Origin: Gammaproteobacteria bacterium | GTDB lineage: Bacteria > Pseudomonadota > Gammaproteobacteria > GCA-002705445 > GCA-002716945 | NCBI GenBank assembly: GCA_002716945.1 | Contig: PBCF01000002.1 | Span: 482,374 to 546,373, forward strand | Reading direction: 5' to 3' | DNA: 64,000 bases | Shown: positions 1 to 64,000 of the stretch, piece after piece | Numbering within the stretch: position 1 is the stretch's first letter | How the letters are laid out: each line of letters starts with the position of its first letter | Notes under the pieces: generated by a model | What the model saw: the letters and a program-made list of their open reading frames with translations, nothing else | Told to the model about the DNA's origin: nothing | The model's database searches: none | Position numbers and translations under genes: made by a program

Positions 1-14
1 TGGCTGCGCTATAT

Positions 15-572
15 TTATAATTTAAATAAAATAAATATGATAATTACTATTAATGTAATAGGTATTAGATATTTGTTGAGATAAATAGTTATATCTTTTT
101 TATATCGGTCAGTTAGATACCCTATCAAAAAGAATCTCATCCCTCTTCCAACAAACGAAATCAGTACAAAAAGTATGAAATTGATTGACATCATTCCAGC
201 GGTAATTGTAAAAATTTTATATGGTATAGGAGTAAAACTAGCGAGAAAAAGTATTAAAACTCCATATTCTAAAAATATTACCTTTGAATCATTGAATTCA
301 GATAAATAACCAAAATTTACGATATAGGGCAGCACATAATCTATTAACGCAATACCAAGATAATATCCCACTACTCCCCCTAAAACTGAGAATACAGTAG
401 TTAATAAGGCAAGATTTATCCATTTAAATCTTTCAGTTATTATCATAGGAATAAGAAGTATGTCTGGAGGTATAGGAAAAAATATTGATTCAATAAAACT
501 AACAAACCCTAAGAAAAACTTAGAATTTGAATTATTAAATATCTGAACATATTTAGAAAATACTTCAGACAT
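15..572 (-). CDS. yqaA: YqaA family (DedA/SNARE-associated) membrane protein
   Basis: FIESIFFPIPPD and FTPIPYK motifs; hydrophobic; canonical surE-pcm-yqaA order. Confidence 0.88.
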   Translation of the reverse strand: MSEVFSKYVQIFNNSNSKFFLGFVSFIESIFFPIPPDILLIPMIITERFKWINLALLTTVFSVLGGVVGYYLGIALIDYVLPYIVNFGYLSEFNDSKVIFLEYGVLILFLASFTPIPYKIFTITAGMMSINFILFVLISFVGRGMRFFLIGYLTDRYKKDITIYLNKYLIPITLIVIIIFILFKL

Positions 573-576
573 AATT

Positions 577-1206
577 TTAGCTTTGTGTCCCTTCTAACAT
601 TGGAACGAAAAATACGTCATCAATTATTTTTTTTAATAAACCACTTTTATTTTTTTTAATCCTAAGTAATTTTTGTTTACCTTTGTCATTAAGCGGCATT
701 ATGATTCTACCTGAAGGTTTTAGTTGTTTAATTAAGATTTCTGGAATACTAGATGGTGATGCAGTAATCATTATTGCATCAAAAGGTGCATATAAATTTA
801 GTCCTTCAAATCCATCACCAAAAAAACATTCTATATTTTTATAATTCATATTCTTTAATAACTGAGAAGTTTTGTTATACAATGGCTTTATTCTTTCAAT
901 TGTATAAACTTTTTTAAAAAAATTTGAAAGAACTGCAGCTTGATAACCTGATCCAGTTCCAATTTCTAAGACTCTGTCCATGTTTTCCTCTTCAAGTATG
1001 ACTTGAGACATTTTTGCAACAATATATGGTTGAGATATAGTTTGATTATATCCAATAGGAAGAGGCTTATTTTCATACGCTCTATTTTTTAATACTGACT
1101 CTACAAATAAATGTCTTGGTGTGTTAACTATTGCAGCTATTATTTTCTTGTTAGCAATTCCTTGTTTCTTAAGCGTTTCAATTAGTTTTATTTGTGCTTC
1201 CGACAT
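577..1206 (-). CDS. pcm: Protein-L-isoaspartate O-methyltransferase
   Basis: PRHLFV, QTISQPYIVA, VLEIGTGSGYQAAVL, APFDAI motifs. Confidence 0.96.
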   Translation of the reverse strand: MSEAQIKLIETLKKQGIANKKIIAAIVNTPRHLFVESVLKNRAYENKPLPIGYNQTISQPYIVAKMSQVILEEENMDRVLEIGTGSGYQAAVLSNFFKKVYTIERIKPLYNKTSQLLKNMNYKNIECFFGDGFEGLNLYAPFDAIMITASPSSIPEILIKQLKPSGRIIMPLNDKGKQKLLRIKKNKSGLLKKIIDDVFFVPMLEGTQS

Positions 1207-1236
1207 AATTTGAGGTGCCTTATTCCCAGCTTCTCA

Positions 1237-1989
1237 TTATTTATAGAATTTGTCATATTTTTTTTTCAATTTATTGAGAATTTCTTTATCTGACATATCT
1301 ATGCTTAATGGGGTTATTGATATATATCCAGATCTTACTACATTAAAATCTGTAGCGCCTTTAATTATTTTTTCATTACCTACATCTCCAATATCGTAAT
1401 ATACACAATCATTTATTTTATGATATTTTTTTGATCTTTTTGGTATATTACGTCTGCCTAATTTAGTAAATTTAATTCCTTTTATTTTATTGAATGGGAG
1501 ATCAGGTATATTTATGTTGAAAATATTATTGTATTTATATAGTTTTTGAAAAAATAAATTCAATATTGGTGTTATCTTTAATGTGATATCAGATAAATAT
1601 TTTGGATTTTTTGAAGCAATAGATACAGCAACTGATGCATAATTACAAAATCGACCTTCTAAAGCAGCTGCTACTGTTCCAGAATATATAACATCATCTC
1701 CCATATTCTCACCAAAATTAATTCCTGAAAAAACAATATCAGGTAATTTTTTTAAAATTCCTCTAGTTACAATATGAACACTATCAGCAGGTGTTCCAAA
1801 AATCACATAATAATTTTTTTGTAATTTTTTTACTCGAATATTTTTATTAACAGAAAGATAACTACTACATGCACTTACATCTTTATGAGGAGCTGAAACT
1901 ATAACATTTCCATATGATTTTAATAGATTGTATAAAATCTTGATCCCTTTAGATTTATACCCATCATCATTAGATAATAAAATTTTCAA
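1237..1989 (-). CDS. surE: 5'/3'-nucleotidase SurE
   Basis: ILLSNDDG, GTPAD, SGINFGENMG, YSGTVAAA, ISITPL motifs; TTG start with AAGGA upstream. Confidence 0.95.
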   Translation of the reverse strand: MKILLSNDDGYKSKGIKILYNLLKSYGNVIVSAPHKDVSACSSYLSVNKNIRVKKLQKNYYVIFGTPADSVHIVTRGILKKLPDIVFSGINFGENMGDDVIYSGTVAAALEGRFCNYASVAVSIASKNPKYLSDITLKITPILNLFFQKLYKYNNIFNINIPDLPFNKIKGIKFTKLGRRNIPKRSKKYHKINDCVYYDIGDVGNEKIIKGATDFNVVRSGYISITPLSIDMSDKEILNKLKKKYDKFYK

Positions 1990-2049
1990 TAATTTTTCCT
2001 TGAAATCCCTTATAATAATATACTAATTATAAATATATTATATTGTTAA

Positions 2050-2547
2050 ATGCTAGAAAAAGATTATAAAATTCCAGAATTAGATAAGTGGTTGAAAGAG
2101 AATCCTGACCAAATTAAATCAGCAAAAAAAGAAAAAAAAGATTTAATTGAACTTGAAGAAAATTTTGAACCAGCAAGTTTTGATATAGAAAATCTAGAAT
2201 ATACAGAAATAGACGATCAATTTTCATACAAATCTAATGGTATTCAAACAAAAATACTAGAAAAATTAAAAAAAAATAAGAAGAATGAATTTGACTGCGT
2301 GGAAGATCTCCATGGTTTGACCAAAAGACAAGCAAAAACAAAATTAGATAATGTAATTAAAGAAGCAATAAGAAGAAAATATAAGAAAATTAAGATTATA
2401 TTTGGAAAAGGACATCATAGTCCTGGTATGTCAGAATTAATCAAAGTCGTAACATCTTATTGTATAAAGTCAAAACATATCAAAGTAGCATGTTCAGCTA
2501 AAAAAAATGATGGAGGGATTGGTGTTATCTATATTCAACTAGTATAA
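2050..2547 (+). CDS. Smr/MutS2 C-terminal domain protein
   Basis: DLHG, IIFGKG and GGIGVIYI motifs; divergent from surE. Confidence 0.85.
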   Translation: MLEKDYKIPELDKWLKENPDQIKSAKKEKKDLIELEENFEPASFDIENLEYTEIDDQFSYKSNGIQTKILEKLKKNKKNEFDCVEDLHGLTKRQAKTKLDNVIKEAIRRKYKKIKIIFGKGHHSPGMSELIKVVTSYCIKSKHIKVACSAKKNDGGIGVIYIQLV

Positions 2548-2556
2548 TTAATAAAT

Positions 2557-3057
2557 ATGAAAGAATTAAAAATAAAATTAATTACAATTTCTGACAGTAG
2601 AAATGAAAGTACTGATAAATCTGGAAAATTGTTAAAAAAGTTAATTGAAAAATCTGGTCATGATGTGATAGAAAAAATTATAGTGCCAGATGATATATAT
2701 GAAATCAGATATCAAATATCAAAATCTATTACTGATAAAAATATAGATGTTATTATTACAACCGGAGGTACTGGAATAACTGGAAGAGACGGAACGCCCG
2801 AAGCAGTAAAAGTCCTCCTTGACAAAGAAATTGATGGCTTTGGAGAAATCTTTAGATCATTATCTTACGAGAAAATAAAAACATCATCTCTACAAAGTAG
2901 AGCTTTAGCTGGTGTAGCGAATTCAACTTTTATATTTGTGCTGCCTGGTTCTAGTGATGCATGCTCTACAGCATGGGATAAAATTATTAGCCATCAACTT
3001 GATAGTGATACTAAACCATGTAATCTTGTTATGTTAATGCCCCGTCTTAAAGAATAA
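2557..3057 (+). CDS. moaB: Molybdenum cofactor biosynthesis protein B (MoaB/Mog family)
   Basis: TISDSR, TTGGTGITGRDGTPEA, IDGFGEIFR, LPGS motifs. Confidence 0.93.
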   Translation: MKELKIKLITISDSRNESTDKSGKLLKKLIEKSGHDVIEKIIVPDDIYEIRYQISKSITDKNIDVIITTGGTGITGRDGTPEAVKVLLDKEIDGFGEIFRSLSYEKIKTSSLQSRALAGVANSTFIFVLPGSSDACSTAWDKIISHQLDSDTKPCNLVMLMPRLKE

Positions 3058-3058
3058 A

Positions 3059-3580
3059 TTATAAACTTTCCACTTCTTTAGCTTCTGGTAGCTCACTTAA
3101 AGATTTTAAATTAAAATAATCTAAAAATTTCTTTGTGGTAGCAAGTAACTCTGGTTTGCCCGGTGATTCTTTATGGCCAATAACTTTAATCCATTCATGT
3201 TCAATTAAATTTCGTATTATATTTGGATTTACAGTTATTCCTCTTATTTCTTCTATATCTCCTCTAGTAACAGGTTGTCTATATGCAATTATTACAAGGG
3301 TTTCAAGAAATGCTTTTGAATACCTATTAGAAGTTTGACTAGAAAGTTTACTAATCCATTCTTCATAACCTGCTTTTACTTGCACTCTATATCCACTAGC
3401 AACATTTATTATCTCGAACGACCTATCAGTGTAATCCTTATTTAATTCATCGATGATAGATTTTATTTGATTTTTTGTAGGCTTATCAGAATCGAATAGA
3501 CCTATTAATTGCTGAAATGTAAGTGGCTCATTTGATGAAAAAAGAGCGCTCTCTATTATTTTCTTGAGAGGTTTATTCAT
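3059..3580 (-). CDS. scpB: SMC-Scp complex subunit ScpB
   Basis: IESALF, ETLVIIAYRQPVTRGDIEEIRG, FLDYFNLKSLSELP. Confidence 0.95.
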   Translation of the reverse strand: MNKPLKKIIESALFSSNEPLTFQQLIGLFDSDKPTKNQIKSIIDELNKDYTDRSFEIINVASGYRVQVKAGYEEWISKLSSQTSNRYSKAFLETLVIIAYRQPVTRGDIEEIRGITVNPNIIRNLIEHEWIKVIGHKESPGKPELLATTKKFLDYFNLKSLSELPEAKEVESL

Positions 3581-4368
3581 TCTTTTATTATTTTAGACTG
3601 AAGATAAATCATAGAAAAGTTTTCATTTTGAATAATATCTATTAAATTTTCTTTAACTAATTCGAGAATAGCCAAAAATGTTACAATTACCCCCATCCTT
3701 CCTTCTTTAAAATTAAAACAATCAATAAAACTCATCATATTTTTAGAATTTAGAGCATCTATTATTGAAGTCATTCTCTCTCTAACTGATAATTTTTCAG
3801 CTTCAATATTATGCGAGGCGAATATTTCTGCTCTTCTTAAAACTTCTTGAAATGCTTTTTCTAACTCATCAATTTCAATTGTGGGCATCTTTTGAACATG
3901 TTTGAAATGTGTCATAATGCCAGACACAACGTAAGTATCTCTATTTACCCGAGGTATTTCATTAATTTCTTCTGACAAGTTTTTATATTTCTGATACTCA
4001 AGTAACCGTTTAATTAAGTTAGCTCGCGGATCATCTTCTTCGTCATCTTCTTCATCTACTGGGATTAACATTCTTGATTTAATTTCAGTTAATGTAGAAG
4101 CCATAACAAGATAATCAGCTGCTAATTCAAACTGCATCTTTTCCATCATGTTTATATACTCAATATATTGTTCAGTAATTGGTAATATTGGAATATCAAC
4201 AATATCAATATTTTGTTTTTTTATTAAATATAATAATAGATCTAATGGACCTTCAAATTCTTCTAAAATAATCGTTAATGCATCTGGTGGAATGAACAAA
4301 TCCTCAGGAATATCTGTTATAGATTTTCCTTGTATTTTTGCAGTGAATTCATGATTTATAGCATTCAT
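3577..4368 (-). CDS. scpA: Segregation/condensation protein ScpA
   Basis: FEGPLDLLLYLIKKQ, AADYLVMA..L..IKSR, VTFLAILEL. Confidence 0.95.
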   Translation of the reverse strand: MNAINHEFTAKIQGKSITDIPEDLFIPPDALTIILEEFEGPLDLLLYLIKKQNIDIVDIPILPITEQYIEYINMMEKMQFELAADYLVMASTLTEIKSRMLIPVDEEDDEEDDPRANLIKRLLEYQKYKNLSEEINEIPRVNRDTYVVSGIMTHFKHVQKMPTIEIDELEKAFQEVLRRAEIFASHNIEAEKLSVRERMTSIIDALNSKNMMSFIDCFNFKEGRMGVIVTFLAILELVKENLIDIIQNENFSMIYLQSKIIKE

Positions 4369-4373
4369 AATAC

Positions 4374-5372
4374 TTACATCATACCTATAATTTTTTTAGT
4401 TTCTTTGATCGTATAAGACGCAATATTTTTTGCTCTTTCTGCTCCTACTTTTAATATATCATCTAAATATGATTTATCCTTAAACAATTTTTTTGAATTT
4501 TTGGAAATTGGTTCAATTGTATTGATTATTACATCTGCTAAATCTTTTTTAAAATCCGCTATATTTTTCAAAGCAAACTTTTCAATAGTAGCTTCTTTAC
4601 TTAAATTATTACACACAGAATATATATTGATTAGATTATTAATTTCTGGCCTAGACATGGATGAGTCTATGTTTTCAGGCATTTTCATACTATCAGTTTT
4701 TGCTTTCATTACTTTTTTAATAATTTCATCGTTACTATCTTTAATCATTATTCTAGAAAATTCTGATACGTCTGATTTGCTCATTTTATTCCTGGCATCT
4801 CTTAAACTCATTATCCTGGTTGCGTTTTTATTCATGATTGGAACTGGTAATTTAAAAAAATCTACCTTATAGTCATTATTAAATTTTTGAGCTATATCTC
4901 TTGCTAGCTCAAGATGTTGTTTTTGGTCATCACCAACAGGTACTTGATTGGCTTTATATAATAATATGTCAGCGGCCATTAATATTGGATATGTATAAAG
5001 ACCTACTGACGCTGTATCTTTGTTTTTTCCAACTTTATCTTTAAATTGTGTCATTCTGTTTAGCCATCCGACACGAGCTGTACACCCTAATAGCCATGCC
5101 AATTCACTATGTTCCGAGACTTTTGATTGGTTGAAAATTATATTTTTGTCAGGATCTAAACCTGCAGCTAAAAATATTGATAAAACTTCATGGATGTTAT
5201 TTCTTAATAGATTGGGATCCTGCCATACTGTGATTGCATGAAGATCAACGATAGAATATATACATTCATGGGAATCTTGAAAATCTACGAACTGTTTAAC
5301 GGCACCAAAATAATTACCAATATGAATATCACCGCTAGGTTGTACCCCTGAAAAGACTATCTTTTTACTCAT
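4374..5372 (-). CDS. trpS: Tryptophan--tRNA ligase
   Basis: SGVQPSG, HIGN and KMSKS class I motifs; VPVGDDQKQH. Confidence 0.97.
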   Translation of the reverse strand: MSKKIVFSGVQPSGDIHIGNYFGAVKQFVDFQDSHECIYSIVDLHAITVWQDPNLLRNNIHEVLSIFLAAGLDPDKNIIFNQSKVSEHSELAWLLGCTARVGWLNRMTQFKDKVGKNKDTASVGLYTYPILMAADILLYKANQVPVGDDQKQHLELARDIAQKFNNDYKVDFFKLPVPIMNKNATRIMSLRDARNKMSKSDVSEFSRIMIKDSNDEIIKKVMKAKTDSMKMPENIDSSMSRPEINNLINIYSVCNNLSKEATIEKFALKNIADFKKDLADVIINTIEPISKNSKKLFKDKSYLDDILKVGAERAKNIASYTIKETKKIIGMM

Positions 5373-5464
5373 TTAGTATTTCCAAATCTATTTAAATTCT
5401 ATCATAAACAACAAAAACAAACATGATTAATGTATATTTGGTGTATATAAATTATAATATTAAA

Positions 5465-5734
5465 ATGTCAGAAAAAAGAATAAATCTTATCAAAGAAAGT
5501 CTGAATCAACTAAATCCAACTGAAATTGAAATTATTGATCAAGGCCATCTACATGTAGGCCATGTAGGAGCTAAACAAGGTGGGCATTTTGATTTATATA
5601 TTTCATCAAAAAACTTTGATGGATTGAATACACTTCAACGTCACCAATTAATATATGAGTGTCTCGCTGAATTAATGAAAACTGAAATACACGCTTTATC
5701 TATCAAACGTGCTGCTAGTCCAAATGACAATTAG
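5465..5734 (+). CDS. bolA: BolA family protein
   Basis: GHLHVGH, HF..ISSKNFDG..RHQLIY, IHALSI; start moved to ATG 5465 (ORF track starts at 5423). Confidence 0.88.
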   Translation: MSEKRINLIKESLNQLNPTEIEIIDQGHLHVGHVGAKQGGHFDLYISSKNFDGLNTLQRHQLIYECLAELMKTEIHALSIKRAASPNDN

Positions 5735-6194
5735 ATAGAATTTTTTGATAAACAAGAGCATCTTCTCTTTTTTCACCAGCTTGATAATAATTTTTTCTGA
5801 TTCCTATTTTATTAAAATTATATTTTTTATATAAATTAATTGCTGGATTATTATTTTTTCTAGTTTCTAGTATGATAGTATTTGAATTCCTATTCTTTGA
5901 TTCATTAATTACTAATTCCATAAATTCAGAAGCTAGACCATTTCTACGATACTTTTCTTTGACAGTTAAATTTAAAATATGTGTTTCTGAAGGCATAATT
6001 TGAAATATAATATATCCAATTAAATAAAATTCCTTAACAGCAACATAACAATTATATTGATATAATATGCAGTCTTTGATAATTTTTTTTGACCATGGAT
6101 ATTCATATACTTCATTTTCTAGAGAATCAACAGTATTTAAATCTAAGAGATTCATTGGCCTGATATTAATTAAATTTGATGGGTTAGCCGACAT
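5715..6194 (-). CDS. rimI: Ribosomal protein S18 alanine N-acetyltransferase
   Basis: YPWS, ETHILNLTV..RRNGLA, LETRKNN..AINLY, RKNYY. Confidence 0.9.
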   Translation of the reverse strand: MSANPSNLINIRPMNLLDLNTVDSLENEVYEYPWSKKIIKDCILYQYNCYVAVKEFYLIGYIIFQIMPSETHILNLTVKEKYRRNGLASEFMELVINESKNRNSNTIILETRKNNNPAINLYKKYNFNKIGIRKNYYQAGEKREDALVYQKILSNCHLD

Positions 6195-6834
6195 TTTTAG
6201 TAAAAACGTTCTTCATATAATTTAAATCGTCCCATACTTTAGATTTTTCGCTAGGGCTTCTTAGCAAATATGCTGGATGATAAAATACTACCACAGGTAT
6301 TTTGTTTGCTTTGTAGTAATATGTCTTCTGCCTTAATTCCGACATTGGTAAATCTAAATTAAGTAATCTATCAGCAGCAACCTTACCTAATAAGATTATT
6401 AAATGGGGCTTAATGATCTCAATTTGACTTTCTAAATAATTTGAACATGCATCAACCTCTTCTTTTGAAGGATTTCTATTATCAGGGGGTCTGCATTTTA
6501 CAGTATTAGTAATATATACATCAGATCTTTGAATGTTTATAGATTTAAGTATTTCTGTTAATAGTTTACCCGCCCTACCAACAAATGGTTTTCCTTGTTT
6601 GTCCTCATCTCTTCCAGGTGCTTCACCTATGATTAAAATATTTGATTGTAATAGACCATCACCAAAAACTGTTTGTGTTCTACCATTATGAAGAGAGCAT
6701 TTAGTGCAATTTTCAACTTGTAAAGACAACTCATCAATAGTGTCTGAGTGAAGAAAATTTATAGTTTTTTTATTTTTTTTATACCAAAATACCTCAATGC
6801 CCATTTCATCGAAATACTTTGAGGTTTTATGCAC
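6184..6834 (-). CDS. Uracil-DNA glycosylase family 4 (4Fe-4S)
   Basis: [34 protein letters not shown]. Confidence 0.93.
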
Positions 6835-6835
6835 T

Positions 6836-8377
6836 TTATATACCTCTTTTTTTTGTGGCTGATAAATCAGGATTTTGTTGGAGTTTATTTAAGGCGTTAA
6901 TGAATGCAAGTACTGATGCTTTTACTATATCTGTATCAGCTCCATGCCCATTAACTATTGTATTATTTTTAGTTATCCTTACTGTAACTTCACCTTGAGC
7001 ATCAGTTCCAGTTGTTATGTTGTTGACTGAATAAAGAACAAGTTTACATCCGCTATTAACAATTTTTTCTATTGCATTGTAAGCTGCATCTACCGCACCA
7101 TCTCCTTCGCATTTTGATTCCTTAACTTCACCATCTACTTCTAGCTTAATTTCGGCCGCAGGCTTATGTCCACTTTCAGTGGAAACTTTCATATACTTGA
7201 ATTGAATTATGTCGCCAGTTAATTCTTGTTTGTTTGAGAGTCTTATAATGTCTTCATCAAAAATATCATGTTTTTTATCTGCTAATTCTTTAAACGCAAA
7301 AAATAATTGATCTAATTCATTGTCATCTAAATATTCTATATTTAATTCTTTAAGTTTTTGTTTGAACGCATTTCTTCCAGAATGTTTACCTAATACAAGT
7401 GAATTGCTTACTAAACCAACATCTTCTGCTCTCATAATTTCATATGTTTCTCTTGATTTAATTACACCATCCTGATGTATTCCTGATTCATGTGCAAATG
7501 CATTTTTACCCACGATAGCTTTATTTGGTTGAACTGGAAATCCAGTAATGCTAGAAACTAAACGTGAACACTTCATAATTTTCTTGCTTTTTATGTTCGT
7601 ATCGCATTTAAAAATATCTTGTCTTGTTCTAACTGTCATAACAATTTCTTCTAAAGCCGCATTGCCTGCTCTCTCGCCTAACCCATTGATAGTACATTCG
7701 ATCTGTCTAGCTCCATTCAATACTGATGATAGAGAATTTGCTACAGCTAATCCAAGATCATTATGACAGTGAACTGAAAAAATTGCATTATTTGAGTTTT
7801 TTACATTGGAAAGAATATTTTTAATAAGATTACCAAATTGATGCGGTAAGTTATAACCAACTGTATCAGGGATATTGATGGTTGTAGCTCCCGCATTAAT
7901 TGCGTGTTCTATTACTTTGCATAAAAAATCAAGATCCGATCTACCTGCATCTTCTGGTGAAAATTCTACATCATCAGTGAAAGTTTTTGCAATTTTAATG
8001 GCAGAAGTTGCTCTTTCTATTACTTCGCTTGGTGTCATTTTAAGTTTTTTCTCCATGTGAATAGGCGAAGTTGCAATAAAGGTATGTATTCTTTTTTTAC
8101 TAGCATGTTTTAACGCTTCGGAAGCTGCTATTATATCTTTATCTAAAGCTCTAGCTAGCGCACAAACAGTTGACTTCTTAATAGCTTTAGAAACTTCAGA
8201 AACTGCCTTAAAATCTCCTTTGCTTGCAATTGGAAAACCAGCTTCTATTACATCAACATTAAGCTCTTCAAGAGCCTTTGCAATTTGAACTTTTTCATCA
8301 ATATCCATAGAGGCGCCAGGACTTTGTTCGCCATCTCGCAATGTAGTATCAAAAATTATAAGATTTTCTCTATTCAT
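6836..8377 (-). CDS. leuA: 2-isopropylmalate synthase
   Basis: DTTLRDGEQ, HCHNDLG, GLGERAGNA, HESGIHQDG, C-terminal regulatory domain. Confidence 0.97.
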   Translation of the reverse strand: MNRENLIIFDTTLRDGEQSPGASMDIDEKVQIAKALEELNVDVIEAGFPIASKGDFKAVSEVSKAIKKSTVCALARALDKDIIAASEALKHASKKRIHTFIATSPIHMEKKLKMTPSEVIERATSAIKIAKTFTDDVEFSPEDAGRSDLDFLCKVIEHAINAGATTINIPDTVGYNLPHQFGNLIKNILSNVKNSNNAIFSVHCHNDLGLAVANSLSSVLNGARQIECTINGLGERAGNAALEEIVMTVRTRQDIFKCDTNIKSKKIMKCSRLVSSITGFPVQPNKAIVGKNAFAHESGIHQDGVIKSRETYEIMRAEDVGLVSNSLVLGKHSGRNAFKQKLKELNIEYLDDNELDQLFFAFKELADKKHDIFDEDIIRLSNKQELTGDIIQFKYMKVSTESGHKPAAEIKLEVDGEVKESKCEGDGAVDAAYNAIEKIVNSGCKLVLYSVNNITTGTDAQGEVTVRITKNNTIVNGHGADTDIVKASVLAFINALNKLQQNPDLSATKKRGI

Positions 8378-8400
8378 AACAGTAATAAGGATATAGTAAT

Positions 8401-8428
8401 TACTGAAATTAGTTAAATAATTTCAGCA
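8401..8428 (-). promoter_or_regulatory. Stem-loop in the leuA 5' leader
   Basis: Minus strand CTGAAATTA-TTTAAC-TAATTTCAG is a perfect 9-bp stem, extendable by G-U and U-A pairs; no U-tract follows. Confidence 0.5.
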
Positions 8429-8477
8429 GAAGAACGTCTAAGAAGTGTTCATTATTTGATGTGATATAAATCAACAT
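8409..8477 (-). CDS. Putative leu leader peptide MLIYITSNNEHFLDVLLLKLFN
   Basis: 22-aa ORF read by hand upstream of leuA; six Leu codons including tandem CTT CTG CTG overlapping the 5' arm of the stem-loop; no Shine-Dalgarno. Confidence 0.35.
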   Translation of the reverse strand: MLIYITSNNEHFLDVLLLKLFN

Positions 8478-8484
8478 AATACAA

Positions 8485-8512
8485 ACTGTATCTTAAATTG
8501 CTAAATTTGCAA
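8485..8512 (-). promoter_or_regulatory. Candidate sigma70 promoter for the leuA leader
   Basis: TTGCAA-N16-TACAGT, 7 nt upstream of the leader ATG. Confidence 0.35.
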
Positions 8513-8515
8513 GTA

Positions 8516-10826
<2,311 letters not shown>

Positions 10827-10827
10827 T

Positions 10828-12555
10828 TTATGCTAACTCTGTGTCTTCATTGGTTGGTGACAAGTGCATTTCATGATGTCCTTTCCCACTCTGTATCATA
10901 GGATAAACATTTTCAGTTTGATCGGTTATTACATCTATAAATACAAGTTTATTTTTTATATTTAAAGCATCCTTTAACATAGTGTCTAATTGCTCTGGTT
11001 TATCAATTCTTACTCCAACATGTCCAAAGCTTTCAGCTAATTTTGAAAAATCAGGAATAGCATCTACATAAGACATTGCATATCTTCCTTCATAAAAAAA
11101 TTCTTGCCATTGTCTCACCATTCCCATGTATCTATTATTTAAATTGACAATTTTTATAGGCAATCTATATTGCAAACAAGTGGATAATTCTTGAATACAC
11201 ATTAATATGCTCGCTTCACCCGTAACACACACAACATTAGATTTAGGGAATGCTAATTGAGCTCCCATTGCTGCAGGCAATCCAAATCCCATAGTACCTA
11301 AACCACCAGAATTGATCCATCTGTTTGGTTTATCAAATTTATAATACTGCGCTACCCACATTTGATGCTGTCCTACATCAGAAGTAACATATGCATCTCC
11401 TTGTGTAAATTCGTATAATTTTTCAATAACTAACTGGGGTTTTATTATTTTATTTGATTTAGTGTATGCTAAACATTTCTTTTTTTTCCATTTATTAATT
11501 TTATTCCACCATTTATCTATTGAAGAATAATCAATTTTTTTTATGTGTCTTGTTATGTAGCTATTTAATTTTTTCAGTATCGACGCTGTCTCACCTATAA
11601 GAGAAAGATCGACTTGTATGATTTTTGATATAGATGATGGATCAATATCAATATGAATAATTTTTGCTTTTGGACAAAATTTAGATGTATCTCCAGTTAC
11701 TCTGTCGTCAAATCTAGCTCCTATAGCTAACAATACATCACATTCATGCATAGCCATGTTTGCTTCATATGTACCATGCATTCCTAACATTCCAAGAAAT
11801 TCTTGATTTGAGGATGGGAAGCCACCTAATCCCATAAGTGTGCTGGTTATAGGATACTTCAACTTTTTTACAAGTTGATGTAATTGCTTGTCCGCTTTAC
11901 CTAATATTATTCCGCCGCCAGTATAAATCATTGGTTTTTTTGCATTACAAATTAATTCAGCTGCTTGTTGAATTTTTATATCATTTTCTTTTTTTTGTGG
12001 TTTATATGATCTAATATTTATTTTCTTTGGATAATTAAAAGGAATTTTAACGTTTGGATCTGTTAAATCTTTAGGAATATCAATTAAAACTGGTCCCGGT
12101 CTGCCAGATGTAGCTATTATAAAAGCCTTTTTAAAAGTCTCTGCAATTGAATTTATATCATCAATCAAAAAATTATGTTTCGTGATAGGTCTTGTTATTC
12201 CGGTAGCGTCTGCTTCTTGAAATGCATCACTGCCAACATATTGTCTGGAAACTTGTCCAGAAATAACAATCATAGGTATTGAGTCCATATGTGCAGTGGC
12301 TAGTCCTGTAACACAATTTGTGATACCTGGGCCCGATGTTACAAGAACAATTCCAGGTTTATTGCATGCTCTTGCATATCCATCTGCTGCATGTGTAGCT
12401 CCTTGTTCGTGTCTAACTAAAACATGTTTAATCTCTTTATCTTTAAATAGTGCATCATAAATATGCAAAACAGCGCCACCAGGATAGCCAAAAATATATT
12501 TAACTTTCTCCTTTTTCAAGCATTCAATAATTATTTCTGATCCACTTAATTTCAT
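10828..12555 (-). CDS. ilvI: Acetolactate synthase large subunit
   Basis: FGYPGGA, RHEQGA, TSGPG, GMLGMHG, DVGQHQMW, GGLGTMG. Confidence 0.97.
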   Translation of the reverse strand: MKLSGSEIIIECLKKEKVKYIFGYPGGAVLHIYDALFKDKEIKHVLVRHEQGATHAADGYARACNKPGIVLVTSGPGITNCVTGLATAHMDSIPMIVISGQVSRQYVGSDAFQEADATGITRPITKHNFLIDDINSIAETFKKAFIIATSGRPGPVLIDIPKDLTDPNVKIPFNYPKKINIRSYKPQKKENDIKIQQAAELICNAKKPMIYTGGGIILGKADKQLHQLVKKLKYPITSTLMGLGGFPSSNQEFLGMLGMHGTYEANMAMHECDVLLAIGARFDDRVTGDTSKFCPKAKIIHIDIDPSSISKIIQVDLSLIGETASILKKLNSYITRHIKKIDYSSIDKWWNKINKWKKKKCLAYTKSNKIIKPQLVIEKLYEFTQGDAYVTSDVGQHQMWVAQYYKFDKPNRWINSGGLGTMGFGLPAAMGAQLAFPKSNVVCVTGEASILMCIQELSTCLQYRLPIKIVNLNNRYMGMVRQWQEFFYEGRYAMSYVDAIPDFSKLAESFGHVGVRIDKPEQLDTMLKDALNIKNKLVFIDVITDQTENVYPMIQSGKGHHEMHLSPTNEDTELA

Positions 12556-12632
12556 ATAACCTCAATAATTTGTACATAATACATGTTTTTATGTGATTGG
12601 GCACGTTTTATATATATTTCAATAGCTTATAT

Positions 12633-13256
12633 TTAAGAATATGATAGATAATTATCAAAATCAGTAAATAAATAGAATAATATTGTTTTCATTAATTCAT
12701 TCAATATATTTTGTATTTGATATTTATTCCTCCACCATTTCGTTTTAAGTTTATCTGGATAAATAAAATGTATATTTTTGTCAGTTAGATAACTTTCAAG
12801 AATCTTTTTTGATCTATAAATATGGTATTTGTTTGTTACAACTAAAATATTTTTAAAATCTTCATTCAGTTCTGCGGCAAGTGATATTGCTTCATCCACA
12901 GTGCTTTTATTATTTACACCAAAAACGATAATTTTTTCTTTAGGTACAGAATTTTTTAATAAAATTTCAAGGTAATACTGATATATAAACCTATTATTTT
13001 TTTGTGATAGATGATTTTTAATAACCCTTCTTTCTTTGCTTAAAAATATTAAGTTTGACATTCCATCTTTATAAAGATTAGATGCCATAACAGCTCTTTC
13101 TGGATTACCAGACATTATAATTATTGCATCATATTTGGATAATAGTTTATTGTCTTGATCTTTCGAGATTTGATTTATTAAATATATAAGTTGAAGAATA
13201 ATTAAAAAACTTATAAAACCAAAAATAGAAAAAAAATTAAAAAGATAGGATTTCAC
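12633..13256 (-). CDS. YdcF/DUF218 family membrane-anchored protein
   Basis: N-terminal TM, DAIIIMSG, STVDEA, LVVTNKYHIYRS, NELMK. Confidence 0.8.
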   Translation of the reverse strand: MKSYLFNFFSIFGFISFLIILQLIYLINQISKDQDNKLLSKYDAIIIMSGNPERAVMASNLYKDGMSNLIFLSKERRVIKNHLSQKNNRFIYQYYLEILLKNSVPKEKIIVFGVNNKSTVDEAISLAAELNEDFKNILVVTNKYHIYRSKKILESYLTDKNIHFIYPDKLKTKWWRNKYQIQNILNELMKTILFYLFTDFDNYLSYS

Positions 13257-13259
13257 GCA

Positions 13260-13493
13260 TTATTTGGTTTTTTTTAAAAGAAAGTAAAATTTATTATCTT
13301 TTTCACTACTATCTAGTAGTTCATGTCCAGTTTGATTTGCAAATGATTCGAAATCCTTCACGGCGCCAGGATCAGTTGATATCACATGTAATATTTGTCC
13401 TGTTTCCATTTCATTAATTTCCTTTTTTGCCTTTATTATTGGTAAAGGACAATTTAATCCGCTAGTGTCAAGTTCCTTGTTGTACTCAGTCAT
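13260..13493 (-). CDS. tusA: TusA/SirA family sulfur carrier protein
   Basis: LDTSGLNCPLPIIK (CPxP), TDPG..DF; start at ATG 13493 with GGAG 6 nt upstream. Confidence 0.88.
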   Translation of the reverse strand: MTEYNKELDTSGLNCPLPIIKAKKEINEMETGQILHVISTDPGAVKDFESFANQTGHELLDSSEKDNKFYFLLKKTK

Positions 13494-13582
13494 TTGTAAC
13501 TCCATAAAAGTTATTCTTCATGTGGTACTATATATTAGTACATTTATATTAATTAATATATATTTAAATAAGTATATTTGAA

Positions 13583-15010
13583 ATGAAAAATTTACCATTA
13601 ATTTTATTTATTTTGTTTTTCAGTCTGGGAAGTATTGCTGATGAAAATGACCTTCCAAATATCGGCGACCCATTAGGCAAAGTGTTAAGTTTAGAAGATG
13701 AAAAAATTATTGGTTTTTCGTCATATCGTAGATTACAAAAATATAATTTAATTAATAATGATCCTTTGGTTAATTCATATATTAAATATTTAGGTAATGT
13801 TTTAACGAGGCACACTCTTGATGCTAGAAGACAATATACATTTTTTGTAACAAAATCAAATCAGATTAATGCTTTTGCTGTTCCAGGCGGGTATATAGGA
13901 ATTAACTCAGGCTTGATACAATTAACACAGAATGAATCTCAATTGGCTGGTGTTCTTGCGCATGAAACTGCACATGTTAATTTAAGGCATTCAGCTGAAA
14001 TGTTGGCGAATACTTCCAGATTATCCTTTCCAATAATTATCGGGGTAATTGCAGGAATATTTTCTGGAAGTCCGCAGGCAAGCATAGCAGCAATGCAATC
14101 TGGTTTAGGTCTTTCTACCCAATTAAATATCAATTTAATACGTTCAAATGAAATAGAAGCTGATGAGTTTGCTATATCATTAATGAAAAAATCTAATTTT
14201 AGTGTTTTGGAAATGGCAAATTTTTTTGAACTAATGCAATCTGCTACTCCAAAACTAGATACCTCTTTAGCTTATTTCATGACACACCCATTATATGAAA
14301 ATAGAATAGCTAGAATAAGATCTAAATCAACATATCAACATCAACCAATTATAAATACTTCTAATGATTATAATTTTATTAAAGTAATTTTAGATGTTAA
14401 TGATACTACTGATGTTCAATTGAATTTATCATCCATCAAAGGTGAAGATATTTATAATTTATATAAAAAAGCACTTTTGTATAATAAAAAATCTGATTAT
14501 AAAAATTCAATACAAATATTTAAAAAATTACATGATAAAAATCCATATAATATCTATATTGCAATATCTTACGCTAAAGCATTGATACAAAACAAAAGAA
14601 TAGATGATGGTCTTGATATTTTAGATAAATTAAAACAAATATATCCATTAAATAATTCTATACCTTTTTATCTTGCAGAAGCATTAATTGAAAACGATAG
14701 AGATTTAAATCGAGCATTGGATTTAATGAAATCAATTGAAACATATCAAAAACTAAATCCTGATTATTTACGGTTAGTGTCGAAAGTATACGTGAAAAAA
14801 AATGATATTTATAATTCAAAACTTTTTCTATCAGATTACTATTTAATTCTGGATAACATAAAATTATCTGTTCAAGTTCTTGATGAGGGTATAAACTCAT
14901 ACAATCTCAATAAAATTGAAAAGAAAAATCTAGCGGACAAAAAACTACTTATTATTTGTACATATCAAAAGCCTCTAGAACCGATATTTGGCGAAAAAAC
15001 CTGTTATTAA
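13583..15010 (+). CDS. bepA: M48 family periplasmic metalloprotease with TPR-like C-terminus (BepA/YfgC-like)
   Basis: Signal peptide, INAFAVPGG, HETAH (HExxH), E.EAD, THP motifs. Confidence 0.85.
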   Translation: MKNLPLILFILFFSLGSIADENDLPNIGDPLGKVLSLEDEKIIGFSSYRRLQKYNLINNDPLVNSYIKYLGNVLTRHTLDARRQYTFFVTKSNQINAFAVPGGYIGINSGLIQLTQNESQLAGVLAHETAHVNLRHSAEMLANTSRLSFPIIIGVIAGIFSGSPQASIAAMQSGLGLSTQLNINLIRSNEIEADEFAISLMKKSNFSVLEMANFFELMQSATPKLDTSLAYFMTHPLYENRIARIRSKSTYQHQPIINTSNDYNFIKVILDVNDTTDVQLNLSSIKGEDIYNLYKKALLYNKKSDYKNSIQIFKKLHDKNPYNIYIAISYAKALIQNKRIDDGLDILDKLKQIYPLNNSIPFYLAEALIENDRDLNRALDLMKSIETYQKLNPDYLRLVSKVYVKKNDIYNSKLFLSDYYLILDNIKLSVQVLDEGINSYNLNKIEKKNLADKKLLIICTYQKPLEPIFGEKTCY

Positions 15011-15049
15011 AATAGTTTTTTTCTTTATTAATCAGTACTATAATATGAC

Positions 15050-15394
15050 GTGGATATGTTGAAAAAAGTCAGAAATTTACTTATCATCTTTCTTATGTTC
15101 TATGTTCCATCTTCATATTCAGATGTGATTGATGAAGGAAAAAAGCTAACATTTGAAAGGAAAAAAGGAAATTGTTTAGCGTGTCACATGATTGAAGATG
15201 GTGAATTAGCTGGAAACAATGGTCCTCCATTAATAGCTATGAAAGCTAGATTTCCAAATAAACAAGATCTCTTTAATCAAATTTGGGATGCGACTGAGAA
15301 AAATCCCAATTCCTTCATGCCTCCTTTTGGGAAACATGGTATATTAACTAAAAAAGAAATTAATAAGATAGTAGAATATCTTTATACTTTATGA
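15050..15394 (+). CDS. soxX: Sulfur oxidation c-type cytochrome SoxX
   Basis: GNCLACH heme motif, GNNGPPL, MPPFG; first gene of XYZA; start may be ATG 15056. Confidence 0.92.
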   Translation: MDMLKKVRNLLIIFLMFYVPSSYSDVIDEGKKLTFERKKGNCLACHMIEDGELAGNNGPPLIAMKARFPNKQDLFNQIWDATEKNPNSFMPPFGKHGILTKKEINKIVEYLYTL

Positions 15395-15401
15395 GGAATT
15401 T

Positions 15402-15866
15402 ATGAATAGAAGAAAATTTTTAAAAAATTCGTTACTAACTGTGGGCAGTATAATGTCTGTAGCTACTCTCTCTATTATACCTAAACGTGTATTTGCTTCT
15501 TGGCCAAAATCATCGTTTGACGAAAAAGATTTAGAGAAATCCATAAAAAGCGTTTATGGACACAGCGACTTGACAGAATCATCTAAAGTGATCTTAAAAG
15601 CACCAGAAATTGCTGAGAATGGAGCTATTGTTCCAATAAATGTAAAAACAAAATTAAAAAGAGTTGAGTCAATAATGGTTTTTGTTGAAAATAATCCACA
15701 ACCATTATCGAGTGGATATTACCTTAGTTCTTTAGCTGAACCGACCATTGGAACAAGAATTAAAATGGGAAAATCTTCTAAAGTAATTGCAGCAGTTAAA
15801 AGCGGAAATAAAGTATACAGTTCTTCAAAAGAAATTAAAATTACTATTGGTGGCTGTGGAGGATAA
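15402..15866 (+). CDS. soxY: Thiosulfate carrier protein SoxY
   Basis: Tat signal RRKFLK, APEIAENG, C-terminal TIGGCGG swinging arm. Confidence 0.97.
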   Translation: MNRRKFLKNSLLTVGSIMSVATLSIIPKRVFASWPKSSFDEKDLEKSIKSVYGHSDLTESSKVILKAPEIAENGAIVPINVKTKLKRVESIMVFVENNPQPLSSGYYLSSLAEPTIGTRIKMGKSSKVIAAVKSGNKVYSSSKEIKITIGGCGG

Positions 15867-15868
15867 TC

Positions 15869-16177
15869 ATGAGTACAATAAAAATTAGAGCAAAAGAAAG
15901 CAAAGGAATCGTAACTGTTAAAGCACTTATTAAACATCCTATGGAAACTGGAAAAAGAAAGAATAAAAAAACGGGTGAATTAATACCACCACACTACATT
16001 CAAGAAGTAATAGGACAAGCAAATGGAAAAGAAGTTATAAAAGTTTATTGGGGGCCAGCTGTATCTAAAAATCCTTACTTAACTTTTAAATATAAAGGTG
16101 AAAAGGGAGATAAAGTTGAACTAACGTGGGTTGATAATAAGGGTAATAGAGATTCAAAAAATCAAGCTGCTAAATAA
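15869..16177 (+). CDS. soxZ: Thiosulfate carrier complex subunit SoxZ
   Basis: HPMETG..K, HYIQ, SKNPY, WVDNKG; no signal peptide, as expected. Confidence 0.95.
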   Translation: MSTIKIRAKESKGIVTVKALIKHPMETGKRKNKKTGELIPPHYIQEVIGQANGKEVIKVYWGPAVSKNPYLTFKYKGEKGDKVELTWVDNKGNRDSKNQAAK

Positions 16178-16180
16178 ACT

Positions 16181-17020
16181 ATGAAAATGAAAAAATTTTT
16201 GATTATACCTTTTATAGTTTTATTAATTTTTGGTATTGAAGCAAAAACATCCCCTGAAGAAGACTTAACCGATTTTAGAAATCATTTCAAAGAACTTTTT
16301 CCTAATACACCATTCAGTGATTTTGCAAATGGTGTATATTCAATAGATAAATCATCACGAGAACAATGGGAGTCCATCGAAGATTTTCCTCCTTATGAAA
16401 TAAATATAGAGAATGGCGAAGAGTTATTCAATGAACCATTTAAAAATGGAAACAAATATGCATCATGTTTTGAAAATGGGGGAATTGGTATTCGTCAAAA
16501 TTATCCCTATTTTGATGAAAATAAAAATAAAATTATTACTCTTGAGTTAGCAATTAATAATTGTAGAAAAAAAAATAATGAAAAACCTTTAAATTATTAT
16601 AAGGGTGGAGATATGGCTGATATCTCAGCCTATATGGCTTACACATCTAGAGGTAATATAATTAATATAGAAATTCCAAATAATATGGAAGCTCTTGATG
16701 CTTATGAAGCAGGAAAGAGATTATACTTTACAAAAAAAGGACAATTAAATTTCTCATGTGCAGATTGTCATGTATGGAAATCAGGAACTAAGCTGCGTGC
16801 AGATATTACGAGTCCTGGAATAGGACATCCTACACACTTCCCTGTTTATAGATCTGTAGCAGGACGATTAGTAACATTACATGAAAGATATGCCGGCTGT
16901 CTTAACAGAATTAGAGCTAAACCTTATAAAGGACAGAGTGCGGAATATAGAAATCTTGAGTATTTTATGACTTTTATGAGCAATGGTTTAGAAATAAATG
17001 GTCCAGGTTCAAGAAAATAG
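16181..17020 (+). CDS. soxA: SoxA cytochrome c (mono-heme type)
   Basis: Single CADCH; GQLNFSC, FPVYR, RYAGC...RA active-site Cys; N-terminal Cys pair in place of a second heme. Confidence 0.93.
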   Translation: MKMKKFLIIPFIVLLIFGIEAKTSPEEDLTDFRNHFKELFPNTPFSDFANGVYSIDKSSREQWESIEDFPPYEINIENGEELFNEPFKNGNKYASCFENGGIGIRQNYPYFDENKNKIITLELAINNCRKKNNEKPLNYYKGGDMADISAYMAYTSRGNIINIEIPNNMEALDAYEAGKRLYFTKKGQLNFSCADCHVWKSGTKLRADITSPGIGHPTHFPVYRSVAGRLVTLHERYAGCLNRIRAKPYKGQSAEYRNLEYFMTFMSNGLEINGPGSRK

Positions 17021-17042
17021 GTTATAATTGAAATAGCTAGTT

Positions 17043-17555
17043 ATGAAAATATTAGAAAATAAATTTGTATTAATATTTATTTTAACTTTATCACTGACGT
17101 CCTGCGCAACTATCGATGGAATGATGGCATCTGAAGATGAAAGTGCCCCGGAAGTCAAAGATGTTAGCTTAGATCAAAGGCTGCAGATTTCAATACCAAT
17201 TCCAGATAATTCTAAATATGCAACTGATAAAACTGTAATTTTTGGTGAGGGTAATAGATTTACTGGTGTTTTATATCTCATACATGACGAAAGCGCAGAA
17301 GATGTGGTTGATTTTTTTAGAAAAGCTATGATAAGTGAGGGCTGGACAGAACTTGCGATCGTTAGAAGTAATTTTATATTATTAAATTTTGATAAAGAAG
17401 ATAGATTTGCTACTATTAAAGTATCAAGAAAAGTCTTTAATAACTCTGAATCTGAAATAACCATAGGACCTAAAACATCTGCTACTATAAACAGAAGTAT
17501 AAATATCGAGCCAGAAACACAAGAAAGTATTGAAGAACCTTTTGAAATTCAATAA
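17043..17555 (+). CDS. Uncharacterised lipoprotein downstream of soxA
   Basis: Signal peptide with lipobox SLTSC; 170 aa; 22 nt after the soxA stop on the same strand. Confidence 0.75.
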   Translation: MKILENKFVLIFILTLSLTSCATIDGMMASEDESAPEVKDVSLDQRLQISIPIPDNSKYATDKTVIFGEGNRFTGVLYLIHDESAEDVVDFFRKAMISEGWTELAIVRSNFILLNFDKEDRFATIKVSRKVFNNSESEITIGPKTSATINRSINIEPETQESIEEPFEIQ

Positions 17556-17557
17556 AA

Positions 17558-18415
17558 CTATTTGATTTTATCTAACAAAACATCTATAAGATCATCAAAA
17601 TAAAAGTCTCTAAAAAAGTGATCTGCATCTTCAATCATAATCAACTTAATATTTTGTTTTTTCTTCATGTTTTGAATTCTTTTGTATGTATTTGGCACAA
17701 ATGTATCTTCAGATGCAGTAATTATATATATATTTTGATTAGTTAGTTGTAAAAGCCCAATTAAAGAATTCTCACTATCAATGTCATAATAGTCTAAAAA
17801 TGTTTTGTTACTAACTTCGGTATCGGCGCAACCTAAAAATTCAATTTTTAAAATCTTATAATTTTCTTTTTTAATTTTAGTAATATCTATGTTGTATTTT
17901 TTTTCGTATGTTTTTCTTGTGTTATGAAAAAAATCAGAGATTGGAGCTATTAAAAATATTGAGTTAACTAACAACTTATCTGATGTATTTAAATTGTGAT
18001 AAAATTGCATTATATTTAATCCACCTCTTGAATGACCAATTAGATAAATTTTTTCATATCCTAATTTTTGTATATAATTAAACCATAATTTTATTTCATT
18101 GATAGAATCTGATTGCAAATGTTTATGTTTTATATCACAAGGTAAGAAATCATTTGCACGATTATCGATGCCATAACTCAAATTTACTGACAATGAATCA
18201 ATATTATTTTCTAATAACGCTGAACCTAAAGATGTGATAAGTTCTAGATTTTGGTGCCCTCTAGTACCATGTAATATAAGAGCTATAGACTTTGATTTTG
18301 CATTCGTATAATGAAAACCATTTAATCTTTTACCGATATTATTTTCTATTTGCACTTTCTTACAAAATGCTTCTGTGGAAAAAAATAATAAACAGATAAT
18401 TAAAATATTTTTCAT
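17558..18415 (-). CDS. Secreted alpha/beta hydrolase (DUF1749-like)
   Basis: Signal peptide, LHGTRG, GHSRGG nucleophile elbow, ED.FV, DADHFF catalytic His. Confidence 0.82.
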   Translation of the reverse strand: MKNILIICLLFFSTEAFCKKVQIENNIGKRLNGFHYTNAKSKSIALILHGTRGHQNLELITSLGSALLENNIDSLSVNLSYGIDNRANDFLPCDIKHKHLQSDSINEIKLWFNYIQKLGYEKIYLIGHSRGGLNIMQFYHNLNTSDKLLVNSIFLIAPISDFFHNTRKTYEKKYNIDITKIKKENYKILKIEFLGCADTEVSNKTFLDYYDIDSENSLIGLLQLTNQNIYIITASEDTFVPNTYKRIQNMKKKQNIKLIMIEDADHFFRDFYFDDLIDVLLDKIK

Positions 18416-18422
18416 TTTCTTT

Positions 18423-18495
18423 TAGGGCGTACAGGATTCGAACCTGTGACAAATGGCTTAAAAGGCCACTGCTCTACCAACTGAGCTAACGCCCC
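18423..18495 (-). tRNA. tRNA-Lys(UUU), CCA not encoded
   Basis: Cloverleaf: GGGGCGT/ACGCCCT acceptor stem, GCTC/GAGC D-stem, GTGGC-CTTTTAA-GCCAT anticodon arm, ACAGG-TTCGAAT-CCTGT T-arm. Confidence 0.96.
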
Positions 18496-18496
18496 A

Positions 18497-19687
18497 TTAT
18501 ATTTTCTCTAATGTACGAAATCTACTAGGTATTAATTTTAAATCAGCTAATGCAGACTTTAAAGTATCAAGAAAACTACTATCTTCATAAACTGTTTTAT
18601 AATACTCTATTTTCATTGTAAGAGCAGCCCCTAAAATTATAGATGCTAAAGCAATAAATGAACCTATCGCTAAGGTTGAAACGCCTGCAACACCTTGACC
18701 AATTGTGCAGCCTAGAGATAAAACACCTCCAATACCAATAAGCACAGCACCTACTATATGTCTGAAAAAATCTTTTGTTGAAGAGAACCATTCAATCCTA
18801 AAACTACCAGAGAAAATTGAATAAATAAACGATCCTATAATAGTTGAAATTAAAATAGTAACTCCAAAAGTTAAATAATACATATCTGCGCTTTTAGTTG
18901 CGAATATTAATGTTTCGCCCATAGGATTAATAAAGCTTACTGATTGTACTCCTACTCCGGGTAACGGCGTATCTAAAAAATCATTAGCTTCAATCCACTC
19001 TTTGCCTAAAGAACCTCCTGTAATGTACCATGCTATTACTACAACCAGTCCGACCGTTAAGCCTGACAATATATTATCAGTATTCTGTATAAATTTTCCT
19101 TTCTTAAAAATAAAGATAAATAAAAGAACGGATATTATTACTGCAATAACAAAACTTAATGATTTGCTAGCACTGTCAGCAAATAAAATAGAAGGTATTG
19201 ATTGTTCATAAATTCCAAAATTGGCAAGATCTGGGCTTATTGGGCTCATCCAACTATGAAATACTATTCCATAAAAATCTGTTCTGGTCATTAGGTAAGC
19301 CATTATTCCAGCAACAATTATTACAATTAAGGATTTTAAATTACCCGCTCCAAATCTTATTAAAACTTTATTACCACATCCACTAGTTAATGTCATTCCA
19401 ATGCCAAACATTAATCCACCAAATATATATCTGGGCCAAAAGAAAACAGAATTCCTATATGGTATTCTAGAATCGCTTGCATTGATTATATTATTTAACT
19501 CTAAAAGAGAGACACCTAAAGTAGCTATGGCAATAGCCAACATCCAAGATTTAAATCTATTTAAATCGCCTATATTAACCCAGTCAGAAACGGCACCCAT
19601 TGTACAAAAATTGGTTTTATTGACTACAATACCAAGCATTAAACCTAATAATGCAACATATTGTAACAGTGTGTATGAAACTTCCAT
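18497..19687 (-). CDS. YeeE/YedE (SoxT/TsuA-type) sulfur-compound transporter
   Basis: Multi-TM; FCTMGA, SGCG, LGCTIGQG conserved Cys motifs. Confidence 0.9.
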   Translation of the reverse strand: MEVSYTLLQYVALLGLMLGIVVNKTNFCTMGAVSDWVNIGDLNRFKSWMLAIAIATLGVSLLELNNIINASDSRIPYRNSVFFWPRYIFGGLMFGIGMTLTSGCGNKVLIRFGAGNLKSLIVIIVAGIMAYLMTRTDFYGIVFHSWMSPISPDLANFGIYEQSIPSILFADSASKSLSFVIAVIISVLLFIFIFKKGKFIQNTDNILSGLTVGLVVVIAWYITGGSLGKEWIEANDFLDTPLPGVGVQSVSFINPMGETLIFATKSADMYYLTFGVTILISTIIGSFIYSIFSGSFRIEWFSSTKDFFRHIVGAVLIGIGGVLSLGCTIGQGVAGVSTLAIGSFIALASIILGAALTMKIEYYKTVYEDSSFLDTLKSALADLKLIPSRFRTLEKI

Positions 19688-19736
19688 ATAATGATTATAT
19701 TAGTATACGTTAATATATATATGATAAATTTTCAAT

Positions 19737-20414
19737 TTATTTATATATAGTTGGATCTTCTATTCCCGCATCCTGAAAACCCTGCTTTCTAAATCTACAA
19801 GAATCACAAACACCACAAGCAGAACCATCAGAATCAAGAGAGTAACAAGACACAGTTTTAGAATAATCTATTCCTAAATTTGTTCCTTTTTTGATTATTT
19901 CTGCTTTAGTTAGTTCTATTAGAGGTGTATGTATAGTGATATCTCCATGTTCTAACCCATATTTAGTGGCTTTATTTATCATTTCCTCAAAAGATTTAAT
20001 AAACTCCGGTCTGCAATCAGGATAACCAGAGTAATCAATTGCATTGACACCTATAAATATATCTTTAATTTTTTTTGATTCTGCAAATGAAGATGCTATT
20101 GACAAAAACAATGTATTTCTTGCAGGGACATAAGTGACTGGAATTCCTGAGCTTTCAATTTTAGGTACATCTATTTTATTATCAGTTAAGGCAGAACCTT
20201 CAATCATTGATAAATCTAAATCATAAACAATATGCTCTACAGCTTTATAATTTTTTAGAAAAATTTTTGACGAAACTATCTCATAAGAATGTCTTTGTTT
20301 ATAATTAATTGTTAGGGCAATGCATTGATAACCTTGAGACAGTGCAATAATCAATGCTGTTGAAGAATCTAGACCACCAGAAAATAAAACTATCGCTTTT
20401 TTATTATTTTCCAC
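19737..20414 (-). CDS. queC: 7-cyano-7-deazaguanine synthase
   Basis: SGGLDS, YVPARN, YPDCRPEF, CGVCDSC; GTG start at 20414 overlapping the queE end. Confidence 0.95.
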   Translation of the reverse strand: MENNKKAIVLFSGGLDSSTALIIALSQGYQCIALTINYKQRHSYEIVSSKIFLKNYKAVEHIVYDLDLSMIEGSALTDNKIDVPKIESSGIPVTYVPARNTLFLSIASSFAESKKIKDIFIGVNAIDYSGYPDCRPEFIKSFEEMINKATKYGLEHGDITIHTPLIELTKAEIIKKGTNLGIDYSKTVSCYSLDSDGSACGVCDSCRFRKQGFQDAGIEDPTIYK

Positions 20415-21045
20415 GGATATTACCCCAAATATATTTATGTATCTGTAATTGCAACCTAGCATTAATACGATCGCTTAGCATTTTTTCTGCTAGCATTTGA
20501 GGGTTCATTTCATTTGAACTTGGCGAGAAAAGTATAGTGCATATAGTAGTTAATTTGTATTCTTCTATATACGCTTTTGACCATTCATAATCTTCAATAT
20601 TACATATAACAAATTTAATCTGATCTTTTTTCTTAAGAAATTTATAATTATCTGATAAATTCTTATTGTGTTCTTTGGATCCCGGGGTTTTTATATCTAG
20701 TATAATTGTAACTCTATTATCAATGAGTTTAATATCTAAAGCATTGCTTGTTTCTATTGAAACAATATATTTACTATCACATAGTTTTTGCATGAATTGA
20801 TGAATATTTTTTTGAGCTAGTGGTTCACCACCTGTAATTGTAATATTTTTACATTTGTAATCATCTATTATTTTAAATATATCATCAAAAATAATTTTTC
20901 TACCTTCATTAAAAGCATATTCAGTATCACAGTAATTACATCTTAATGGACAGCCAGTTAATCTAACAAAAACTGTTGGTTGACCTGTATTAAGACTCTC
21001 GCCTTGGATTGAATAAAAAATTTCATTAATTATTAAACTCTTCAT
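20404..21045 (-). CDS. queE: 7-carboxy-7-deazaguanine synthase (radical SAM)
   Basis: EIFYSIQGE, CPLRCNYCD, TGGEPL, QLQIHKYIW; start at ATG 21045. Confidence 0.95.
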   Translation of the reverse strand: MKSLIINEIFYSIQGESLNTGQPTVFVRLTGCPLRCNYCDTEYAFNEGRKIIFDDIFKIIDDYKCKNITITGGEPLAQKNIHQFMQKLCDSKYIVSIETSNALDIKLIDNRVTIILDIKTPGSKEHNKNLSDNYKFLKKKDQIKFVICNIEDYEWSKAYIEEYKLTTICTILFSPSSNEMNPQMLAEKMLSDRINARLQLQIHKYIWGNIRGK

Positions 21046-21046
21046 G

Positions 21047-21550
21047 TCAGATACTATTGGTATTATTTTTATCTTCATTGAAGATTATTGCATGACAAAT
21101 TGCTACGGCAAGTGCATCAGATGCATCTATTTCTAATTCTCTTCTTATGTTGAGTGTTTTTTTTACGTTACGCTGTAATTCGATTTTATCTGAAGCTCCA
21201 TTATCAGTAAGTATTAATTTGACTTTTCTTGGACTATATTCATATATATTTAATTCATGATTACCACAAGCACATATTGCCGCTCCTCTTGCTTGTCCTA
21301 ATTTGATAGCAGTTCCAGCATTTACACTAAAAAAGACTGATTCAATAGCTACATGATTTGGGTTAAATTTTTCAATAATTTTTTGTGTAGTTTGAAATAT
21401 TACAGATAACTTTTTAGTATATTTATTCTTTAATCCTGTTTTGATGATCTCATGATGAATATATTTTAAACTACCTTCATTTGATAATTCAACTATACCA
21501 TAGCCAGTAATATTTGTTCCAGGGTCGATACCTAAAATTATTGTTGTCAT
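21047..21550 (-). CDS. ruvC: Holliday junction resolvase RuvC
   Basis: GIDPG, AIESVF, LGQARG, DASDALAVAICH. Confidence 0.95.
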   Translation of the reverse strand: MTTIILGIDPGTNITGYGIVELSNEGSLKYIHHEIIKTGLKNKYTKKLSVIFQTTQKIIEKFNPNHVAIESVFFSVNAGTAIKLGQARGAAICACGNHELNIYEYSPRKVKLILTDNGASDKIELQRNVKKTLNIRRELEIDASDALAVAICHAIIFNEDKNNTNSI

Positions 21551-21559
21551 ATCATTCTA

Positions 21560-22273
21560 CTAATTTATATTTAAATTCATATAAACATTCTGAATATCAT
21601 CGAGTTCTTCAATTTTATTAGAAAGTTCTAAAATTTTTTCTTTATCTATTTTATCTAATTCTATAAAATTCAAAGGGATCATTACTATTTCCTCATCTTC
21701 TACCTTCAAAGAATGTTCCTCAAAAATTTTCTTTATATCAAATAGTTCATTTGGTTCTGTAAATATAATGCATCCTGTATTAATAAGTTCAAAATCAATA
21801 ATATTTATTTGATCTATATATTCTAATAGTTTTTCTTCAGTAATATCTACTAATTTAAAAATACCAACTTTTTTAAATAGATGGGCCACAGAACCTTTAG
21901 TTCCTAAACTACCACCATGCTTACTTAATATATGTCTGATTTCTGAAACAGTTCGATTTTTGTTGTCTGTAAGGCACTCCATTATTATCGCTATTCCCTT
22001 TGGCCCATAACCCTCATAAATAATTTCATCAAATGTTTCGTTTGTTTGGCCTGAGGCTTTTTTAATAGCTCTTGTTATAGTATCTTTAGGTACATTTGAT
22101 GAATTTGCTTTTGATATTGCAAGTCTGAGTCTAGAATTACTTGAAGTTTCAGAACCTCCTAATTTTACAGCGACTGTTATCTCTCTTATAACTTTAGTAA
22201 ATACTTTTCCGCGTTTGTTATCTTGGGCTTTTTTTCGATGTTGTATATTAGCCCATTTGCTATGTCCAGCCAT
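21560..22273 (-). CDS. yebC: YebC/PmpR family protein
   Basis: MAGHSKWANIQHRK, YEGYGP.G, TDNKNRT. Confidence 0.96.
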   Translation of the reverse strand: MAGHSKWANIQHRKKAQDNKRGKVFTKVIREITVAVKLGGSETSSNSRLRLAISKANSSNVPKDTITRAIKKASGQTNETFDEIIYEGYGPKGIAIIMECLTDNKNRTVSEIRHILSKHGGSLGTKGSVAHLFKKVGIFKLVDITEEKLLEYIDQINIIDFELINTGCIIFTEPNELFDIKKIFEEHSLKVEDEEIVMIPLNFIELDKIDKEKILELSNKIEELDDIQNVYMNLNIN

Positions 22274-22280
22274 AATTCTT

Positions 22281-23261
22281 CTAAGAAGCTCTATTAGTTA
22301 ATTGATTTGATTGAAAAGACACCATTTTATTAATTGGAATTTTTGCTTTTGATATAATATTTTTGTCTAATATAATTTCATTCTTTTTATTAAAAACATT
22401 TAAAATTTTTTGGACAGAATTCATTTCCATCCATGGACATTTCCCACAACTTTTACAAGTAGCACCTTCACCTTCAGTAGGTGCTTCCAAAAATATTTTA
22501 TTAGGTGAAAGTTTTTTCATCTGATAAAAAATATTTTTCTCTGTTGCGACTATAATATATTTATGATTGCTTTTTTTAGATGCTTTTATCAAATCTGTTG
22601 TTGATCCAACAGTATCAGCTAATTGTATTATACTTCTAGGAGATTCTGGGTGAACTAATATATCGCAGTCTTGATATTTTTGAATCATTTTTTTTAATGA
22701 TTGAGTTTTATATTCTTCATGAACAATACATGAACCATCCCATAAAATCATATCTGCACCAGTACGATCAATAATATAATTCCCAAGATATTTATCTGGA
22801 GCCCATATTATTTTTTTTCCTTGAGATGTAAGATGTGTAATTAATGGAACAGCCATACTTGATGTAACTACCCAATCAGCAATAGATTTAACATCAGCGC
22901 TGGTATTTGCGTATACAACCACTTCTCTATCCGGATATTGTTTACAAAATTCACTAAATTCATCCGCTGGACAACTTAAATCTAACGAACAAGTCGCCTC
23001 AATATCTAATACATAAACTTTTTTTTCAGGATTGAGTATTTTTGCTGTCTCACCCATAAATTTAACCCCAGCTACAATTAAACATGACTCCTTTTGATTA
23101 ATTCCAAATTTAGCCATTTGCAAGCTATCACTAACACAACCATTTGTATCCTCAGTAATCTTTTGTATAGTTTCATTCACATAATAATGTGCAATAATTT
23201 TTGCATCATTTTTTTTCAATAATTGTTTTATTTGTTTCAAATTTTCTTTATATGAATTCAT
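22281..23261 (-). CDS. nadA: Quinolinate synthase NadA
   Basis: AHYY, DSLQMA, GVKFMGETAKIL, CSL, CIVH, HPES, CPWM. Confidence 0.96.
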   Translation of the reverse strand: MNSYKENLKQIKQLLKKNDAKIIAHYYVNETIQKITEDTNGCVSDSLQMAKFGINQKESCLIVAGVKFMGETAKILNPEKKVYVLDIEATCSLDLSCPADEFSEFCKQYPDREVVVYANTSADVKSIADWVVTSSMAVPLITHLTSQGKKIIWAPDKYLGNYIIDRTGADMILWDGSCIVHEEYKTQSLKKMIQKYQDCDILVHPESPRSIIQLADTVGSTTDLIKASKKSNHKYIIVATEKNIFYQMKKLSPNKIFLEAPTEGEGATCKSCGKCPWMEMNSVQKILNVFNKKNEIILDKNIISKAKIPINKMVSFQSNQLTNRAS

Positions 23262-25024
23262 TTTTTATTCAAAGTTTTGATACTTAATTCAGTTAACTGT
23301 TCTTTATCAACATGTGAAGGAGCTTGCGTCAACAAACATGATGATGATTGAGTTTTTGGAAAAGCCATGGTATCTCTAATTGATGGTAACCCAAGTAAAA
23401 GCATTACTATTCTATCTATGCCAAATGCTATTCCACCATGCGGGGGACACCCATAATCTAAAGCGTTTAATAAAAAATCAAATTTATTTTGAATTTCTTT
23501 GTCATTAAGTCCTAATAATTTAAAAATTTTATTTTGTACATCTTTATTATGTATTCTGATAGATCCCCCGCCTATTTCATTCCCATTCAAAACTAAATCA
23601 TAAGCTTTTGATTTAATCTCAGAAATTTGTTCTGAATCCAAATCTTCTATATTCTGTGGCGATGTGAAAGGATGATGCATAGATGTGTATTTTTTAGTTT
23701 GTGCATCTAATTTAAATAAAGGATAATTTACAATCCATGTAAAACTCCACTCATCTTTAAGTAATCTCAAATCACTGCCTATTCTTTGTATCAAATATGA
23801 CATTGATTCATTCACAATACACGCTTTATCGGCAGAGAAAAATATTAAATCACTAGATTGTGCATCTGTAATTTTAATAATATCTTGTAAAATATCTTTA
23901 GATATATATTTTTTAATCGGAGATATAATTCCCTTTTCTATATCATTAATATTTTCACATTTTATATAAGCGAGACCTTTAGCGCCAAATTTTTTTATTG
24001 AGTCAGTATAGTCATCTATAGATTTTCTAGTTAAAGTGCAACCACCAGGAATCTTAAGCGCGGTGATTCTTGAGTTTTTATTATTTACATGGTCTGAAAA
24101 AACTTTAAATTCAATATTTTTTAAAATTTTTTTTATATCAATTAGTTTTAATGGATTTCTTAAATCAGGTTTATCACAACCATATTCATTCATTGCATCA
24201 TTATATTCTAAAATATCAAATTCTAACTTGGTCTTAATATTTAATAAATCTTTGAAAATTATAGAAAATAATTCTTCACATAATCTCATTATATTTTGTT
24301 GTTCAATAAAAGACATTTCAACATCAAGTTGTGTGAATTCTGGTTGTCTGTCAGCTCTTAAATCCTCATCTCTAAAACATTTTGCAATTTGAAAGTATTT
24401 GTCAAAACCTCCGATCATTAAGATTTGTTTAAATAATTGAGGAGATTGTGGTAATGCAAAGAATTTTTCAGTATGTATTCTACTAGGTACTAAATAATCT
24501 CTAGCACCTTCTGGTGTTGTTTTTGTTAATATCGGAGTCTCTATATCAATAAACCCTCTATCATAAAAGAAATTTCTAATTAATTTAATTAGATTGGATC
24601 GAAATCTTAGATTTTTTTGCATATTAAAATTCCTTAAATCCATATACCTATACTGAAGACGTTGGTCTTCATTAGTTTCATCATCATTGACTTTAAATGG
24701 AGGGTTTTTAGAATGATTGAGTATTTCTAATTTATCTACAACAACTTCAATCGTACCAGTGGATAAATCTTTATTTACTGCCCCTTTTTTTCTTGAGGTA
24801 ACTTTACCTGTAATTTGGATAACATATTCACTTCTAATTCTTTCAGCTATACTAAATATTTTTTTATTATCTGGATTGCAAACTATTTGCAAAATTCCAG
24901 TATGATCTCTTAAATCAATAAATATTACACCACCATGATCGCGTCTGGTTGCAACCCATCCACATGTTGTAATTGTTTTGTTTAGTTGTGATTCGCTAAT
25001 TTCAGCACAAAAATAATCTTTCAT
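23258..25024 (-). CDS. aspS: Aspartate--tRNA ligase
   Basis: RRDHGG, GARDYLVPSR, FRDEDLRADRQPEFTQ, PPHGGIAFGIDR. Confidence 0.98.
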   Translation of the reverse strand: MKDYFCAEISESQLNKTITTCGWVATRRDHGGVIFIDLRDHTGILQIVCNPDNKKIFSIAERIRSEYVIQITGKVTSRKKGAVNKDLSTGTIEVVVDKLEILNHSKNPPFKVNDDETNEDQRLQYRYMDLRNFNMQKNLRFRSNLIKLIRNFFYDRGFIDIETPILTKTTPEGARDYLVPSRIHTEKFFALPQSPQLFKQILMIGGFDKYFQIAKCFRDEDLRADRQPEFTQLDVEMSFIEQQNIMRLCEELFSIIFKDLLNIKTKLEFDILEYNDAMNEYGCDKPDLRNPLKLIDIKKILKNIEFKVFSDHVNNKNSRITALKIPGGCTLTRKSIDDYTDSIKKFGAKGLAYIKCENINDIEKGIISPIKKYISKDILQDIIKITDAQSSDLIFFSADKACIVNESMSYLIQRIGSDLRLLKDEWSFTWIVNYPLFKLDAQTKKYTSMHHPFTSPQNIEDLDSEQISEIKSKAYDLVLNGNEIGGGSIRIHNKDVQNKIFKLLGLNDKEIQNKFDFLLNALDYGCPPHGGIAFGIDRIVMLLLGLPSIRDTMAFPKTQSSSCLLTQAPSHVDKEQLTELSIKTLNKK

Positions 25025-25096
25025 ATCAAAATTCTATTATACAAAAAATTTGTCCTTTTATCTCAATTTAGTGTTATAATGCATGCTAATTTAAAT

Positions 25097-25417
25097 ATGA
25101 AATCAATCGTAATATCAATTTTTTTAATACTTCTCATAGGAATCCTAAATAAACCAGTACTCGCAGATGATATTGCATTAGGTAAGGCTAAATCCGAAAC
25201 TTGCTTGGGGTGTCATGCAATACCAGGATATAATAATGTTTATCCCACATATAAAGTACCTAAATTAGGTGGGCAGCATGCTGAATATATAAAAATAGCA
25301 TTAATATCATATAGGGATCAGCAGAGATCGCATAACACAATGCATGCAAATGCAGCTTCACTAACCGACGAAGATATAGATCATATTGCAAAATATTTCG
25401 AATCAATAACCAAATGA
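25097..25417 (+). CDS. Mono-heme class I cytochrome c (c553/c4-like)
   Basis: Signal peptide, CLGCH, PKLGGQH, Met ligand region HNTMHA; start likely ATG 25097. Confidence 0.88.
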   Translation: MKSIVISIFLILLIGILNKPVLADDIALGKAKSETCLGCHAIPGYNNVYPTYKVPKLGGQHAEYIKIALISYRDQQRSHNTMHANAASLTDEDIDHIAKYFESITK

Positions 25418-25743
25418 AAAAGTATTTTTTTATTTATTTCTTAATTCTGTTTTTTCAATCATCTTATATTGAAGCTAGTGCTAACTATGATGCTGGAAAA
25501 TCTAAAGCACAGACTTGTATAGCATGTCACGGTGTAAATGGTAACTCGACTAACAAAATGTATCCAAAGCTTGCCGGGCAATATAAAGATTATTTGGTAT
25601 ATGTATTACAAGAATATAAAAGTGGTAACAGGAAAAATGCTATTATGAATGGCTTCGCATCTAATTTAACAGAACAAGATATTAATGATTTATCACTTTA
25701 TTTCTCCAAACAGAAAGGTCTTGAAGTGCTCCCTTCGAAATAA
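25414..25743 (+). CDS. Mono-heme class I cytochrome c (c553/c4-like)
   Basis: Signal peptide, CIACH, YPKLAGQY, NAIM. Confidence 0.9.
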   Translation: MKKYFFIYFLILFFQSSYIEASANYDAGKSKAQTCIACHGVNGNSTNKMYPKLAGQYKDYLVYVLQEYKSGNRKNAIMNGFASNLTEQDINDLSLYFSKQKGLEVLPSK

Positions 25744-28700
25744 TTATCTCTCGGATTCAATATATTTATAAAGAGCAGGTATTAAATATAGAGTGATTAA
25801 TGATGATAGCATTATACCTCCTAGTACAACTGCCGCCATTGAGTATCTACTTTCTGCTCCTGCGCCATCACTTAAAACCAATGGCACTGCACCTAACATT
25901 GTAGAAATTGTAGTCATAAGCACAGGTCTTAATCTAATCATAGAAGATTCAAAAATAGCCTCCTCTACATTTCTTCCCTCGTTTCTTAATTGATTTGCAA
26001 ATTCAACAACAAGGATTCCATTTTTAGTTATTAATCCTATTAACATCAATAAACCTATTTGACTATAGACATTCAAAGATGATTGAGTTACAAATAATGT
26101 ATATAACCCGGCTGTTATAGCTATTGGAACAGTTAATATAATAGATAGAGGGTTTCTAAAACTTTCAAATTGCGCTGACAATACTAAATAAACTACTAAA
26201 ATAGCAAACAAAATTGTTAATTCTAATCTATTTCCAGATTCAAAAAATTCTTTTGATGTGCCCCGAAATGATAATTTAGCATTTGCTGGTAGTATTTCTC
26301 TTGATATATTGACAAGATCATCTAAAGCATCTCCTAAAGGATAACCAGGAACCAATGAAGAAGATAAGGTCGTAGAAGGCATTCTATTTATTCTTTTTAA
26401 ACTTTGACTTGTAGAAGTTTCTTTATAGCTGACAAAATTAGACAAAGGGATTAAAGAATCTGATTGGAATGATTTAATAAAGATATTATCTAAACTGTTC
26501 GCATTTATTCTAAAATTATCATCGGCCTGCAATATAACATTATAAGTTAATCCTTTGCTTGAAAAAGTTGTAATTCTATTTGACGCAAATAATGTCTCAA
26601 GTGTATTAGCAATTCTCTCTGCTGAAACTCCCAATTCAGAAGCCTTGTCACGATTAATTTTCATATTAAATCTTGGTTTTGTTACTTTATAATCTATATT
26701 TGCATTTCTTAAATTTAGATTATTTGATTCTGTCAAGATTTGATTACCCCAATTACCAACATCTAGATAATTATCTCCACTAATAACAAATCTTACTGGA
26801 GATTTAAATGGGCTTTGTCCTAGACTTGGTGGATTAATTGTAAATATTCTAGCACCAGGCATTGAAATTAATTTTGGAAATATTTCTCTAACAATTTCTT
26901 TCTGGTGTCGAGATCTTGTGTTCCATGGCTTAAGACTTGCAAATATAAATGCAGAATTTACAGATCCCGGTTCGCCTGAAAATCCTGGCGCTACAATTGA
27001 AAAAATTGTTTTTATTTCATCTTTTTCAACATATTCCGTTAATACATCCTCAACATTCTTTACGATCTTATCTGTATATTCCAAAGTTGAGCCGTCAGGA
27101 GCTTGCACAGAGACAATAAAAATACCTCTGTCTTCTGTAGGTGCTAGTTCTTTTGGAATAAAAGAAAATATTAAAAAAGCTATTAATATTACAACAGTAG
27201 AAAACGTATAAACAGTTTTTGTATTGGCTTGTGAATTTTTAAGACTATGTGAATAAAAATTTCTAAAATAATTTATAAATGCAGGTTCAGAGTATTGACT
27301 GTCAGTCTTCATAAATTTTGAGCATAACATTGGTGACAAAGTTAATGCTACAATACTAGAAATAATTACTGAAAAAGATAAGACAACACCAAATTCAATG
27401 AAAAGCCGACCTGTCTTACCTTCCATAAATGATAGTGGCAAAAAAACACTTATCAAGACAATAGTGGTAGCTACAACAACAAATGTAATTTGTTTTGCTC
27501 CATTTATTGATGCTTCATAAGGTTCTTCGCCATTCTCAATTTTTCTTTTAATATTTTCTAAAACAACAATTGAATCATCAACAATCAATCCAATAGCTAA
27601 AACCAAAGCTAAAAATGTTAAAACATTTAACGAATAATCAAAAACATAAATGATAAAAAATGTAGAGATTATAGAGATGGGTATTGTTATTGCCGGAATC
27701 AATGTTGCTGAAGGAGAATATAAAAAGAAATAAATTACTCCAATAACCATTATCATAGAAATAATTAATGCAAATCTCACTTCTGAAATAGATTCATTCA
27801 CAAACACAGATTGGTCATAACCTATACTCATTTCAATATTCTGTGGGAGCATGTTTTCTATTTCATTAAGTTCATTTCTTACAGCTTCTGCAACATCAAG
27901 AACATTTGATTTTGTTTGTCTAACAACGCCCAAACCAATGGCGCTTTCATTATTTGCTCTTAAGAAACCCCTTCTACTTTCAGCGCCAATATTTATGTCA
28001 GCAATATCTTCGAGTCTCACTTTTCCTTGAGGATAATCTTTGATAACTATTTTTTCAAACATATCTAAGCTAGTTAATTTTGAATCAACTTGTACGCTCA
28101 TCTCTCTTTCTGTTGATTCTAATCTACCTGCAGGTTTTTCAACATTCGCATTCTTTATTGATGATAAAATATCTTCTACAGTTATACCTCTTGCCATCAT
28201 TTTATCTGGATGTAGCCATACTCTTAATGCATATTTTCTTTCACCACCAACTGTTATAGAAGCCACACCGGGTAAAATTGAAAGCCTGTCAATAATATTT
28301 CTTTCTAAATAGTCATTGAGTTCTATACTGTTAAGTTGATTACTGGTAAACCCAATCCACATAACTGCCCGTGCATCAGAATCAGATTTTGTAATTCTAG
28401 GTTGATTGACATCGGGAGGTAATATGGATGATGCTCGAGACACCTTATCTCGTACATCATTTGCGGCAGCATCCATATCTCTATTAATATTAAATTCAAT
28501 TCTTATTTTAGATAATTCATCTCTACTCTCAGATGAAATTTCTCTTATATCTGAAATCCCAGCTAGTGCATCTTCTAAAATCTGCGTAACATCTCTCTCT
28601 ATGATTTCTGAAGATGCGCCCCTATATACGGTTTTGACAGTTATTACCGGTCTATCTATATCAGGATATTCACGAATAGTGAGTTTATCATATGAGGCAA

Positions 28701-28776
28701 GTCCAATAAGAATTAAAAATAGACTAATTACAATAGCAAGAACAGGTCTTTTTACAGTTAGTTCTGATATATGCAT
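25744..28776 (-). CDS. RND efflux transporter permease (AcrB/AcrD/AcrF family)
   Basis: 1010 aa; KRPV, IVDD..VVLEN and TKNGIL proton-relay residues, RLRPVLMT. Confidence 0.93.
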   Translation of the reverse strand: MHISELTVKRPVLAIVISLFLILIGLASYDKLTIREYPDIDRPVITVKTVYRGASSEIIERDVTQILEDALAGISDIREISSESRDELSKIRIEFNINRDMDAAANDVRDKVSRASSILPPDVNQPRITKSDSDARAVMWIGFTSNQLNSIELNDYLERNIIDRLSILPGVASITVGGERKYALRVWLHPDKMMARGITVEDILSSIKNANVEKPAGRLESTEREMSVQVDSKLTSLDMFEKIVIKDYPQGKVRLEDIADINIGAESRRGFLRANNESAIGLGVVRQTKSNVLDVAEAVRNELNEIENMLPQNIEMSIGYDQSVFVNESISEVRFALIISMIMVIGVIYFFLYSPSATLIPAITIPISIISTFFIIYVFDYSLNVLTFLALVLAIGLIVDDSIVVLENIKRKIENGEEPYEASINGAKQITFVVVATTIVLISVFLPLSFMEGKTGRLFIEFGVVLSFSVIISSIVALTLSPMLCSKFMKTDSQYSEPAFINYFRNFYSHSLKNSQANTKTVYTFSTVVILIAFLIFSFIPKELAPTEDRGIFIVSVQAPDGSTLEYTDKIVKNVEDVLTEYVEKDEIKTIFSIVAPGFSGEPGSVNSAFIFASLKPWNTRSRHQKEIVREIFPKLISMPGARIFTINPPSLGQSPFKSPVRFVISGDNYLDVGNWGNQILTESNNLNLRNANIDYKVTKPRFNMKINRDKASELGVSAERIANTLETLFASNRITTFSSKGLTYNVILQADDNFRINANSLDNIFIKSFQSDSLIPLSNFVSYKETSTSQSLKRINRMPSTTLSSSLVPGYPLGDALDDLVNISREILPANAKLSFRGTSKEFFESGNRLELTILFAILVVYLVLSAQFESFRNPLSIILTVPIAITAGLYTLFVTQSSLNVYSQIGLLMLIGLITKNGILVVEFANQLRNEGRNVEEAIFESSMIRLRPVLMTTISTMLGAVPLVLSDGAGAESRYSMAAVVLGGIMLSSLITLYLIPALYKYIESER

Positions 28777-28782
28777 AATAAC

Positions 28783-29697
28783 TCAGTTAATAATATTGAT
28801 TGTAGAACCATCTTTTAGTTTTTCCTGGCCAAGAAAGATAACAATATCTTTAGCGTTCAATCCTTTTTCTATTTCTATCATATCATTCGATCGTATTCCT
28901 ATAGATACCTCTCTAAGTTTTGCAATATCATTCTCAACAATATAAACAAAATGTTTAGAATTAATATTAACTATTGACTCTTCAGGAATTAAATAACTAT
29001 CTTTTTTTTCAAGCAAGACTAGATTGACTTTCATAAAAATTCCAGGCTTTAAAATATTTTTTTCATTATCTATTAATGCATAAACTTTGATGGTTCTCGA
29101 CTGCGTGTCAATGCGAGTATCAATAAAATTTATTCTACCCTCATATTTTCTATTAGGAATTAAATCAGATGTTGCAGTAAATTTTATATTTCTATTAAGA
29201 TAACCAAGAATATTTTCCGGTAAATTAAATACTAATTTCATTACATCATTATTATCTACGGTAGTTAGAAGTCTTCCTTTAGTTACTCGTTCACCTACAT
29301 TTACTCTACTTAGTCCAACATAACCATCAAAAGGAGAAAATATAATTGTTCTTCCAACTTTATCAGATGAAATGATTGAAAATAATTGTTGTCCTTTAAC
29401 TACTTTTTCTGTTTCTTTAAAATGGATTTTTTCAATAATACCATTAACTCTAGATTTGAGTTCAGACGATTTACTTGCCTCAATAGTGGATAAAGCTTGA
29501 TAGCTTTTAATTGCCGGGCCTATTGTTATAGGAGTGACTTTAACTGAAATAATTTTGGCTGTATTAGCAAATTTAGAATAATACATATATTTGCCATACA
29601 TGCTAAATCCACCATAAAGTAATCCAATAATTAACAAAAGAATAATTAAGCGAAGTGGATTATCAAAACTGAAATAATTTCTGATTTTATTCAGCAT
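28783..29697 (-). CDS. RND periplasmic adaptor (membrane fusion protein)
   Basis: N-terminal TM, SPFDG.VG, RIDTQSRTIKV, LKPGIF; upstream of the permease. Confidence 0.9.
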   Translation of the reverse strand: MLNKIRNYFSFDNPLRLIILLLIIGLLYGGFSMYGKYMYYSKFANTAKIISVKVTPITIGPAIKSYQALSTIEASKSSELKSRVNGIIEKIHFKETEKVVKGQQLFSIISSDKVGRTIIFSPFDGYVGLSRVNVGERVTKGRLLTTVDNNDVMKLVFNLPENILGYLNRNIKFTATSDLIPNRKYEGRINFIDTRIDTQSRTIKVYALIDNEKNILKPGIFMKVNLVLLEKKDSYLIPEESIVNINSKHFVYIVENDIAKLREVSIGIRSNDMIEIEKGLNAKDIVIFLGQEKLKDGSTINIIN

Positions 29698-30427
29698 TAT
29701 TATCTAACCATATTATAGATGCAATTCTACCAGTTACATTGGATCTTCTATAAGAATAAAAAAGATTTGAATTATCAAAAGTACACATTTTGTCGAAAAA
29801 TATTTTTGATACACCTTCTTGTCTTAAAATTTTTTCAGAAGTTAAGCTTAAATTTAGGGTCCAATATGTATCATCTATTTTTTTAAAAATATCTGATGAG
29901 ATATCTTGTAGCTTTGTATAAACATCACTACGTATTTTATAGTTTTTTGCAGATATTGTTGGACCTAAATGAACAATAATATTTTTTGGAGATACTTTAA
30001 TTGTTTTAATAAATTTTTGAATTAGTCCTTTTTGTAATCCTCGCCAACCTGCATGAATTACACCTACAAAACTTCCCTCAGTATCGGTAAAAAGCAAAGG
30101 TACACAATCAGCTGATAAAACTGCACAAACTACACCGGGAGTTTTTGTGTATGAAGAATCTGCAACAAGATCAATTTTTGGATTCTTTAGATATTCTATT
30201 TTAGTTCCATGAATTTGTTTCATCCAATTAGGTTCAGATGGAAGATCTAAAGATTGCACAATATCTTTTCTATTTTTTTTGACTGATAGATATGAATCTC
30301 CTACATCAAAACTCATATTAGCATGTTTATACTTACCTTTGCTAAAGCCATCTATTCTTGTAGTAACATATGCACGAACATTTTTTGGGGCTTGCCATTC
30401 AATTTTTTTTACTTCAACTTTTTTCAT
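29687..30427 (-). CDS. pgeF: Peptidoglycan editing factor PgeF (YfiH)
   Basis: QIHG, SADCVP, IHAGWRG, CT...FYSYRR; downstream of rluD. Confidence 0.93.
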   Translation of the reverse strand: MKKVEVKKIEWQAPKNVRAYVTTRIDGFSKGKYKHANMSFDVGDSYLSVKKNRKDIVQSLDLPSEPNWMKQIHGTKIEYLKNPKIDLVADSSYTKTPGVVCAVLSADCVPLLFTDTEGSFVGVIHAGWRGLQKGLIQKFIKTIKVSPKNIIVHLGPTISAKNYKIRSDVYTKLQDISSDIFKKIDDTYWTLNLSLTSEKILRQEGVSKIFFDKMCTFDNSNLFYSYRRSNVTGRIASIIWLDNNAE

Positions 30428-31364
30428 TTTCTTTTCTCAAAATCATTTTAACTTTTTTAAACTCATCGGGCTCGTCACATGTAAAAGATACTTCTTTGTT
30501 AGTTGAAGGATGTTTGAATGCAAGATACTTTGCGTGAAGTAAATGACCCTCAAAATTAATAAAAAAATCCTTCAGATTTTTATTATAGTTAAAATTATTT
30601 ACTTTGAAACCATATAATTTGTCACCAAGTATAGGATGCCCTATATATGAAAGGTGAACACGTATTTGGTGGGTTCTGCCGGTGATTAAATTTACTTCTA
30701 TTAATGAACTTTTCTTGTATTTTTCTTTTACATAAACTTTGGAGATAGCTTCTTTGCCGTAGCTAGCTACCGTCATCTTTTTTCGATTTATTTTGTGTCT
30801 ACCTATTTTTTTATTAACTATAGTATTTTTCGAAATAATATCTTTACACAATGCCAGGTATTGTTTGAAAATTTTTCTTTCAGACATTTGTTTGGTTAAT
30901 TTATAGTAAGATTTTATATTTCTTCCAATTATAAGTAATCCTGTTGTGTTTTTATCTAGTCTATGGATGATTCCTGCACGTGGTACAGTTTTTAATTCTG
31001 GAAAAGAATATAAAATAGCATTTTGTAATGTTCCAGTATAATTTGCTGGTGCTATATGAGTAACCATACCCTTGTTTTTTTTAATAATTATTAAATCATC
31101 ATCTTCAAATAAAATATCAATTGGTATATTTTCAGGCACTACATCTAATTCATCTTGGTTAGATATTCTAATTTCAATGATTGATCTTTTTTTTATTTTG
31201 TCCTTAGGTGAACATATTTTTCCATTGACAGTAATATTTTCCCCATTTATCCAATGTTTTATGCGTGTGCGAGAATATTCAGGTAATTGGGAAGCAATAA
31301 TCTGATCTAGTCTGCCAGGGGTGTAACCGTCAATTTCAAATTTATAAAAAGTCTGATTTTTCAT
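30414..31364 (-). CDS. rluD: 23S rRNA pseudouridine synthase RluD
   Basis: S4 domain, IHRLDKNTTG, TGRTHQIRVH, GHPILGD. Confidence 0.94.
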   Translation of the reverse strand: MKNQTFYKFEIDGYTPGRLDQIIASQLPEYSRTRIKHWINGENITVNGKICSPKDKIKKRSIIEIRISNQDELDVVPENIPIDILFEDDDLIIIKKNKGMVTHIAPANYTGTLQNAILYSFPELKTVPRAGIIHRLDKNTTGLLIIGRNIKSYYKLTKQMSERKIFKQYLALCKDIISKNTIVNKKIGRHKINRKKMTVASYGKEAISKVYVKEKYKKSSLIEVNLITGRTHQIRVHLSYIGHPILGDKLYGFKVNNFNYNKNLKDFFINFEGHLLHAKYLAFKHPSTNKEVSFTCDEPDEFKKVKMILRKENEKS

Positions 31365-31398
31365 GATATATTTGTTATATTTTGACTATAATATAAAA

Positions 31399-32283
31399 AT
31401 GAATTTAAAAATACTTCTTATTATTCTATTACTTTCTTTTGGCTTCTCCAGCTGTTCCTATTTTGATTTATTTGCAGATAAAATAGACACTACAAAAACA
31501 ATGAATGCTAAAGAATTATATGATGAAGGTAGTGCTTTTCTAGAAGCGAGAGATTTTCCCAATGCTATAAAATTTTTTGAAATACTTGAATCAAGATATC
31601 CTTTTGGTATATATGCCACTCAATCAATGTTGGATTTAGCTTATGCAAATTATGCCTTTGATCAATTTGATGAAGCTATAGCTGAATGTAATAGATTTAT
31701 AAGATTGTATCCAAACCACCCGAATGTTGACTATGCATTTTATTTAAGAGCTTTAGCAAATTTTGAGAGAGAAAAACCCTTTTTTGCAGTTTTTTTAGAT
31801 CAAGATATTGCGAAATATGATGTAACTAAACTGAAAAAATCATATGAAGATTTTTTAATTGTTTTGAATAGATTTCCTGAAGGTAAATATGCAAAAGATT
31901 CACTAAACAGATTGGTATTTTTAAAAAACAAGATGGCAGCTCACGAATTATATATTGCAAAATACTATAATAAAAGAGCCGCTTATGTAGCTTCTGTTGC
32001 AAGAATCAAACATATGTTAGAAAACTATAGCGGCACACCTAGTACAGAAGAAGGTTTAATCACTTTAATAGATAATTATAATAATCTACAAATATATGAT
32101 CTTGCTTATGATTCAGCTAGAGTTTTAAAAAAGAATTATCCAGTTTATATAGTTGAACAAAAAAACAATGAAAGTGAAGTGATTATTTCAAAACCAGAAA
32201 TAAGGTTGACTGAAAATAAGTTAGAAACAGAAAATAAAGAAAGTAGTTATTGGTCTGATTTTTTATCGATATTCTCTTGGTAA
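31399..32283 (+). CDS. bamD: Outer membrane protein assembly factor BamD
   Basis: Lipobox FSSC, YP..YA, FIRLYPNHPNVDYA, HELYIAKYY; start moved to ATG 31399. Confidence 0.93.
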   Translation: MNLKILLIILLLSFGFSSCSYFDLFADKIDTTKTMNAKELYDEGSAFLEARDFPNAIKFFEILESRYPFGIYATQSMLDLAYANYAFDQFDEAIAECNRFIRLYPNHPNVDYAFYLRALANFEREKPFFAVFLDQDIAKYDVTKLKKSYEDFLIVLNRFPEGKYAKDSLNRLVFLKNKMAAHELYIAKYYNKRAAYVASVARIKHMLENYSGTPSTEEGLITLIDNYNNLQIYDLAYDSARVLKKNYPVYIVEQKNNESEVIISKPEIRLTENKLETENKESSYWSDFLSIFSW

Positions 32284-33021
32284 TTAATCTTCATCAAATT
32301 TGCAAACAGGAATTGGAGTCATTTTATGTAAATTCTTATCTCTTATTTTTTTATAATCTTTTTTATGAGGACTATTATCATTCACCATTGCATCTTCAAT
32401 TTGATCATATGTCAGTCCAAGTTGATCTTCATCAGTTCTACCATCATCCCAAAGTCCATCAGTAGGATCTGCATTAATTATATCAGCCTTTATGCTTAAT
32501 TCAGTAGCAAGTTCTTTTACTTCTGATTTTCTTAGATCCGCGATGGGCGAAATATCAACCCCACCATCTCCATATTTTGTAAAAAAACCAACACCGAAAT
32601 CCTCGACTTTATTGCCAGTCCCAACAACTATTCCATTTTTAGATGACGCTATTTGATATAAAGTAACCATTCTTAATCTTGCTTTAGAATTTGCAAACCC
32701 TAAATCACTATTACAATAAAATTCGTTACATATTTTTTGAAACTGTTTAAATACATCAGACAAATTTAATTCTATACATTCAATGTTGTTAAAATTTTCA
32801 TCGAGCCATTTTGCATGTATATCGCAGTTTTTAGTATTCTTAAAAATTGGAAGTTTAACTACAATAGTATTGATTCCAGTCTTGGCGCATAAAGTACTCG
32901 TTAAAGATGAATCAATACCACCAGAAATTCCCACAACCAATGATTGAGCCGGCGATGACATCGCGTTAACGTATTTTTTAATCCAACTACATATATAATC
33001 AATTTTTTTTACATTTTCCAC
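32284..33021 (-). CDS. nadE: NH3-dependent NAD+ synthetase
   Basis: GISGGIDS, NSKARLRM, GTGN..E, FTKYGDG, PTDGLW; GTG start with AGGAG 9 nt upstream. Confidence 0.95.
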   Translation of the reverse strand: MENVKKIDYICSWIKKYVNAMSSPAQSLVVGISGGIDSSLTSTLCAKTGINTIVVKLPIFKNTKNCDIHAKWLDENFNNIECIELNLSDVFKQFQKICNEFYCNSDLGFANSKARLRMVTLYQIASSKNGIVVGTGNKVEDFGVGFFTKYGDGGVDISPIADLRKSEVKELATELSIKADIINADPTDGLWDDGRTDEDQLGLTYDQIEDAMVNDNSPHKKDYKKIRDKNLHKMTPIPVCKFDED

Positions 33022-33141
33022 TAATCATGTCTCCTAGTTTATTATTTACCTATAAAAAACATTTATTATTTATAAATTATATGCTTCGTTACTGGATTAT
33101 GGTTTATAATAAACATAAATTCATTTAATGAGTTTAATAAT

Positions 33142-33315
33142 ATGCGCATTATAATAATTTTGATAATAATACTTCTAGTATATTTTATAATAAAATCGTT
33201 GACTAGAAGAAATGTTACTTTAGATAATAAAACTGGTAAAGATATGTCGTATTGCAAATATTGTAATACATATATGCCAGAATCTGAATTTATCAATCAT
33301 AATTGTAGGGATTAA
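33142..33315 (+). CDS. Small membrane protein with CxxC motif (PP0621-like), 57 aa
   Basis: Hand translation MRIIIILIIILLVYFIIKSLTRRNVTLDNKTGKDMSYCKYCNTYMPESEFINHNCRD: TM helix then M..CxxC..Y.P..E; below the ORF-track cutoff. Confidence 0.7.
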   Translation: MRIIIILIIILLVYFIIKSLTRRNVTLDNKTGKDMSYCKYCNTYMPESEFINHNCRD

Positions 33316-33325
33316 AGAATAAAAA

Positions 33326-33406
33326 ATGACTAGACGACCACCACTATTAATGATTTTGTCAATTATTATGTTAATTGGCATATTATTAACAATACTTTTA
33401 AAGTAA
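33326..33406 (+). CDS. Putative 26-aa single-TM peptide MTRRPPLLMILSIIMLIGILLTILLK
   Basis: Fills the gap between the PP0621-like ORF and coaE (10-nt and 4-nt spacers); basic N-terminus plus hydrophobic helix. Confidence 0.4.
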   Translation: MTRRPPLLMILSIIMLIGILLTILLK

Positions 33407-33410
33407 GCAT

Positions 33411-34001
33411 ATGAGGTTATATGTTATATCAGGGTTAATAGGTTCTGGAAAAACAACAGTTTCTAAACTATTACAGAAAAAAGGTTTTAAATATATAAGT
33501 GCTGATTTTGAAGTTAAAAAGATTTTACGAACAGATAATTTAGTTAAAGAAAAACTAATAAATAAATTTAATGATATTATATTAAATAATAAAAAAGATA
33601 TTTCATTTAAAAAATTAAAAGAAAAATTACTTGAATCAAATAAAAATAAAAATAATATTGAAAAAATAATACATAATCAATTCTATAAAAAAATTAATAT
33701 TTATTTAAAAAAGACAAAATACAAAAAAATATTGATTGAAATACCATTAATTGAAACATGTAAAGCAATTAATAGAAACTATGAAGTTATAATGGTAGAC
33801 TCTAAACTTAAACATAGGTTGTTAAGAAAGACTAATAAAACTAATAAATCTATAACAATTTTCAAAAAATTGAATAAACTACAAAAAACCAGAAAGTTTT
33901 ATAAAAATAATTCTAATTATATTATTACTAATAATGGTAATATGAAACAATTAAAAAAAGAATTTGAAGAATTTTATAAATCTAATATTTTAGAGATTTA
34001 A
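33411..34001 (+). CDS. coaE: Dephospho-CoA kinase (divergent)
   Basis: GLIGSGKTT P-loop, IEKIIH, EIPLIE, IITNNG; coaE-zapD synteny. Confidence 0.85.
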   Translation: MRLYVISGLIGSGKTTVSKLLQKKGFKYISADFEVKKILRTDNLVKEKLINKFNDIILNNKKDISFKKLKEKLLESNKNKNNIEKIIHNQFYKKINIYLKKTKYKKILIEIPLIETCKAINRNYEVIMVDSKLKHRLLRKTNKTNKSITIFKKLNKLQKTRKFYKNNSNYIITNNGNMKQLKKEFEEFYKSNILEI

Positions 34002-34003
34002 TA

Positions 34004-34768
34004 ATGATAATATCTGATGCTCATACAGTTGTTTATGAAGAACCTGTTCAAGAAAGAATTAGAAAATTTTTAAGAATAGAAGCTCTATTTAAGAATATTT
34101 CATATTTTCAAGGAAGCGAATCTATTATCGAGATATATACCGCTATGACTTATATCTCTGAGCTTCATCAAATATTATCAAGAAGTGATATAAAATCTGA
34201 ATTAATAAGAGAAATTGAAACTCAATATACTATTTTTAAAAAAGCAAAAGATCATCCAGATGCAAATTCATCAAAGGTAATTTCAATTTTAGAAAAACAA
34301 GAGATACTTCTTAAAGATTTATATGCAGTAAAAACAAATTATTTAGATATTTACGAGAAAGATGAATTGTTTAAAACAATCATCAAGAATAGCGGAGAGA
34401 CTGTGCAACCAACTACAATTGGGTTTTGGTTATCAAGAGATAGTCACTTTAGATCTAATCAAATTAATCTTTGGATGGAGTCTCTTGAATTCATTAAAAA
34501 GAGTGTTGTTTTTGTTCTTGAAATAATAAGACAATCTGCATCATATACTGATGCCTTCGCTGAAAAAGGGTTCTATCTAGAAAAAATAGATTTACAGAAA
34601 AAAATTTATTTAATCAGAATAACATTAACAACTGATCATTATTATTTTCCACAAATTAGTGTAGGCAAACAAAGACTTACCATTATGTTTATGACAAAAA
34701 ATGACAAAAATAAATTTATACCTTATCAAGAAGATATAACTTTTGGATTGAGTAAGTGTATTCTTTAA
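34004..34768 (+). CDS. zapD: Cell division protein ZapD
   Basis: YEEP..ERIRKFLRIE, SRSDIKSELIRE, LIRI..YFPQISVGKQR. Confidence 0.9.
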   Translation: MIISDAHTVVYEEPVQERIRKFLRIEALFKNISYFQGSESIIEIYTAMTYISELHQILSRSDIKSELIREIETQYTIFKKAKDHPDANSSKVISILEKQEILLKDLYAVKTNYLDIYEKDELFKTIIKNSGETVQPTTIGFWLSRDSHFRSNQINLWMESLEFIKKSVVFVLEIIRQSASYTDAFAEKGFYLEKIDLQKKIYLIRITLTTDHYYFPQISVGKQRLTIMFMTKNDKNKFIPYQEDITFGLSKCIL

Positions 34769-35319
34769 AAATATTTCATTCCTGCTATACCAAGCCCGCC
34801 ATTCAATAATGAAATTTCATAATCATTTTTAAATGGGTTCATTCCACCTAATGCATATGTAGGCATATTAGCCACTTTAGATAATCTATTGAATTCATCC
34901 CATCCCATAGCTTTTTTATTTTGATATTTAGATATTTTTACTGGAGAAATTATTATATAATCCAGACTTAGTGAATTAGCTAATTTTATTTCTTCAATGT
35001 TATGACATGACGCTGAATATAGTATTTGTTTCTTATCAATAGATTTTAATTCATATAAAAATTTACTTTTTAAATGAATACCTCTGAACTTCCCTGTAAA
35101 AAAATTATCAAACGGATAGTCAATTACACAAAAAAAAGATGTATCTATAGTAAAAGATATAATTCTTTTTAATTGATTAGAATTCGCTTTATATAAATTC
35201 CTAAATCTAATTATACTGTCATTGATTGTAGATTCTTGGCATTTGATATATGGATCTGTGTCATAATTAAAAATTCTAATGTATTTGTGCATTTCATTAG
35301 TTCGATTTTGAAGAATCAC
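34765..35319 (-). CDS. Thiamine-phosphate-synthase-like (TenI/ThiE fold) protein without a Nudix domain
   Basis: GIHL, ASCHN..E, DY..ISPV, GW..F, PTYALGG; follows argJ. Confidence 0.7.
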   Translation of the reverse strand: MILQNRTNEMHKYIRIFNYDTDPYIKCQESTINDSIIRFRNLYKANSNQLKRIISFTIDTSFFCVIDYPFDNFFTGKFRGIHLKSKFLYELKSIDKKQILYSASCHNIEEIKLANSLSLDYIIISPVKISKYQNKKAMGWDEFNRLSKVANMPTYALGGMNPFKNDYEISLLNGGLGIAGMKYF

Positions 35320-36488
35320 GTTGTATATAGGGAGTTTGTATCTACATATTCATGAGATAAGTCAGAGCACATTACTTTATAGCGAGATCTTCCTGAATTT
35401 AAATTTATATTTAAAAAAATTTCTCTATTTTTCATAGATTGTTCTAAGACTTCGATATTGCACCGGCGGTCTATTTCACCTCTACAAAAAATCATGTGAT
35501 CATTTATTAATAAAGTAATTTTATTGATATCAACATCAATGTTGGTAGAGCCAATTTTAGCCATAACTCTACCCCAATTTGGATCACAACCAAACATAGC
35601 GGTTTTAACTAAGTTAGAATTAGCAATAGCAAAAGCAATTTTTTTTGCTTGAGATTCAGACTGGGCATTATTAACGTCAATTTCAATAATTTTAGTTGAT
35701 CCTTCCCCATCACTGACAATCATTTTACATAAATCTTGACAAATTTTTGTTATATTCTTTTTTAATAAAGCAAATGATGTTACGTCAACATCATAGTCAA
35801 TAGTTTCTGTTTCTCCAGTTGCTATGATTACAAATGAATCGTTAGTAGACATATCGCCATCTACAGAAATTCTATTAAAACTATTATCAACAACATGTTT
35901 GATCAATTTACTAATAGCTGACTTACTGAGTTTGATATTTAATTCCATAAATGCCAACATTGTTGCCATATTTGGTTCTATCATCCCTGCTCCTTTGCAG
36001 ATAGCATTCATTCTAATTTGTTGACCCTGAATTGTGAATGTTTTATTAATAAATTTATTATATTTGTCTGTAGTCATTATAGATTTTGACGCCTGCTCCC
36101 AAGTAGATTTAAAACTAAAATTAGAATTATGAATACTAGAAAGTATTTTATTCATTGGAAGTTGCTTGCCAATCACACCAGTAGAAAAAATAAGCAGTTC
36201 TTCGCTCTTACAATTTAATTTCGCGGATAATTTTCTAGAGTATTGCTGAGCATTGTTATACCCCACAATACCTGTACATGCATTAGCATTACCAGAGTTT
36301 ACGAATAAATATTTTATTCTATTATTTTGAATATTGGTCTTAGATATAACAACAGGCGCTGCTGCAAATTTATTCTTTGTGCACACCATAGCTAGAGCTG
36401 AATCATTTGGGATTTTCATGCACACAGCATCAGATAAATTTTGTTTTATACCTATATTAAGTACCTCTAGTTCAACTTTTTTAATCAT
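35316..36488 (-). CDS. argJ: Ornithine acetyltransferase / N-acetylglutamate synthase ArgJ
   Basis: NSGNANACTG, STGVIG, IMTTD, KGAGMIEPNMATML, DGEG, DPNWGR. Confidence 0.97.
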   Translation of the reverse strand: MIKKVELEVLNIGIKQNLSDAVCMKIPNDSALAMVCTKNKFAAAPVVISKTNIQNNRIKYLFVNSGNANACTGIVGYNNAQQYSRKLSAKLNCKSEELLIFSTGVIGKQLPMNKILSSIHNSNFSFKSTWEQASKSIMTTDKYNKFINKTFTIQGQQIRMNAICKGAGMIEPNMATMLAFMELNIKLSKSAISKLIKHVVDNSFNRISVDGDMSTNDSFVIIATGETETIDYDVDVTSFALLKKNITKICQDLCKMIVSDGEGSTKIIEIDVNNAQSESQAKKIAFAIANSNLVKTAMFGCDPNWGRVMAKIGSTNIDVDINKITLLINDHMIFCRGEIDRRCNIEVLEQSMKNREIFLNINLNSGRSRYKVMCSDLSHEYVDTNSLYTT

Positions 36489-39130
36489 TATAATTTACCA
36501 CAACATCTTTTATATTTTTTGCCTGAACCACATGGACATAAAGCATTCCTTGGTATATTTTCCATTACCCGATCATTGCGAGCATTAGGGTTATTTCCAT
36601 CAGTTATATTATTTATTGTATTCGAACTACTATTTTTTTCAATTTTATCAACAGGTTTATTTTTAATATTTATTCTACATAATACTTTAATAATCTCATG
36701 ATCATTTGCCATTAACATTTCTTCAAACATTTCGAATGATTCTTTTTTATATTCATTTTTAGGATTTTTTTGTGCATAGCCTCTCAACCCTATACCTTGC
36801 CTCAAATAATCCATTGCACTTAAATGTGATCTCCATTCTTCATCTAAAATACTTAAAATTATATTTCTTATTAATTCATGTTTTTCAGAGTCTTGTAATT
36901 TATCCAGATTTGAAGAAATTTTTTCTAGTAACACTTCTTTCAAGTGTATTTCAATGAAGTTTCTAGCATCTTCATTCGAAGATTCTTCGTGTGTTTTTTG
37001 CAGGTTTACAGATACTAGAAATTCATCATTTAAACTTTTGTCAAACTCTGAAAAATTCCATTGACTGACGGGTAGATCAGCTGGCAAATATCTGAAAGAA
37101 GAATTTTCAACTACACTAGATACAACTCTTTCGAGTATACTTTCTAAATTTGTAGATGATAAAATCTGATCTCTTTGATTATAAATAACTTTTCTTTGTT
37201 CGTTAGCTATATCATCATATTCTAAAAGCGTCTTACGTATATCAAAATTATGTGCTTCAACTCTTTTTTGTGCATTTTCAATAGATTTTGCTACCCATTT
37301 ATGTTCAATTGCTTCGCCTTCTTGCATCCCAAGTTTTTTCATAATTTCACTAACCTTTTCTGATGCAAAAATTCTCATAAGATTGTCTTCTAAAGATAGA
37401 TAAAATCTCGTGGCACCAGGATCTCCTTGTCTTCCAGATCTACCACGGAGCTGGTTATCAACTCGTCTAGACTCATGCCTTTCGGTTCCAATGATATATA
37501 AACCTCCCAGTTTTTTAACTTGATCGTGATTACTTTCCCATTCATTTTTTTTAGCATCTAAGCTAGCGTCTGATAATTTATCTGACTCATATAAATAATT
37601 ACCACCCAGGACAATGTCTGTCCCTCGACCTGCCATATTTGTAGCAATTGTGACAGAACCTAACTTACCTGCTTGCGCTATGATTTCCGCTTCTTTTTGA
37701 TGATATTTTGCATTCAAAACAGAATGATTGATTTTTTTTGATTTTAGTAGTTTTGAAATATTTTCAGATGTCTCAATAGATGTTGTTCCAACTAATATAG
37801 GTTGCTGTGTTTTATGAATGTGTATAATTCTTTGAACGATAGAATTGAATTTTTCCTTAATAGTTAGATAAACAAGATCTACTTCATCATTTCTTATCAT
37901 TTTTTTATGAGGAGGAATAACAACAACTTCCAAACCATAGATTTGTTGAAATTCTATAGCTTCTGTATCAGCTGTCCCTGTCATGCCAGAAAGTTTATTA
38001 AATAATCTAAAATAGTTTTGAAAAGTAATAGAGGCATATGTTTGGTTTTCATTCTGGATTTTAACTTTTTCTTTTGCTTCAATTGCTTGATGCAGGCCTT
38101 CAGCCCAACGTCTACCAGGCATCTTTCTTCCAGAGAATTCATCTATAATAACAACTTGATTATTTTCAACAACATAGTCAATATCATTTTTATATATTAA
38201 ATTAGCTCTCAATGATGCATCAATATGGTGAAGGAGTTGAATGTTTTTAGGTAAATATAAATCATCAGTTGAACTAATCATTTTATTTCTAACAAGTAAG
38301 GATTCAACTTCTTTGTGACCTTCTTCTGTCAATGAAATAGTTTTCTGTTTTTCATCGATTGTATAAAATAAATTATTTTGTTTGTTTGAAATGATTTGAT
38401 TAGTAATTTTATTTATATGCTGATATAAAATATTATTCTCAGATTTAGATCCCGATATAACTAAAGGTGTACGAGCTTCATCAATAAGTACGGAATCAAC
38501 TTCATCGACTATACCATAAGTTAATTCCCCTTGAACTTTATCATCCATGCTATAAATCATATTGTCTCTAAGATAGTCAAAACCAAATTCATTATTTGTT
38601 CCATAAACTATATCTTTTTCATACATGATTTTTCTTTCTTTTGGTTCAAGTGTGTTAGTGATAGTTCCAACAGATAGTCCTAAAAAATTATAAATTTTAC
38701 CCATCCATTCAGCATCCCTTTGTGCTAAATAGTCATTGACTGTTATAATAAATACAGATTTTTCACTGAGAGCATTCAAATAAGCCGGAAGTGTAGCAAC
38801 TAGTGTTTTACCTTCACCGGTTTTCATCTCAGCAATTTTACCCTGATGAAGAGCTATTCCTCCTAGCATTTGCTCATCAAAATGTCTAAGCCCTATTGTT
38901 CTTTTAGATGCTTCTCTAACAATTGCAAAAGCATCAGGTAAAATTTTGTCAAAGTCATTATGCAGATTATATTCTTGTTTCAAGCGTATAGTTTGATTTT
39001 TCAAATCTAAATCATTGAAAGATTTATATTTACTTTCCAAACGATTAATATTACTTAAAATAATTTTATAGTCTTTAAGTAGACGATTATTCCTTGTTCC
39101 AAAAAAATTTTTAATAATTTGAGGTAACAT
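36488..39130 (-). CDS. secA: Preprotein translocase SecA
   Basis: MKTGEGKT, DEVD, TNMAGRGTDI, QLRGRSGRQGD, C-terminal CPCGSGKKYKRCC. Confidence 0.98.
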   Translation of the reverse strand: MLPQIIKNFFGTRNNRLLKDYKIILSNINRLESKYKSFNDLDLKNQTIRLKQEYNLHNDFDKILPDAFAIVREASKRTIGLRHFDEQMLGGIALHQGKIAEMKTGEGKTLVATLPAYLNALSEKSVFIITVNDYLAQRDAEWMGKIYNFLGLSVGTITNTLEPKERKIMYEKDIVYGTNNEFGFDYLRDNMIYSMDDKVQGELTYGIVDEVDSVLIDEARTPLVISGSKSENNILYQHINKITNQIISNKQNNLFYTIDEKQKTISLTEEGHKEVESLLVRNKMISSTDDLYLPKNIQLLHHIDASLRANLIYKNDIDYVVENNQVVIIDEFSGRKMPGRRWAEGLHQAIEAKEKVKIQNENQTYASITFQNYFRLFNKLSGMTGTADTEAIEFQQIYGLEVVVIPPHKKMIRNDEVDLVYLTIKEKFNSIVQRIIHIHKTQQPILVGTTSIETSENISKLLKSKKINHSVLNAKYHQKEAEIIAQAGKLGSVTIATNMAGRGTDIVLGGNYLYESDKLSDASLDAKKNEWESNHDQVKKLGGLYIIGTERHESRRVDNQLRGRSGRQGDPGATRFYLSLEDNLMRIFASEKVSEIMKKLGMQEGEAIEHKWVAKSIENAQKRVEAHNFDIRKTLLEYDDIANEQRKVIYNQRDQILSSTNLESILERVVSSVVENSSFRYLPADLPVSQWNFSEFDKSLNDEFLVSVNLQKTHEESSNEDARNFIEIHLKEVLLEKISSNLDKLQDSEKHELIRNIILSILDEEWRSHLSAMDYLRQGIGLRGYAQKNPKNEYKKESFEMFEEMLMANDHEIIKVLCRINIKNKPVDKIEKNSSSNTINNITDGNNPNARNDRVMENIPRNALCPCGSGKKYKRCCGKL

Positions 39131-39190
39131 TTTATCTATAATTTAGAATAAACCCATTGTTGTAAGTATGTTTTTTATAATACAATAAAT

Positions 39191-39469
39191 TTGATGATTA
39201 TGAAAAAAATTTCAAGCTTTATACCTAAACATCTTGCTAAAAAAAGCCTATTAATTGGTAAGTTTGAGTCATATATTAATCAAAATTTTCCTAAAGAAAT
39301 TATATCTGAAATTAATGTTATTAATATATCAGGCTCAACACTCATCTTAGGTTGCAAAAAATCTTCATTTGCTACATTAATGCGATTTGAGAAAGACAAA
39401 TATATTCACATTTTGAAAAAAAATGATTTTTTGGATATTGATGATATAAAAATTATAGTTAATACTTAG
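39191..39469 (+). CDS. dciA: DciA (DUF721) family protein
   Basis: Small protein divergent from secA and converging on lpxC (canonical slot); LILGC..SSFAT.MRF; exact start uncertain. Confidence 0.65.
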
Positions 39470-40377
39470 GTTGGTTCTGGGAGTGGCTTGGTATAAAATA
39501 TAGGTGCTTTCGAATCATCCTCAATTATTACTTCTTCCCATGCTTCACTATTATTAATAAGTTCTCTTAAAAGTAAATTATTGAGATGATGTCCTGACTT
39601 GTATGCTGAAAATGAACCTATTATGCCATGTCCAAGTAAATATAAATCTCCAATTGCATCGAGTATTTTATGTTTAACAAATTCATCCTCAAATCTTAAT
39701 CCTTCTTCATTAATCACCCTATAATCATCTATCACAATTGCATTTTTTACACTTCCACCAAGAGCTAAATTGTTCTTTCTTAATTTTTCTATGTCTTTTG
39801 CAAATCCAAAAGTTCTAGCACGACTGACTTGACTGAGATACGATACTGTCGAAAAATCAATTTCAGCAGATTGTGTTTGTTCTGAAAAAGTTGGATGTTT
39901 AAAGTCAATTGTAAAAGCAACTTTGAATCCATCAAAAGGTTCAATTTTTGCCCACTTACTATCTTCTTTTACTTCAATTGATTTTTTTATTTTAATAAAT
40001 TTTTTTGGTTTACTTTGTTCTGTTATTCCTGCGGATTGAATTAAAAAAACAAACGGTCTAGAACTGCCATCTAGTATTGGTACTTCCGGCCCATCCAATT
40101 CTACAACTGCATTGTCGATACCTAATCCCGCCATTGCTGACAACAAGTGTTCAACCGTAGATATTTTTGATTCTCCTTTAGAAATAGAAGTTGACAATCT
40201 TGTATCATGAACATTATTTAATGTAGCAGAAATAGGATCATTATTAATATCTATTCTTTTAAAAACTATTCCAGAATTGATAGTGCCTGGTTTCAAAACT
40301 AAATTAATTTCTTGACCAGTGTGAAGGCCTATTCCGGTTGCTCTAATTGTATTGGATAGTGTTCTCTGTTTTATCAT
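39466..40377 (-). CDS. lpxC: UDP-3-O-acyl-N-acetylglucosamine deacetylase
   Basis: [35 protein letters not shown]. Confidence 0.97.
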
Positions 40378-40389
40378 AATTGAACTGTA

Positions 40390-40418
40390 ATTATACTTTA
40401 TTTGTCATATTTTGTTAA
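40390..40418 (-). promoter_or_regulatory. Sigma70 promoter for lpxC
   Basis: TTAACA-N17-TATAAT in the 104-bp ftsA-lpxC gap. Confidence 0.6.
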
Positions 40419-40481
40419 TTAAAACGTCATATTTAAAAAAATGTATCGATTCCCCTGAAGATATTAGACAAGATTATGCTA

Positions 40482-41729
40482 TCAAAGTTCTTTTTGAAAA
40501 TAATTTGATATTTTTTCCCATAATTTATTAACAAACTCTAATATAGAATTTGATGAATTCTGACGATGTGGCATCTTCTTAAGTTGATTTTCCCTGAACA
40601 ATAATAAGCCAACTGCTGTAGCATATCTTGTTTTGCCAGTTAAATTTGTCAAACCTTCTATGTGCGTTGGGCTTCCAATTTTTGCTGGGCATCCAAATTT
40701 ACTTTCAGCATAAGTATCTAAGCCTTCTATCTTTGAACCTCCTCCTGTGAAAACTATTCCGCATCTAATTTTATTTGAATAGCCACTATTGAGAATTACC
40801 TCTTGAATTTTTTTAAATATTTCATCTAGTCTGCAGGATATAATATGTTTTAAAATGGGTTTGCTTGTTTCTGATTCTGGTTTATCAGATACTGATGGTA
40901 CAGGAATTTTAATTTGATCATCATCTGGAGATTCTATTAATGAACCATATTTTTTTTTAATTTCTTCGGCGGCATCTAAAGTTGTAACTAGCCCGACTCT
41001 AATATCATTTGTAATAGATTGACCGGCTAATGGTATTACAGATGTATATTTTATGGTTCCATCTGTAAAAATAGCTATATCAGTTGTTCCTCCCCCAATA
41101 TCAACCAAACAAACACCTAAAGATTTTTCTTCTTCTGTTAAAACTGAATAACTTGAAGCTACAGGCTGCAAAACATATTCATCTACATCAAGAAAACTGT
41201 TTTCTATGCATTTAGTTAGGTTCTTTTTTGCTGTCGATGATGCTGTAATAATATGAACATTCGCGTGTAATTTAGATCCAGCCATATTAAGTGGTTCTTT
41301 AATTCCTTTTTGGTCATCAATTGCATACTCTTGCTCTATAACATGAAGTGTTTCTTGATCAGTAGGAATTTGAACATCTGCTGCTTTATCAATCACATTT
41401 TCTTTATCTTCTTCTGTAACTGTTTCATTAATAATTGTTATTATTGCATTACCATTATAACTTTGTATATGTTTTCCTGAGATACCTGTTGTAACAGATT
41501 TAATTGCAAATTGAGCCATACCAGCAGCAGTATCAGTTGCTCTTTTAATACTCGTTACTGTTGTATCAATTTCGGAAATAACACCTTTATTTAATCCAGA
41601 ACAAGGTTCATCTCCAATTCCAATTATTCTCAACTTACCTTCTGGATTATATTCTGCAACTAGACATAAAACTTTGGTTGTACCAATATCTAGTGCGACA
41701 AATTTTTCATTATTATAGGAATTATTCAC
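40482..41729 (-). CDS. ftsA: Cell division protein FtsA
   Basis: LDIGTTKV, VDIGGGTTD, AEEIKKKYG, VFTGGG, ATAVGLL. Confidence 0.96.
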   Translation of the reverse strand: MNNSYNNEKFVALDIGTTKVLCLVAEYNPEGKLRIIGIGDEPCSGLNKGVISEIDTTVTSIKRATDTAAGMAQFAIKSVTTGISGKHIQSYNGNAIITIINETVTEEDKENVIDKAADVQIPTDQETLHVIEQEYAIDDQKGIKEPLNMAGSKLHANVHIITASSTAKKNLTKCIENSFLDVDEYVLQPVASSYSVLTEEEKSLGVCLVDIGGGTTDIAIFTDGTIKYTSVIPLAGQSITNDIRVGLVTTLDAAEEIKKKYGSLIESPDDDQIKIPVPSVSDKPESETSKPILKHIISCRLDEIFKKIQEVILNSGYSNKIRCGIVFTGGGSKIEGLDTYAESKFGCPAKIGSPTHIEGLTNLTGKTRYATAVGLLLFRENQLKKMPHRQNSSNSILEFVNKLWEKISNYFQKEL

Positions 41730-41735
41730 TTAAAT

Positions 41736-42392
41736 CTATTTAACAGCAAAACCAGTTGAATACCTCAAATCAATTGTAGATATTTTTCTATTATACTTTG
41801 TAATCATCTCTTCGTATACATCAATTAAATCATTTAATTTTGGTTTATATGAGGAATATCTAGTAATAATCAGGTGCTTATTCGTATGTATATATAAAAT
41901 ATCTGATTTAATACTAACGGATGTGATTGTTAATCCTAATTTATCTAACTCGTCTGTCAAGGTCACATATAATGTATATATTGTGTTTGTGATGTTAATG
42001 TCTGTTGTTACTATTGGGAGTTTCAGTCTTTTAGTATTATTAATTTGAAAAACTTCACCATTAATTCCTATAACATATTTAGCATTCCAGAAGAAAAGTG
42101 GTTCATACTCTAAAAAATCAATTACTAAAGTATCTGGAAAATCTCGACTCACTAATACACTCTTTATCCAACTATTACTCTCTATTTCTTCTCTGATATT
42201 GCGTATATTAATTTTCAATAAATCATTATCTATATATTTCTTTAGCTGATTCTTTATAATATGTTCGTTAGATCTCAAAAAAGTACCTTTATATTTTATA
42301 TTTTTTATTGGGTAAGACCCTATAAGTTCATCAAAATAGAAAAAACCGACAGAAATAATTATTATGATGGATATAAAAGATATTTTTTTCAT
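41736..42392 (-). CDS. ftsQ: Cell division protein FtsQ (short)
   Basis: N-terminal TM, POTRA-like WIKSV.VSRDFPD, C-terminal IDLRYSTGFAV. Confidence 0.88.
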   Translation of the reverse strand: MKKISFISIIIIISVGFFYFDELIGSYPIKNIKYKGTFLRSNEHIIKNQLKKYIDNDLLKINIRNIREEIESNSWIKSVLVSRDFPDTLVIDFLEYEPLFFWNAKYVIGINGEVFQINNTKRLKLPIVTTDINITNTIYTLYVTLTDELDKLGLTITSVSIKSDILYIHTNKHLIITRYSSYKPKLNDLIDVYEEMITKYNRKISTIDLRYSTGFAVK

Positions 42393-43279
42393 GTTTTTAA
42401 AATTTCAATAATCAACTCTGTAAAATTTAATCCTTTTTTTTTGGCAGACATAGGCACAAGACTATGACTCGTCATTCCTGGTATAGTATTAACTTCAATC
42501 AAACTAATATCTTTGTTTTTATCAATAAAGAAATCTACTCTACCCCAACCTTTACAACCTAAAACCTGAAAAGCTTTCAAACATGTTAATTCTATTTCTT
42601 TCAACATATCCGGATCAAATGTAGGAAAAGTAAAACTTGTATCTTCGTCTACGTATTTAGCTTGATAATCATAAAATTCTCGTTTGGTTTCAATTTTTAT
42701 TATTGGATAGACGATGTCTCCAATTATGGGGGCAGTATATTCAGATCCTTCTATATATTCTTCTACAAAATAATCTCCAACATTCTTAGATGATTGAAAA
42801 TTGAGTAAATTTTGTTTGTTCGTGATAATTTCTATTCCTACACTTGAGCCAGATTTATCAGGTTTTAATATACATTTATTATTTTTTTCAAAGAATTCAA
42901 TTAGCTCAGTAACTGAATAATCTGGTGTTTTTAAGCCATTATTTAACCATTTTTGCTTAGTCATAACTTTAGAGAAGGAAAGTTTTGATGATTGAGAGTT
43001 TGAGCCAATATAATTGATATTTAAGCTATCTAACCAAGATTGTATAGTTCCATCTTCACCTCCTGTTCCATGAATAAGGTTAAATATTATATCAATTGAA
43101 AATTTCTGTACAAAATCTACCAATTCGGATTGATCTTTTTTTAAGTTACATAAAAAAACCGTGTAACCTTCTTGATGCAAATTATCATATACAGCTTTAC
43201 CACTTTCTAAAGAAATTAATCTTTCTTCGGACCATCCCCCGGATAGAATTCCAATATTTTTATTATTTAAATCAGTCAT
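42389..43279 (-). CDS. ddl: D-alanine--D-alanine ligase
   Basis: GGWSEER.ISL.SG, HGTGGEDG, GSSVG, GRVDF, EVNTIPGMT. Confidence 0.95.
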   Translation of the reverse strand: MTDLNNKNIGILSGGWSEERLISLESGKAVYDNLHQEGYTVFLCNLKKDQSELVDFVQKFSIDIIFNLIHGTGGEDGTIQSWLDSLNINYIGSNSQSSKLSFSKVMTKQKWLNNGLKTPDYSVTELIEFFEKNNKCILKPDKSGSSVGIEIITNKQNLLNFQSSKNVGDYFVEEYIEGSEYTAPIIGDIVYPIIKIETKREFYDYQAKYVDEDTSFTFPTFDPDMLKEIELTCLKAFQVLGCKGWGRVDFFIDKNKDISLIEVNTIPGMTSHSLVPMSAKKKGLNFTELIIEILKT

Positions 43280-43284
43280 TGTTA

Positions 43285-44133
43285 TCAGATAATTCTAATT
43301 TCTTTCTCTAATGTTATACCACACTCTTTTTTTATTTTCTTTTTAACTAAATCTATTAACGCTTCAAGTTCACTACATTTACCTGTCCCATCGTTAATAA
43401 AATAGTTAGAATGTTTTTTTGAAATATAAATACCACCAATTTTAAATGACTTTAATCCAGCTCTTTCTATTAAATTACTTGCTGAGACATGGCTGGAGGG
43501 GTTTTTGAAAATACACCCCGATGACCATTGATTTACAGGTTGACTAGACTTTCTTTGTTGCGCATATTCTAGTAATATTTTTTTATTAAAGACGCTAGAT
43601 TGTCTATATTTGAATGTTGCTTCTATAAAATAAGAATTAGAAGGTGAAAAAGTTTTCCTATATGAGGTTTTAATATCATTGCGTTCATAAGTTTTTATTT
43701 TTCCATACTTGTTTATCATTTTAAATTCTTTAATTTTATCCCATATCTCATTTTTGAATGCACCAGCATTCATAAACATAGAGCCTCCTATAGTTCCAGG
43801 AATACCATGGAGGAATTCAAATCCATTTATCTTATTTTTAAAGAGGAATTTTGCAATTTTTGAACAAGTTACTCCGGCTCCAACTTTTATAAAATTATTT
43901 TCAATAGTTATTCTATTTTTTTCAAACTCATTTAAAATAATTACATGACCATTAAAATTAGTGTCTTTGAAAGCAATATTGGATCCATTACCTATAACAA
44001 TAAAATTTGTTTTGATATTTTTAAGAATATTTTGCAGATCACTAGTATCTTTAGGAAAATAGATTTTTTTTGCAATACCTCCTAAATGAATGGTATTAAA
44101 TTTGGATAGTGGTGAGTTATTTAAAATTTTCAT
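43285..44133 (-). CDS. murB: UDP-N-acetylmuramate dehydrogenase
   Basis: IGNGSN, GIPGTIGG..MNAGA, YR, GCIFKNP, KHSNY, LEKE. Confidence 0.95.
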   Translation of the reverse strand: MKILNNSPLSKFNTIHLGGIAKKIYFPKDTSDLQNILKNIKTNFIVIGNGSNIAFKDTNFNGHVIILNEFEKNRITIENNFIKVGAGVTCSKIAKFLFKNKINGFEFLHGIPGTIGGSMFMNAGAFKNEIWDKIKEFKMINKYGKIKTYERNDIKTSYRKTFSPSNSYFIEATFKYRQSSVFNKKILLEYAQQRKSSQPVNQWSSGCIFKNPSSHVSASNLIERAGLKSFKIGGIYISKKHSNYFINDGTGKCSELEALIDLVKKKIKKECGITLEKEIRII

Positions 44134-44143
44134 TTTTTATAAA

Positions 44144-45226
44144 TTAAATATATTTTAATATTTCTAATTCTTTAGTAATAATATTTATTGGATGTTTTGG
44201 AAAAATATCTTGAATATTTTTAGACAGCATATATAAACGTTTTCTATCATTCAGTAATAAATTTAAAATATTTACAAATTCTTCTATAAACGAGTCACTT
44301 TGTTCTATTAGAATTGCTGCTGCACTATCAGCTAAATATTGAGCATTTTTTAATTGATGTTTATCTGTAGCAAATGGAAATGGAATAAGAATTGCAGCTT
44401 TGCCAATAGCCGATAATTCAGAAATTGAGGTTGATCCGGATCTGCAAATTACAATATCTGCCCAATCATAAAATTTTTCAATATTTTCTACATACCCTTC
44501 CACCGAAACATTCAGATCATATTGCTTGTATCTATTTATAGTATCTTCTTTATTTTTTTCTCCAGATATATGACGAATTGACAAATTTGTAACATCAAAA
44601 TGTGAAAATCCAAAGGGTAAAACTTTATTAAAAAATTGTGCCCCTTGACTGCCACCTAAAACCAAAATATTAATCATTGTAGATTCTGATAGATATTTTT
44701 TTTCAGGCTTTTCTAAAGAATAGAATATTTTTCTAACAAAATTTCCAGAGTGAATGATTTTAGAGTTAATTTTGTTAAAACTAAGAGGAAATGTTTCAAA
44801 TACTTTTTTACAAAAATAATAATTTATTTTATTGGCAGTGCCTGCTATTGAATTTTGTTCAAGTAAAAAAGATGGAATATTTAATAAAAATGCTGAAATA
44901 GTGACGGGTGTACTAACAAATCCACCAAATCCAAAAACAAATTTAGGTTGATATTTTCTTAGCAATTTAAATGACTGATAAATAGATTGAAATAAAAAAA
45001 TAATTCCTAGAATTTTTTGTAGTATACTTTGACCTCTAAATGCCTTAGCATTGATTTTTTCAAGAGTTATAGATTTTTCTTTAATTATTTTATTTTCTAA
45101 TCCTTCAGAAGTTCCAAACCAAATAATTTTATATCCTTTTCTAATAAATTCTTGAGATAAAGTATATGCAGGGTAGACATGTCCTCCTGTTCCACTTGCT
45201 AATATACCAATATAACGTTCTGACAT
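44144..45226 (-). CDS. murG: Undecaprenyl-PP-MurNAc-pentapeptide GlcNAc transferase
   Basis: GTGGHVYP, GFGGFVS, EQN..AG, GGSQGA, RSG, HQ..NA. Confidence 0.95.
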   Translation of the reverse strand: MSERYIGILASGTGGHVYPAYTLSQEFIRKGYKIIWFGTSEGLENKIIKEKSITLEKINAKAFRGQSILQKILGIIFLFQSIYQSFKLLRKYQPKFVFGFGGFVSTPVTISAFLLNIPSFLLEQNSIAGTANKINYYFCKKVFETFPLSFNKINSKIIHSGNFVRKIFYSLEKPEKKYLSESTMINILVLGGSQGAQFFNKVLPFGFSHFDVTNLSIRHISGEKNKEDTINRYKQYDLNVSVEGYVENIEKFYDWADIVICRSGSTSISELSAIGKAAILIPFPFATDKHQLKNAQYLADSAAAILIEQSDSFIEEFVNILNLLLNDRKRLYMLSKNIQDIFPKHPINIITKELEILKYI

Positions 45227-46386
45227 TAATAACCTCTTTGCACTGCCTGACTAATTTTTTGTTTATTTTCAATTTGTATTCTTATCAATATTCCAATACA
45301 CATAAAAATACATAAAAGATTGGTTCCACCATAACTAATTAATGGAAGTCCCATACCTTTTGTTGGAGCTAGACCTATATTTACCATCATATGTATTATG
45401 ACTTGAAATGTAATTAAAAGCCCTATCATATTAGCTAAAAATGAGCCGAATAATAATCCATTATCAGCAGATTTATGAGCCAATATAAATATCCTCATTA
45501 TCATAATTATATAGGTGAGTATTACCAATATAACAAAAAGCAGTCCTAATTCTTCAGCAATTACCGCAAAAATAAAATCATTATATGCTTCTGGCAAATA
45601 ATTTAATTTTTGTATGCTTGATCCTAAACCAAGTCCAAACAACCCTCCAGAACTAAATGCCAATTCTGATGCAATCAATTGATATCCTGCTCCGGAAGAA
45701 TCTTGCCAAGGATCAATAAAACTCATAATTCTTCTAAATCGGTATGGTGTTAATATTACAAGTAATGCTATTGGTATAATTAAGATTATTGCTGTTGAAA
45801 ACCATTTTTTAAAATTCACACCACCTAATAACATAAGAGAGAAAAATGTCAGTATTAGTAAAAACATGCTACCAAAATCTCTTTGTAAAATTATGATAGA
45901 TGATAAAAGTAAAATTATGATTACAGATTTATAAAAAATTTCATCAATATTATTTCGGAGTATATAACTAGATACCCAAATCAAAATGAATAACCTTGAA
46001 ACCTCAGATACTTGAACAGTTATTATTCCAAGATTTATCCATCTACGAGCTCCTTTGGCTTCAAATCCAAGTCCAGGAATAAAAACTAAAATACAAAAAA
46101 TGAAAGCTAATACTAAAAATAACTTGCTATAGTCCTGATAAAATTTCAATTTAATTTGGGATGTTATATACACAGTAAAAATACCCAGAACAAGGTATAT
46201 TGAGTGTTTGATTGTAAAATGAAATGGATTGTTTAGTTTTTGATATGCTTGATCCAATGTAGCGGATGTTATCATTACCAAGCCAATAGATAAAAGTATA
46301 ATTACACAAGTTACAAAAGTTTTATCTACTCCAAGGCCATCAGTAATGATTAATAACTTTTTTATACGTTCACTGATCAAGATCAT
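45226..46386 (-). CDS. ftsW: Peptidoglycan polymerase FtsW (SEDS)
   Basis: GARRWI, QVSE, YRFRRI, GYQL, PEAYNDFIF, LPLISYGG. Confidence 0.94.
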   Translation of the reverse strand: MILISERIKKLLIITDGLGVDKTFVTCVIILLSIGLVMITSATLDQAYQKLNNPFHFTIKHSIYLVLGIFTVYITSQIKLKFYQDYSKLFLVLAFIFCILVFIPGLGFEAKGARRWINLGIITVQVSEVSRLFILIWVSSYILRNNIDEIFYKSVIIILLLSSIIILQRDFGSMFLLILTFFSLMLLGGVNFKKWFSTAIILIIPIALLVILTPYRFRRIMSFIDPWQDSSGAGYQLIASELAFSSGGLFGLGLGSSIQKLNYLPEAYNDFIFAVIAEELGLLFVILVILTYIIMIMRIFILAHKSADNGLLFGSFLANMIGLLITFQVIIHMMVNIGLAPTKGMGLPLISYGGTNLLCIFMCIGILIRIQIENKQKISQAVQRGY

Positions 46387-47704
46387 TTACTGCATCCATA
46401 AATGCAATTCCTCTTTCTTTGAAACTTTCAAACATATCAAAACTGGGGCTACCAGGAGATAATAATACAATATCATTGGCTATTGCATTGTTATATGATA
46501 TTTGAACAGATTCATTTATTGTATTACATATTATTCTTGGAGCCTTTGAGACAATTTGTTTGTTAATTGATTTTTTATTTTCCCCAAATAAGATTAGCAA
46601 TTTTACATGGTTATCAATATAAATATTCAATTTAGTATAATCTAGATTTTTTTTTGAACCCCCCATTATCAATATTATATTTTTCTTTAAATATTTTAAT
46701 GCTGTTATTGTTGAAAAAACATTTGTAGACTTTGAATCATTAAAATAACTTACATCATTAATCTTTTTTACTAATTGAATTCGATGAGGGAGATGATTAA
46801 ATTTTTTCAATATGTTTATACTTTTTTTAAAAAAATCATTTTTATCGTAAATATTTTTAGTAATTGAAAGCACAGCTAAAATATTATCTAAATTATGTAT
46901 ACCTCTATAATCGAATGAAGTATCCTCATAATATAATTTAGTTTTATCCATTCTCAAATCACGTACATGAGAATTATTTATATATATTTTATAAGAATTA
47001 CTCGTATTTGTATTTTCAAACCCATATTTTCTGATATTTGGAATATCTTTCATGTATTCTATAAGATTATTGTGACAAATATTAATCTTAGTACTATTAA
47101 AAATCTTTTTTTTTGTATTTAGGTAATTATCAAAATTATTATGTCTTTCGAGATGATCGTCTTGAATATTAGATATTAAACTTATATTACTATTTAAATT
47201 AGTCATATATTCTAACTGATAACTTGATAATTCTAAAATAATATAATTAAATTCTTCATCTAAAGTTAGAAATGGAGATATACCATTATTACCACAAGCT
47301 TTAGCCTTAATACCCAATCTATTTAATAAATATTCCAACATTGTGACAATGGTTGTTTTACCATTAGTGCCAGTTACTGAAATAATTTTACGTCGAGATA
47401 ATCTTTTAAATAAATCTATGTCAGTTATTATTGGAATTGATCTTTGATTTAGATCTTTTATTATTTCTTGATTAGAATCTAAACCAGGACTAATTATAGC
47501 TTCCTCTACATTATTCAAAAATTCTTTTTCATATTTTACAAATCTCATATCATGTTTATTTGATATGGCTATGATAGATTTATCAATGCAAGTAACATCT
47601 CTTGTATCAAAAATTTTAAATCGTATGTTATTTTTATGAAAGTAATCAATACATGATTGGCAGGTTTTACCCGTTCCAATAATCAATGTACATTTCTCAT
47701 CCAT
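46370..47704 (-). CDS. murD: UDP-MurNAc-L-Ala--D-glutamate ligase
   Basis: SPG, VTGTNGKTT, ELSSYQL, DHLERH, HR, NDSKSTN, SPG..SFD.F. Confidence 0.94.
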   Translation of the reverse strand: MDEKCTLIIGTGKTCQSCIDYFHKNNIRFKIFDTRDVTCIDKSIIAISNKHDMRFVKYEKEFLNNVEEAIISPGLDSNQEIIKDLNQRSIPIITDIDLFKRLSRRKIISVTGTNGKTTIVTMLEYLLNRLGIKAKACGNNGISPFLTLDEEFNYIILELSSYQLEYMTNLNSNISLISNIQDDHLERHNNFDNYLNTKKKIFNSTKINICHNNLIEYMKDIPNIRKYGFENTNTSNSYKIYINNSHVRDLRMDKTKLYYEDTSFDYRGIHNLDNILAVLSITKNIYDKNDFFKKSINILKKFNHLPHRIQLVKKINDVSYFNDSKSTNVFSTITALKYLKKNIILIMGGSKKNLDYTKLNIYIDNHVKLLILFGENKKSINKQIVSKAPRIICNTINESVQISYNNAIANDIVLLSPGSPSFDMFESFKERGIAFMDAVNDLDQ

Positions 47705-47705
47705 A

Positions 47706-48791
47706 TTATCTAATCTTTAAGGATGCCAAAGCAATTAAGACCAATATAAAGGTTATTATCCAAAATCGAACTATAATTTTTGGTTCTGCCCATCCACTCA
47801 ATTCAAAATGATGGTGTAATGGTGACATTTTAAAAATACGTTTTTTAGTTCGCTTAAAATATAAAACTTGTATAATTACAGATAGGACTTCAGCTATAAA
47901 TACTCCACTCATAATAGCGAATGCTATTTCTTGTCTCAGTAAGATTGCCATTGTTCCCAAAACAGCTCCTAATGATAGTGATCCAACATCGCCCATAAAG
48001 ATCTCAGCAGGATATGAGTTGTACCATAGAAATCCTAGTCCCGAACCTACAATTGCACCTGCAAAGATTGAGATCTCAGATGCATCTTTTAGATAAGGGA
48101 TTAAAAGATAGTTAGCAATATTAATATTTCCTTGTACGTATGCAAATACAACAAATGCTGCTGCTATTAATATACATGGAAGAATTGCTAAGCCATCTAA
48201 TCCATCCGTCAAGTTAACAGCATTACTTGATCCAACTATAATAAATATACACCAAGGTATAAAAAGAATTCCCATGAAAAAAGAGAAGTCTTTGAAGAAA
48301 GGTAATATTAATGTTAGTTCTGTTACATCTAAATAATTTATATATAAATAAATAATTGCTAATGCAGAAAAGAAGATTTGTAAGAAAAATTTATTTTTAC
48401 CTTTAATCCCATCGCTAGATGATTGAATATATTTTTTATAATCATCATAAAAACCAATAATACCAAATGTAGTTAAAATAAATAATAGTATCCAAATATA
48501 TCTATTATTGAGTTCAGACCAAAGTAAAGTTGTTAAAATAATTGAAATAATAATTACCAAACCTCCCATTGATGGTGTTTTTGATTTTTCTGTAATATGT
48601 GATTGAGGTCCATCTTGTCTAATTGATTGATAAAGTTTTTTATTATTAAGCCAACGCATTAATAATGAAGTCATGATGAGAGACATAAATAGACCAGTTA
48701 ATGCTGCTAAAACAATTCTAAGACTCAAATACTGGAAAACATTAAAGCCAGAATAATATTGAGCAAGATAATCAAAAATATAAAGTAACAT
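47706..48791 (-). CDS. mraY: Phospho-MurNAc-pentapeptide transferase
   Basis: TPSMGG, DDY.K, NAVNLTDGLDGLA, FMGDVGS, PLHHHFE. Confidence 0.97.
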   Translation of the reverse strand: MLLYIFDYLAQYYSGFNVFQYLSLRIVLAALTGLFMSLIMTSLLMRWLNNKKLYQSIRQDGPQSHITEKSKTPSMGGLVIIISIILTTLLWSELNNRYIWILLFILTTFGIIGFYDDYKKYIQSSSDGIKGKNKFFLQIFFSALAIIYLYINYLDVTELTLILPFFKDFSFFMGILFIPWCIFIIVGSSNAVNLTDGLDGLAILPCILIAAAFVVFAYVQGNINIANYLLIPYLKDASEISIFAGAIVGSGLGFLWYNSYPAEIFMGDVGSLSLGAVLGTMAILLRQEIAFAIMSGVFIAEVLSVIIQVLYFKRTKKRIFKMSPLHHHFELSGWAEPKIIVRFWIITFILVLIALASLKIR

Positions 48792-48797
48792 AATTTA

Positions 48798-50135
48798 TTA
48801 TTTATTCTCTGTGTTTATCAATTGCATGACTATATCTTCAAATTTCATAAAACGCGAAGCTTTCACTAAGATATTAACATCTTTATGTAATTTTGTTCTA
48901 ATAAACTCAACAAGTGAATGTTTATCATCAAAACAGTGAACATTATTTCCGAAGGTTTCCTTAACAATTTTTTCAAATTGACCAATATAAAATAACTTTT
49001 CAATCCTAAGTTGTTTCGCATATTTAACAACATCTTGATGAAATTTTTCTGATTCAGATCCAAGTTCACCCATATCACCCATAACAAACCAGTGATTACC
49101 CGCCATTGACGATAAAGAATCTAGAGATCTTTTCATTGAAGAAGGATTTGCATTATAACTATCATCAATAATTATTGAGTTCTTGATTCCATCATACAGA
49201 TAAAATCTTCCTTTTATGCCTTTATAGTTAGTATAACCATCAACTATATTTTGTATAGATGCTCCAGCTTGATGAGAACACGCTACAGCGATAAGAATAT
49301 TTTCTATAAATTTTATATGGTTATCTTTAAGTAATAACTGTAACAATTGATTATTTGGTAATTTTATATTTAGTTCATTTCCAATAATACTTTTTATGGA
49401 GTAATCAGCATTATTTTTTATAGAAATTGTTACTAGATTATGATTATTTACAATTTTTTTCCATCTAAGAAAATTTTTATCATCTTTGTTTAAAATAACT
49501 GTTTTAGAAAAACCTTGATCAATTAATATTTCTTCTTTGGTTAGTAAAATATTTTCAAAACTACCAAAACTTTCTATATGAGCTGCCGAGACATTGAGAA
49601 GAGTTACAATTTTAGGATTAACAATTTCACACAAATACTTTATATCATCTTTAACACTTGCTCCCATTTCTAATACGCAATATTTATGATTTGTATTTAA
49701 TTTAAAAATAGATAATGGAACGCCAATATGATTATTAAAATTACCATAATTAGTTAATGCATTCTTATTTTCATTTAATATAGAATGAATTAATTTTGTT
49801 ACTGAAGTTTTACCATTAGTCCCAGTAACTGCAATTGATAATGGGTTCAACTGATTTATGTGTTGCTGTGCAATTTTTCCTAATGCTATCATTGTATTTT
49901 TGACAACAAGCTGAGGTATGTTATCAATTTTTCTTTCTGAGATGATTGCAGATGCACCTTTTGAAATTGCATTATTGATATAATTATGTCCATCGAAATT
50001 ATATCCTTTGATAGCAATAAAAAGATTTCCTGATTCTATTGTTCTTGAATCAATAGATATACCATCAAACTGAGAATCTGAATTAATTAATTCAGCATCT
50101 AATAACTTTTTAAGTTTAGATAAAGAAGATTTCAT
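48798..50135 (-). CDS. murF: UDP-MurNAc-tripeptide--D-Ala-D-Ala ligase
   Basis: TGTNGKTS, NFNNHIGVP, EMGAS, DDSYNANP, GDMGELG, KASR. Confidence 0.95.
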   Translation of the reverse strand: MKSSLSKLKKLLDAELINSDSQFDGISIDSRTIESGNLFIAIKGYNFDGHNYINNAISKGASAIISERKIDNIPQLVVKNTMIALGKIAQQHINQLNPLSIAVTGTNGKTSVTKLIHSILNENKNALTNYGNFNNHIGVPLSIFKLNTNHKYCVLEMGASVKDDIKYLCEIVNPKIVTLLNVSAAHIESFGSFENILLTKEEILIDQGFSKTVILNKDDKNFLRWKKIVNNHNLVTISIKNNADYSIKSIIGNELNIKLPNNQLLQLLLKDNHIKFIENILIAVACSHQAGASIQNIVDGYTNYKGIKGRFYLYDGIKNSIIIDDSYNANPSSMKRSLDSLSSMAGNHWFVMGDMGELGSESEKFHQDVVKYAKQLRIEKLFYIGQFEKIVKETFGNNVHCFDDKHSLVEFIRTKLHKDVNILVKASRFMKFEDIVMQLINTENK

Positions 50136-51529
50136 TTCAAACCTGAATTTAGTATTTTAAAATCATTATGGAGAATATTGCGATTCTTGTACACAATATT
50201 CTTTTCATTACCTTTGCCAGCAATAACAATAAAATCATCCTTGCGGGCTAATGATATAGCTTTATAAATAGCTTTTTTTCTAGATGGAATAACAAAAACT
50301 TTTTTTTCATTTTCTATCCCTTTTTTAATATCATTTAATATTTTCTTAGGATTTTCAGTACGTGGATTATCATCAGTTAAAATAATATAATCAGAAAAGT
50401 TAGATGAGATTTTCCCCATCTCTTTTCTTTTCCAAACATCTCTATCACCACCACACCCAAAAATAGTAATAATTTTACCAGGTTTTAGTGATGAATATTT
50501 ACTAATCTCTTTTAACAGCATTAATAATGAACTAGGAGTATGAGCGTAATCAATTATATAAGTGCCTTTGTTATTAGTTTGTATAAAATGATTTCTGCCA
50601 TTAATGGTTTTCAATTTATTAAATATCTTGAAGATTAATTTAAATGATAATTTATAAATTTTAAGAATTTCGAATGCCACTCTTAAATTATATAAATTTG
50701 AAATTGTAGTAGGTATTTTAATTTTATTTAAATCTATTTCAATATCTGAATTATAGAAATGTCTTTTAGCCTTAGAAGTAATTAATTTCAAATTTTTCAT
50801 ACTTCTAGAACAATCCGCATTAATAAAAATATGTCTTGTTGACATATTCATTAGTCTCATTTTTGCTTTTACATAATTTTGTATCGATTTATGATAATCT
50901 ATATGATCTTGATTAATATTAGTAAGAATTCCTATATCAAATTTTATATTAACTAATCTATCTTGTTCTAATCCTTGTGATGAACATTCAATTAATATTT
51001 TATCAACATGATTTTTTCTAAAATAATTAAAATATTTATATAAGATATCTATTCTTGGGGTTGTATAGTTAGTTGAGTCTAACTTTGGATATATGCCATT
51101 TCCTTCACTAGATATAATTCCTAATTTTTCACCTGTTAACGAGAAACATTGTGCAAGAATATGTAACTGAGAAGTTTTTCCATCTGTACCAGTCACCCCT
51201 ATTATAGGAATTTTCTTCAGAGGTTCATCATAGATACAATTCAAAAAGTTATTATAATTTAACCCAATTTCTTTGATATATAAAATAGGTATATTTCTTA
51301 ATGTATCTAATAATTCTATTTTTGTATCTGTAATTATTGCTTTTGCACCATTTTTGATTGCTTCACATACATATTTAACTTTAACTTTTTTGTCTGTTTT
51401 TATAGATACAAAGACTTTTCCTCTACAATTATTCTTGCTGTGAAAAACAAACATATTATCTAATTTTTTTTTATATAATTTGTTCTCTTGGAGAAATTCA
51501 ATTACTTTTAGAAATATTCTGTCTTTCAT
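50132..51529 (-). CDS. murE: UDP-MurNAc-dipeptide--meso-DAP ligase
   Basis: VTGTDGKTS, TTP, E.SS, DHIDYH, DYAHTP, GCGGDRD, DNPR (meso-DAP specificity). Confidence 0.92.
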   Translation of the reverse strand: MKDRIFLKVIEFLQENKLYKKKLDNMFVFHSKNNCRGKVFVSIKTDKKVKVKYVCEAIKNGAKAIITDTKIELLDTLRNIPILYIKEIGLNYNNFLNCIYDEPLKKIPIIGVTGTDGKTSQLHILAQCFSLTGEKLGIISSEGNGIYPKLDSTNYTTPRIDILYKYFNYFRKNHVDKILIECSSQGLEQDRLVNIKFDIGILTNINQDHIDYHKSIQNYVKAKMRLMNMSTRHIFINADCSRSMKNLKLITSKAKRHFYNSDIEIDLNKIKIPTTISNLYNLRVAFEILKIYKLSFKLIFKIFNKLKTINGRNHFIQTNNKGTYIIDYAHTPSSLLMLLKEISKYSSLKPGKIITIFGCGGDRDVWKRKEMGKISSNFSDYIILTDDNPRTENPKKILNDIKKGIENEKKVFVIPSRKKAIYKAISLARKDDFIVIAGKGNEKNIVYKNRNILHNDFKILNSGLK

Positions 51530-53249
51530 GCTTATCCGGATAAACTTGTAATAAATTTAATGTATGTCCCATAAACTCTTTAAATATTGGAGCGGCGTTC
51601 TTTCCTCCACTAGGTTCAGATACTTTTGGGTTTCTTAGAATAATAACCGAAACAAATTCAGGTTTAGATGCAGGTACAATTCCTACAAACAATACTACAT
51701 ATTTATTATCACTGTATTTGCCGTTCTCAATCATCTTGGCTGTTCCTGTTTTTCCTGCTACTGAATATTTTTCTAATCGTGCTTTTTTAGCCGTCCCATC
51801 ATTAGATACAACATTTGTCATCATTTTTATGATGTTTTTTGAAAGTTCTTTATCTAAAATTTTTTTCTTATGTATTTTATCATTATCTAAATGTTTGAGA
51901 TATGTAAGTTCAATATAATTTCCATAGTTAGCTAAAATTGCATACGCATTTGCAAGATGTAATAAGGTCATATCTAGTCCATAACCATAACTAATGGATG
52001 CATGTTCACTTTTTTCCCAACTTTTATAATGATGTAAATTTCCTTTCTGCTCTCCTGGCAAACCTATGTATAATGACTTGCCAAACTGCAGTTTTTCAAG
52101 ATTATCTGAAATATGTTTTTTATCTAATCCTAAGGCAACTAAAGCTGCACCTACATTGCTTGATTTAGTAATTATTCCTTTTAAGTCTAATTTACCTAAA
52201 TATTTATAATCTTTGATGGTATGTCCGTTAATTTCTAAGAATCCAGGTGCAGTATCAATAACTGAATAATTATCAAAATTTCCAGATTCTAGTGCGGTGT
52301 ATATTATAAATGGCTTCATTGTAGAACCAGGTTCAATAATATCAGTTACAACTTTATTTTTTATTTTTTCACCTTTCATCTCACTTCTATTAGATGGATT
52401 AAAGGATGGATAATTGACCATTGTTATAATTTCGCCAGTAGTATTTTTAATTAATACAAGTGACGCGCTATCTGCATTTGTTTTTTTGACATGTTTCTTT
52501 AAAGTATTATATGCATGTAATTGGATGTATTTATCTAAACTCAAATGTATATCTTGACCAAGTTTTGGAGGTTTAACAATTTCAATAGTTTCAATTTGTC
52601 TGCCAAAATTATCTTTTTTAATTTTTTTTAATCCTTTTATTGGGGTTAAAAGATTATTGTTGGCATATTCTATTCCTTCTTGACCGATATCATCTATATT
52701 AGTAAATCCTATTATATTTGAGAAATAACGACCACCAGGGTATGTTCTATGATACTCGTCTATGAAATAAATTGATGGTAGATTTAATTTTCTAATTTTT
52801 GTAACAATAGAATCTGGTAGTTTTCTTTTTAAATAATATTCTTTTTTGTTTTTATTTATAGTAAATATTTTTTTAAATTTATCTTTTTTTATATTTAATA
52901 AAACTAAAAGAGGTTCATATACTTTTAGATCAATATTTTTTTGTTGATTTATTTCTGAAAAATTAATACATAAAGTTTGTCTAGGTAGACTCATTGCTAA
53001 TATTTCACCATTTCTATCATATATAAAGCCTCTAAAAGTATTTATAGAGCGAAGTTGTGTTTGTCTTTTATTGGCTAGTTTGCTTAGATTAGATTTACAA
53101 AACTTTTGATTCAAAATAAAACAATCTGTATCAAATCCTTGCAAAAGAATTGTTCTGGATAAAATTAAAACAAAGAATATGGAGACAATAGCGTATACAG
53201 TGTATTGCCTCCAAAGGTTATGTTTTTCGTTATTTTTTTGTTTAGTCAG
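51498..53249 (-). CDS. ftsI: Penicillin-binding protein 3 (FtsI), probable CTG start
   Basis: RGFIYDRNG, STMK (SxxK), SSN (SxN), KTG. The frame stays open 35 codons upstream of the track's TTG and encodes the TM anchor. The first plausible start after the in-frame stop (53259-61) is CTG 53249. Identity is near certain, the start less so. Confidence 0.88.
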   Translation of the reverse strand: MTKQKNNEKHNLWRQYTVYAIVSIFFVLILSRTILLQGFDTDCFILNQKFCKSNLSKLANKRQTQLRSINTFRGFIYDRNGEILAMSLPRQTLCINFSEINQQKNIDLKVYEPLLVLLNIKKDKFKKIFTINKNKKEYYLKRKLPDSIVTKIRKLNLPSIYFIDEYHRTYPGGRYFSNIIGFTNIDDIGQEGIEYANNNLLTPIKGLKKIKKDNFGRQIETIEIVKPPKLGQDIHLSLDKYIQLHAYNTLKKHVKKTNADSASLVLIKNTTGEIITMVNYPSFNPSNRSEMKGEKIKNKVVTDIIEPGSTMKPFIIYTALESGNFDNYSVIDTAPGFLEINGHTIKDYKYLGKLDLKGIITKSSNVGAALVALGLDKKHISDNLEKLQFGKSLYIGLPGEQKGNLHHYKSWEKSEHASISYGYGLDMTLLHLANAYAILANYGNYIELTYLKHLDNDKIHKKKILDKELSKNIIKMMTNVVSNDGTAKKARLEKYSVAGKTGTAKMIENGKYSDNKYVVLFVGIVPASKPEFVSVIILRNPKVSEPSGGKNAAPIFKEFMGHTLNLLQVYPDKHERQNISKSN

Positions 53250-54429
53250 CTTGTTGCCTTAAAAAAGCTGGGATGTCGATATTTTCATCTTCATCATCTT
53301 CATCACTATTAACACTTTTTTCAGTATTTAATAAACTAGATTGAGTATTAAAGCTCATCTGAGTTATATTTGGCTTAACTACAGCTTGCTCAACAGAGTT
53401 TATTGGTGTTTGTGCATCAATATTCGTGTTATCTGCTGAACCAAGACTACTATTGACTGTATTGATATTAGTACCCTCATCAAATCCAGTAGCAATAATT
53501 GTGACTCTCAACTCGCCAAGATTATCCTCTTCTTTAATACATCCTGTGATGATTGTTGCTTCTTCATCAGCAATATCTTTAATCTTACGTCCAATTAGAT
53601 TTAGCTCTTTCGGAGTTAAATCATCTCCAGAAGTTATATTTACAAGAACTCCTGTAGCACCTTGAAGATTAAAACTATCAAGTAATGGACAACTTAGTGC
53701 AGCGTTGATGGCATCTTCAGCTCTATTTTCTCCTTCTGCTTTTGCTGAACCCATCATGGCTTTACCTTTTCCTGACATTACTGTTTTTACATCCGCAAAA
53801 TCTACATTCATAAATCCACGAATTGTTATAATTTCAGCAATTCCTTTTACAGCTCCAGTAATGACACCATCAGCATTATCAAACTGAGAGTAAATTGAAC
53901 CATTTTCACCAAAGACTTCCATTAATTTAGTATTAGGAATTACAATTAAAGAATCTACCCATTCTTCAAGATTAACAATACCAACCTCAGCATGCTCCAT
54001 TCTTTCCTTGCCTTCCCATTCAAATGGTTTAGTTACAACCGCAACAGTTAGAATTCCTAGATCTCGTGCAATTTGTGCAATAATAGGTGCTGCACCAGTT
54101 CCAGTTCCGCCGCCCATTCCTGCTGCTATAAATAGCATGTCTGCTCCTTCTATGGTTTTTTGGAGTTGTTCCTTTGATTCAAGCGCTGCTTGTCTTCCTT
54201 TTTCTGGATCTGCACCTGCACCAAGACCATTTGTTATTTCGCTACCAATTTGAACAGTGGTTGCTCCATCAATATCTCTAAGTGCTTGTGCATCAGTATT
54301 TGCAACTATAAAGTCCGCTCCATGTATTGTATCTCTGAGCATTGTATCAACAGCATTGCCGCCAGCTCCTCCAACACCAATAACTTTGATAATTGCGTTT
54401 TGACTGTAATTATCTACTATTTCAAACAT
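53242..54429 (-). CDS. ftsZ: Cell division protein FtsZ
   Basis: GVGGAGGNA, NTD.QAL, GGGTGTG, NVDFADV, C-terminal DIPAFLRQQAD; GGAGGT SD 8 nt upstream. Confidence 0.98.
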   Translation of the reverse strand: MFEIVDNYSQNAIIKVIGVGGAGGNAVDTMLRDTIHGADFIVANTDAQALRDIDGATTVQIGSEITNGLGAGADPEKGRQAALESKEQLQKTIEGADMLFIAAGMGGGTGTGAAPIIAQIARDLGILTVAVVTKPFEWEGKERMEHAEVGIVNLEEWVDSLIVIPNTKLMEVFGENGSIYSQFDNADGVITGAVKGIAEIITIRGFMNVDFADVKTVMSGKGKAMMGSAKAEGENRAEDAINAALSCPLLDSFNLQGATGVLVNITSGDDLTPKELNLIGRKIKDIADEEATIITGCIKEEDNLGELRVTIIATGFDEGTNINTVNSSLGSADNTNIDAQTPINSVEQAVVKPNITQMSFNTQSSLLNTEKSVNSDEDDEDENIDIPAFLRQQAD

Positions 54430-54431
54430 GA

Positions 54432-54716
54432 TTAAATACCTCCGTTAGAAGTCGTTAAATTTAAATAAATAATTTTATTTTTACTAGGAATATCCATCCC
54501 TAAAGTTTCTTTATAACTTTTGTAGCTCAATTTTTTCTCATAATTTGATTTGATATCAAGTAATTTTTTATGTTGATTTAATTTTACTGATAGTGATTTT
54601 TCTTTTTTTTCTAATCCAATATTCATAAGTCTATTTTGATACTTAAGATATATTACTGAAAATGCAGAAAGTGATAATACTAGCATAATGAACAAATTAA
54701 TTGATATTTTCATCAT
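54432..54716 (-). CDS. ftsL: Cell division protein FtsL (divergent)
   Basis: Short N-terminus, TM helix, coiled coil, LGM..P motif; follows rsmH. Confidence 0.75.
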   Translation of the reverse strand: MMKISINLFIMLVLSLSAFSVIYLKYQNRLMNIGLEKKEKSLSVKLNQHKKLLDIKSNYEKKLSYKSYKETLGMDIPSKNKIIYLNLTTSNGGI

Positions 54717-55635
54717 TTTTCTCCAGTATATTCAATTTTGCTGATCTAGATCTTGGATTGGCAGAAATTTCTTCGTTTGATGGTTTTATTGATTTTGAGA
54801 TAATATTAAACATTTTAGATAAAAAAGATTTATCTAGAGGTAAATCTTTTGGTGCAGAAAGATTTGTATCAGTATAAGTTATAAAATCTTTAATTACTCT
54901 ATCTTCAAGCGAATGGTAAGTAATTAAAACTAATCTGCCTTTAGGGGCTAATACCTGATATGATTTTTCTAAAGCATTTTTCAATACTTCTAATTCTTGG
55001 TTGATATAAATTCGTATAGCTTGGAAAGTTCGAGTTGCATTGTGTTTATTTTTATCATTTTTTGGAACAGATTGATTTATGATGTTAACTAAATCATGTG
55101 TGTTTTCAATTTTATTAGATTTTCTAAATGATATTATTTTTTTAGCTATCTTATTTGCATATCTTTCTTGTCCAAATTTCTTTATAACATTTCTTAATTG
55201 CTCTTCACTAACTTCTGATATCCACTCTCTAGCTGGGGATCCACTATTCTGATCAAATCTCATATCAAGAGGGCCGTCATTTTTAAAACTAAAGCCTCTT
55301 TTTGGGTTATCTAGATGTTCAGATGAAACACCTAAATCAAATAAGATTCCATTCACAGAACCATGAATTCCCCAGTCTTTAGTTATTACGTCTAGGGAAG
55401 AGAAACATCCGTGTTTAAGAGTAAATCTTTTATCACTTAAAGTATTCTTGTTTGCATTTTTTATAGCATCAAAGTCTTTTTCAATGGAATATAACTTACC
55501 ATCATTATTTAAATAATTTAGTATCTCTTGTGAATGTCCACCAGATCCAAATGTTGTATCTATATAGATACCAGACTTTTTAACGCAAAGCGCTTGTATT
55601 GATTCTTCTTTCATAACTGGAATATGATTTATCAT
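54697..55635 (-). CDS. rsmH: 16S rRNA m4C1402 methyltransferase
   Basis: HIPVM, D.TFGSGGHS, DLGVSS, PLDMR, FQAIRIYIN.E, YHSLEDR, NPRSRSAKL. Confidence 0.97.
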   Translation of the reverse strand: MINHIPVMKEESIQALCVKKSGIYIDTTFGSGGHSQEILNYLNNDGKLYSIEKDFDAIKNANKNTLSDKRFTLKHGCFSSLDVITKDWGIHGSVNGILFDLGVSSEHLDNPKRGFSFKNDGPLDMRFDQNSGSPAREWISEVSEEQLRNVIKKFGQERYANKIAKKIISFRKSNKIENTHDLVNIINQSVPKNDKNKHNATRTFQAIRIYINQELEVLKNALEKSYQVLAPKGRLVLITYHSLEDRVIKDFITYTDTNLSAPKDLPLDKSFLSKMFNIISKSIKPSNEEISANPRSRSAKLNILEKNDENIN

Positions 55636-55832
55636 CCTGTTAGCTTTTTAAATTTCATTATGTTGTCGTAAGCTTCTCTAGCTTCAATAAATCTTTGATT
55701 AGAATCCAAGTCATTACTTGTCTTGTCAGGATGATGCTTTAAGGCAACTTTAATAAATGCTCTTTTAATTTTACTTAAATCTTCGTTTCCTTTAATATCA
55801 AGTATTTTATAACATTGGGTTAAATTCATCAT
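55632..55832 (-). CDS. Stand-alone J-domain (DnaJ-domain) protein, 66 aa
   Basis: YKILDI..IKRAF...LKHHPDK...F...REAY J-domain with intact HPD; ATGA overlaps with both neighbours. Confidence 0.85.
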   Translation of the reverse strand: MMNLTQCYKILDIKGNEDLSKIKRAFIKVALKHHPDKTSNDLDSNQRFIEAREAYDNIMKFKKLTG

Positions 55833-56281
55833 ATACGTACATCTCCCAAAACTGATTCTTCGTTTTCATCAGTTTCTTCAGTTTTCCATTTAGAGACTTG
55901 GCTTTGCCACAGATCATCATTCCAAATTTCAAATTTTTCACCTTGGCCAATTAAAGTCACTTTCTTAACTAAATCTGCAGAGTTTCTTAGAGGTTTAGAA
56001 ATCAAAATTCTACCATTATTGTCCATTACTACATCTTCAGCATGGCCAACTAATAACCTTTGAATTCTTCTAGCATTTTTATTAAATGAAGGTAAGTTGT
56101 TGATTCTTTTCTGTATTTCATTCCATATTTGTAATGTGTAAAGCAATAAACACTTTTCTTCAGTATCTATGGTGATAACCATATTACCATTGACTTGGTT
56201 GGTTATAACTTCCCTAAATTTTGTAGGAATCGCTAAACGACCTTTTGTATCTAAATTAATGTTATGGATACCCTTAAACAT
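55829..56281 (-). CDS. mraZ: Division/cell wall cluster transcriptional repressor MraZ
   Basis: MFKG...LDTKGRLAIP and DNNGRILI twin motifs, G.GEKFEIW; start at ATG 56281. Confidence 0.96.
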   Translation of the reverse strand: MFKGIHNINLDTKGRLAIPTKFREVITNQVNGNMVITIDTEEKCLLLYTLQIWNEIQKRINNLPSFNKNARRIQRLLVGHAEDVVMDNNGRILISKPLRNSADLVKKVTLIGQGEKFEIWNDDLWQSQVSKWKTEETDENEESVLGDVRI

Positions 56282-56330
56282 ATTAACCACTATTTCCCAT
56301 AATTTAACAAAAATTACCATATTTCAACAC
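56281..56330 (-). promoter_or_regulatory. MraZ operator: five degenerate direct repeats with 10-bp period
   Basis: Minus strand GTGTTGAAAT/ATGGTAATTT/TTGTTAAATT/ATGGGAAATA/GTGGTTAATA directly before the ATG; resembles the TGGGN/GTGG boxes bound by MraZ. Confidence 0.7.
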
Positions 56331-56357
56331 TATATGCTTTTTATTTAGAATATGCAA
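56329..56357 (-). promoter_or_regulatory. Sigma70 promoter of the dcw operon
   Basis: TTGCAT-N17-TATAGT; the -10 overlaps the first MraZ repeat. Confidence 0.65.
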
Positions 56358-56467
56358 GGTTTATAAGCTTTTTATGCGGTCTAATATGTTGTTTTTTATA
56401 GAAAAATAATGGAATAGTTATATAAAACATATATTTATAAGAGGTTTGAAGAATTCTTATATGGATG

Positions 56468-56805
56468 AGAGAGTCGATCTATAAGCCGGGTTCTGTCAAA
56501 GTACAGTTATTTATCTAGGATATATGTCACCATATACCTCAAGCAGCAACCACATAGCAAGTCATGGGTAAACATATGCTATAAATTTGCCTTGCTCCGA
56601 GTGGGGTTTACTTAACCGTATGAGTTACCTCGATACGTGGTAAGCTCTTACCTTACCTTTTCACCCTTACCTTAATATTAAGGCGGTTCTTTTCTGTAGC
56701 ACTTTCCGTGGATTCGCATCCCCCAGGTATTACCTGGCACTCTTGCCCATAGGAGCCCGGACTTTCCTCTATATTTATATATAGCAACCGTACGATCGGC
56801 TCTCT
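56468..56805 (-). ncRNA. rnpB: RNase P RNA, bacterial type A (about 338 nt)
   Basis: GAGGAAAGTCCGGGCTC and ACAGAACCCGGCTTAT conserved regions; P1 AGAGAGCCGATC/GATCGACTCTCT; canonical position upstream of mraZ. Confidence 0.96.
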
Positions 56806-56812
56806 AAAAAGA

Positions 56813-56840
56813 ATTATACTAAATTGTTATCACCTGTAAA
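56813..56840 (-). promoter_or_regulatory. rnpB promoter
   Basis: TTTACA-N16-TATAAT ending 7 nt before the P1 5' end. Confidence 0.65.
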
Positions 56841-56849
56841 TGATTCTTT

Positions 56850-57656
56850 TTATTTTAATGCTACTATATACCCTATCCAACCAGCATCAGCATCGCATTT
56901 TTTTACGCTATAAAATTTATCACTCTCTTCATTTTTTTTCTTATCCCAACCCTGCATATATATATCAACTTGTTTAAATCCAACCTCCTTTAAACATTCT
57001 GTAATCTCTGGTAAAGACCATAACCTCCAGTCATACCTAAATGCTTTCTTAATCTTAGATCCATTATTAAATTCAAAATGAATATAGCAGGTCATATGGT
57101 TGTTAATTGGATTAAACTTATTTTGATCCCAAACATAGGTAAAATGTTTATGTTTGGTTTTTTCCTCAAGTTCTTGATGCGCTTCATATCCTCCAAATGC
57201 ATCTAAAATAAAAATTCCATTTTTTTTTAAATTTTTAAGGGAATTTAAAAAGTATTTCTTCAAAGTATGTCTTTCTTTAAAAACCCAATAACTGAAATTG
57301 GTAGCTAAAACACAATTTACCTTTTTATTTTTTTTGTTCAAAGAATCCCCTTGTATTAAAAATAATCTATTTAATTGTTCTGTTGATATTCTTTTCTTAG
57401 CTTTAGTCAAAGCTATTTTTAGTACATTCTTATCAATATCAATAGCATATGCTTTTTTATTTTTAGTTTTGACCCATTCTGTAGATATAAATGCAGAAGA
57501 ACAAAAATCTTCCCTAATATCTAAACAATTTCCTCTATTGTTCTTCTTAAACATTTTATTAATAAATTCAACTTCAAATTCAACTGATTGAACAGATTTT
57601 TCATAAAGATCATATATATCAGCGTTCTTAGCTGTTAGTGTGTATTTTCTCTTCAT
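56850..57656 (-). CDS. Class I SAM-dependent methyltransferase, unknown substrate
   Basis: YEKSVQ, REDFC, AIDID, GD, NFSYW, YDWRLWSLPE. Confidence 0.75.
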   Translation of the reverse strand: MKRKYTLTAKNADIYDLYEKSVQSVEFEVEFINKMFKKNNRGNCLDIREDFCSSAFISTEWVKTKNKKAYAIDIDKNVLKIALTKAKKRISTEQLNRLFLIQGDSLNKKNKKVNCVLATNFSYWVFKERHTLKKYFLNSLKNLKKNGIFILDAFGGYEAHQELEEKTKHKHFTYVWDQNKFNPINNHMTCYIHFEFNNGSKIKKAFRYDWRLWSLPEITECLKEVGFKQVDIYMQGWDKKKNEESDKFYSVKKCDADAGWIGYIVALK

Positions 57657-58605
57657 CGCAAACTACCGTAAAATTTAATAAATTTTCTATATTTGATTTG
57701 CCTTGTATTATAGAAGACAATAAATGTTTCCATTTTTTAGAATATTCTGTTTTATAATAAATATTATATAAGTGTCTTAACATATAATATTTGTTTTCCC
57801 CATTCTTAATTTCTTCATCTATATAACTCTTATATGTATATACCAATTTTTTAATAGATGTAGTTTTATTCATATCGAACAATTCCTTTTCTAATTCTAA
57901 AAGAAACATAGGTTCATCATATATTTTCCTTCCAATCATGATTCCATCATAATCTTTTATATTTTTTTTGATGTCATCTAAAGTGGATATTCCACCATTG
58001 AGTATAATTTTCAAATCTGGATATGTTTTTTTAATATATAAGACATCTTCATATCTTAGTTCCGGTACCGTTCTATTTTTTTTTGGACTTAATTTTCCCA
58101 ATATTGCATTTCTGGCATGAATAATAAAGTTTGTGCATCCAGAATCTTTCGTCATGTCTATTAATTTTTTTAATCTATTTAGGTTTTTATCATATCCTAA
58201 GCCTAATCTTGTTTTAATAGATATAGGCAAAGAACAGCTTTTTTTAATTTCTTTCACACATTTAGAAACTTTCTCTGGATAATCCATCAATATAGCTCCA
58301 AATTCACCTTTTATAACTTTATTGCTTGGACAGCCAATATTGAGATTGATTTCATCATAGCCATTTACTTCAGCAATCTCAGAACATTTAGCAAATTTAT
58401 TAGGATCAGTTCCAGCTAATTGTATAGTTATTGGATGTTCATTTTTTTTTACCTGATATGCTTGTCTATCAGTATTCAAAAACGCATCACATGTAATCAT
58501 TTCAGTATATAAATTGATATTTTTAGATAAAATACGTACCAGCATTCTAAAATGCTTGTCTGTTCTTCCAACCATTGGAGCTAAATATATTCGTTTATTG
58601 GTCAT
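57628..58605 (-). CDS. dusA: tRNA dihydrouridine(20/20a) synthase DusA
   Basis: LAPM, QLAG, NIGCPS, KTRLG, HARNA..LSPKKNR..P.L.Y, NGGI, IGR. Confidence 0.92.
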   Translation of the reverse strand: MTNKRIYLAPMVGRTDKHFRMLVRILSKNINLYTEMITCDAFLNTDRQAYQVKKNEHPITIQLAGTDPNKFAKCSEIAEVNGYDEINLNIGCPSNKVIKGEFGAILMDYPEKVSKCVKEIKKSCSLPISIKTRLGLGYDKNLNRLKKLIDMTKDSGCTNFIIHARNAILGKLSPKKNRTVPELRYEDVLYIKKTYPDLKIILNGGISTLDDIKKNIKDYDGIMIGRKIYDEPMFLLELEKELFDMNKTTSIKKLVYTYKSYIDEEIKNGENKYYMLRHLYNIYYKTEYSKKWKHLLSSIIQGKSNIENLLNFTVVCDEEKIHTNS

Positions 58606-58653
58606 GCTAGGTTATTCTATTATATATGAGAGAAAAAATTTAAATAGTAGATT

Positions 58654-59265
58654 ATGTATAAAATTAATAAAAAACAAGTGACAACTTTAATTTTGGCTGG
58701 TGGCAAATCTACAAGAATGGACGGTCAAGATAAAGGGTTATTAAATGTAGAAGGTAAATATATAATAAATTATATAATTAATATTGCTGAAAAATACTCC
58801 AAAAAAATAATAGTAAATGTTAATAGAAACTTTGAAAAATATGAGGCAATGGGGTTAGTAATTTGCAAAGATGTACTAGATGACTTTCAAGGGCCGCTTG
58901 CAGGTATATATTCAGGCTTGATGATGATAGATACTGAATATATGATAACTTTACCTTGCGATGGTCCATTTATTAGAGATATATTTTTTAAAAAAATGAT
59001 TTCATCAGATAACAATGCTGATATAAATGTTGCTCATGATGGAAAAAGAATACAACCTGTATATTGTATGATAAAAAAAAGTGTAACTAATAATCTAGAA
59101 AGTTTTCTTAAAACAGACCAACGAAAAATAGATAAATGGTTTGAAAATAATATAACAAATTTGATAGATTTTTCACAATATAATGAGATGTTTGTTAATA
59201 TTAATGATAAAAATGAATTAGAAAAGTATAAAAAACAAATTTTAAATAATATAAAAAATGAATGA
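58654..59265 (+). CDS. mobA: Molybdenum cofactor guanylyltransferase
   Basis: LAGGKSTRMDGQDKGL, NVNRN, GPLAGI, PCDGP, FVNIND. Confidence 0.92.
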   Translation: MYKINKKQVTTLILAGGKSTRMDGQDKGLLNVEGKYIINYIINIAEKYSKKIIVNVNRNFEKYEAMGLVICKDVLDDFQGPLAGIYSGLMMIDTEYMITLPCDGPFIRDIFFKKMISSDNNADINVAHDGKRIQPVYCMIKKSVTNNLESFLKTDQRKIDKWFENNITNLIDFSQYNEMFVNINDKNELEKYKKQILNNIKNE

Positions 59266-59791
59266 TTTAGAAAAAAGAATTGCTTGGGGATTAACAGGTT
59301 CTGGTCACTATTTAAAAGAGTCTATGGAAATTATTAAATCTTTAGATAATGTTGATTTATTTTTAAGCAAAGCTGGATATGAGGTTTTAAAATGGTACGA
59401 TTATGATTTAAAAGATCTTAAGAAAGATGGAATTAAAGTTTTTAAAGATGTAACTGCAAGTTCAGCGCCTGTTAGTTTGTTTTATGAAGATATATATAAA
59501 TTACTTGTAATTGCACCAGCTACATCTAATACTGTCGCTCAAATGGCTTATGGTATGTCAGATAATTTAATAACAAATATTTTTGCTCAGGCTGGAAAAT
59601 GTAATATACATTCAATTGTATTTGCATGTGATACTGAGCCTGTTGTAATAACTGAAGCTCCAAAAAAAATGGTAACATTATATCCAAGAGAAATTGATCT
59701 TAAAAATTATAAATTACTAAAAGAATTCAAAAATACTGATGTAGTTAAACATGTAACTGAACTTAAATCGGCATTAAAAAAATGGACGTAA
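59258..59791 (+). CDS. dmrB: Dihydromethanopterin reductase-like flavoprotein (AfpA/DmrB family)
   Basis: IAWGLTGSGH, APATSNTVA, D.L.TN.FAQAGK, VFACDT, PR.ID; context of pterin biosynthesis genes. Confidence 0.82.
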   Translation: MNDLEKRIAWGLTGSGHYLKESMEIIKSLDNVDLFLSKAGYEVLKWYDYDLKDLKKDGIKVFKDVTASSAPVSLFYEDIYKLLVIAPATSNTVAQMAYGMSDNLITNIFAQAGKCNIHSIVFACDTEPVVITEAPKKMVTLYPREIDLKNYKLLKEFKNTDVVKHVTELKSALKKWT

Positions 59792-61167
59792 AAGAAAATA
59801 TATTATTTATAACTGGTAAATTAGCTGAAAAAAACCTCAGAAGAGTTTTAGATCAAATAGAAGACAAGGAATTTAATTTTGAGATAAGAAACTTAAGCAT
59901 AAATGTAGCAGCTTTATTGACTACAGATATGATAAAAAGACGTATTGGTAATACACAAGGTTTTACAAAACTAATTTTACCAGGGAGAGTAAGAGGAAAT
60001 ATAGAAGATTTAAGTAAAAAACTTAATATAGAAGTTCTTAGGGGTCCAGATGAATTAAAAGACCTACCTACTTTATTTGGACGTAAATCTCTAGATTTTG
60101 ATTTGTCCAAATATGAAATATCAATCTTTGCCGAAATAACAGATGCGCCAAATTTAAGTGTGTCAGAGATTTTAGATATAGCAACTTCATATCGTAATGA
60201 TGGCGCAGATGTAATTGATATTGGATGTTTACCCAATGTTAAATTTAATCATTTATCTGAAACAGTACAAGAATTAAAAAAGCATGATTTTTATGTGAGT
60301 GTTGATTCCCATGATAATGATGAACTTATTACTGGGGGTAAGTCTGGAGCAGATTATTTATTAAGTATAAAATCAGATAATATGTTTATATTAGATGAAG
60401 TAGAATCTAATCCAGTATTAATACCTCATAATGGTGATATGAACACACTTTTTAATGCAATAGAAAAATGTATTGAATTAAAAAAAACATTTATCGCAGA
60501 TCCAATATTAGATCCAATACATTTCGGTTTTACAAAATCAATATCTAGATATACTCAAATTAGAGAAAGGTATCCAGATATACATATAATGATGGGAACT
60601 GGAAATATAACAGAGTTGACACATGCTGATACTACAGGGATAACATTAATGTTATTAGGAATCATGTCTGAATTAAAACTTAATCATGTTCTTACGACAC
60701 AGGTAAGTGATCATTGTCGAACTGTGATAAAAGAAACAGACTTGGCAAGACGAATCATTCACGCATCTAACGAGAATAACATGACACCTAAACACATTAG
60801 CAATCAACTACTTGTAACCCATGAGGATACACCTTATAAATATACATACGATGAAGTAATTGAATTATCTAAAAATATACGCGACCCCAGTTACAGAATT
60901 ATTGTAACTAAAGAAGGAATACATTTATTCAATAGAGATGGGATGCATACTTTTAAGGATCCATTTGATTTTTTCCAACATTTAAATGTTGGAAAAGATA
61001 CAGGGCATGCATTTTATTTAGGGGTTGAACTTGCTAGAGCTCAAATTGCATATCAAATTGGTAAATTTTATTCTCAAGATGAAGAGCTTAATTGGGGTTG
61101 TTTGGTTGACAATGAAGAAGATGATAAAATGACATTTAAACCTACAGGACCGACATATAAGAAATGA
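59782..61167 (+). CDS. Dihydropteroate-synthase-related protein (DUF6513 / Orf20 of H4MPT clusters)
   Basis: LFITGKLAE, RGPDELKDLP, IFAEI.DAP, GADVIDIGC, SVDS, DPILDPIHFGF, MGTGNITELT.ADTTG, HAFYLGVELARA. Confidence 0.85.
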   Translation: MDVKENILFITGKLAEKNLRRVLDQIEDKEFNFEIRNLSINVAALLTTDMIKRRIGNTQGFTKLILPGRVRGNIEDLSKKLNIEVLRGPDELKDLPTLFGRKSLDFDLSKYEISIFAEITDAPNLSVSEILDIATSYRNDGADVIDIGCLPNVKFNHLSETVQELKKHDFYVSVDSHDNDELITGGKSGADYLLSIKSDNMFILDEVESNPVLIPHNGDMNTLFNAIEKCIELKKTFIADPILDPIHFGFTKSISRYTQIRERYPDIHIMMGTGNITELTHADTTGITLMLLGIMSELKLNHVLTTQVSDHCRTVIKETDLARRIIHASNENNMTPKHISNQLLVTHEDTPYKYTYDEVIELSKNIRDPSYRIIVTKEGIHLFNRDGMHTFKDPFDFFQHLNVGKDTGHAFYLGVELARAQIAYQIGKFYSQDEELNWGCLVDNEEDDKMTFKPTGPTYKK

Positions 61168-61724
61168 TTCATGAATCAATTGTAATCAGTAAATCTAATG
61201 GGAAAATTCATATAGCTCCTATGGGTATAGAAATGAATTCAGAATTGGTAATAATAAAGCCATTCAAACCATCAACAACATTAGAAAATTTAAAAAATAA
61301 TGGTATAGCAACTGTCAATTTTACTGATGATGTTAGAATATTTGCCGGTATTGTTTCAGGGTTTAAAAAAAATTGGGATATTATTGATAATAATAAATTT
61401 GACATACCTAGATTAAAAATTGCAAATACTCACTTAGACGTTAAAGTCCAAAAAGTGTTTGATAATGATTTGAGACCAAAGATTGAATGTCAAATTCTTA
61501 ACAAAGCAATGCATTTTCCATTCCATGGTTTTAATAGAGCGCAGTTTTCAGTAATAGAAGCATCTGTCCTAATAAGTAGAATGGGTATAATATCAATGGA
61601 AAAAATAGAGGATGAGATAAAATACTTAAAAATTGGAATTGATAAAACAGCTGGATCTAAAGAGAAAGAAGCTTGGGATTGGATTGAAAAAAGTATAAAT
61701 AATTATAGAAAGAAAAATGACTAA
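61164..61724 (+). CDS. DUF447 family protein (H4MPT-cluster associated)
   Basis: IHESIV, HIAPMG, PFKPSTTLEN, TDDVRIFAG, GFNRAQ.SVIE.SVL.SR, KTAG..E.EAW. Confidence 0.85.
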   Translation: MIHESIVISKSNGKIHIAPMGIEMNSELVIIKPFKPSTTLENLKNNGIATVNFTDDVRIFAGIVSGFKKNWDIIDNNKFDIPRLKIANTHLDVKVQKVFDNDLRPKIECQILNKAMHFPFHGFNRAQFSVIEASVLISRMGIISMEKIEDEIKYLKIGIDKTAGSKEKEAWDWIEKSINNYRKKND

Positions 61725-62397
61725 ATTTTTAGCAAGTATAAAAAATGAATATGAAGCACTAGAAGTGAGAAAAGCTAATATAGATATAATAGATTTAAAA
61801 GCTATTAATGATGGTGCATTAGGTTTTGTAGGTAAAAATATTATGACTAATGTAAGACAGTTGTTATCTAGCCATACTATAAGTGTAACTATTGGCAATG
61901 ATAAAAATCCAAATAATTGTACCACTATCAATAATATCAAATATGCTATAAGTTCAAGAATCGACTACATTAAAATAGGGTTATTTGAAAATAAATATGT
62001 TCATGAGCATCATAAATTACTTCAAAAAATTGATTTCCAGAATACTAATCCAATCTGTGTGATGTTCGCAGATAAAGAATTTAATTTAGAAGTTGCAAAA
62101 AAAATTTCATCTATTGGTTATAAAGGTATAATGATAGACACATGTAATAAAAACGGTATTTCTACAACACAATTATTGCCAAACCACTTAATAGAAGAAT
62201 TCGTTAGACAAATGAAAAAAAGAAATATTTTTTGTGGTTTATCTGGTTCATTAAATTTCAGTGATATAAAAAAACTTAAATCTTTAAATCCTGACTTTCT
62301 TGGTTTTCGAGGTTTGGTGTGTATTAACGGTAATGACAGAGATGAAATAAGTTTAGATTTACTTAACCAAGTTTCTTTGGAAATTGCAAAACATTAG
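61717..62397 (+). CDS. mfnB: (5-formylfuran-3-yl)methyl phosphate synthase-like (MfnB/DUF556, Orf22)
   Basis: LAS...EAL, IIDLK..GALG, YIKIG, MIDT..K, GLSGSL, PDFLGFRG. Confidence 0.82.
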   Translation: MTKFLASIKNEYEALEVRKANIDIIDLKAINDGALGFVGKNIMTNVRQLLSSHTISVTIGNDKNPNNCTTINNIKYAISSRIDYIKIGLFENKYVHEHHKLLQKIDFQNTNPICVMFADKEFNLEVAKKISSIGYKGIMIDTCNKNGISTTQLLPNHLIEEFVRQMKKRNIFCGLSGSLNFSDIKKLKSLNPDFLGFRGLVCINGNDRDEISLDLLNQVSLEIAKH

Positions 62398-63748
62398 AAT
62401 CAAAGATATCCAATATAGGTCTTACTTTATCTAATGTTTCTTGGTATTCAGATTCAGCATCAGAATCAAAAACGATTCCCCCTCCACCCCAAAAATAAAC
62501 TGTTGTGTCAGTTGCGATCATTGTTCTTATTGCAATATTTAAATCTGCTTTTTGATTAAAACTTAGATATCCTATTGAACCACAATATATACCTCTTCGA
62601 TCAGGCTCTAATTCATTAATTATTTGCATAGCACGTATTTTTGGAGCTCCTGTAATTGAACCTCCAGGAAAACAACCATTGATTAAATTAAACATATTAC
62701 TTTTATTTGAAATTCTTCCTTCAATGGTACTAACTAAATGATGGACATTAGCAAAAGTCTCTATATCAAATAGATTTTTAACATCTATACTTCCATATTC
62801 GCAATTCTTCCCTAAATCATTTCTTAATAAATCAACAATCATTAAATTTTCAGCTCTATCTTTTTCTGATAATAATAATTCTTTTTTGATAAGTGAATCT
62901 TGATCTATATTATTTATCATTGCTCTTGTTCCTTTAATTGGTTTAGTTTGTACTAAATCTCTATCAACATGTAAAAACCTTTCTGGAGAATAACTTAAAA
63001 TTTTTACAAACGGAAAACTCATATAAGCTGAATATGGTGAATGATATGTAGGTAAAAGTTTATTAAAAATATTCCAAGCATCACCTTTATAATCAAATGA
63101 AAATCTTTGCGAAAAGTTAATCTGATAGCAATCTCCTTTTTCAATATAGGATTTAATTAAATTAAATTTTTCTATATATTCATCGTATGTTAGATTTGAT
63201 TGACAACTATTTATGATTTCAATATTAACGTTTTTTATTTTTTCAAATGATTTGGAAGAAAGTTTTTTTTGTAAAAACTTAATTAAATCAGTCTTATTTT
63301 TATAGATAAGTCTAATTTTTTTTTCATGATGATCGATAATTACAGCCCATTCATATATTCCAAAAGCCATGATAGGAATATCTAAATCATTATTTGTTTT
63401 CTGCTTTATAGATTCATTTTTATTTCCTAAATCATATGAAAAGTATCCTATAGCTCCACCAGAAAACGGCAATTCACTATCATCATCACTAAGATCATCT
63501 TTCATAACGTCCTTTAGAATAGATATTGGATCATCTCTAAAAACTTGTTTTGACTTTAAATCTTCAACAATTGTAGCGTTTTGATAAGTAATAACTTTTT
63601 TGGTTGGATTAGCAGAAATAATATCATATCTTTGTTCTGAAAATATATTATTGTTACTAAATAAAAATACTGGCCACTCTTCGTTTTTAATTAAATCAAA
63701 AATTTCGTTTGTATTTTTATAATAATTAAATTCTTCTTTAAAAATCAT
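62363..63748 (-). CDS. pabB: Aminodeoxychorismate synthase component I
   Basis: PFSGGAIGYFSYDLG, GDCYQIN, SPERF, PIKGTR, KDRAENLMIVDLLRND, FPGGSITGAPK, GGGIV. Confidence 0.93.
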   Translation of the reverse strand: MIFKEEFNYYKNTNEIFDLIKNEEWPVFLFSNNNIFSEQRYDIISANPTKKVITYQNATIVEDLKSKQVFRDDPISILKDVMKDDLSDDDSELPFSGGAIGYFSYDLGNKNESIKQKTNNDLDIPIMAFGIYEWAVIIDHHEKKIRLIYKNKTDLIKFLQKKLSSKSFEKIKNVNIEIINSCQSNLTYDEYIEKFNLIKSYIEKGDCYQINFSQRFSFDYKGDAWNIFNKLLPTYHSPYSAYMSFPFVKILSYSPERFLHVDRDLVQTKPIKGTRAMINNIDQDSLIKKELLLSEKDRAENLMIVDLLRNDLGKNCEYGSIDVKNLFDIETFANVHHLVSTIEGRISNKSNMFNLINGCFPGGSITGAPKIRAMQIINELEPDRRGIYCGSIGYLSFNQKADLNIAIRTMIATDTTVYFWGGGGIVFDSDAESEYQETLDKVRPILDIFDSNVLQFPKKLG

Positions 63749-64000
63749 CGTAATTTTTTTTTACCAAATATATTAATGAATAAGCAGGTGCAATATCTGA
63801 TGGCTTATATGTACCAATAATCTTATGCTCACAAAAATCATCAAAATCTAAATATCTCCAATTATTTCTCTTGCAAATTATTTTAACTAAAAACTTCCCT
63901 ACACCCGCGCCTATTATCTTATAATCTGAAATATTTTTATATTTTTTTAAATGATATTTAATGTTACTACTAATATGATTGATGTGTATAGTAATTATTT
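63738..64000 (-). CDS. C-terminal fragment of a hydantoinase/oxoprolinase-family H4MPT-cluster protein (Orf9/MfnF-like); 5' end outside window
   Basis: Hand translation ...KIIGAGVGKFLVKIICKRNNWRYLDFDDFCEHKIIGTYKPSDIAPAYSLIYLVKKNYDDF*, open to the window edge; overlaps the pabB start by 11 nt. Confidence 0.6.
   Translation of the reverse strand, partial: IITIHINHISSNIKYHLKKYKNISDYKIIGAGVGKFLVKIICKRNNWRYLDFDDFCEHKIIGTYKPSDIAPAYSLIYLVKKNYDDF

Follow-up and report, generated by a model that had tools for sequence, protein, structure and literature searches.

The Sox locus described here belongs to a streamlined marine gammaproteobacterium with a genome of 1.1 Mb, and it was analysed within a window, a single stretch of DNA of 64 kb (64,000 nucleotides). 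Open reading frames, NCBIfam and Pfam matches and ARAGORN bore out the gene order given in the first-pass annotation. On the plus strand lie soxX, coding for a monohaem c-type cytochrome (15050..15394; TIGR04485, 98.5 bits, cut-off 61), the carrier gene soxY (15402..15866; TIGR04488, 162 bits, cut-off 125), soxZ (15869..16177; TIGR04490, 132 bits, cut-off 76), a monohaem soxA (16181..17020; TIGR04484, 220 bits, cut-off 110) and a gene for a 170-aa lipoprotein with an LTSC lipobox (17043..17555). The last is convergent, across a 2-base gap, with a minus-strand gene for an exported alpha/beta serine hydrolase (17558..18415; PF00561, above cut-off), which is followed on the same strand by tRNA-Lys(TTT) (18422..18496; ARAGORN) and a YeeE/YedE-family (Sulf_transp) membrane protein (18497..19687; PF04143, 182 bits, cut-off 27). 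By its sequence, SoxY carries a twin-arginine leader and, at the C-terminus, a GGCGG arm that holds Cys152.

Beyond the coordinates of the first-pass annotation, 1.5 kb upstream of soxX, there is a minus-strand tusA-family sulfur carrier gene (13260..13505; PF01206, 85 bits), whose product scores 66.7 against the TusA NCBIfam model, under its cut-off of 78. Of 20 family loci, 18 have it next to sox and two are incomplete. The YeeE/YedE-family protein falls far under all cut-offs of the TsuA and YedE NCBIfam models; it likely imports sulfur for the rDsr pathway. A promoter and terminator scan of the locus gave no signal above chance, and RNA runs (shares 0.05-0.07) yielded short contigs over soxX, soxY, soxZ, the lipoprotein gene and bepA that are uninformative for hydrolase expression.

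It had been noted that soxB, soxCD and a recognisable soxK are lacking from the 64 kb. The absence is real, because in a whole-genome search both soxB and a SoxK-like gene turned up solely beyond the window and nothing scored as soxC above cut-off. As genome-wide gaps, soxB and soxK do not hold up, both (the latter SoxK-like) being encoded elsewhere on the same contig. The soxB gene (G000:C4:285091-286776; 766 bits, cut-off 550) lies 210 kb from the locus and is free of stops. The whole-genome profile search for soxC found nothing above cut-off, its sole match being MsrP at 26 bits versus a cut-off of 420; the absence of soxCD is judged by this soxC model, in a genome rated 100% complete on 6 contigs. 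Across the family, soxB is encoded in 28 of 37 genomes, a SoxK-like protein in 35 and dsrA in 27.

SoxA has a single CxxCH. Its first haem motif is reduced to one cysteine, Cys96, possibly paired with Cys128, and alignment to solved SoxA identifies Cys240 as the retained active-site cysteine. The SoxK-like gene, 114 kb from the locus, encodes a 100-aa exported protein that is the sole match in the genome to NF052674 (SAXB/SoxK; E 2e-20, 73 bits, under the cut-off of 95). All of the matches in the 35 family genomes are likewise below cut-off, compared with 0 of 14 controls matching at E<=0.001, and in 30 of 30 family loci the gene is solitary, flanked by proS and wrbA. Type III normally comprises SoxA, SoxX and SoxK according to the available text of PMC4891895, which also describes Thioalkalimicrobium cyclicum as having soxB separate from soxXYZA. 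The monohaem SoxA, short SoxX and SoxK-like exported protein appear to resemble this type, although here the SoxK-like gene is not beside soxA and its match is under cut-off.

For the later steps, dsrA, B, E, F, H, C, K and O and an L-type protein score above cut-offs. Those for dsrM and dsrP are best matches yet fall under cut-offs, and dsrJ was assigned by position and three CxxCH only. The genome also encodes sat-aprMBA, and no RuBisCO was found in it. Contamination was rejected as the source of the rDsr contig, since contigs C1 and C4 have no duplicated genes in common; in addition, dsr abuts ribF-ileS-lspA-ispH and dsrA recurs in the family at the frequency given above. Two dihaem candidates for TsdA proved to be MauG-like and c4-like. 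No SQR, FccB, sHdr or SoeABC was recognised by eye among 9 PF07992, 3 molybdopterin and 53 FAD/FeS-motif proteins, and a molybdopterin protein of 692 aa, encoded on C1, was not assigned to any class.

The locus is thus part of a Sox system that is both split and truncated, an arrangement already known, with soxB and the SAXB/SoxK homologue elsewhere on the contig and rDsr replacing SoxCD. A split sox system was one of the two possibilities that the first-pass annotation had offered. The available text of PMC7826175 describes rDsr combined with SoxXYZA and SoxB, SoxCD being absent, and that of PMC13500833 counts 1205 genomes with soxB but no detectable cluster, by fragmentation or true segregation, and 615 with rDsr. 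Candidatus Ruthia/Vesicomyosocius and Allochromatium vinosum, which combine truncated Sox with rDsr, share the gene inventory and have sox genes in separate places, whereas here no RuBisCO was recovered, the soxK-like gene is alone, and an exported hydrolase and a lipoprotein lie at the locus. It is nearly certain that thiosulfate is oxidised by this known truncated route, for which the genes are in hand and from which we infer the flux. SoxAX, with the SoxK encoded elsewhere, would put thiosulfate on SoxY Cys152, and the distant SoxB would free sulfate from SoxY; the sulfane sulfur would then pass via YeeE/TusA to rDsr, and sulfite would exit through AprMBA and Sat.

The alternative in the first-pass annotation was a variant module in which the lipoprotein and hydrolase supply accessory functions; as a replacement module it would have the lipoprotein stand in for SoxK and the hydrolase for SoxB. 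Both proteins are exported, and the lipoprotein gene occupies the usual place of soxK, immediately 3' of soxA, in 19 of 19 family loci examined. The replacement role fails because nothing needs replacing, the genome encoding both soxB and a SoxK homologue. Moreover, SoxK was ruled out as the identity of the lipoprotein by an hhalign probability of 0.7% and an alpha/beta rather than helical model, and genomes truly without soxB have lost the hydrolase too. The lipoprotein belongs to a widespread unnamed family, has no NCBIfam match at E<=0.1, and falls in the Atlas into unnamed clusters plus one family on 13% of members. Its model (pLDDT 72) aligns with PA1624 (Z 10.4, rmsd 3.5, 103 aligned) and DcrB (Z 8.7, rmsd 2.7, 95 aligned), which suggests a DcrB/PsbP/PA1624-like fold, and Foldseek returned nothing at E<=0.001. 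A lipoprotein profile run against 301 class genomes gave 8 matches: 2 in the family, 2 clear outside homologues and 4 weak ones that contain internal stops and were set aside. The two clear homologues outside the family both come from genomes without soxA, and the lipoprotein was rejected as a Sox partner. With soxB and the SoxK-like gene elsewhere and no link to sox outside the family, its proposed accessory function is refuted; it is probably a syntenic passenger, a family-wide neighbour. As a whole the replacement module is largely refuted and very improbable. What survives of it, in weaker form, concerns the hydrolase, whose occurrence follows soxA across the class and for which binding to SoxYZ is predicted.

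The hydrolase has an alpha/beta serine hydrolase fold with a G-x-S-x-G elbow (model pLDDT 93, Foldseek E 4.5e-16) and a triad of Ser129 (conserved in 70 of 71 outside homologues), Asp237 (70/70) and His266 (70/70). Its nearest solved folds are feruloyl/cinnamoyl (aryl) esterases (3PF9, 7XRH and 7WWH; TM 0.66-0.71, E ~1e-15), with which it shares the fold and the Ser-Asp-His triad, but identity is only 16-21%. The family as sampled here is marked by an invariant pair of cysteines, Cys93 and Cys196 (71/71 outside homologues), an invariant Arg86 and HFFRD..D/E. There is no match to TIGR04486 (SoxB), and the fold differs from that of the dimetal 5'-nucleotidase. SoxB thiosulfohydrolase is a known SoxYZ-binding hydrolase, exported like the present enzyme, for which receipt of the SoxY arm is predicted; SoxB, in contrast, has the dimetal 5'-nucleotidase fold, whereas the present enzyme is a serine alpha/beta hydrolase, optional and coexisting with SoxB. 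No paper on the hydrolase came up in a literature search of mainly open-access articles.

The distribution of the hydrolase follows that of soxA. All 41 class genomes that carry it outside the family, from 34 families, encode SoxA, compared with 83 of 257 non-carriers; it occurs in 0 of 174 soxA-negative class genomes, and the 27 matches at E<=1e-30 are all soxA-positive. The Fisher P of 2e-18 overstates this association because related genomes are not independent. Thus the link between the hydrolase and sox across genomes, on which the earlier suggestion depended, is present. In a phylum sample, 5 of 5 strong matches are soxA-positive, and a weak one (G609, E 2e-9) is soxA-negative. The enzyme is not core, since outside the family only 41 of the 124 genomes with soxA encode it. 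It is spread over about one third of sampled Sox-encoding gammaproteobacteria and some alphaproteobacteria, cultured carriers being Magnetovibrio blakemorei, Thiohalophilus thiocyanatoxydans and Thioalkalivibrio. The first hydrolase profile under-detects, because one genome counted as a non-carrier (G151) gave a partial match with a wider profile. In the sister genomes G003 and G008, soxB and the hydrolase have both been lost cleanly from contiguous DNA, a single event, in a lineage that retains soxXYZA, soxK, yeeE, tusA and dsrA.

Everything at the locus could nevertheless be ordinary: a split Sox system with two syntenic passengers, the hydrolase being an esterase that makes no contact with SoxYZ and is instead part of an ArsR-rhodanese/ArsS/glycosyltransferase/redoxin island or of the sulfur-oxidiser lifestyle. 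Its feruloyl esterase-like fold, its absence from two thirds of soxA genomes, and its orientation, away from the soxXYZA transcript and behind a tRNA, all favor this. So do the outside neighbourhoods, which are mostly far from sox. A sox gene lies within the fetched flank in 3 of 60 outside genome loci (chance expectation 0.4-1.1 of 60; P 0.007-0.10) and in 2 of 40 outside metagenome loci, records partly shared between the two sets. Commoner neighbours among the 60 are ArsR/rhodanese (11), redoxins (10), ArsS-type radical SAM (6) and fatty-acid hydroxylase (6), and GT2/DUF2064 and DsrE genes also recur. Against it stand the complete absence of the hydrolase from soxA-negative class genomes, its co-loss with soxB although the ArsS cluster of the source genome is about 88 kb away, a metagenome locus (L306, GC 53%) in which it immediately precedes soxXYZ in the same orientation, and the predicted complex described below with its complementary conserved charges. 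We consider this ordinary reading unlikely, though it keeps appreciable weight.

Prediction of the hydrolase with SoxYZ scored 0.73, versus 0.01 for the best of 3 controls, none of them an alpha/beta hydrolase. The mark for complexes is reached by 116 of 157 solved versus 2 of 215 mismatched pairs, in a calibration that differs from the present job of three chains with a custom alignment. Runs share at least 62% of contacts, with partner pLDDT at least 90. The predicted interface includes SoxY 148 and 150-154, so placed that the cysteine arm would touch the active-site loops, as well as Cys93 and Cys196 of the hydrolase. Acidic E58, D270 and D274 of the enzyme are predicted to dock on basic K5, R7 and K18 of SoxZ and R119 of SoxY. 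Interface conservation is 0.75 versus 0.57 for the hydrolase (n=71), 0.97 versus 0.70 for SoxY and 0.84 versus 0.69 for SoxZ (n=25 each), in part owing to active-site proximity. The solved SoxB-SoxYZ entry 4UWQ could bias the placement of an enzyme on SoxYZ. On balance the hydrolase probably binds SoxYZ, with the SoxY cysteine arm reaching its active site.

Such binding could serve loading or unloading rather than repair, with polythionates, organosulfur thioesters or the YeeE/TusA route exchanging sulfur with the SoxY arm, possibly via Cys93 and Cys196 of the enzyme. The invariance of these cysteines and their position in the predicted interface are in keeping with such a role, as are the yeeE gene upstream of the hydrolase in the family and the recurrent rhodanese, DsrE and redoxin neighbours. 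However, yeeE is found in 0 of 60 outside loci, and the simplest reading of two invariant cysteines in a protein that is exported is a structural disulfide. Nor is there the bias towards rDsr that an rDsr unloader would predict: in a subset of 80 from the 124 soxA genomes outside the family, made up of the 41 carriers plus alternate non-carriers (39 of 83), rDsr occurs in 27/41 carriers versus 29/39 non-carriers and SoxCD in 11/41 versus 8/39. The same figures dispose of the hydrolase as a SoxCD substitute or an rDsr marker. We rate loading or unloading as improbable, a little more so than the ordinary reading.

We slightly favor, as the explanation of the whole locus, a split truncated Sox system with the hydrolase as an optional accessory enzyme, docked on the conserved basic surface of SoxYZ. 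The available text of PMC5336275, a reconstitution study, reports that SoxY-S-sulfonate occurs in cells, is without Sox activity and is not processed by SoxB, and it names no enzyme that clears it. The hydrolase may cleave a dead-end adduct of this kind, restoring the carrier to the cycle; salvage of blocked SoxY adducts is the likeliest of its chemistries, and still a tentative proposal. In Paracoccus, SoxS/SoxV reactivate SoxYZ, also a periplasmic accessory repair of an inactive carrier, but by thiol-disulfide chemistry and with an unrelated fold, whereas the present enzyme would hydrolyse. That the hydrolase is an unrecognised SoxYZ partner, drawing the swinging arm into its catalytic site and splitting a sulfur-sulfur adduct, S-sulfonate for example, is a possibility we rate at rather less than even.

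Sox is the main route by which bacteria oxidise thiosulfate, and the list of its components is regarded as settled. The split layout of its genes here means that cluster surveys demanding soxB beside soxA, the rule in the available text of PMC13500833, would miss this family of marine sulfur oxidisers. With a widespread SoxYZ-docking enzyme, the clearance of SoxY-S-sulfonate would become testable using one purified protein. If the proposal is true, the Sox cycle would gain a carrier-repair step and the alpha/beta hydrolase fold an inorganic S-S chemistry, and the G003/G008 lineage would run a sulfonate-free, SoxB-less Sox that feeds rDsr.

The sox genes occupy positions 15050-17020 of the window (+ strand) in the order that the first-pass annotation had claimed, and soxX, soxY, soxZ and soxA all score above their NCBIfam cut-offs. 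soxA is followed by a gene for a 170-aa lipoprotein (17043-17555, +), convergent with that of an exported alpha/beta serine hydrolase (17558-18415, -), and then by tRNA-Lys (18422-18496) and a YeeE-family gene. On the other side, 1.5 kb ahead of soxX, there is a tusA-family gene. A tandem pair of monohaem c-type cytochromes (25079-25743), 5 kb from the locus and syntenic in the relatives G003 and G008, might, at a guess, serve as electron acceptors for SoxAX. The genome consists of 1.09 Mb on 6 contigs (C1-C6) with a GC content of 29-31%, and is rated 100% complete and 4.71% contaminated. The small contigs C2 and C6 share 21 duplicated gene pairs (ftsZ- and mur-like), a duplication that is probably the contamination; ten pairs are shared by C3 and C4. 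Databases describe the relatives as uncultured marine Gammaproteobacteria.

The locus had been read as a Sox system without soxB and soxK. Posed in this way it is ordinary: soxB and a SoxK-like gene, the latter below its cut-off, lie elsewhere on the same contig, C4. soxB is separated from the locus by about 210 kb and sits between msrPQ and glyA (766 bits against a cut-off of 550); it follows msrPQ and overlaps the end of msrQ (L002:7612-12149). The order msrPQ-soxB-glyA recurs in 10 of the 11 family loci that extend far enough to include it, the remaining locus beginning at soxB. The sole match to the soxC model in the genome is MsrP. For SoxK, the ORF following soxA was collected from 30 loci of the class; five of these ORFs form one small family, and all five match SAXB, the NCBIfam model for SoxK. 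A profile of the five and the SAXB model each find a single match in the genome, the same 100-aa exported protein (G000:C4:613718-614020, or L211:1480-1782; E 2e-20, 73 bits, below the cut-off of 95). Its gene is present in 35 of 37 family genomes, in none of them above the SAXB cut-off, and stands alone with proS and a LysM/wrbA pair on either side, proS and wrbA adjoining in 30 of 30 loci.

The dsr cluster is on C1 and sat-aprM-aprBA on C4, with aprM presumed from its position; no RuBisCO was found in the genome. Of 37 family genomes, 27 have dsrA and 28 have soxB. Divergent from dsrA (L026:18907-19764, L027:5-1287) is a 285-aa ORF, TauD-type by eye, and the same stretch holds a lone Cas6/Cmx6 (TIGR02807, above cut-off), a second DsrC/TusE-family protein and a 77-aa ORF. 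At another locus (L028:6732-11276) a 692-aa molybdopterin oxidoreductase is accompanied by a GltD/DsrL-like flavoprotein of 582 aa and by a Cys-rich ORF of 201 aa in divergent orientation. As far as the parts consulted of the published accounts go, the system is the known truncated Sox plus rDsr with split genes (PMC13500833, PMC7826175, PMC4891895).

A Sox system genuinely without SoxB, as the first-pass annotation had suspected, does exist in two near-complete relatives, though not in the source genome, where soxB is elsewhere. Nine family genomes are soxB-negative; because glyA is also absent in six and at a contig end in one, soxB absence in these seven is attributed to assembly gaps. In G003 (96%) and G008 (98%) the loss is clean (L205-L208): msrQ directly abuts glyA, and tRNA-Lys directly abuts the lipoprotein gene. 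Neither soxB nor the hydrolase is present, matches elsewhere in these genomes reaching only E~1e-5, and soxXYZA, yeeE, tusA, the SoxK-like gene and dsrA are retained. Since the two are sisters, the co-loss counts as one event. Another genome of their genus, G013, retains the hydrolase, and its soxB region is unassembled.

The lipoprotein is probably a syntenic passenger, an envelope lipoprotein. It is present in 21 of 24 family genomes and its gene is immediately 3' of soxA in 19 of 19 fetched family loci; its wide family comprises 719 clusters at E<=0.001, and the two clear extra-family homologues among 301 class genomes are both in soxA-negative genomes. The modelled structure (pLDDT 72) is similar to that of PA1624 (Z 10.4, rmsd 3.5, 103 aligned) and, at Z 8.7, to that of DcrB. 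Its identity as SoxK was rejected, the two being unlike in profile comparison.

The hydrolase begins with what looks by eye like a signal peptide; its elbow is GHSRGG and its triad Ser129-Asp237-His266. Its model (pLDDT 93) is closest among solved folds to feruloyl esterases at 16-21% identity. Five residues, His49, Arg86, Cys93, Trp111 and Cys196, do not vary across the 71 homologues from outside the family (95 found, thinned at 70% identity), and homologues carry only generic names in source annotations. In several database homologues the N-terminus is wrongly extended by reading through the tRNA-Lys gene, and at one locus (L177) a LysR regulator stands beside three hydrolase-family ORFs.

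Of 300 class genomes, 43 were matched by a family-built profile at E<=1e-8 (301 sampled, all but G242 scored), and soxA is present in 126 of the 301. With the two family genomes set aside, soxA occurs in 41 of 41 hydrolase carriers (34 families) versus 83 of 257 non-carriers, counts that include related, non-independent genomes and whose P value overstates the association; none of 174 soxA-negative class genomes has the hydrolase. In a phylum sample of 300 genomes, which has no background rate, a wider profile gave seven outside matches: five of five strong ones and a partial one are soxA-positive, and a weak one (E 2e-9) is soxA-negative. Among the named carriers are Thiothrix, Thioalkalivibrio, Thiomicrorhabdus, Thiocapsa, Sedimenticola and Magnetovibrio. 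Among soxA genomes the hydrolase prefers neither dsrA nor soxC.

Gene neighbourhood speaks weakly for a Sox link. A sox gene is found in 3 of 60 outside genome loci (0.4-1.1 by chance) and in 2 of 40 outside metagenome loci, records that are partly the same; at L306 the hydrolase gene adjoins soxXYZ upstream on the same strand. The hydrolase gene is more often found next to ArsR/rhodanese, redoxin, ArsS-type radical SAM, glycosyltransferase and fatty-acid hydroxylase genes. This is what chiefly favours the hydrolase having no Sox role at all, which we consider unlikely, though no less likely than the adduct-clearing role suggested below. In other sulfur oxidisers the hydrolase is frequently bordered by an ArsS/GT2/DUF2064 cluster; in the source genome ArsS-type radical SAM, GT2 and DUF2064 genes lie about 88 kb from the hydrolase (G000:C4:588400-590639).

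Complex prediction with SoxY (35-154), SoxZ and the hydrolase (19-285, with alignment) supports binding of the hydrolase to SoxYZ, with the SoxY arm placed at the active-site loops. The complex scored 0.73 (runs 0.73, 0.75, 0.73) versus 0.01 for the best control, none of the controls being a hydrolase. In calibration 116 of 157 solved pairs reach the mark, as do 2 of 215 mismatched ones, figures that apply only approximately to a three-chain job with its own alignment. At least 62% of contacts agree between runs, and partner pLDDT is at least 90. The predicted interface comprises SoxY 68-78, R119, T148 and the GGCGG arm, and SoxZ K5, R7, K18, L20 and Y70, and, on the hydrolase side, Cys93, Cys196, the loop that follows His49 and the stretch 267-274 just past the catalytic His; Ser129 is absent among the contacts listed. 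The best pairs are charge-complementary (SoxZ K18 and R7 with hydrolase D274 and D270; SoxY R119 with D270), at positions conserved in both partners. No alpha/beta hydrolase-SoxYZ complex turned up among solved relatives; a solved SoxB-SoxYZ complex exists and could bias the pose.

According to the part of PMC5336275 consulted, SoxY-S-sulfonate occurs in cells and supports no Sox activity, and its binding to SoxB is weaker by a factor of six than that of the active adduct. We tentatively suggest that the hydrolase may be an optional enzyme clearing such an adduct, the chemistry being conjectural. An optional role of this kind would fit its presence with both SoxCD and rDsr, its being missing in two out of three Sox genomes, its loose linkage to sox and its loss with soxB. 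A loading or unloading role is slightly less likely, and the remaining probability falls to some other SoxYZ-linked role. A literature search of partial coverage found no published description, and the hydrolase is apparently undescribed so far. The genome's gene inventory and the hydrolase's fold, triad, co-occurrence with soxA and single co-loss are established and its binding to SoxYZ is predicted; we regard it as a credible accessory of Sox systems.

What the first reader, a model, noticed from the sequence alone, without database searches (positions are those of the whole stretch)
17558..18415. Exported alpha/beta hydrolase attached to a soxB-less Sox locus
Seen in sequence: signal peptide, GHSRGG Ser nucleophile, Asp (ED.FV), His (DADHFF), and Cys residues (LPCDI, LGCAD) that could form a disulfide. 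It is co-oriented with the sulfur transporter. Inference (speculative): a periplasmic hydrolase acting on a sulfur ester or thioester substrate, or on SoxY adducts. No such Sox accessory is known to me.
Basis: partly seen in the sequence, partly recalled or inferred. Interest (0 to 1): 0.55.

Follow-up and report, generated by a model that had tools for sequence, protein, structure and literature searches.

The report
Secreted hydrolase that tracks Sox
A secreted serine hydrolase next to the sulfur-oxidation (sox) genes belongs to an unnamed enzyme family found only in Sox-carrying bacteria among those searched, and it is predicted to dock onto the Sox carrier protein SoxYZ, so it is a good candidate for an undescribed helper enzyme of bacterial sulfur oxidation.

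Summary
Window 17558-18415, on the minus strand, encodes a 285-aa secreted alpha/beta hydrolase. It has Ser129 (GHSRGG), Asp237, His266 (HFFRD) and two Cys residues (93, 196) that are invariant across the family.

- A tRNA-Lys gene lies between yeeE and the hydrolase.
- soxB is present, 196 kb away in the same genome.

Synteny inside this ~1-Mb-genome order is weak evidence, because the whole block including housekeeping genes is conserved. Two relatives also deleted the hydrolase and kept sox.

Wider evidence does link the family to Sox:
- **Co-occurrence.** In 400 sampled genomes of the class, 49 of 51 carriers have SoxB, against 98 of 349 non-carriers. The two exceptions hold a SoxB fragment or SoxY. 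All 15 further named carriers also have SoxB.
- **Gene neighbourhood.** The gene lies in or near sox clusters in three other lineages with different gene orders.
- **Thioredoxin link.** It is fused to, or followed by, a CxxC thioredoxin-like domain in several lineages.
- **Predicted complex.** A model with the window's own SoxYZ scored 0.72 against 0.12 for the best control. The contacts use the family's signature residues and the base of the SoxY carrier arm.

Best reading (about 0.45): a SoxYZ-docking hydrolase that removes hydrolysable off-pathway adducts from the SoxY cysteine. The substrate is unknown. No paper describing such a Sox component was found. Another window of this scan noted the same gene order in another genome.

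The parts
17558..18415 (-). Secreted alpha/beta-fold serine hydrolase, 285 aa (P0001), member of an unnamed family
   Evidence: ORF and translation. Pfam Abhydrolase_1 36.5 bits and DUF1749 27.3 bits. AF2 model pLDDT 85. Foldseek best matches are feruloyl, cinnamoyl and chlorogenic acid esterases, TM 0.65-0.72 at 16-20% identity.
18362..18415 (-). Signal-peptide-like N-terminus (residues 1-18); probable signal peptidase I cut after A-F-C
   Evidence: Read from the sequence: Lys2, a hydrophobic run ILIICLLFF, and small residues at -3 and -1. Homologues share the pattern. This segment has low pLDDT in the model. No signal-peptide predictor was available.
18029..18031 (-). Codon of catalytic Ser129 in the GHSRGG nucleophile elbow
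   Evidence: Codon check. G127, H128, S129 and R130 are invariant in A2.
17705..17707 (-). Codon of catalytic Asp237
   Evidence: invariant.
17606..17620 (-). HFFRD motif (His266-Asp270): the catalytic His plus residues in the predicted SoxYZ contact surface
   Evidence: H266 and F268 are invariant and D270 nearly so. F267 and R269-F271 appear in the confident interface of the complex model.
18137..18139 (-). Codon of invariant Cys93, in loop 86-93; predicted to touch SoxY
17828..17830 (-). Codon of invariant Cys196, in the cap hairpin 188-202; presumed partner of Cys93
   Evidence: The disulfide is inferred. Model coordinates could not be read.
18422..18496 (-). tRNA-Lys (UUU) between yeeE and the hydrolase
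   Evidence: ARAGORN. Its 3' end lies 6 nt before the hydrolase ATG.
18497..19687 (-). YeeE/TsuA/SoxT-type sulfur transporter, 396 aa
   Evidence: Pfam Sulf_transp 182 bits. NCBIfam TsuA models score below their cut-offs.
15050..15394 (+). soxX (mono-haem cytochrome c)
   Evidence: CxxCH in the translation. Orthologues in the same position carry Cytochrome_CBB3 / Cytochrom_C Pfam hits.
15402..15866 (+). soxY, ending in the GGCGG carrier arm (Cys152)
   Evidence: Translation. Orthologues carry Pfam SoxY. Alignment A5.
15869..16177 (+). soxZ
   Evidence: Orthologues carry Pfam SoxZ. Alignment A6.
16181..17020 (+). soxA
   Evidence: TIGR04484 220 bits against a cut-off of 110.
17043..17555 (+). 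170-aa lipoprotein-like protein (lipobox LTSC) after soxA, convergent on the hydrolase; seen only in this order
   Evidence: No Pfam or NCBIfam family. Present in all 20 in-order loci and none of 60 outside loci.

Best explanation
The gene encodes a periplasmic Ser-His-Asp hydrolase that belongs to the Sox thiosulfate-oxidation system as a non-essential accessory.

Proposed mechanism. The enzyme docks on the carrier protein SoxYZ. It uses the conserved loop 86-93 and the HFFRD motif that flank its active-site entrance. These contact the same conserved SoxY face that surrounds the GGCGG arm. From there it hydrolyses off-pathway adducts from the SoxY carrier cysteine and returns SoxYZ to the cycle. 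Candidate adducts are the inactive S-sulfonate conjugate, or thioester or thiocarbonate adducts. This would be hydrolytic repair, complementing the reductive repair done by SoxS-type thioredoxins. That partnership would explain why the hydrolase is fused or adjacent to such domains in some lineages. The working analogy is the type II 'editing' thioesterases, which clear mis-loaded carrier proteins.

What is shown: the fold, the catalytic residues, the likely export signal, genome-level co-occurrence with Sox, recurrent sox and thioredoxin contexts, and a controlled complex model.

What is inferred: actual binding, which adduct is cleaved, and the role of the Cys93/Cys196 pair.
For: 1. Enzyme. 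Pfam, the AF2 model and Foldseek agree on an alpha/beta hydrolase. The triad and both Cys residues are invariant across the family.

2. Co-occurrence with SoxB. In 400 sampled genomes of the class, the family (profile A2, E<=1e-20) occurs in 51 and SoxB in 147. 49 of 51 carriers have SoxB, against 98 of 349 non-carriers. Of the two exceptions, one has a 323-bit SoxB fragment and the other has SoxY at 110 bits.

3. Control for autotrophy. Among RuBisCO-negative genomes, 13 of 13 carriers have SoxB, against 12 of 220 non-carriers. RuBisCO itself is present in only 38 of 51 carriers.

4. Other classes and lifestyles. SoxB was found in all 15 further named carriers: 7 Alphaproteobacteria, 3 Burkholderiales, 2 Marinobacterium, and one each of Neptuniibacter, Woeseiaceae and Piscirickettsiaceae.

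5. Gene neighbourhood outside the window's order, in three different architectures:
- L069: soxF..soxR soxS | hydrolase-orf241 | soxV soxB soxA.
- L070 (Congregibacter): DsrE | hydrolase-orf172 | soxB..soxAZYX.
- L081 (Woeseiaceae): hydrolase-thioredoxin, with soxXYZA 6 kb away.

6. Thioredoxin link. Seven family representatives are hydrolase + Thioredoxin_2 fusions with invariant CxxC and cis-Pro. A separate thioredoxin-like gene follows the hydrolase in L059, L066, L078 and L081.

7. Complex model of SoxY(33-154) + SoxZ + hydrolase(19-285). Score 0.72, best of 3 controls 0.12. That mark was reached by 58 of 80 solved complexes and 2 of 110 mismatched pairs. The three runs agree in at least 91% of contacts and the partner's pLDDT is at least 90. 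The counts hold only roughly, because I supplied my own alignments and three chains. Confident contacts are hydrolase 56-58, 88-90, C93, F267, R269-F271 and D274, with SoxY 68-72, 76, 78, 119 and 148-150 and SoxZ 5, 7, 18, 20 and 70. On the hydrolase side these are family-signature residues next to catalytic His266. On the SoxY side they form the conserved patch at the base of the carrier arm.

8. Candidate substrate. SoxY-S-sulfonate is reported as an inactive conjugate that is not a pathway intermediate (PMC5336275). A dead-end species needing removal therefore exists.
Against: - About two thirds of SoxB-positive genomes lack the family (98 of 147). It cannot be a core Sox component.
- Two near-complete relatives, G026 (96% complete) and G027 (98%), cleanly lost the gene and kept yeeE and soxXYZA.
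- In 57 of 60 loci outside the order no sox gene lies within 8 kb, and the immediate neighbours are heterogeneous.
- Related genomes are not independent. The gene tree largely follows taxonomy, so old vertical inheritance within sulfur-oxidising lineages inflates the co-occurrence statistics.
- The nearest solved structures are ordinary carboxylesterases and lipases.
- No alpha/beta hydrolase is known to me to cleave S-sulfonates.
- The complex model is a prediction outside its calibration. The catalytic Ser and SoxY Cys152 are not among the confidently placed contacts.
Confidence: 0.45

Rival explanations
1. It is an ordinary periplasmic carboxylesterase or lipase acting on some organic ester, with no direct part in Sox. 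The co-occurrence reflects shared ancestry and habitat of sulfur-oxidising Pseudomonadota. The local sox adjacency is frozen synteny, and the complex model is a false positive.
For: - Best structural and sequence matches are feruloyl, cinnamoyl and chlorogenic acid esterases, Est1E, a lipase, a PETase and monoglyceride lipases.
- The whole block aspS-nadA-yebC-ruvC-queEC-yeeE-tRNA-hydrolase | soxAZYX-M48 | tusA-ilv is syntenic across the order.
- The gene was lost in G026 and G027 with sox intact.
- Neighbours elsewhere are mostly unrelated.
- The gene tree mostly follows taxonomy.
Against: - 66 of 66 carriers examined hold Sox parts, including heterotrophs and three classes, against a 37% base rate for SoxB.
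- 13 of 13 against 12 of 220 within RuBisCO-negative genomes.
- Three independent sox-embedded architectures.
- Repeated fusion to CxxC thioredoxin-like domains.
- The complex model scored 0.72 against 0.12, and two unrelated proteins of similar size scored 0.00.
Confidence: 0.25
2. It is a thiol-based sulfur-handling protein on a hydrolase scaffold. Cys93 and Cys196 form a redox-active pair that takes sulfane sulfur from SoxY persulfide or polysulfide and passes it on, for example toward the YeeE/SoxT importer. The pair is recycled by the fused or neighbouring thioredoxin.
For: - Both Cys residues are invariant.
- Cys93 lies in the predicted SoxY contact.
- CxxC thioredoxin fusions and neighbours occur in several lineages.
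- Rhodanese, DsrE and ArsR-rhodanese genes recur nearby.
- yeeE is the upstream gene here, and this genome has no SoxC match over the cut-off.
Against: - The Ser-His-Asp triad and oxyanion motif are equally invariant, which argues for retained hydrolysis.
- The family shows no marked preference for SoxC-lacking genomes: 11 of 49 SoxB-positive carriers have SoxC, against 13 of 98 SoxB-positive non-carriers.
- A single conserved Cys pair in an exported protein is most simply a structural disulfide.
Confidence: 0.1
3. It is a hydrolase for a free low-molecular-weight sulfur compound in the periplasm, such as a polythionate like trithionate, or an organic thioester or thiosulfate ester. Its product feeds Sox, and no protein-protein contact is involved.
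For: - Strict co-occurrence with Sox.
- Conserved Arg86 and Arg130, and mostly conserved Arg269, near the catalytic residues suggest an anionic substrate (an inference from sequence).
- The gene usually stands alone rather than inside a sox operon.
Against: - The complex model places family-signature residues on SoxYZ.
- Thioredoxin fusions fit a protein-thiol substrate better.
- No precedent known to me for polythionate hydrolysis by this fold.
Confidence: 0.1

Closest known systems
Bacterial feruloyl / cinnamoyl / chlorogenic acid esterases (LJ0536, PDB 3pf8/3pf9; L. buchneri 7z2u; L. helveticus 8skm; Est1E 2wtm)
   Same: Alpha/beta-hydrolase core with a Ser-His-Asp triad and an inserted cap. 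Foldseek probability 1.0, TM 0.65-0.72. The family profile matches them at E 1e-10 to 1e-7.
   Different: - Only 16-20% identity.
- Those enzymes are not exported Sox-linked proteins.
- This family has GHSRGG in place of LJ0536's GHSQGG (alignment), an extra loop 79-100 carrying invariant R86 and C93, a second invariant Cys in the cap, and the HFFRD motif.
- It is restricted to Sox-bearing genomes among those searched.
SoxB thiosulfohydrolase
   Same: By the model, a periplasmic hydrolase that acts on groups carried by the SoxY arm. The predicted contact uses the conserved SoxY patch around the carrier arm (from my own knowledge, SoxB docks on that same face).
   Different: Unrelated fold and chemistry. 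SoxB is a 5'-nucleotidase-type enzyme (Pfam 5_nucleotid_C), dimanganese by my own knowledge. It is encoded separately in this genome and in essentially all carriers, so the hydrolase is not a replacement for it.
SoxS / SoxW periplasmic thioredoxins (SoxYZ reactivation)
   Same: Accessory rather than core, and connected with keeping SoxY usable. A thioredoxin-like CxxC domain is fused to or follows the hydrolase in several lineages, and soxS is the divergent neighbour in L069.
   Different: Different fold and reaction: thiol-disulfide exchange rather than hydrolysis. The window's own hydrolase has no fused thioredoxin domain.
Type II (editing) thioesterases of polyketide and non-ribosomal peptide synthases
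   Same: A working analogy only: alpha/beta-hydrolase enzymes that free a carrier protein's thiol from wrong adducts.
   Different: They are cytoplasmic and act on phosphopantetheine arms. No sequence relationship was detected or tested here.
SoxH / SoxG (metallo-beta-lactamase-fold periplasmic hydrolases in some sox clusters)
   Same: Dispensable periplasmic hydrolases of unclear substrate encoded with sox genes (from my own knowledge of Paracoccus sox clusters).
   Different: Different fold and a metal-dependent mechanism. Not compared by any tool here.

Membership tests
Alpha/beta-hydrolase fold serine hydrolases (Pfam clan AB_hydrolase) | Profile match above the curated threshold | tested here: met
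   Abhydrolase_1 36.5 bits against a cut-off of 25.8.
Alpha/beta-hydrolase fold serine hydrolases (Pfam clan AB_hydrolase) | G-x-S-x-G nucleophile elbow with acid and His in the order Ser...Asp...His, conserved among relatives | tested here: met
   GHSRG with Ser129, Asp237 and His266, all invariant in 28 sequences.
Alpha/beta-hydrolase fold serine hydrolases (Pfam clan AB_hydrolase) | Central beta-sheet flanked by helices | tested here: met
   AF2 model pLDDT 85, pTM 0.86. At least 500 Foldseek matches to solved alpha/beta hydrolases.
Feruloyl / cinnamoyl esterases of the LJ0536 / Est1E type | Close structural likeness including the inserted substrate-binding domain | tested here: inconclusive
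   TM 0.65-0.72, rmsd 3.4-4.7 A, 16-20% identity. The cap region could not be compared residue by residue, because the model coordinates were not readable.
Feruloyl / cinnamoyl esterases of the LJ0536 / Est1E type | Hydrolysis of hydroxycinnamoyl esters | not testable with these tools
   Needs an enzyme assay.
Pfam DUF1749 (PF08538) | Full-length match above the gathering score | tested here: inconclusive
   27.3 bits against a cut-off of 24, but only residues 106-216 match profile positions 85-208 of 299.
Sox sulfur-oxidation system (as an accessory component) | Genome-level co-occurrence with core sox genes | tested here: met
   49 of 51 carriers have SoxB against 98 of 349 non-carriers. The two exceptions hold a SoxB fragment or SoxY. 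15 of 15 further named carriers have SoxB. Related genomes are not independent.
Sox sulfur-oxidation system (as an accessory component) | Encoded within or next to sox gene clusters in independent lineages | tested here: inconclusive
   True for the window's order and for L069, L070 and L081, each with a different gene order. Not true for 57 of 60 other loci.
Sox sulfur-oxidation system (as an accessory component) | Physical interaction with a Sox protein | tested here: inconclusive
   Prediction only. Score 0.72 against 0.12 for the best of 3 controls. That mark was reached by 58 of 80 solved complexes and 2 of 110 mismatched pairs. Runs agree in at least 91% of contacts and the partner's pLDDT is at least 90.
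Sox sulfur-oxidation system (as an accessory component) | Effect on thiosulfate oxidation or on SoxY conjugates | not testable with these tools
   Needs genetics or biochemistry. The family's absence from 98 of 147 SoxB-positive genomes shows it is not a core part.
SoxB thiosulfohydrolase (TIGR04486) | Match to the SoxB model | tested here: not met
   NCBIfam gave no SoxB hit for P0001. The genome's real SoxB lies elsewhere at 766 bits.

The most novel reading that the evidence does not exclude
This unnamed alpha/beta-hydrolase family is a widespread, so far unrecognised Sox accessory enzyme. It docks on SoxYZ and hydrolytically edits the carrier cysteine, for example by clearing the dead-end S-sulfonate conjugate. 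It works alongside SoxS-type thioredoxins. This would be a carrier-protein proofreading step in inorganic sulfur oxidation, analogous to type II thioesterases.
Probability: 0.4. Interest if true: 0.8.

Novelty: new variant of a known kind. Interest (0 to 1): 0.68.

Why it matters
The Sox pathway is the textbook route of bacterial thiosulfate oxidation. How SoxYZ is kept in a usable state, and how dead-end conjugates are removed, is only partly understood. One paper reports that SoxY-S-sulfonate is inactive and not a pathway intermediate (PMC5336275).

If this family is a SoxYZ-docking hydrolase, it adds a new enzyme class to the Sox system. In the class sample about one third of SoxB-positive genomes carry it, across at least three proteobacterial classes.

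The idea is directly testable with purified proteins and mass spectrometry of SoxY. Culturable carriers exist, including Marinobacterium halophilum DSM 17586, Thioalkalivibrio strains, Magnetovibrio blakemorei MV-1 and Thiocapsa sp. KS1.

If the idea is wrong, the family still serves as a fairly clean genomic marker of Sox-bearing Pseudomonadota.

Tried and rejected
- **Local synteny as evidence.** All homologues down to 37% identity sit in the same long syntenic block with aspS, nadA, yebC, ruvC, queEC, M48, tusA and ilvBHC. This is one ancestral arrangement, not repeated association.
- **A yeeE-hydrolase operon.** A tRNA-Lys gene fills the gap. Promoter-like sites number 16 against 18 expected, and no terminator-like site was found. 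Nothing can be said about transcription.
- **A conserved operon partner outside the order.** 105 immediate neighbours gave 77 Pfam families, none present in more than 5.
- **The 170-aa lipoprotein as a shared partner.** It shows no similarity to the 172-aa ORF that follows the Congregibacter hydrolase. It was not found outside the order.
- **Autotrophy as the real correlate.** RuBisCO is present in only 38 of 51 carriers, and the window's own genome has none.
- **A link to truncated Sox (no SoxCD).** 11 of 51 carriers have SoxC, so there is no clear preference.
- **Literature.** Full-text searches and two papers gave no alpha/beta hydrolase described as a Sox component.
- **Family name.** NCBIfam gave no family, and ESM Atlas gave only generic 'alpha/beta hydrolase' names.
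- **'Pimeloyl-ACP methyl ester carboxylesterase'.** This automatic source label was rejected as a function, because the protein carries an export signal.
- **Distances in the model.** Cys93-Cys196 and Ser129-SoxY Cys152 distances could not be measured, because model coordinates are not exposed to scripts.
Full report
**What is at the coordinates.** Window 17558-18415 holds a 285-aa ORF on the minus strand.
- an N-terminal signal-like segment (MKNILIICLLFFSTEAFC|KK);
- HGTRG;
- GHSRGG with Ser129;
- SEDTFV with Asp237;
- DADHFFRD with His266;
- Cys93 (LPCDI) and Cys196 (LGCAD).

Pfam places the protein in the alpha/beta-hydrolase fold. Abhydrolase_1 scores 36.5 bits against a cut-off of 25.8, and there is a partial DUF1749 match. 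NCBIfam has no family for it. An AlphaFold model built on 14 homologues has mean pLDDT 85 and pTM 0.86. Its best solved look-alikes are lactobacillal feruloyl, cinnamoyl and chlorogenic acid esterases, Est1E, a thermophilic lipase, a PETase and monoglyceride lipases, at TM 0.65-0.72 and 16-20% identity. A profile search of PDB sequences finds the same enzymes. In detail: this is a secreted Ser-His-Asp hydrolase.

**Surroundings.** On the plus strand lie soxX, soxY (ending GGCGG), soxZ and soxA (TIGR04484, 220 bits), followed by a 170-aa lipoprotein-like ORF with no known family. The hydrolase converges on that ORF, with 2 nt between the stop codons. Upstream of the hydrolase, on its own strand, is a YeeE/TsuA/SoxT-type transporter (Sulf_transp, 182 bits). 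A tRNA-Lys(UUU) gene at 18422-18496 fills the gap between them, and the hydrolase ATG comes 6 nt after the tRNA. 'soxB-less' applies to the window only. The genome (1.09 Mb, 6 contigs, window GC 28.6%) has soxB at 766 bits, 196 kb away on the same contig. No SoxC match reaches the cut-off and no RuBisCO was found. The organism therefore looks like a streamlined marine thiosulfate-oxidising heterotroph with a split, truncated Sox system.

**Why the local gene order proves little.** The big protein database holds 202 relatives. Six of them, at 37-66% identity, were looked up on long contigs. All six sit in the same extended block: aspS-nadA-yebC-ruvC-queE-queC-yeeE-(tRNA)-hydrolase | lipoprotein-soxAZYX-M48 peptidase | tusA-ilvBHC. 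The window's order equals one family of 37 species-level genomes of about 1 Mb. The hydrolase is found in 32 of them and soxA in 34. This is one inherited arrangement. Two near-complete members, G026 (96% complete) and G027 (98%), have yeeE followed directly by the lipoprotein gene and soxAZYX, with no hydrolase match anywhere in the genome. The enzyme is therefore dispensable for Sox in those lineages.

**The wider family.** A profile search of 1.84 billion representatives found 1051 proteins at E<=1e-3 and 185 at E<=1e-30. In an alignment of 28 members down to 27% identity, the invariant residues are H49, G50, R86, C93, E107, W111, G127-H128-S129-R130, A157, P158, C196, D237, H266 and F268. 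This is a well-defined, unnamed family. ESM Atlas offers only generic 'alpha/beta hydrolase' names for it.

**Phylogenetic profile.** I sampled 400 genomes evenly across the class.
- The family (E<=1e-20) occurs in 51 genomes and SoxB (E<=1e-100) in 147.
- 49 of the 51 carriers have SoxB, against 98 of 349 non-carriers.
- Of the two exceptions, G202 has the C-terminal half of SoxB at 323 bits and G257 has SoxY at 110 bits.
- As a control for lifestyle, RuBisCO is present in only 38 of 51 carriers. Within RuBisCO-negative genomes, 13 of 13 carriers have SoxB against 12 of 220 non-carriers.
- SoxC is present in 11 of 51 carriers, so the family occurs with both complete and truncated Sox systems.
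- Outside the sample, all 15 named carriers tested have SoxB. They are 7 Alphaproteobacteria, 3 Burkholderiales, 2 Marinobacterium, and one each of Neptuniibacter, Woeseiaceae and Piscirickettsiaceae. In two of them only contig-end pieces were found.

The rule in the data is therefore that the hydrolase implies Sox, while only about one third of Sox genomes have the hydrolase. One caveat matters. The genomes are related and the gene tree mostly follows taxonomy. The Fisher values (8e-22 overall, 8e-15 in RuBisCO-negative genomes) overstate the evidence, and no phylogeny-corrected test could be run.

**Gene neighbourhoods outside the order.** Of 60 loci from other lineages, three have sox genes within 8 kb, each in a different arrangement:
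- L069: soxF-like FCSD, soxR, soxS | hydrolase-orf241 | soxV, soxB, soxA.
- L070 (Congregibacter): DsrE | hydrolase-orf172 | soxB..soxA-Z-Y-X.
- L081 (Woeseiaceae): hydrolase-thioredoxin, with soxXYZA 6 kb downstream.

Other recurring neighbours are:
- a CxxC thioredoxin-like gene directly after the hydrolase (L059, L066, L078, L081);
- ArsR-rhodanese regulators close to it, directly divergent in L099 (L092, L093, L099, L104);
- VTT/DedA proteins with or without a rhodanese domain, or a rhodanese protein alone as in L052 (11 loci);
- flavocytochrome c sulfide dehydrogenase (L063, L075, L069).

Seven of the eight 410-453-aa family representatives scanned are hydrolase + Thioredoxin_2 fusions, with invariant CxxC and cis-Pro. 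Even so, the immediate neighbours are heterogeneous overall: 77 Pfam families among 105 neighbours, none in more than 5. The gene usually stands alone.

**Predicted complex.** I folded SoxY (33-154), SoxZ and the mature hydrolase (19-285), each with an alignment, and scored the hydrolase as the partner.
- The score was 0.72 and the best of 3 controls was 0.12.
- That mark was reached by 58 of 80 solved complexes and 2 of 110 mismatched pairs.
- The three runs agree in at least 91% of contacts, and the partner's pLDDT is at least 90.
- The tool warns that the counts hold only roughly here, because I used my own alignments and three chains.
- It also states that the model supports binding but does not show it.
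- No solved hydrolase-SoxYZ complex is known to me, so a pass from memory is unlikely.

The confident contacts are informative. On the hydrolase they are 56-58, 88-90, Cys93, Phe267, Arg269-Phe271 and Asp274. These are the family's signature loop and its HFFRD motif, next to catalytic His266. On SoxY they are 68-72, 76, 78, 119 and 148-150, the most conserved SoxY patch and the base of the GGCGG arm. SoxZ contributes residues 5, 7, 18, 20 and 70. Ser129 and SoxY Cys152 are not among the confidently placed contacts.

**Interpretation.** The most likely reading (about 0.45) is a non-essential Sox accessory. It would be a periplasmic serine hydrolase that docks on SoxYZ and removes hydrolysable off-pathway adducts from the carrier cysteine. 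This would complement reductive repair by SoxS-type thioredoxins. A candidate substrate exists in the literature: SoxY-S-sulfonate is an inactive conjugate and not a pathway intermediate (PMC5336275). Thioester or thiocarbonate adducts are alternatives. The identity of the substrate is pure inference.

The rivals are:
- an ordinary esterase whose link to Sox is ancestral or ecological (0.25);
- a thiol-based sulfane-sulfur relay using the Cys pair (0.10);
- a hydrolase for a free sulfur compound such as a polythionate (0.10).

**Comparison with what is known.** By fold the protein is a member of the alpha/beta-hydrolase superfamily and most resembles bacterial feruloyl esterases. It is not shown to be one. 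It is unrelated to SoxB. From my own knowledge it is also unrelated to the metallo-beta-lactamase-fold SoxH and SoxG. Full-text searches and two recent Sox papers gave no alpha/beta hydrolase described as a Sox component. I therefore rate it a new variant of a known kind: an uncharacterised hydrolase family with a new, testable role in a well-known pathway. Earlier notes of this scan recorded the same gene order on this window and in another genome. I verified the tRNA and the synteny, and found soxB elsewhere in the genome.

Noticed in passing
window 18422-18496 (-); proteins P0088, P0099, P0103, P0111, P0114: tRNA-Lys(UUU) sits 0-1 nt after the yeeE stop and 6 nt before the hydrolase ATG. 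In public gene calls of relatives the hydrolase ORF is read through this tRNA gene. That gives a false N-terminal extension (..VEQWPFKPFVTGSNPVRP..) and explains the apparent 'stops inside' matches in genus g2.
   Followed up: partly
window 17043-17555 (+): A 170-aa lipoprotein-like ORF (lipobox LTSC, acidic tail) follows soxA directly. It is present in all 20 in-order loci, absent from 60 loci elsewhere, and has no Pfam or NCBIfam family. It lies where some sox clusters carry small accessory subunits.
   Followed up: partly
L011 (G027:C1:116000-128000) and L012 (G026:C18:55500-67500): Two near-complete relatives have a clean deletion of the hydrolase between yeeE and the lipoprotein-soxAZYX genes.
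   Followed up: yes
proteins P0133, P0137, P0146, P0150, P0173, P0174, P0236; loci L059, L066, L078, L080, L081: Hydrolase + thioredoxin-like (CxxC, cis-Pro) fusion proteins occur, as do hydrolase-thioredoxin gene pairs with overlapping stop and start. One further representative (P0202) carries a C-terminal DUF4440 domain instead.
   Followed up: partly
L092:1105-1776, L093:3286-4029, L099:7150-7806, L104:1-557; L099:11058-12014, L104:9410-10489: ArsR-HTH + rhodanese fusion regulators lie close to the hydrolase gene, directly divergent in L099. VTT/DedA-rhodanese membrane proteins lie nearby. This occurs in Sedimenticola, Thiohalomonas, Thiocapsa and relatives, and may be a sulfane-sulfur-responsive module.
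   Followed up: partly
own genome G000:C4:283875-284345 (outside the window), just upstream of soxB: A 308-aa open frame weakly resembles the molybdenum-domain part of SoxC (26 bits, far below the cut-off). Its identity was not examined.
   Followed up: no
own genome G000: No RuBisCO large subunit and no SoxC match over the cut-off were found in a 100%-complete 1.09-Mb genome that has soxXYZA and soxB. This suggests a streamlined thiosulfate-oxidising heterotroph.
   Followed up: partly
L043:9264-10361 (-) and the shared block in L046, L047, L048, L050, L053, L058, L061: In one gammaproteobacterial lineage a second alpha/beta hydrolase (DUF900, 146 bits) lies about 400 nt downstream of the family member, within a conserved downstream gene block that was not annotated further.
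   Followed up: no

Follow-up and report, generated by a model that had tools for sequence, protein, structure and literature searches.

Why should a bacterium carry ftsZ between ftsL and ftsI, and how is the gene expressed from that position? The ftsQ-ftsA-ftsZ and ftsL-ftsI adjacencies are textbook cases of gene order kept by selection, and expression gradients, co-translational assembly and co-linearity with the assembly of the divisome have all been proposed as reasons for the order of the dcw cluster. In the E. coli-type cluster, the genes follow each other as mraZ-rsmH-ftsL-ftsI-murE-murF-mraY-murD-ftsW-murG-murC-ddlB-ftsQ-ftsA-ftsZ-lpxC. The locus described here, found in a 64,000-nucleotide stretch of marine gammaproteobacterial DNA (the window), departs from this order at both adjacencies.

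Gene order and its spread in the lineage

Gene identities and order were checked with NCBIfam and Pfam profiles. The minus strand carries, in this order, mraZ, a J-domain ORF, rsmH, ftsL, ftsZ, ftsI, murE, murF, mraY, murD, ftsW, murG, murB, ddl, ftsQ, ftsA, a 104-nt gap, lpxC and secA, which confirmed the initial annotation in placing ftsZ between ftsL and ftsI and away from ftsA-lpxC. Directly upstream of the operon lies rnpB, coding for RNase P RNA (56466-56803, minus strand like all features below; Rfam RF00010, 291 bits), with a promoter-like TTTACA-16-TATAAT at 56840-56813 and a very high RNA depth. The region ahead of mraZ contains a putative promoter/operator (56283-56327), read from the sequence as a TTGAAA followed by four TGG(T/G)-type repeats spaced about 10 nt, with a 9/12 promoter-like match at 56327-56299. 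The E. coli MraZ operator is made of TGGGN repeats, and by analogy the repeats seen here are putative MraZ boxes. For mraZ itself (55829-56281; 149 bits), the TIGR00242 alignment begins at residue 1 if the 150-aa version is taken, and the true start is likely to be the ATG at 56281 rather than position 56320. The J-domain-only ORF (55632-55832), which codes for 66 aa with an HPD motif, shares ATGA overlaps with both mraZ and rsmH and is kept in 16 relatives. It is followed by rsmH (54697-55635; TIGR00006, 346 bits) and by ftsL (54432-54716), whose TIGR02209 score of 28.6 bits is under the cut-off and whose position, size and pattern of transmembrane segment and coiled coil fit.

The ftsZ gene (53242-54429, 395 aa) scores 384.6 bits with TIGR00065, against a cut-off of 295.2, and matches the Pfam domains Tubulin (PF00091) and FtsZ_C (PF12327). 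Its translation holds GMGGGTGTGAAP, with the nucleotide-binding signature GGGTGTG, and ends in DIPAFLRQQAD, the conserved peptide that binds FtsA and ZipA. FtsI (gene at 51498-53249) has both the PBP dimerisation and the transpeptidase domain, and its N-terminal membrane anchor is encoded in frame. MurE, MurF, MraY, MurD, FtsW, MurG, MurB and Ddl (42389-51529, with junctions of 10 nt or less or overlapping), FtsQ and FtsA (40482-42392), LpxC (39466-40377; TIGR00325, 384 bits) and SecA were all identified as well. Neither murC nor any fourth Mur ligase is present in the 64-kb window, and murC is also missing between murG and murB/ddl in the loci L087-L092. A second ftsZ, ftsI or ftsW was looked for in the window and none was found.

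The locus shares with the canonical proteobacterial cluster the same genes, murC excepted, on one strand and tightly packed, with mraZ first behind operator-like repeats, an identical murE-to-murG block order, adjacent ftsQ and ftsA, and lpxC-secA downstream. It differs in the place of ftsZ, which separates ftsL from ftsI and no longer follows ftsA, in the lack of murC, in the J-domain ORF between mraZ and rsmH, and in a new junction where a hairpin is conserved and the start of ftsI is non-canonical. At the usual site of ftsZ, the ftsA stop (40482) and the lpxC ATG (40377) are separated by 104 nt (40378-40481), the length first annotated, and this gap holds a promoter-like TTAACA-17-TATAAT (11/12) at 40418-40390, although promoter-like matches across the region occur at chance level in the promoter scan (127 vs 129.5). 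The relatives have an ftsA-lpxC gap of similar size with a promoter-like element of its own, and RNA contigs cross the gap.

An artefact of assembly or binning, in the form of a chimeric join at ftsL-ftsZ or ftsZ-ftsI, was ruled out to near certainty, since an identical FtsZ in the same gene context is found on at least 23 contigs of independent ENA/Tara and JGI assemblies, made from different samples with different assemblers. The same order is present in the single-cell genomes AG-894-P10, AG-461-I20, AG-390-N19 and AH-324-A07 and in long-read MAGs, and RNA contigs span the ftsL-ftsZ junction. The ftsL-ftsZ-ftsI order is common to 18 further species-level genomes, whose FtsZ is 63-85% identical, and five metagenome contigs also have ftsA next to lpxC; the arrangement is therefore not a matter of chance. 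Among the other metagenome loci, 56 of 62 retain the canonical ftsA-ftsZ. Judged by this distribution in sequenced genomes, the arrangement is held across a deep clade and is an ancient exception to a gene order that ranks among the most conserved in bacteria.

The clade, which consists of uncultured bacteria, corresponds to the marine order GCA-002705445, whose sister lineage is SAR86. One of the assemblies with this locus (L014, CACLCV01) is classified as o__GCA-002705445 f__GCA-002716945 (supplement of PMC11582366), and membership of SAR86 itself was ruled out on this assignment and on GC content, which is 31-40% in SAR86 vs about 28% here. Protein searches meant to reach SAR86 and PIVX01 listed in-clade sequences throughout, and a search of 50% representatives brought up unrelated high-GC FtsZs. 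The lineage has a streamlined genome, and its longest contig measures 820 kb. The order thus proved to be lineage-wide, as the initial annotation had allowed it might be, but no prior description of ftsL-ftsZ-ftsI was found in the literature searched, nor did the identifiers of the MAGs and SAGs turn up there; Megrian et al. 2022, which we take to be the main dcw survey, lay outside that search, and the absence of a description is unproven.

The boundaries of the ftsZ RNA

The initial annotation had interpreted the new order as a selected redesign, in which ftsZ was placed beside a single MraZ-controlled promoter, internal promoters of the ftsQAZ type became needless, and the level of FtsZ was set by promoter proximity alone. 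Several features of the locus would fit such a design: ftsZ is the fifth gene behind the promoter/operator-like region, from mraZ as far as ftsZ, neighbouring genes either overlap or are separated by 2 nt, no intergenic gap in the array exceeds 10 nt except after ftsZ, and the small genome of the lineage is in keeping with it. The ftsL-ftsZ junction also has the layout first annotated, with the ftsL stop TAA at 54434-54432, 2 nt, and the ftsZ ATG at 54429, preceded at a distance of 8 nt by a Shine-Dalgarno GGAGGT (54438-54443) within the last ftsL codons. The GGAGG core and the ATG are invariant in 13/13 aligned relatives, so this junction can indeed be called polished, whereas the ftsZ-ftsI junction cannot, because a canonical ftsI start is missing there in 17/19 species.

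The RNA evidence argues against promoter proximity as the sole determinant. In L017, a relative with the same order, 7/8 metatranscriptome runs contain a block of ftsZ RNA that begins inside ftsL, at about 5913-5930, and stops at the hairpin, at about 7195-7257. The block has a depth of 9-140, vs 0-8 for rsmH/ftsL and 0-5 for ftsI, and thus exceeds either flank by a factor of several to tens; these depths are word depths of assembled contigs, a poor measure of expression that possibly includes DNA, and they come mainly from this relative. The remaining run, X8, has a flat depth. The runs of the window's own species follow the same trend at low depth. They also have RNA over ftsA and none detectable over ftsI-murG, which weakly disfavours an operon interior devoid of promoters. 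Since the RNA block is bounded inside ftsL and at the hairpin, ftsZ would have a 5' end of its own, set by a promoter or by processing, as well as a boundary on the 3' side, although contigs give no true 5' or 3' ends and do not separate promoter from processing or terminator from decay barrier. A conserved -35/-10 within ftsL was looked for in the alignment of relatives and in L017, and none was convincing. Because the block begins inside ftsL and exceeds the depth of rsmH, ftsZ is not simply driven from the mraZ promoter, and the idea of a single MraZ-controlled promoter with no internal signals does not agree with these data. We consider the redesign, as first proposed, improbable.

In E. 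coli, ftsZ is expressed from internal promoters in ddlB-ftsQ-ftsA, with processing by RNase E. The present locus resembles that situation in that RNA is more plentiful over ftsZ than over the genes before it and seems to begin within the coding sequence of one of them, but here the upstream gene is ftsL and read-through feeds 12 division and wall genes, not lpxC.

The junction between ftsZ and ftsI

About 30 nt past the ftsZ stop, inside the membrane-anchor codons of ftsI, the RNA can fold into a conserved hairpin (53180-53213) with an 11-bp stem and a loop of 12 nt, behind which lies a T-rich tract. Its folding z-score is -4.4 in the window and -3.5 to -6.3 in six species, and its free energy ranges from -12 to -20 kcal/mol across species. 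RNAalifold predicts the hairpin unaided, with compensatory pairs at 8/11 positions; in the alignment, 86.5% of cells are paired at the hairpin vs 34-60% in slid controls, and its covariation score was reached by 0/500 shuffles. The pairing is kept despite changed amino acids (WRQY...IVS, RLLLF...AAL and MRRSF...MIVS), and this maintenance through changes on both sides of the stem while the protein sequence turns over indicates selection on the RNA. The length of the spacer, 15 codons, is exact in 8 diverged species. T residues make up 5-11 of the 12 nt that follow the stem (8/12 in the window), a count that is confounded by the membrane helix, as its Phe/Leu/Ile codons and the 28% GC of the genome partly account for the T-rich tail. 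The hairpin, with its 12-nt loop, was not among the listings of a consensus terminator scan. A repeated REP-like element was considered and rejected, as the hairpin arm is not over-represented and comparable inverted repeats do not occur elsewhere in the operon.

Intercistronic stem-loops are known to set unequal expression within operons, as do the REP sequence of malE-malF in E. coli and the hairpins of the Rhodobacter puf operon. The present case is similar in having a stable hairpin 3' of a highly expressed cistron and a sharp drop in RNA downstream; unlike those systems, the hairpin is not repeated, lies within the membrane-anchor coding sequence of the next gene and occurs together with the loss of that gene's canonical start. 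The hairpin appears to cut expression between ftsZ and the following gene, and we infer that it either terminates or stabilises the RNA.

The frame of ftsI is open from 53258 and contains no ATG, GTG or TTG before the TTG at 53144. A canonical start upstream of the anchor is missing in the window species and in 17/19 species overall, the exceptions being L017 (TTG) and L018 (ATG). The probable start is a CTG (53249-53247) that overlaps the last codons of ftsZ, and an in-frame CTG and/or ATT is present at the ftsZ stop in all 19 species; these codons are by-products of the Ala-Asp-stop codons of FtsZ, and their presence is therefore not independent evidence. The ftsI frame is stop-free through the spacer in 19/19 species, while the other two frames carry stops in 17/19 and 9/19. 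The extended FtsI N-terminus aligns with the FtsI/PBP2 profiles from positions 21, 27 and 3, and the residues encoded right after the ftsZ stop in the window species (TKQKNNEK...) are rich in K and N. Taken together, ftsI would seem to initiate at a near-cognate codon.

Decoding of a less conventional kind has also been considered, either by initiation in the ftsZ frame, at an NTG over a conserved Trp codon, with a later +1 shift, or by a +1 shift at the ftsZ stop that would yield an FtsZ-FtsI fusion. Nine species do carry an NTG (ATG, TTG, GTG or CTG) one base before the ftsI frame and near a GGAG, and the loss of one G has put an ATG in frame in L018. However, the NTG has no conserved first base, opens a short ORF whose length ranges from 7 to 29 codons and is wholly missing in the L008-type subclade, a slippery sequence is absent at both sites, and the open ftsI frame from the ftsZ stop onward runs through every species compared. 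On these alignments, frameshift or fusion decoding of ftsI is unlikely, to the point of being barely credible.

Origin and meaning of the displaced ftsZ

The explanation that we favour, with reasonable but far from full confidence, is an ancient block transposition after which the hairpin and a weak ftsI start lower expression behind ftsZ. In the ancestor of the order GCA-002705445, two adjacent blocks, ftsZ and ftsI...ftsA, would have been swapped; such a clean outcome is what one would expect if ftsI-ftsZ had been duplicated in tandem and each part had then lost one of its two copies, and this is the origin we infer. In its new place, ftsZ would act as a high-output module inside the operon, with an invariant strong ribosome-binding site and ATG, a 5' RNA boundary within ftsL and the conserved hairpin as its 3' RNA boundary. 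The hairpin occupies the first ftsI codons, the canonical start of ftsI has been lost, and only the CTG/ATT at the end of ftsZ is left for initiation. The combined features would drop expression by at least about 10-fold, separating abundant FtsZ from scarce FtsI and the downstream enzymes. Within this account, the gene order and its age, the covariation in the hairpin, the missing canonical start and the step in RNA are established by the data.

A neutral scar would share much of this history and differ in function: drift in a lineage with a small genome would have fixed the order, the hairpin would be an ordinary terminator carried along by ftsZ, and the missing ftsI start would be damage that is tolerated and does not serve for tuning. 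We regard this as possible, though clearly less so than the favoured explanation. It draws on the terminator-like hairpins found directly after ftsZ in some canonical loci (such as L104, L144 and L154), on the fact that the last FtsZ codons force the CTG and ATT, and on a second lineage, the Thiomicrospirales, whose loss of ftsA-ftsZ-lpxC indicates that moves of ftsZ are survivable. As in the present locus, ftsA in Thiomicrorhabdus and Hydrogenovibrio is directly followed by lpxC and secA with no intervening ftsZ, but their dcw cluster is split, with the suf operon followed by murC-ddl-ftsQ-ftsA-lpxC, and murC is retained. No Tubulin gene was found within 10 kb of ftsA in the Thiomicrospirales, and a search with the FtsZ of L169, their nearest canonical relative, returned no protein from them; as L169, nearest by FtsA, is canonical, their loss was probably an independent event. 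Drift alone does not readily account for stem pairing preserved on both sides under amino-acid turnover, for the exactness of the spacer across diverged species, or for the fact that most canonical gammaproteobacterial ftsZ-lpxC spacers are without strong structure.

The ftsZ-ftsI junction might also serve as a hard-wired stoichiometry coupler, an idea that we put forward tentatively and with considerable doubt. FtsI would then be made only by ribosomes that finish ftsZ, reinitiate at the overlapping non-AUG codon and melt a hairpin that otherwise ends or destabilises the transcript. If true, both FtsI synthesis and transcription of the twelve wall and division genes downstream would run at a small, fixed proportion of the rate at which FtsZ is made.

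An abundant marine order that has long lived with a displaced ftsZ is a natural experiment on the ideas about gene order, and it shows which changes accompany the new order, namely a strong ribosome-binding site ahead of ftsZ and, behind it, a structured junction poor in start codons. The hairpin and the weak-start junction may represent a natural and compact means of achieving a large step in expression within an operon. The abundance of ftsZ transcripts has been used as an index of plankton growth in situ (PMC13349992), and for such use it matters that, in the GCA-002705445 clade, ftsZ RNA appears to be a unit separate from the other genes of its operon.

The dcw cluster in the window and in related genomes

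The window has a GC content of about 28%, and its minus strand carries 19 tightly packed genes between 58605 and 36488. According to NCBIfam and Pfam, the order is dusA, a 268-aa methyltransferase-like ORF, the rnpB RNA, mraZ, a 66-aa J-domain ORF, rsmH, ftsL, ftsZ and ftsI, continuing with murE, murF, mraY, murD, ftsW, murG, murB, ddl, ftsQ, ftsA, lpxC and secA. The initial annotation had proposed that ftsZ moved out of the ftsA-lpxC interval to lie between ftsL and ftsI, and this is borne out by the gene identities, by 23 contigs of independently made Tara/ENA and JGI assemblies on which an identical FtsZ has the same surroundings, and by 18 relatives. Judged from its sequence, the product is a complete, ordinary FtsZ, which scores 384.6 bits against TIGR00065 (cut-off 295.2) and has both Pfam domains, the GGGTGTG signature and the gammaproteobacterial C-terminal peptide DIPAFLRQQAD. 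A second ftsZ, for which a check had been suggested, was not found within the 64-kb window, and neither were murC or a second ftsI or ftsW. The top match of a representative FtsZ search, P0121, is an 840-aa protein in which two stretches resemble FtsZ; it comes from the alga Closterium and is unrelated to the relocation.

Among the 18 further genomes, which come from a scan with one genome per species, four are single-cell genomes and some are long-read MAGs. Their FtsZ is 63-85% identical to that of the window, MurE identity goes down to 37%, locus GC is 28-33%, and all share the order dusA, methyltransferase-like ORF, mraZ, rsmH, ftsL, ftsZ, ftsI, murE onward. The other end of the cluster, murG-murB-ddl-ftsQ-ftsA-lpxC-secA, was present on five metagenome contigs (FtsA 69-71% identical). 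Other Gammaproteobacteria of the scan keep ftsQ-ftsA-ftsZ-lpxC, and ftsA-ftsZ adjacency was seen in 56 of 62 other loci; in Rheinheimera sp. WS51 (L023 7194-7260) the ftsZ-lpxC spacer holds about seven tandem copies of the 7-nt unit GAGTGTT. One relative, L014 (assembly CACLCV01), belongs to GTDB o__GCA-002705445, f__GCA-002716945 (PMC11582366 supplement), an order of two families whose neighbours are SAR86 and PIVX01, Francisellales being more distant (PMC11582366). The relatives split into two sequence subclades, which we infer to be these two families. Given the identical context on 23 contigs, the 18 relatives and this placement, the rearrangement is a long-established trait, fixed in an uncultured marine order, rather than a strain oddity. 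C1 metabolism has been reported for this order (PMC8371827), and the tetrahydromethanopterin-type genes beside the operon agree with it; diverging from dusA at 58654-61167 (plus) are mobA, an archaeoflavoprotein/dihydromethanopterin-reductase-like gene and a dihydropteroate-synthase-like gene.

The cluster has other peculiarities. No murC lies between murG and murB (43285-45226, minus), the position is also empty in relatives L087-L092, and since no fourth Mur ligase was found anywhere in the 64 kb, murC must be located elsewhere in the genome. The J-domain ORF (55632-55832, minus; 66 aa) consists of the J-domain only, with its HPD motif, and has ATGA overlaps with both mraZ and rsmH; it is kept at this position in 16 relatives (42-88% identity), and no other dcw operon is known to us to contain a J-domain gene. 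Upstream of mraZ (56283-56327, minus), TTGAAA is followed by four TGG(T/G)-type repeats spaced by roughly 10 nt, resembling an MraZ operator, and mraZ probably starts at 56281 rather than at the first ATG, 56320. The rnpB region (56466-56840, minus) immediately precedes mraZ, in the same orientation, and has an 11-of-12 promoter match; its RNA depth exceeds the rest by orders of magnitude, and many RNA contigs of other organisms join at its conserved core.

Comparison with other dcw clusters

The cluster belongs to the dcw family, but three order-defining features fail: ftsL-ftsI adjacency, the murC position and the terminal ftsQAZ. Other deviations from the dcw order are known, among them dispersal in Cyanobacteria and loss in both Chlamydiae and Planctomycetes, and ftsL-ftsZ-ftsI is not one of those listed (PMC8871954); no description of ftsZ between ftsL and ftsI was found in the literature searched. 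The arrangement is real, ancient and lineage-wide. Among cultured bacteria, the Thiomicrospirales Thiomicrorhabdus and Hydrogenovibrio also lack ftsZ after ftsA (L115; L167 10001-12395; L168 10001-12246), and their murC-ddl-ftsQ-ftsA-lpxC-secA genes come after the suf operon. Judged by FtsA, the nearest relative is L169, which has the canonical order; the Thiomicrospirales ftsZ itself was not located within 10 kb around ftsA or by a protein search with L169 FtsZ. Downstream of secA, the window (33411-36488) carries argJ, a Nudix/thiamine-phosphate-synthase-like gene, zapD and coaE. L167 and L168 share this arrangement after secA, so only ftsZ left an otherwise conserved region.

The junctions of ftsZ and the start of ftsI

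All junctions from mraZ to ftsZ are overlapping or 2 nt apart. The initial annotation was exact on the ftsL stop, 2 nt and ftsZ ATG, on the GGAGGT, which is 8 nt upstream of the ATG, and on a 104-nt ftsA-lpxC gap, in which there is an 11-of-12 sigma-70-like match. In a 13-species alignment, the GGAGG core and the ATG are invariant while the ftsL stop shifts around them, an arrangement that meets the needs of a highly translated gene.

On the other side, the ORF list puts the ftsI start at TTG 53144, with which the membrane anchor would be lost. The ftsI frame, shifted by plus one from that of ftsZ, opens at a TAA within the Phe-Leu-Arg codons of ftsZ and encodes a Lys/Asn-rich tail, Trp-Arg and then the hydrophobic helix GNKLTKQKNNEKHNLWRQYTVYAIVSIFFVLILSRTILLQGFD; with this extension, FtsI/PBP2 profile alignments reach profile positions 21, 27 and 3, with slightly higher scores. 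Stops in the spacer occur in the ftsI frame in none of 19 species and in the other two frames in 17 and 9, and eight diverged species have spacers of exactly 15 codons. No ATG, GTG or TTG precedes the anchor in 17 of the 19, the exceptions being L017 (TTG) and L018 (ATG), both relatives with the same order. In all 19, the last two codons of ftsZ are overlapped by CTG, ATT or both. We infer that ftsI probably initiates at a near-cognate CTG/ATT of this kind, possibly through reinitiation by ribosomes finishing ftsZ, although these triplets are by-products of the FtsZ Ala-Asp-stop codons. One contig of metatranscriptome run X4 (depth 2.25; shorter side only 20 nt) joins 53138 to 53246. What it leaves out (window 53139-53245) is exactly the stretch of spacer, hairpin and anchor codons that separates the ftsZ stop from TTG 53144; an alignment artefact or a variant could account for this contig.

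The hairpin (53213-53180, minus) has an 11-bp stem and a 12-nt loop, lies 30 nt past the ftsZ stop and is followed by a T-rich stretch. Its folding against shuffles gave z of -3.5 to -6.3 in six species, and RNAalifold recovers it unaided, with both-sided changes in 8 of 11 pairs. In a 14-pair version, 86.5% of cells were paired, versus 34-42% with the partner slid by 1-2 columns, and its covariation score was matched by none of 500 shuffles. The arms differ between subclades (GGAGACAATA/TATTGTCTCC, GCTGCTGTTAT/ATAACAGCAGC, GAGACGATCAT/ATGATCGTCTC) with pairing kept while the encoded residues change, so selection acts on RNA pairing inside the coding region. Arm and inverted-repeat searches ruled out a repeated element. 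Several species (L009, L010, L022) have the look of a textbook intrinsic terminator, absent in others; the 12 nt after the stem hold 5-11 T across species, and membrane-helix codons are T-rich regardless. In function the hairpin would resemble the intercistronic stem-loops known from malEFG and the Rhodobacter puf operon; it differs from them by its place within the coding sequence of the next gene.

RNA from ftsZ and the meaning of the rearrangement

RNA depth, a crude measure taken from assembled metatranscriptome contigs only, was 2-20 over ftsZ in four runs for the window species, with parts of rsmH, mraZ, ftsA and lpxC also covered and ftsI to murG essentially uncovered. At least four studies contributed the eight runs that cover the better-sampled relative L017. 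Seven of these runs show a block, 5913-5930 to 7195-7257, with a depth of 9-140, against 0-8 upstream in rsmH/ftsL and 0-5 downstream in ftsI; the eighth was flat. The 5' edge of the block falls within ftsL, 70-90 nt before the ftsZ ATG, and the L017 hairpin is at 7194-7225. By this contrast in contig depth, ftsZ RNA appears to form an abundant unit of its own, with a separate 5' boundary and with the hairpin as its 3' boundary. No conserved promoter was recognisable inside ftsL in the species alignment or the L017 sequence, and a processing site with selective stabilisation is as possible as a promoter for the 5' boundary. RNA contigs also cross the ftsA-lpxC gap upstream of the putative lpxC promoter, so lpxC is at least partly co-transcribed with ftsA.

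The initial annotation had explained the order by a single MraZ-controlled promoter, with FtsZ abundance obtained by proximity and no need for internal signals. Its observation of the order stands, but the RNA step-up just before ftsZ is at odds with this mechanism, which is partly wrong; a picture in which ftsZ has its own expression signals on either side is better supported. The rearrangement could have originated by tandem duplication of ftsI-ftsZ and complementary losses, amounting to a swap of ftsZ with the adjacent ftsI-ftsA block in which function would never have been lost. The joint of such a duplication would coincide exactly with the ftsZ-ftsI junction, a possible reason for the loss of ftsI's own start signals at this place. 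In E. coli, FtsZ outnumbers FtsI well over ten-fold. The new junction probably evolved so that the abundant FtsZ message, with the ribosomes on it, does not yield an excess of FtsI or of the products of the twelve genes behind ftsI, a biology that adds interest beyond the mechanism first proposed.

Follow-up and report, generated by a model that had tools for sequence, protein, structure and literature searches.

The infC gene, encoding translation factor IF3, is a conserved gene without an AUG, GUG or UUG start; it begins at AUU, a near-cognate codon that is read by the ordinary initiator tRNA with low output, and against which IF3 discriminates in a known feedback loop. The four near-cognates CUG, AUU, AUC and AUA each give ~1-2% of AUG initiation in E. 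coli (bioRxiv 10.1101/063800), and NCBI table 11 counts CTG, ATT, ATC and ATA among starts. Termination-reinitiation coupling has been described at overlapping stop/start pairs such as ATGA and TGATG (Huber et al. 2019, PMC6728339; review PMC12548453), in co-directional genes with the start within a few nucleotides of the stop, a weak or absent SD sequence and a conserved junction; the pairs described use AUG or GUG and usually serve the equal stoichiometry of complex subunits. Stable stem-loops followed by a T-rich stretch also occur soon after the stop of highly expressed operon genes, both as internal operon attenuators and as the 'ribosome termination structure' (RTS) downstream of stop codons (Chemla et al. 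2020, PMC7518266).

The canonical proteobacterial dcw cluster has the order mraZ-rsmH-ftsL-ftsI-murE-...-ftsQ-ftsA-ftsZ-lpxC. In E. coli, FtsZ outnumbers FtsI by about two orders of magnitude, a ratio normally governed by separate promoters and by where the genes lie. The window analysed here – a stretch of 64,000 nucleotides from a gammaproteobacterium belonging to a family of tiny-genome marine bacteria – shares the core gene set and usual order of this cluster, but ftsZ has moved from behind ftsA to a position between ftsL and ftsI, with ftsI directly behind it, and a small J-domain gene lies between mraZ and rsmH. The relocation of ftsZ that had been supposed earlier is thus real: ftsA lies elsewhere (40482..41729), and is followed by a 303-aa ORF (39466..40377). 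The genes found in the cluster did not include murC. A literature search returned no description of the ftsZ-ftsI junction or of an ftsZ relocation.

The original prediction was that ftsI of this window starts at a non-canonical CTG embedded in the end of ftsZ, and that this weak start, coupled to ftsZ termination, throttles PBP3. Here, we examine the junction in the window and in the family, and weigh the ways in which it might be read. Its features, all on the reverse strand, are as follows.

53242..54429, reverse strand: ftsZ coding sequence, 395 aa; matches TIGR00065 at 384.6 bits, above the cut-off
53242..53244, reverse strand: ftsZ stop codon TAA
53257..53261, reverse strand: TAAGG, whose TAA bounds the open ftsI frame on its upstream side; also SD-like (UAAGG), 7 nt before the CTG
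51498..53249, reverse strand: ftsI (PBP3) coding sequence as proposed, 583 aa from the CTG
53247..53249, reverse strand: CTG, the proposed ftsI start and the only good near-cognate before the transmembrane (TM) helix in the window
53214..53246, reverse strand: spacer codons rich in Lys and Asn (TKQKNNEKHNL), which would give FtsI a short cytoplasmic tail
53157..53204, reverse strand: FtsI TM helix codons (YTVYAIVSIFFVLILS), flanked by WRQ and R-TILLQ
53142..53144, reverse strand: TTG, the first canonical start, lying after the TM helix; the expected choice of a gene caller, giving an ORF of 51498..53144 and 548 aa

The ftsI frame is open from the in-frame TAA (53261-53259) and reads GGC AAC AAG CTG ACT AAA CAA AAA AAT AAC GAA AAA CAT AAC CTT TGG AGG CAA TAC and onward to CTT TTG CAA at the first canonical start. 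As predicted, there is no ATG, GTG or TTG in this frame between that TAA and the TTG, and the stretch upstream of the TTG encodes GNKLTKQKNNEKHNLWRQYTVYAIVSIFFVLILSRTILLQ, including the TM segment. Single-base variants of ATG before the helix are limited to the CTG at codon 4 and a very poor AAG at codon 3, of which only the CTG is plausible as a start; ATT 53189 and ATA 53180 fall within the helix codons. The predicted length of 583 aa from the CTG, and the TAAGG 7 nt before it, are confirmed by the translation and the sequence. The 3′ end of ftsZ is TTT TTA AGG CAA CAA GCT GAC TAA (DIPAFLRQQAD*), and the CTG is formed inside its last two sense codons, from GCT-G(AC), 2 nt before the stop (CTGACTAA); a start here overlaps the end of ftsZ by 8 nt. 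At its other end, ftsI overlaps the murE ATG (51529) by 32 nt. In contrast to ftsI, ftsZ initiates at an ATG with its own strong GGAGG 9 nt upstream. A promoter scan gave 39 sites against 48.7 in shuffles and lends no support to an ftsZ-specific promoter.

The ftsI product is divergent and AT-biased in sequence. It carries all of the active-site motifs expected of a transpeptidase (STMK, SSN and KTG/KTGT, for SxxK, SxN and KTG) and matches FtsI chains in the PDB at E 1e-95 (phmmer), the matches stopping short of the TM region; most solved chains are truncated. The curated NCBIfam cut-offs for FtsI are not reached (PRK15105, 357.6 bits against 737; PenA, 389 against 1105), and the gene is assigned as ftsI from its best hit, from its dcw position before murE, and because PBP2-like genes exist separately elsewhere. 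Both the FtsI and PenA models align from residue 12-14 of the 583-aa protein and thus cover the helix, and the pattern of WR, ~17 hydrophobic residues and R-x3-LQ is common to the N-termini of outgroup FtsI. This homology and model coverage argue that the helix must be translated. The codons for the anchor, WRQ-YTVYAIVSIFFVLILS-R, precede the first canonical start, and the anchor is retained only if translation starts at or near the CTG. From what is established for class B PBPs, a PBP3 lacking an anchor or signal would be unable to get to the periplasm.

We compared the junction in 32 family genomes that have it, representing six genera (here g1 to g6), and in 48 distinct marine metagenome variants. 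The gene for FtsZ directly precedes ftsI in all 32 genomes and all 48 variants, and a canonical start before the helix is absent from 27 of the genomes and 36 of the variants. The same arrangement in so many independent sequences rules out the sequencing error that the original prediction had thought improbable. Three frame relations between ftsZ and ftsI occur in the family: +1, as in the window, 0, and +2 in genome L104. In the +1 type, 24/28 genomes carry CTG, as do 44/44 metagenome variants; the remaining four genomes have ATT as the next codon, such that either CTG or ATT stands at the ftsZ stop in 28/28. In g5 and g6, this ATT overlaps the ftsZ stop. For genus g3, where ftsI occupies a different frame, ATT, ATC, ATA or ATG lies within six codons (3-15 nt) after the ftsZ stop. 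The CTG, whose conservation had been proposed as a check, is thus not what the family conserves: it is missing from four same-frame genomes and replaced in g3.

Two further considerations bear on the CTG. GCT accounts for 40% of Ala codons genome-wide and 34% in ftsZ, and the Ala of PAF in the same FtsZ C-terminal motif is likewise GCT in 17 of 22 genomes compared; GCT at the last FtsZ Ala is thus a weak sign of selection for CTG, and we do not use it as one. The presence of CTG alone is no proof of selection, because it is a by-product of the conserved FtsZ Ala-Asp codons, with GCT common. A near-cognate somewhere among 13 AT-rich codons is expected by chance in ~90% of cases, as estimated from base composition.

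The spacer between the ftsZ stop and the hairpin in the first ftsI codons (described below) is informative. No stop interrupts it in the ftsI frame in any of the 32 genomes, whereas stops occur in 18/32 and 28/32 genomes in the other two frames. Spacer lengths in the +1 group are 22, 25, 28 and 31 nt, differing only by multiples of three, and steps of three hold within each frame group. The spacer is probably translated, and its lengths point to translation starting at its 5′ end. The FtsI N-terminal peptide predicted from a CTG start is (M)TKQKNNEKHNLWR.

The SD-like UAAGG, which may help initiation at the CTG, has an ambiguous standing. It is built from the FtsZ codons TTA AGG, of which AGG is the only one among the ten Arg codons of ftsZ and makes up 9.6% of Arg codons genome-wide, an atypical choice that speaks in favour of a signal here. 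The AGG is nonetheless kept in 22/22 genomes of genera g1-g4 and g6, but g5 has AGA. Because AAGG is absent from g5, and is retained in g3 although the start there is ~18 nt away and too distant, a role as an SD is doubtful.

A second element, which the original prediction overlooked, lies within the first codons of ftsI.

53180..53213, reverse strand: RNA hairpin in ftsI codons 16-27 (WRQY...IVSI): TGGAGGCAATA, a 12-nt loop, TATTGTCTCCA
53160..53179, reverse strand: T-rich tail after the hairpin (TATTCTTTGTTTTAATTTTA), which also codes for part of the TM helix

The stem is 11 bp (four G-C pairs and one G-U), begins 28 nt downstream of the ftsZ stop, and the 66-nt segment of the window that bears it folds at a dG of ~-17 kcal/mol. 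A corresponding hairpin folds in 32/32 family genomes (dG -15 to -26 kcal/mol, z -3.7 to -7.2), and its arms covary: pairing holds in 91.8% of cells, where shuffles give 74% and slid positions 35-58%, double changes are seen in 8 of 11 pairs, and the observed score is reached by 0/500 shuffles. Outgroup ftsI genes have no such hairpin. A simple scan for terminators across 50000-57500 passed over it, as that scan accepts loops of up to 8 nt and this one has 12. Stems of at least 10 bp with G-U allowed are not rare, with 68 sense-strand cases inside genes genome-wide; this count does not single out the ftsI hairpin, and the argument for it is the covariation and the absence from outgroups. The tail of the window, TATTCTTTGTTT, has 7 T in its first 10 bases and is interrupted, and T-richness is also expected from TM-helix codons; a clean T7-T8 run follows the hairpin in g3, g6 and part of g5. 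Display of the start codon in the hairpin loop was considered as a general rule and rejected, since the window and g4 have no near-cognate there. The hairpin is probably an attenuator or a ribosome barrier. Like described attenuators and RTSs, it is a stable stem-loop soon after the stop of a highly expressed operon gene, with a T-rich stretch behind it. It differs from them in lying inside the membrane-helix codons of the next gene, with arms that covary while encoding protein; the 12-nt loop and the interrupted T-tract of the window are further differences from attenuators, and the RTS signal is strongest at the edge of the ribosome, and a distance of 28 nt lies beyond that.

The original prediction had also overlooked that this genome has near-cognate starts in further genes. 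A start-codon screen showed that trxB starts at ATC, queD at ATA, and a nuclease at ATC/ATA; all of the others found are ATH and none is CTG. Most matches in this screen were false positives, reflecting conserved 5′ leaders and SD regions for which the two genomes share the position of the ATG; the screen also recovered the genuine prfB frameshift. An unusual initiator tRNA or loss of IF3 does not lie behind the relaxed start choice, as tRNA-fMet is normal (CAU anticodon, GGG/CCC stem) and infC is present, itself keeping its ATT start. With IF3 present and a normal initiator tRNA, a near-cognate start should be weak.

On the best reading, which we consider somewhat more likely than not, ftsI starts weakly at the CTG, coupled to ftsZ termination. 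The CTG would be read as fMet by the ordinary initiator tRNA, and most ribosomes initiating there would probably come straight from termination on ftsZ, in a termination-reinitiation event possibly helped by the UAAGG. FtsI would in that case be made in a small, fixed proportion to FtsZ, and the hairpin would provide a second step-down, acting perhaps through partial intrinsic termination, perhaps as a barrier confining post-termination ribosomes. Use of CTG, ATT, ATC or ATA in the family fits such a throttle, each being a poor initiator in E. coli. Of the original prediction, the need for a non-canonical start at the ftsZ stop stands; for the throttle, which it attributes to the weak start, the covarying hairpin is an equally good or better candidate. 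The gene resembles infC in being conserved yet devoid of AUG, GUG and UUG, but it encodes an essential septal transpeptidase, its candidate start codon varies by genus (CTG, ATT, ATC, ATA), and that codon overlaps the stop of the upstream gene instead of following a strong SD. With described coupled pairs it shares the co-directional genes, the close start and stop (8-nt overlap) and the conserved junction; it departs from them in its putative near-cognate restart codon and in a presumed large step-down from an abundant to a scarce protein.

A further reading of the same elements, which we regard as unlikely, is that the junction is a translation-gated terminator inside the gene. RNA polymerase would meet the hairpin and T-tract ~70 nt after the ftsZ stop, and transcription would run on only when a rare restart on CTG or ATT places a ribosome closely behind that melts the hairpin, so that ftsI-murE-murF and the rest are transcribed; the arrangement would postdate the shift of ftsZ to the cluster's front. 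If so, a single weak codon would set both FtsI translation and transcription of the downstream cell-wall operon as a fixed fraction of FtsZ.

Also unlikely is a start inside or just before the helix codons, at ATT 53189 or ATA 53180 in the window and at ATG, ATA or TTG beside the W in g2, which would leave a very short N-terminus, no Lys-rich tail and an untranslated spacer. ATG or TTG does occur 0-5 codons before the W in 5/32 genomes and 12 g2-like metagenome variants, where sister strains have ATA at the same codon, and ATH starts are used by other genes of the genome. The original prediction had named relatives with ATG as evidence against it; some g2 relatives indeed have ATG or TTG just before the helix, which counts in part against the prediction, and the true start in this g2-like subclade may lie there, whereas most family genomes have none. 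However, ATT 53189 and ATA 53180 sit in the 3′ arm of the hairpin and would leave only ~10-13 hydrophobic residues, too short for a TM anchor; the window, L005, L010, L013, L087 and others lack such a codon before the W; and the stop-free spacer with its 3n length steps would go unexplained.

It is very improbable that the TTG at 53144, although the first canonical start, is the true one, with the upstream stretch being intergenic and holding an ordinary ftsZ terminator. The strength of its stem and its distance from a stop codon do liken the hairpin to the ~25 terminator-like hairpins that lie between genes in this genome. Yet the TTG position is not kept as a start in relatives, with L005 and L010 lacking any canonical start within ~50 codons, the frame upstream is open in 32/32 genomes, and it encodes a conserved WR-TM-R..LLQGF segment homologous to FtsI N-termini; the resulting 548-aa protein would be an anchorless FtsI.

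We give still less credence to recoding at the ftsZ stop – a +1 frameshift here and readthrough in g3 – to yield an FtsZ-FtsI fusion, whether as the source of FtsI or as a membrane tether for FtsZ. The frame of ftsI does stay open right to the ftsZ stop, and in g3 the genes share a frame with a single stop between them, but the three frame relations in the family would demand three recoding mechanisms. Furthermore, GAC/GAT to ACU/AUU permits no tRNA-Asp re-pairing and there is no slippery site; a second in-frame stop follows ftsZ in g2, g4, g5 and g6 (TAA TAA or TAG TAA) and three codons on in the window. As a membrane tether the fusion was rejected on these grounds of varying frame and tandem stops, and because the normal tether, FtsA, is above the cut-off in 29/31 family genomes.

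An assembly or sequencing error, or a decaying ftsI pseudogene, has a negligible chance of being the explanation: the assembly of this AT-rich genome is a draft (6 contigs, 4.7% contamination) and the spacer has an A7 run, but the structure recurs in the independent genomes and metagenome contigs, and the 583-codon frame is intact with its active-site motifs, at 48-79% identity across the family, where most copies lack internal stops.

These findings have consequences for how such genomes are read. In an entire family of uncultured marine bacteria that are abundant, gene callers that admit only ATG, GTG and TTG will cut ftsI short at TTG 53144, losing the anchor, or label it a pseudogene. Genes such as trxB and queD will likewise be misannotated, and annotations and metabolic reconstructions of these genomes need to allow for near-cognate starts. 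The junction also offers a simple, portable test system for post-termination restart on near-cognate codons and for the role of structures after stop codons. For the bacteria themselves, the probable CTG start and the hairpin together are likely to hold FtsI at a much lower level than FtsZ; some ~110 nt, protein-coding at the same time, seem to contain the whole step-down, which would be a compact natural case of very unequal stoichiometry within an operon.

The dcw order here is mraZ, a 66-aa J-domain gene, rsmH, ftsL, ftsZ, ftsI, murE and murF. Because ftsA is located far off and ftsZ lies between ftsL and ftsI, ftsZ has been relocated, as the original prediction assumed. At the ftsZ start (54427-54445, minus strand) a perfect GGAGG precedes the ATG by 9 nt, and the ATG is 2 nt past the ftsL stop; this site is strong and independent, quite unlike that of ftsI. 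Elsewhere in the cluster, the ORF flanked by the presumed murG and ddl (43285-44133, minus strand) is only 282 aa and murB-sized, and no murC-sized ORF was seen.

Features of the window
55632-55832, minus strand: J-domain-only gene of 66 aa, flanked by mraZ and rsmH at the start of the dcw cluster (NCBIfam matches are to the DnaJ N-terminus)
54429-53242, minus strand: ftsZ (TIGR00065, 384.6 bits)
53213-53180, minus strand: hairpin in ftsI codons 16-27, TGGAGGCAATA, 12-nt loop, TATTGTCTCCA
40482-41729: ftsA, then a 303-aa ORF at 39466-40377

On the minus strand of the window ftsZ ends TTT TTA AGG CAA CAA GCT GAC TAA. The ftsI frame is +1 relative to ftsZ and is closed upstream by the TAA at 53261-53259, after which it reads GGC AAC AAG CTG ACT AAA CAA AAA AAT AAC GAA AAA CAT AAC CTT TGG AGG CAA TAC ... 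CTT TTG CAA. The factual statements behind the prediction that ftsI begins at a CTG within the ftsZ 3′ end were all correct: the earliest ATG, GTG or TTG of the frame is TTG 53144, downstream of the helix segment WRQ-YTVYAIVSIFFVLILS-RTILLQ, and the only good near-cognate codon (a single-base variant of ATG) upstream of the helix is CTG 53249-53247, with TAAGG 7 nt 5′ of it. A small stem in the MFE fold (CAGCTT...AAGCTG, 53247-53270, minus strand) would place UAAGG in its loop and pair the CTG; it is probably incidental, being formed by two AGCT palindromes and not kept in relatives with CCT GCT.

The genome (1.09 Mb, about 29% G+C, six contigs) belongs to a family of 37 species genomes in six genera (g1-g6), all of about 1 Mb, the named relatives being single-cell genomes of uncultured marine gammaproteobacteria. 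The ftsZ-ftsI junction is readable in 32 genomes, in all of which ftsZ is directly 5′ of ftsI, and 27 of which have no ATG, GTG or TTG ahead of the helix. A metagenome pattern scan that left the Ala third base free yielded 60 loci and 48 distinct junctions, comprising 44 in the +1 frame, three g3-like, and one with a third frame relation. Conservation of the CTG among relatives of the same gene order is extensive and incomplete: it is formed by FtsZ GCT-GAY codons in 24 of the 28 genomes with +1-frame ftsI and is present in all 44 +1-frame metagenome junctions, but the remaining four genomes have GCA or GCC, followed in each by ATT overlapping GAT-TAA. Genus g3 also departs, with ftsI in ftsZ's own frame past a single TAG or TAA, and either ATT/ATC-ATA at codons 2-3 or ATG at codon 6. 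In the g3-like junction L104 (metagenome contig CEVQ01357057.1) the 29-nt spacer gives ftsI the third frame relation to ftsZ, and ATT/ATC/ATA follow the stop. The start in this clade is downstream of the ftsZ stop and does not overlap it. The assembly also contains another ftsZ (45-46% identity) and a PBP gene (30-31% identity), near-duplicated between its small contigs C2 (12080-13039; 21827-23464) and C6 (11740-12696; 1300-2958), which probably come from another organism and account for the assembly's 4.7% contamination.

Between the ftsZ stop and the hairpin the ftsI frame has no stop codon in any of the 32 genomes, whereas the other two frames have stops in 18 and 28. Spacers are 22, 25, 28 or 31 nt in the +1 group and 27 or 30 nt in g3, differing within each frame group only by multiples of three. 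Together these place the start at the spacer 5′ end, at the ftsZ stop. Initiation within or beside the helix is unlikely; ATG or TTG does occur zero to five codons ahead of the W in 12 of the 48 metagenome junctions, all of one g2-like subclade, with no canonical start before the helix in the other 36. Less probable still is the annotated TTG start: PBP3 begun at TTG 53144 would lack its membrane anchor, and the NCBIfam FtsI and PenA models begin aligning at residue 12-14 of the CTG-started protein. The upstream segment has the pattern common to outgroup FtsI proteins with ATG starts (WR, about 17 hydrophobic residues, R-x3-LQ). The protein retains its catalytic motifs (STMK, SSN and KTG) and matches solved FtsI structures with E about 1e-95. 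An FtsZ-FtsI fusion through recoding is scarcely credible and was rejected in view of the three frame relations, the lack of a re-pairing site, the tandem stops past ftsZ and the presence of FtsA. The chance of sequencing error or a pseudogene is negligible; error, already thought unlikely in the prediction, is excluded by the recurrence of the same junction among the 32 genomes and 48 metagenome variants, most of them without a canonical start before the helix.

CUG, AUU, AUC and AUA make up the near-cognate class that in E. coli initiates at about 1-2% of AUG (bioRxiv 10.1101/063800), and the junction codons across the family are exactly this class. The FtsZ codons forming the signals are atypical: AGG represents 9.6% of Arg codons genome-wide and just one of ftsZ's ten, and GAC 14% of Asp codons. 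The AGG is kept in 22 of 22 genomes of five genera (g5 has AGA), which suggests a nucleotide-level constraint, e.g. an SD-like UAAGG, although an SD role is uncertain because g3 retains AGG with a start too distant for it. The CTG alone is weak evidence of selection, since GCT is common (40%). The last FtsZ codon (53245-53247, minus strand; sites in relatives' junctions L005-L013, L019 and L085-L091) is the rare GAC in 14 of 14 genomes and 35 metagenome variants without the ATT fallback, a retention that the start codon itself does not explain. As infC is present (its ATT start retained, with AGGAGA ahead) and the initiator tRNA is ordinary, near-cognate starts should, like those of E. coli, be weak and sensitive to IF3.

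Across all 32 genomes the folding energy of the 66-nt segment containing the hairpin is -15 to -26 kcal/mol (z -3.7 to -7.2 versus dinucleotide shuffles). Its arms vary by genus (GGAGACAAT/ATTGTCTCC, GGCGGCAAT/ATTGCCGCC, GAGACGATCA/TGATCGTCTC and GGCTGCTGTTAT/ATAACAGCAGCC), with accompanying changes in the encoded amino acids. In an alignment anchored on codons and without gaps, 91.8% of cells are paired, compared with 74% in shuffles and 35-58% with the partner slid; both sides change in 8 of 11 pairs, and none of 500 shuffles reached the observed covariation. RNAalifold gave further evidence of covariation. Outgroup ftsI, in its normal position after ftsL, is unstructured at the corresponding codons (z -0.7 to +0.6), which ties the hairpin to the ftsZ-ftsI junction. 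It is similar to the genome's 25 or so intergenic terminator-like hairpins in how strong its stem is and how far it lies from a stop codon. In g3, g6 and part of g5 the hairpin leads into a clean run of T7-T8, which in the window is interrupted (TATTCTTTGTTT), T-richness here being expected anyway from helix codons. From these sequence features, we give roughly even chances to the ftsI-embedded hairpin acting as a partial terminator downstream of ftsZ; alternatively, it may be a barrier to post-termination ribosomes, of the ribosome termination structure kind (PMC7518266). The two roles are mutually compatible.

The junction reading is well supported by these sequence comparisons. We propose that ftsZ would be translated efficiently from its GGAGG-ATG, with termination at TAA 53244-53242, and that a small fraction of ribosomes would restart 2 nt 5′ of the stop (P site -2 nt) on CTG with fMet-tRNA, giving an FtsI of 583 aa that includes a Lys-rich tail of 15 residues and the TM anchor. 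The hairpin would further lower downstream expression, and FtsI would be expected at roughly a percent of FtsZ. The E. coli FtsI:FtsZ ratio is of the same order, roughly a percent. SD-independent restart and 70S or 30S scanning are both accepted as mechanisms yet still unsettled (PMC12548453); the coupled restarts described there include no case with a near-cognate restart codon, unlike the CTG proposed here. The ingredients are known individually (starts at near-cognate codons, restart by coupling, and attenuators or structures downstream of stop codons), and our literature search found no description of the ftsZ-ftsI junction or the ftsZ relocation.

All stop-to-stop frames of the genome (G000) were screened against 761 kb of a genus-g2 genome, recovering the prfB frameshift and infC ATT start as positive controls and also flagging many conserved 5′ leaders that are false positives.

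Loci from the start-codon screen
G000:C4:261041-262076 and C4:255511-256041, plus strand: prfB (programmed +1 frameshift kept) and infC (ATT start kept)
G000:C4:478146-479112 (plus strand, 3.3 kb before the window) and C4:608074-608458 (plus strand): two of the loci of the start-less gene set, which over all its loci includes trxB, queD, nuclease, transporter, permease and membrane protein
C4 near 459511, 433666 and 115336, and C1 near 18818, minus strand: further loci of the same start-less set

In trxB an ATC, with GGAGAA 6 nt upstream, aligns with the relative's ATG; PRK10262 spans residues 3-314, and the earliest canonical start is residue 64. For queD the codon is ATA, TIGR03367 spans residues 4-95 and the earliest canonical start is residue 26, as in the relative. 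A secreted nuclease has 103 residues without a canonical start, and a sodium-dependent transporter, a SulP-like permease and a small membrane protein probably also have conserved N-termini upstream of their canonical starts. Among these, ftsI is the lineage's CTG example and the one whose conservation at a gene junction extends across the family. Near-cognate ATH starts thus seem to be used by roughly 1% of this lineage's genes, and near-cognate-start genes are expected to be truncated by standard gene callers.
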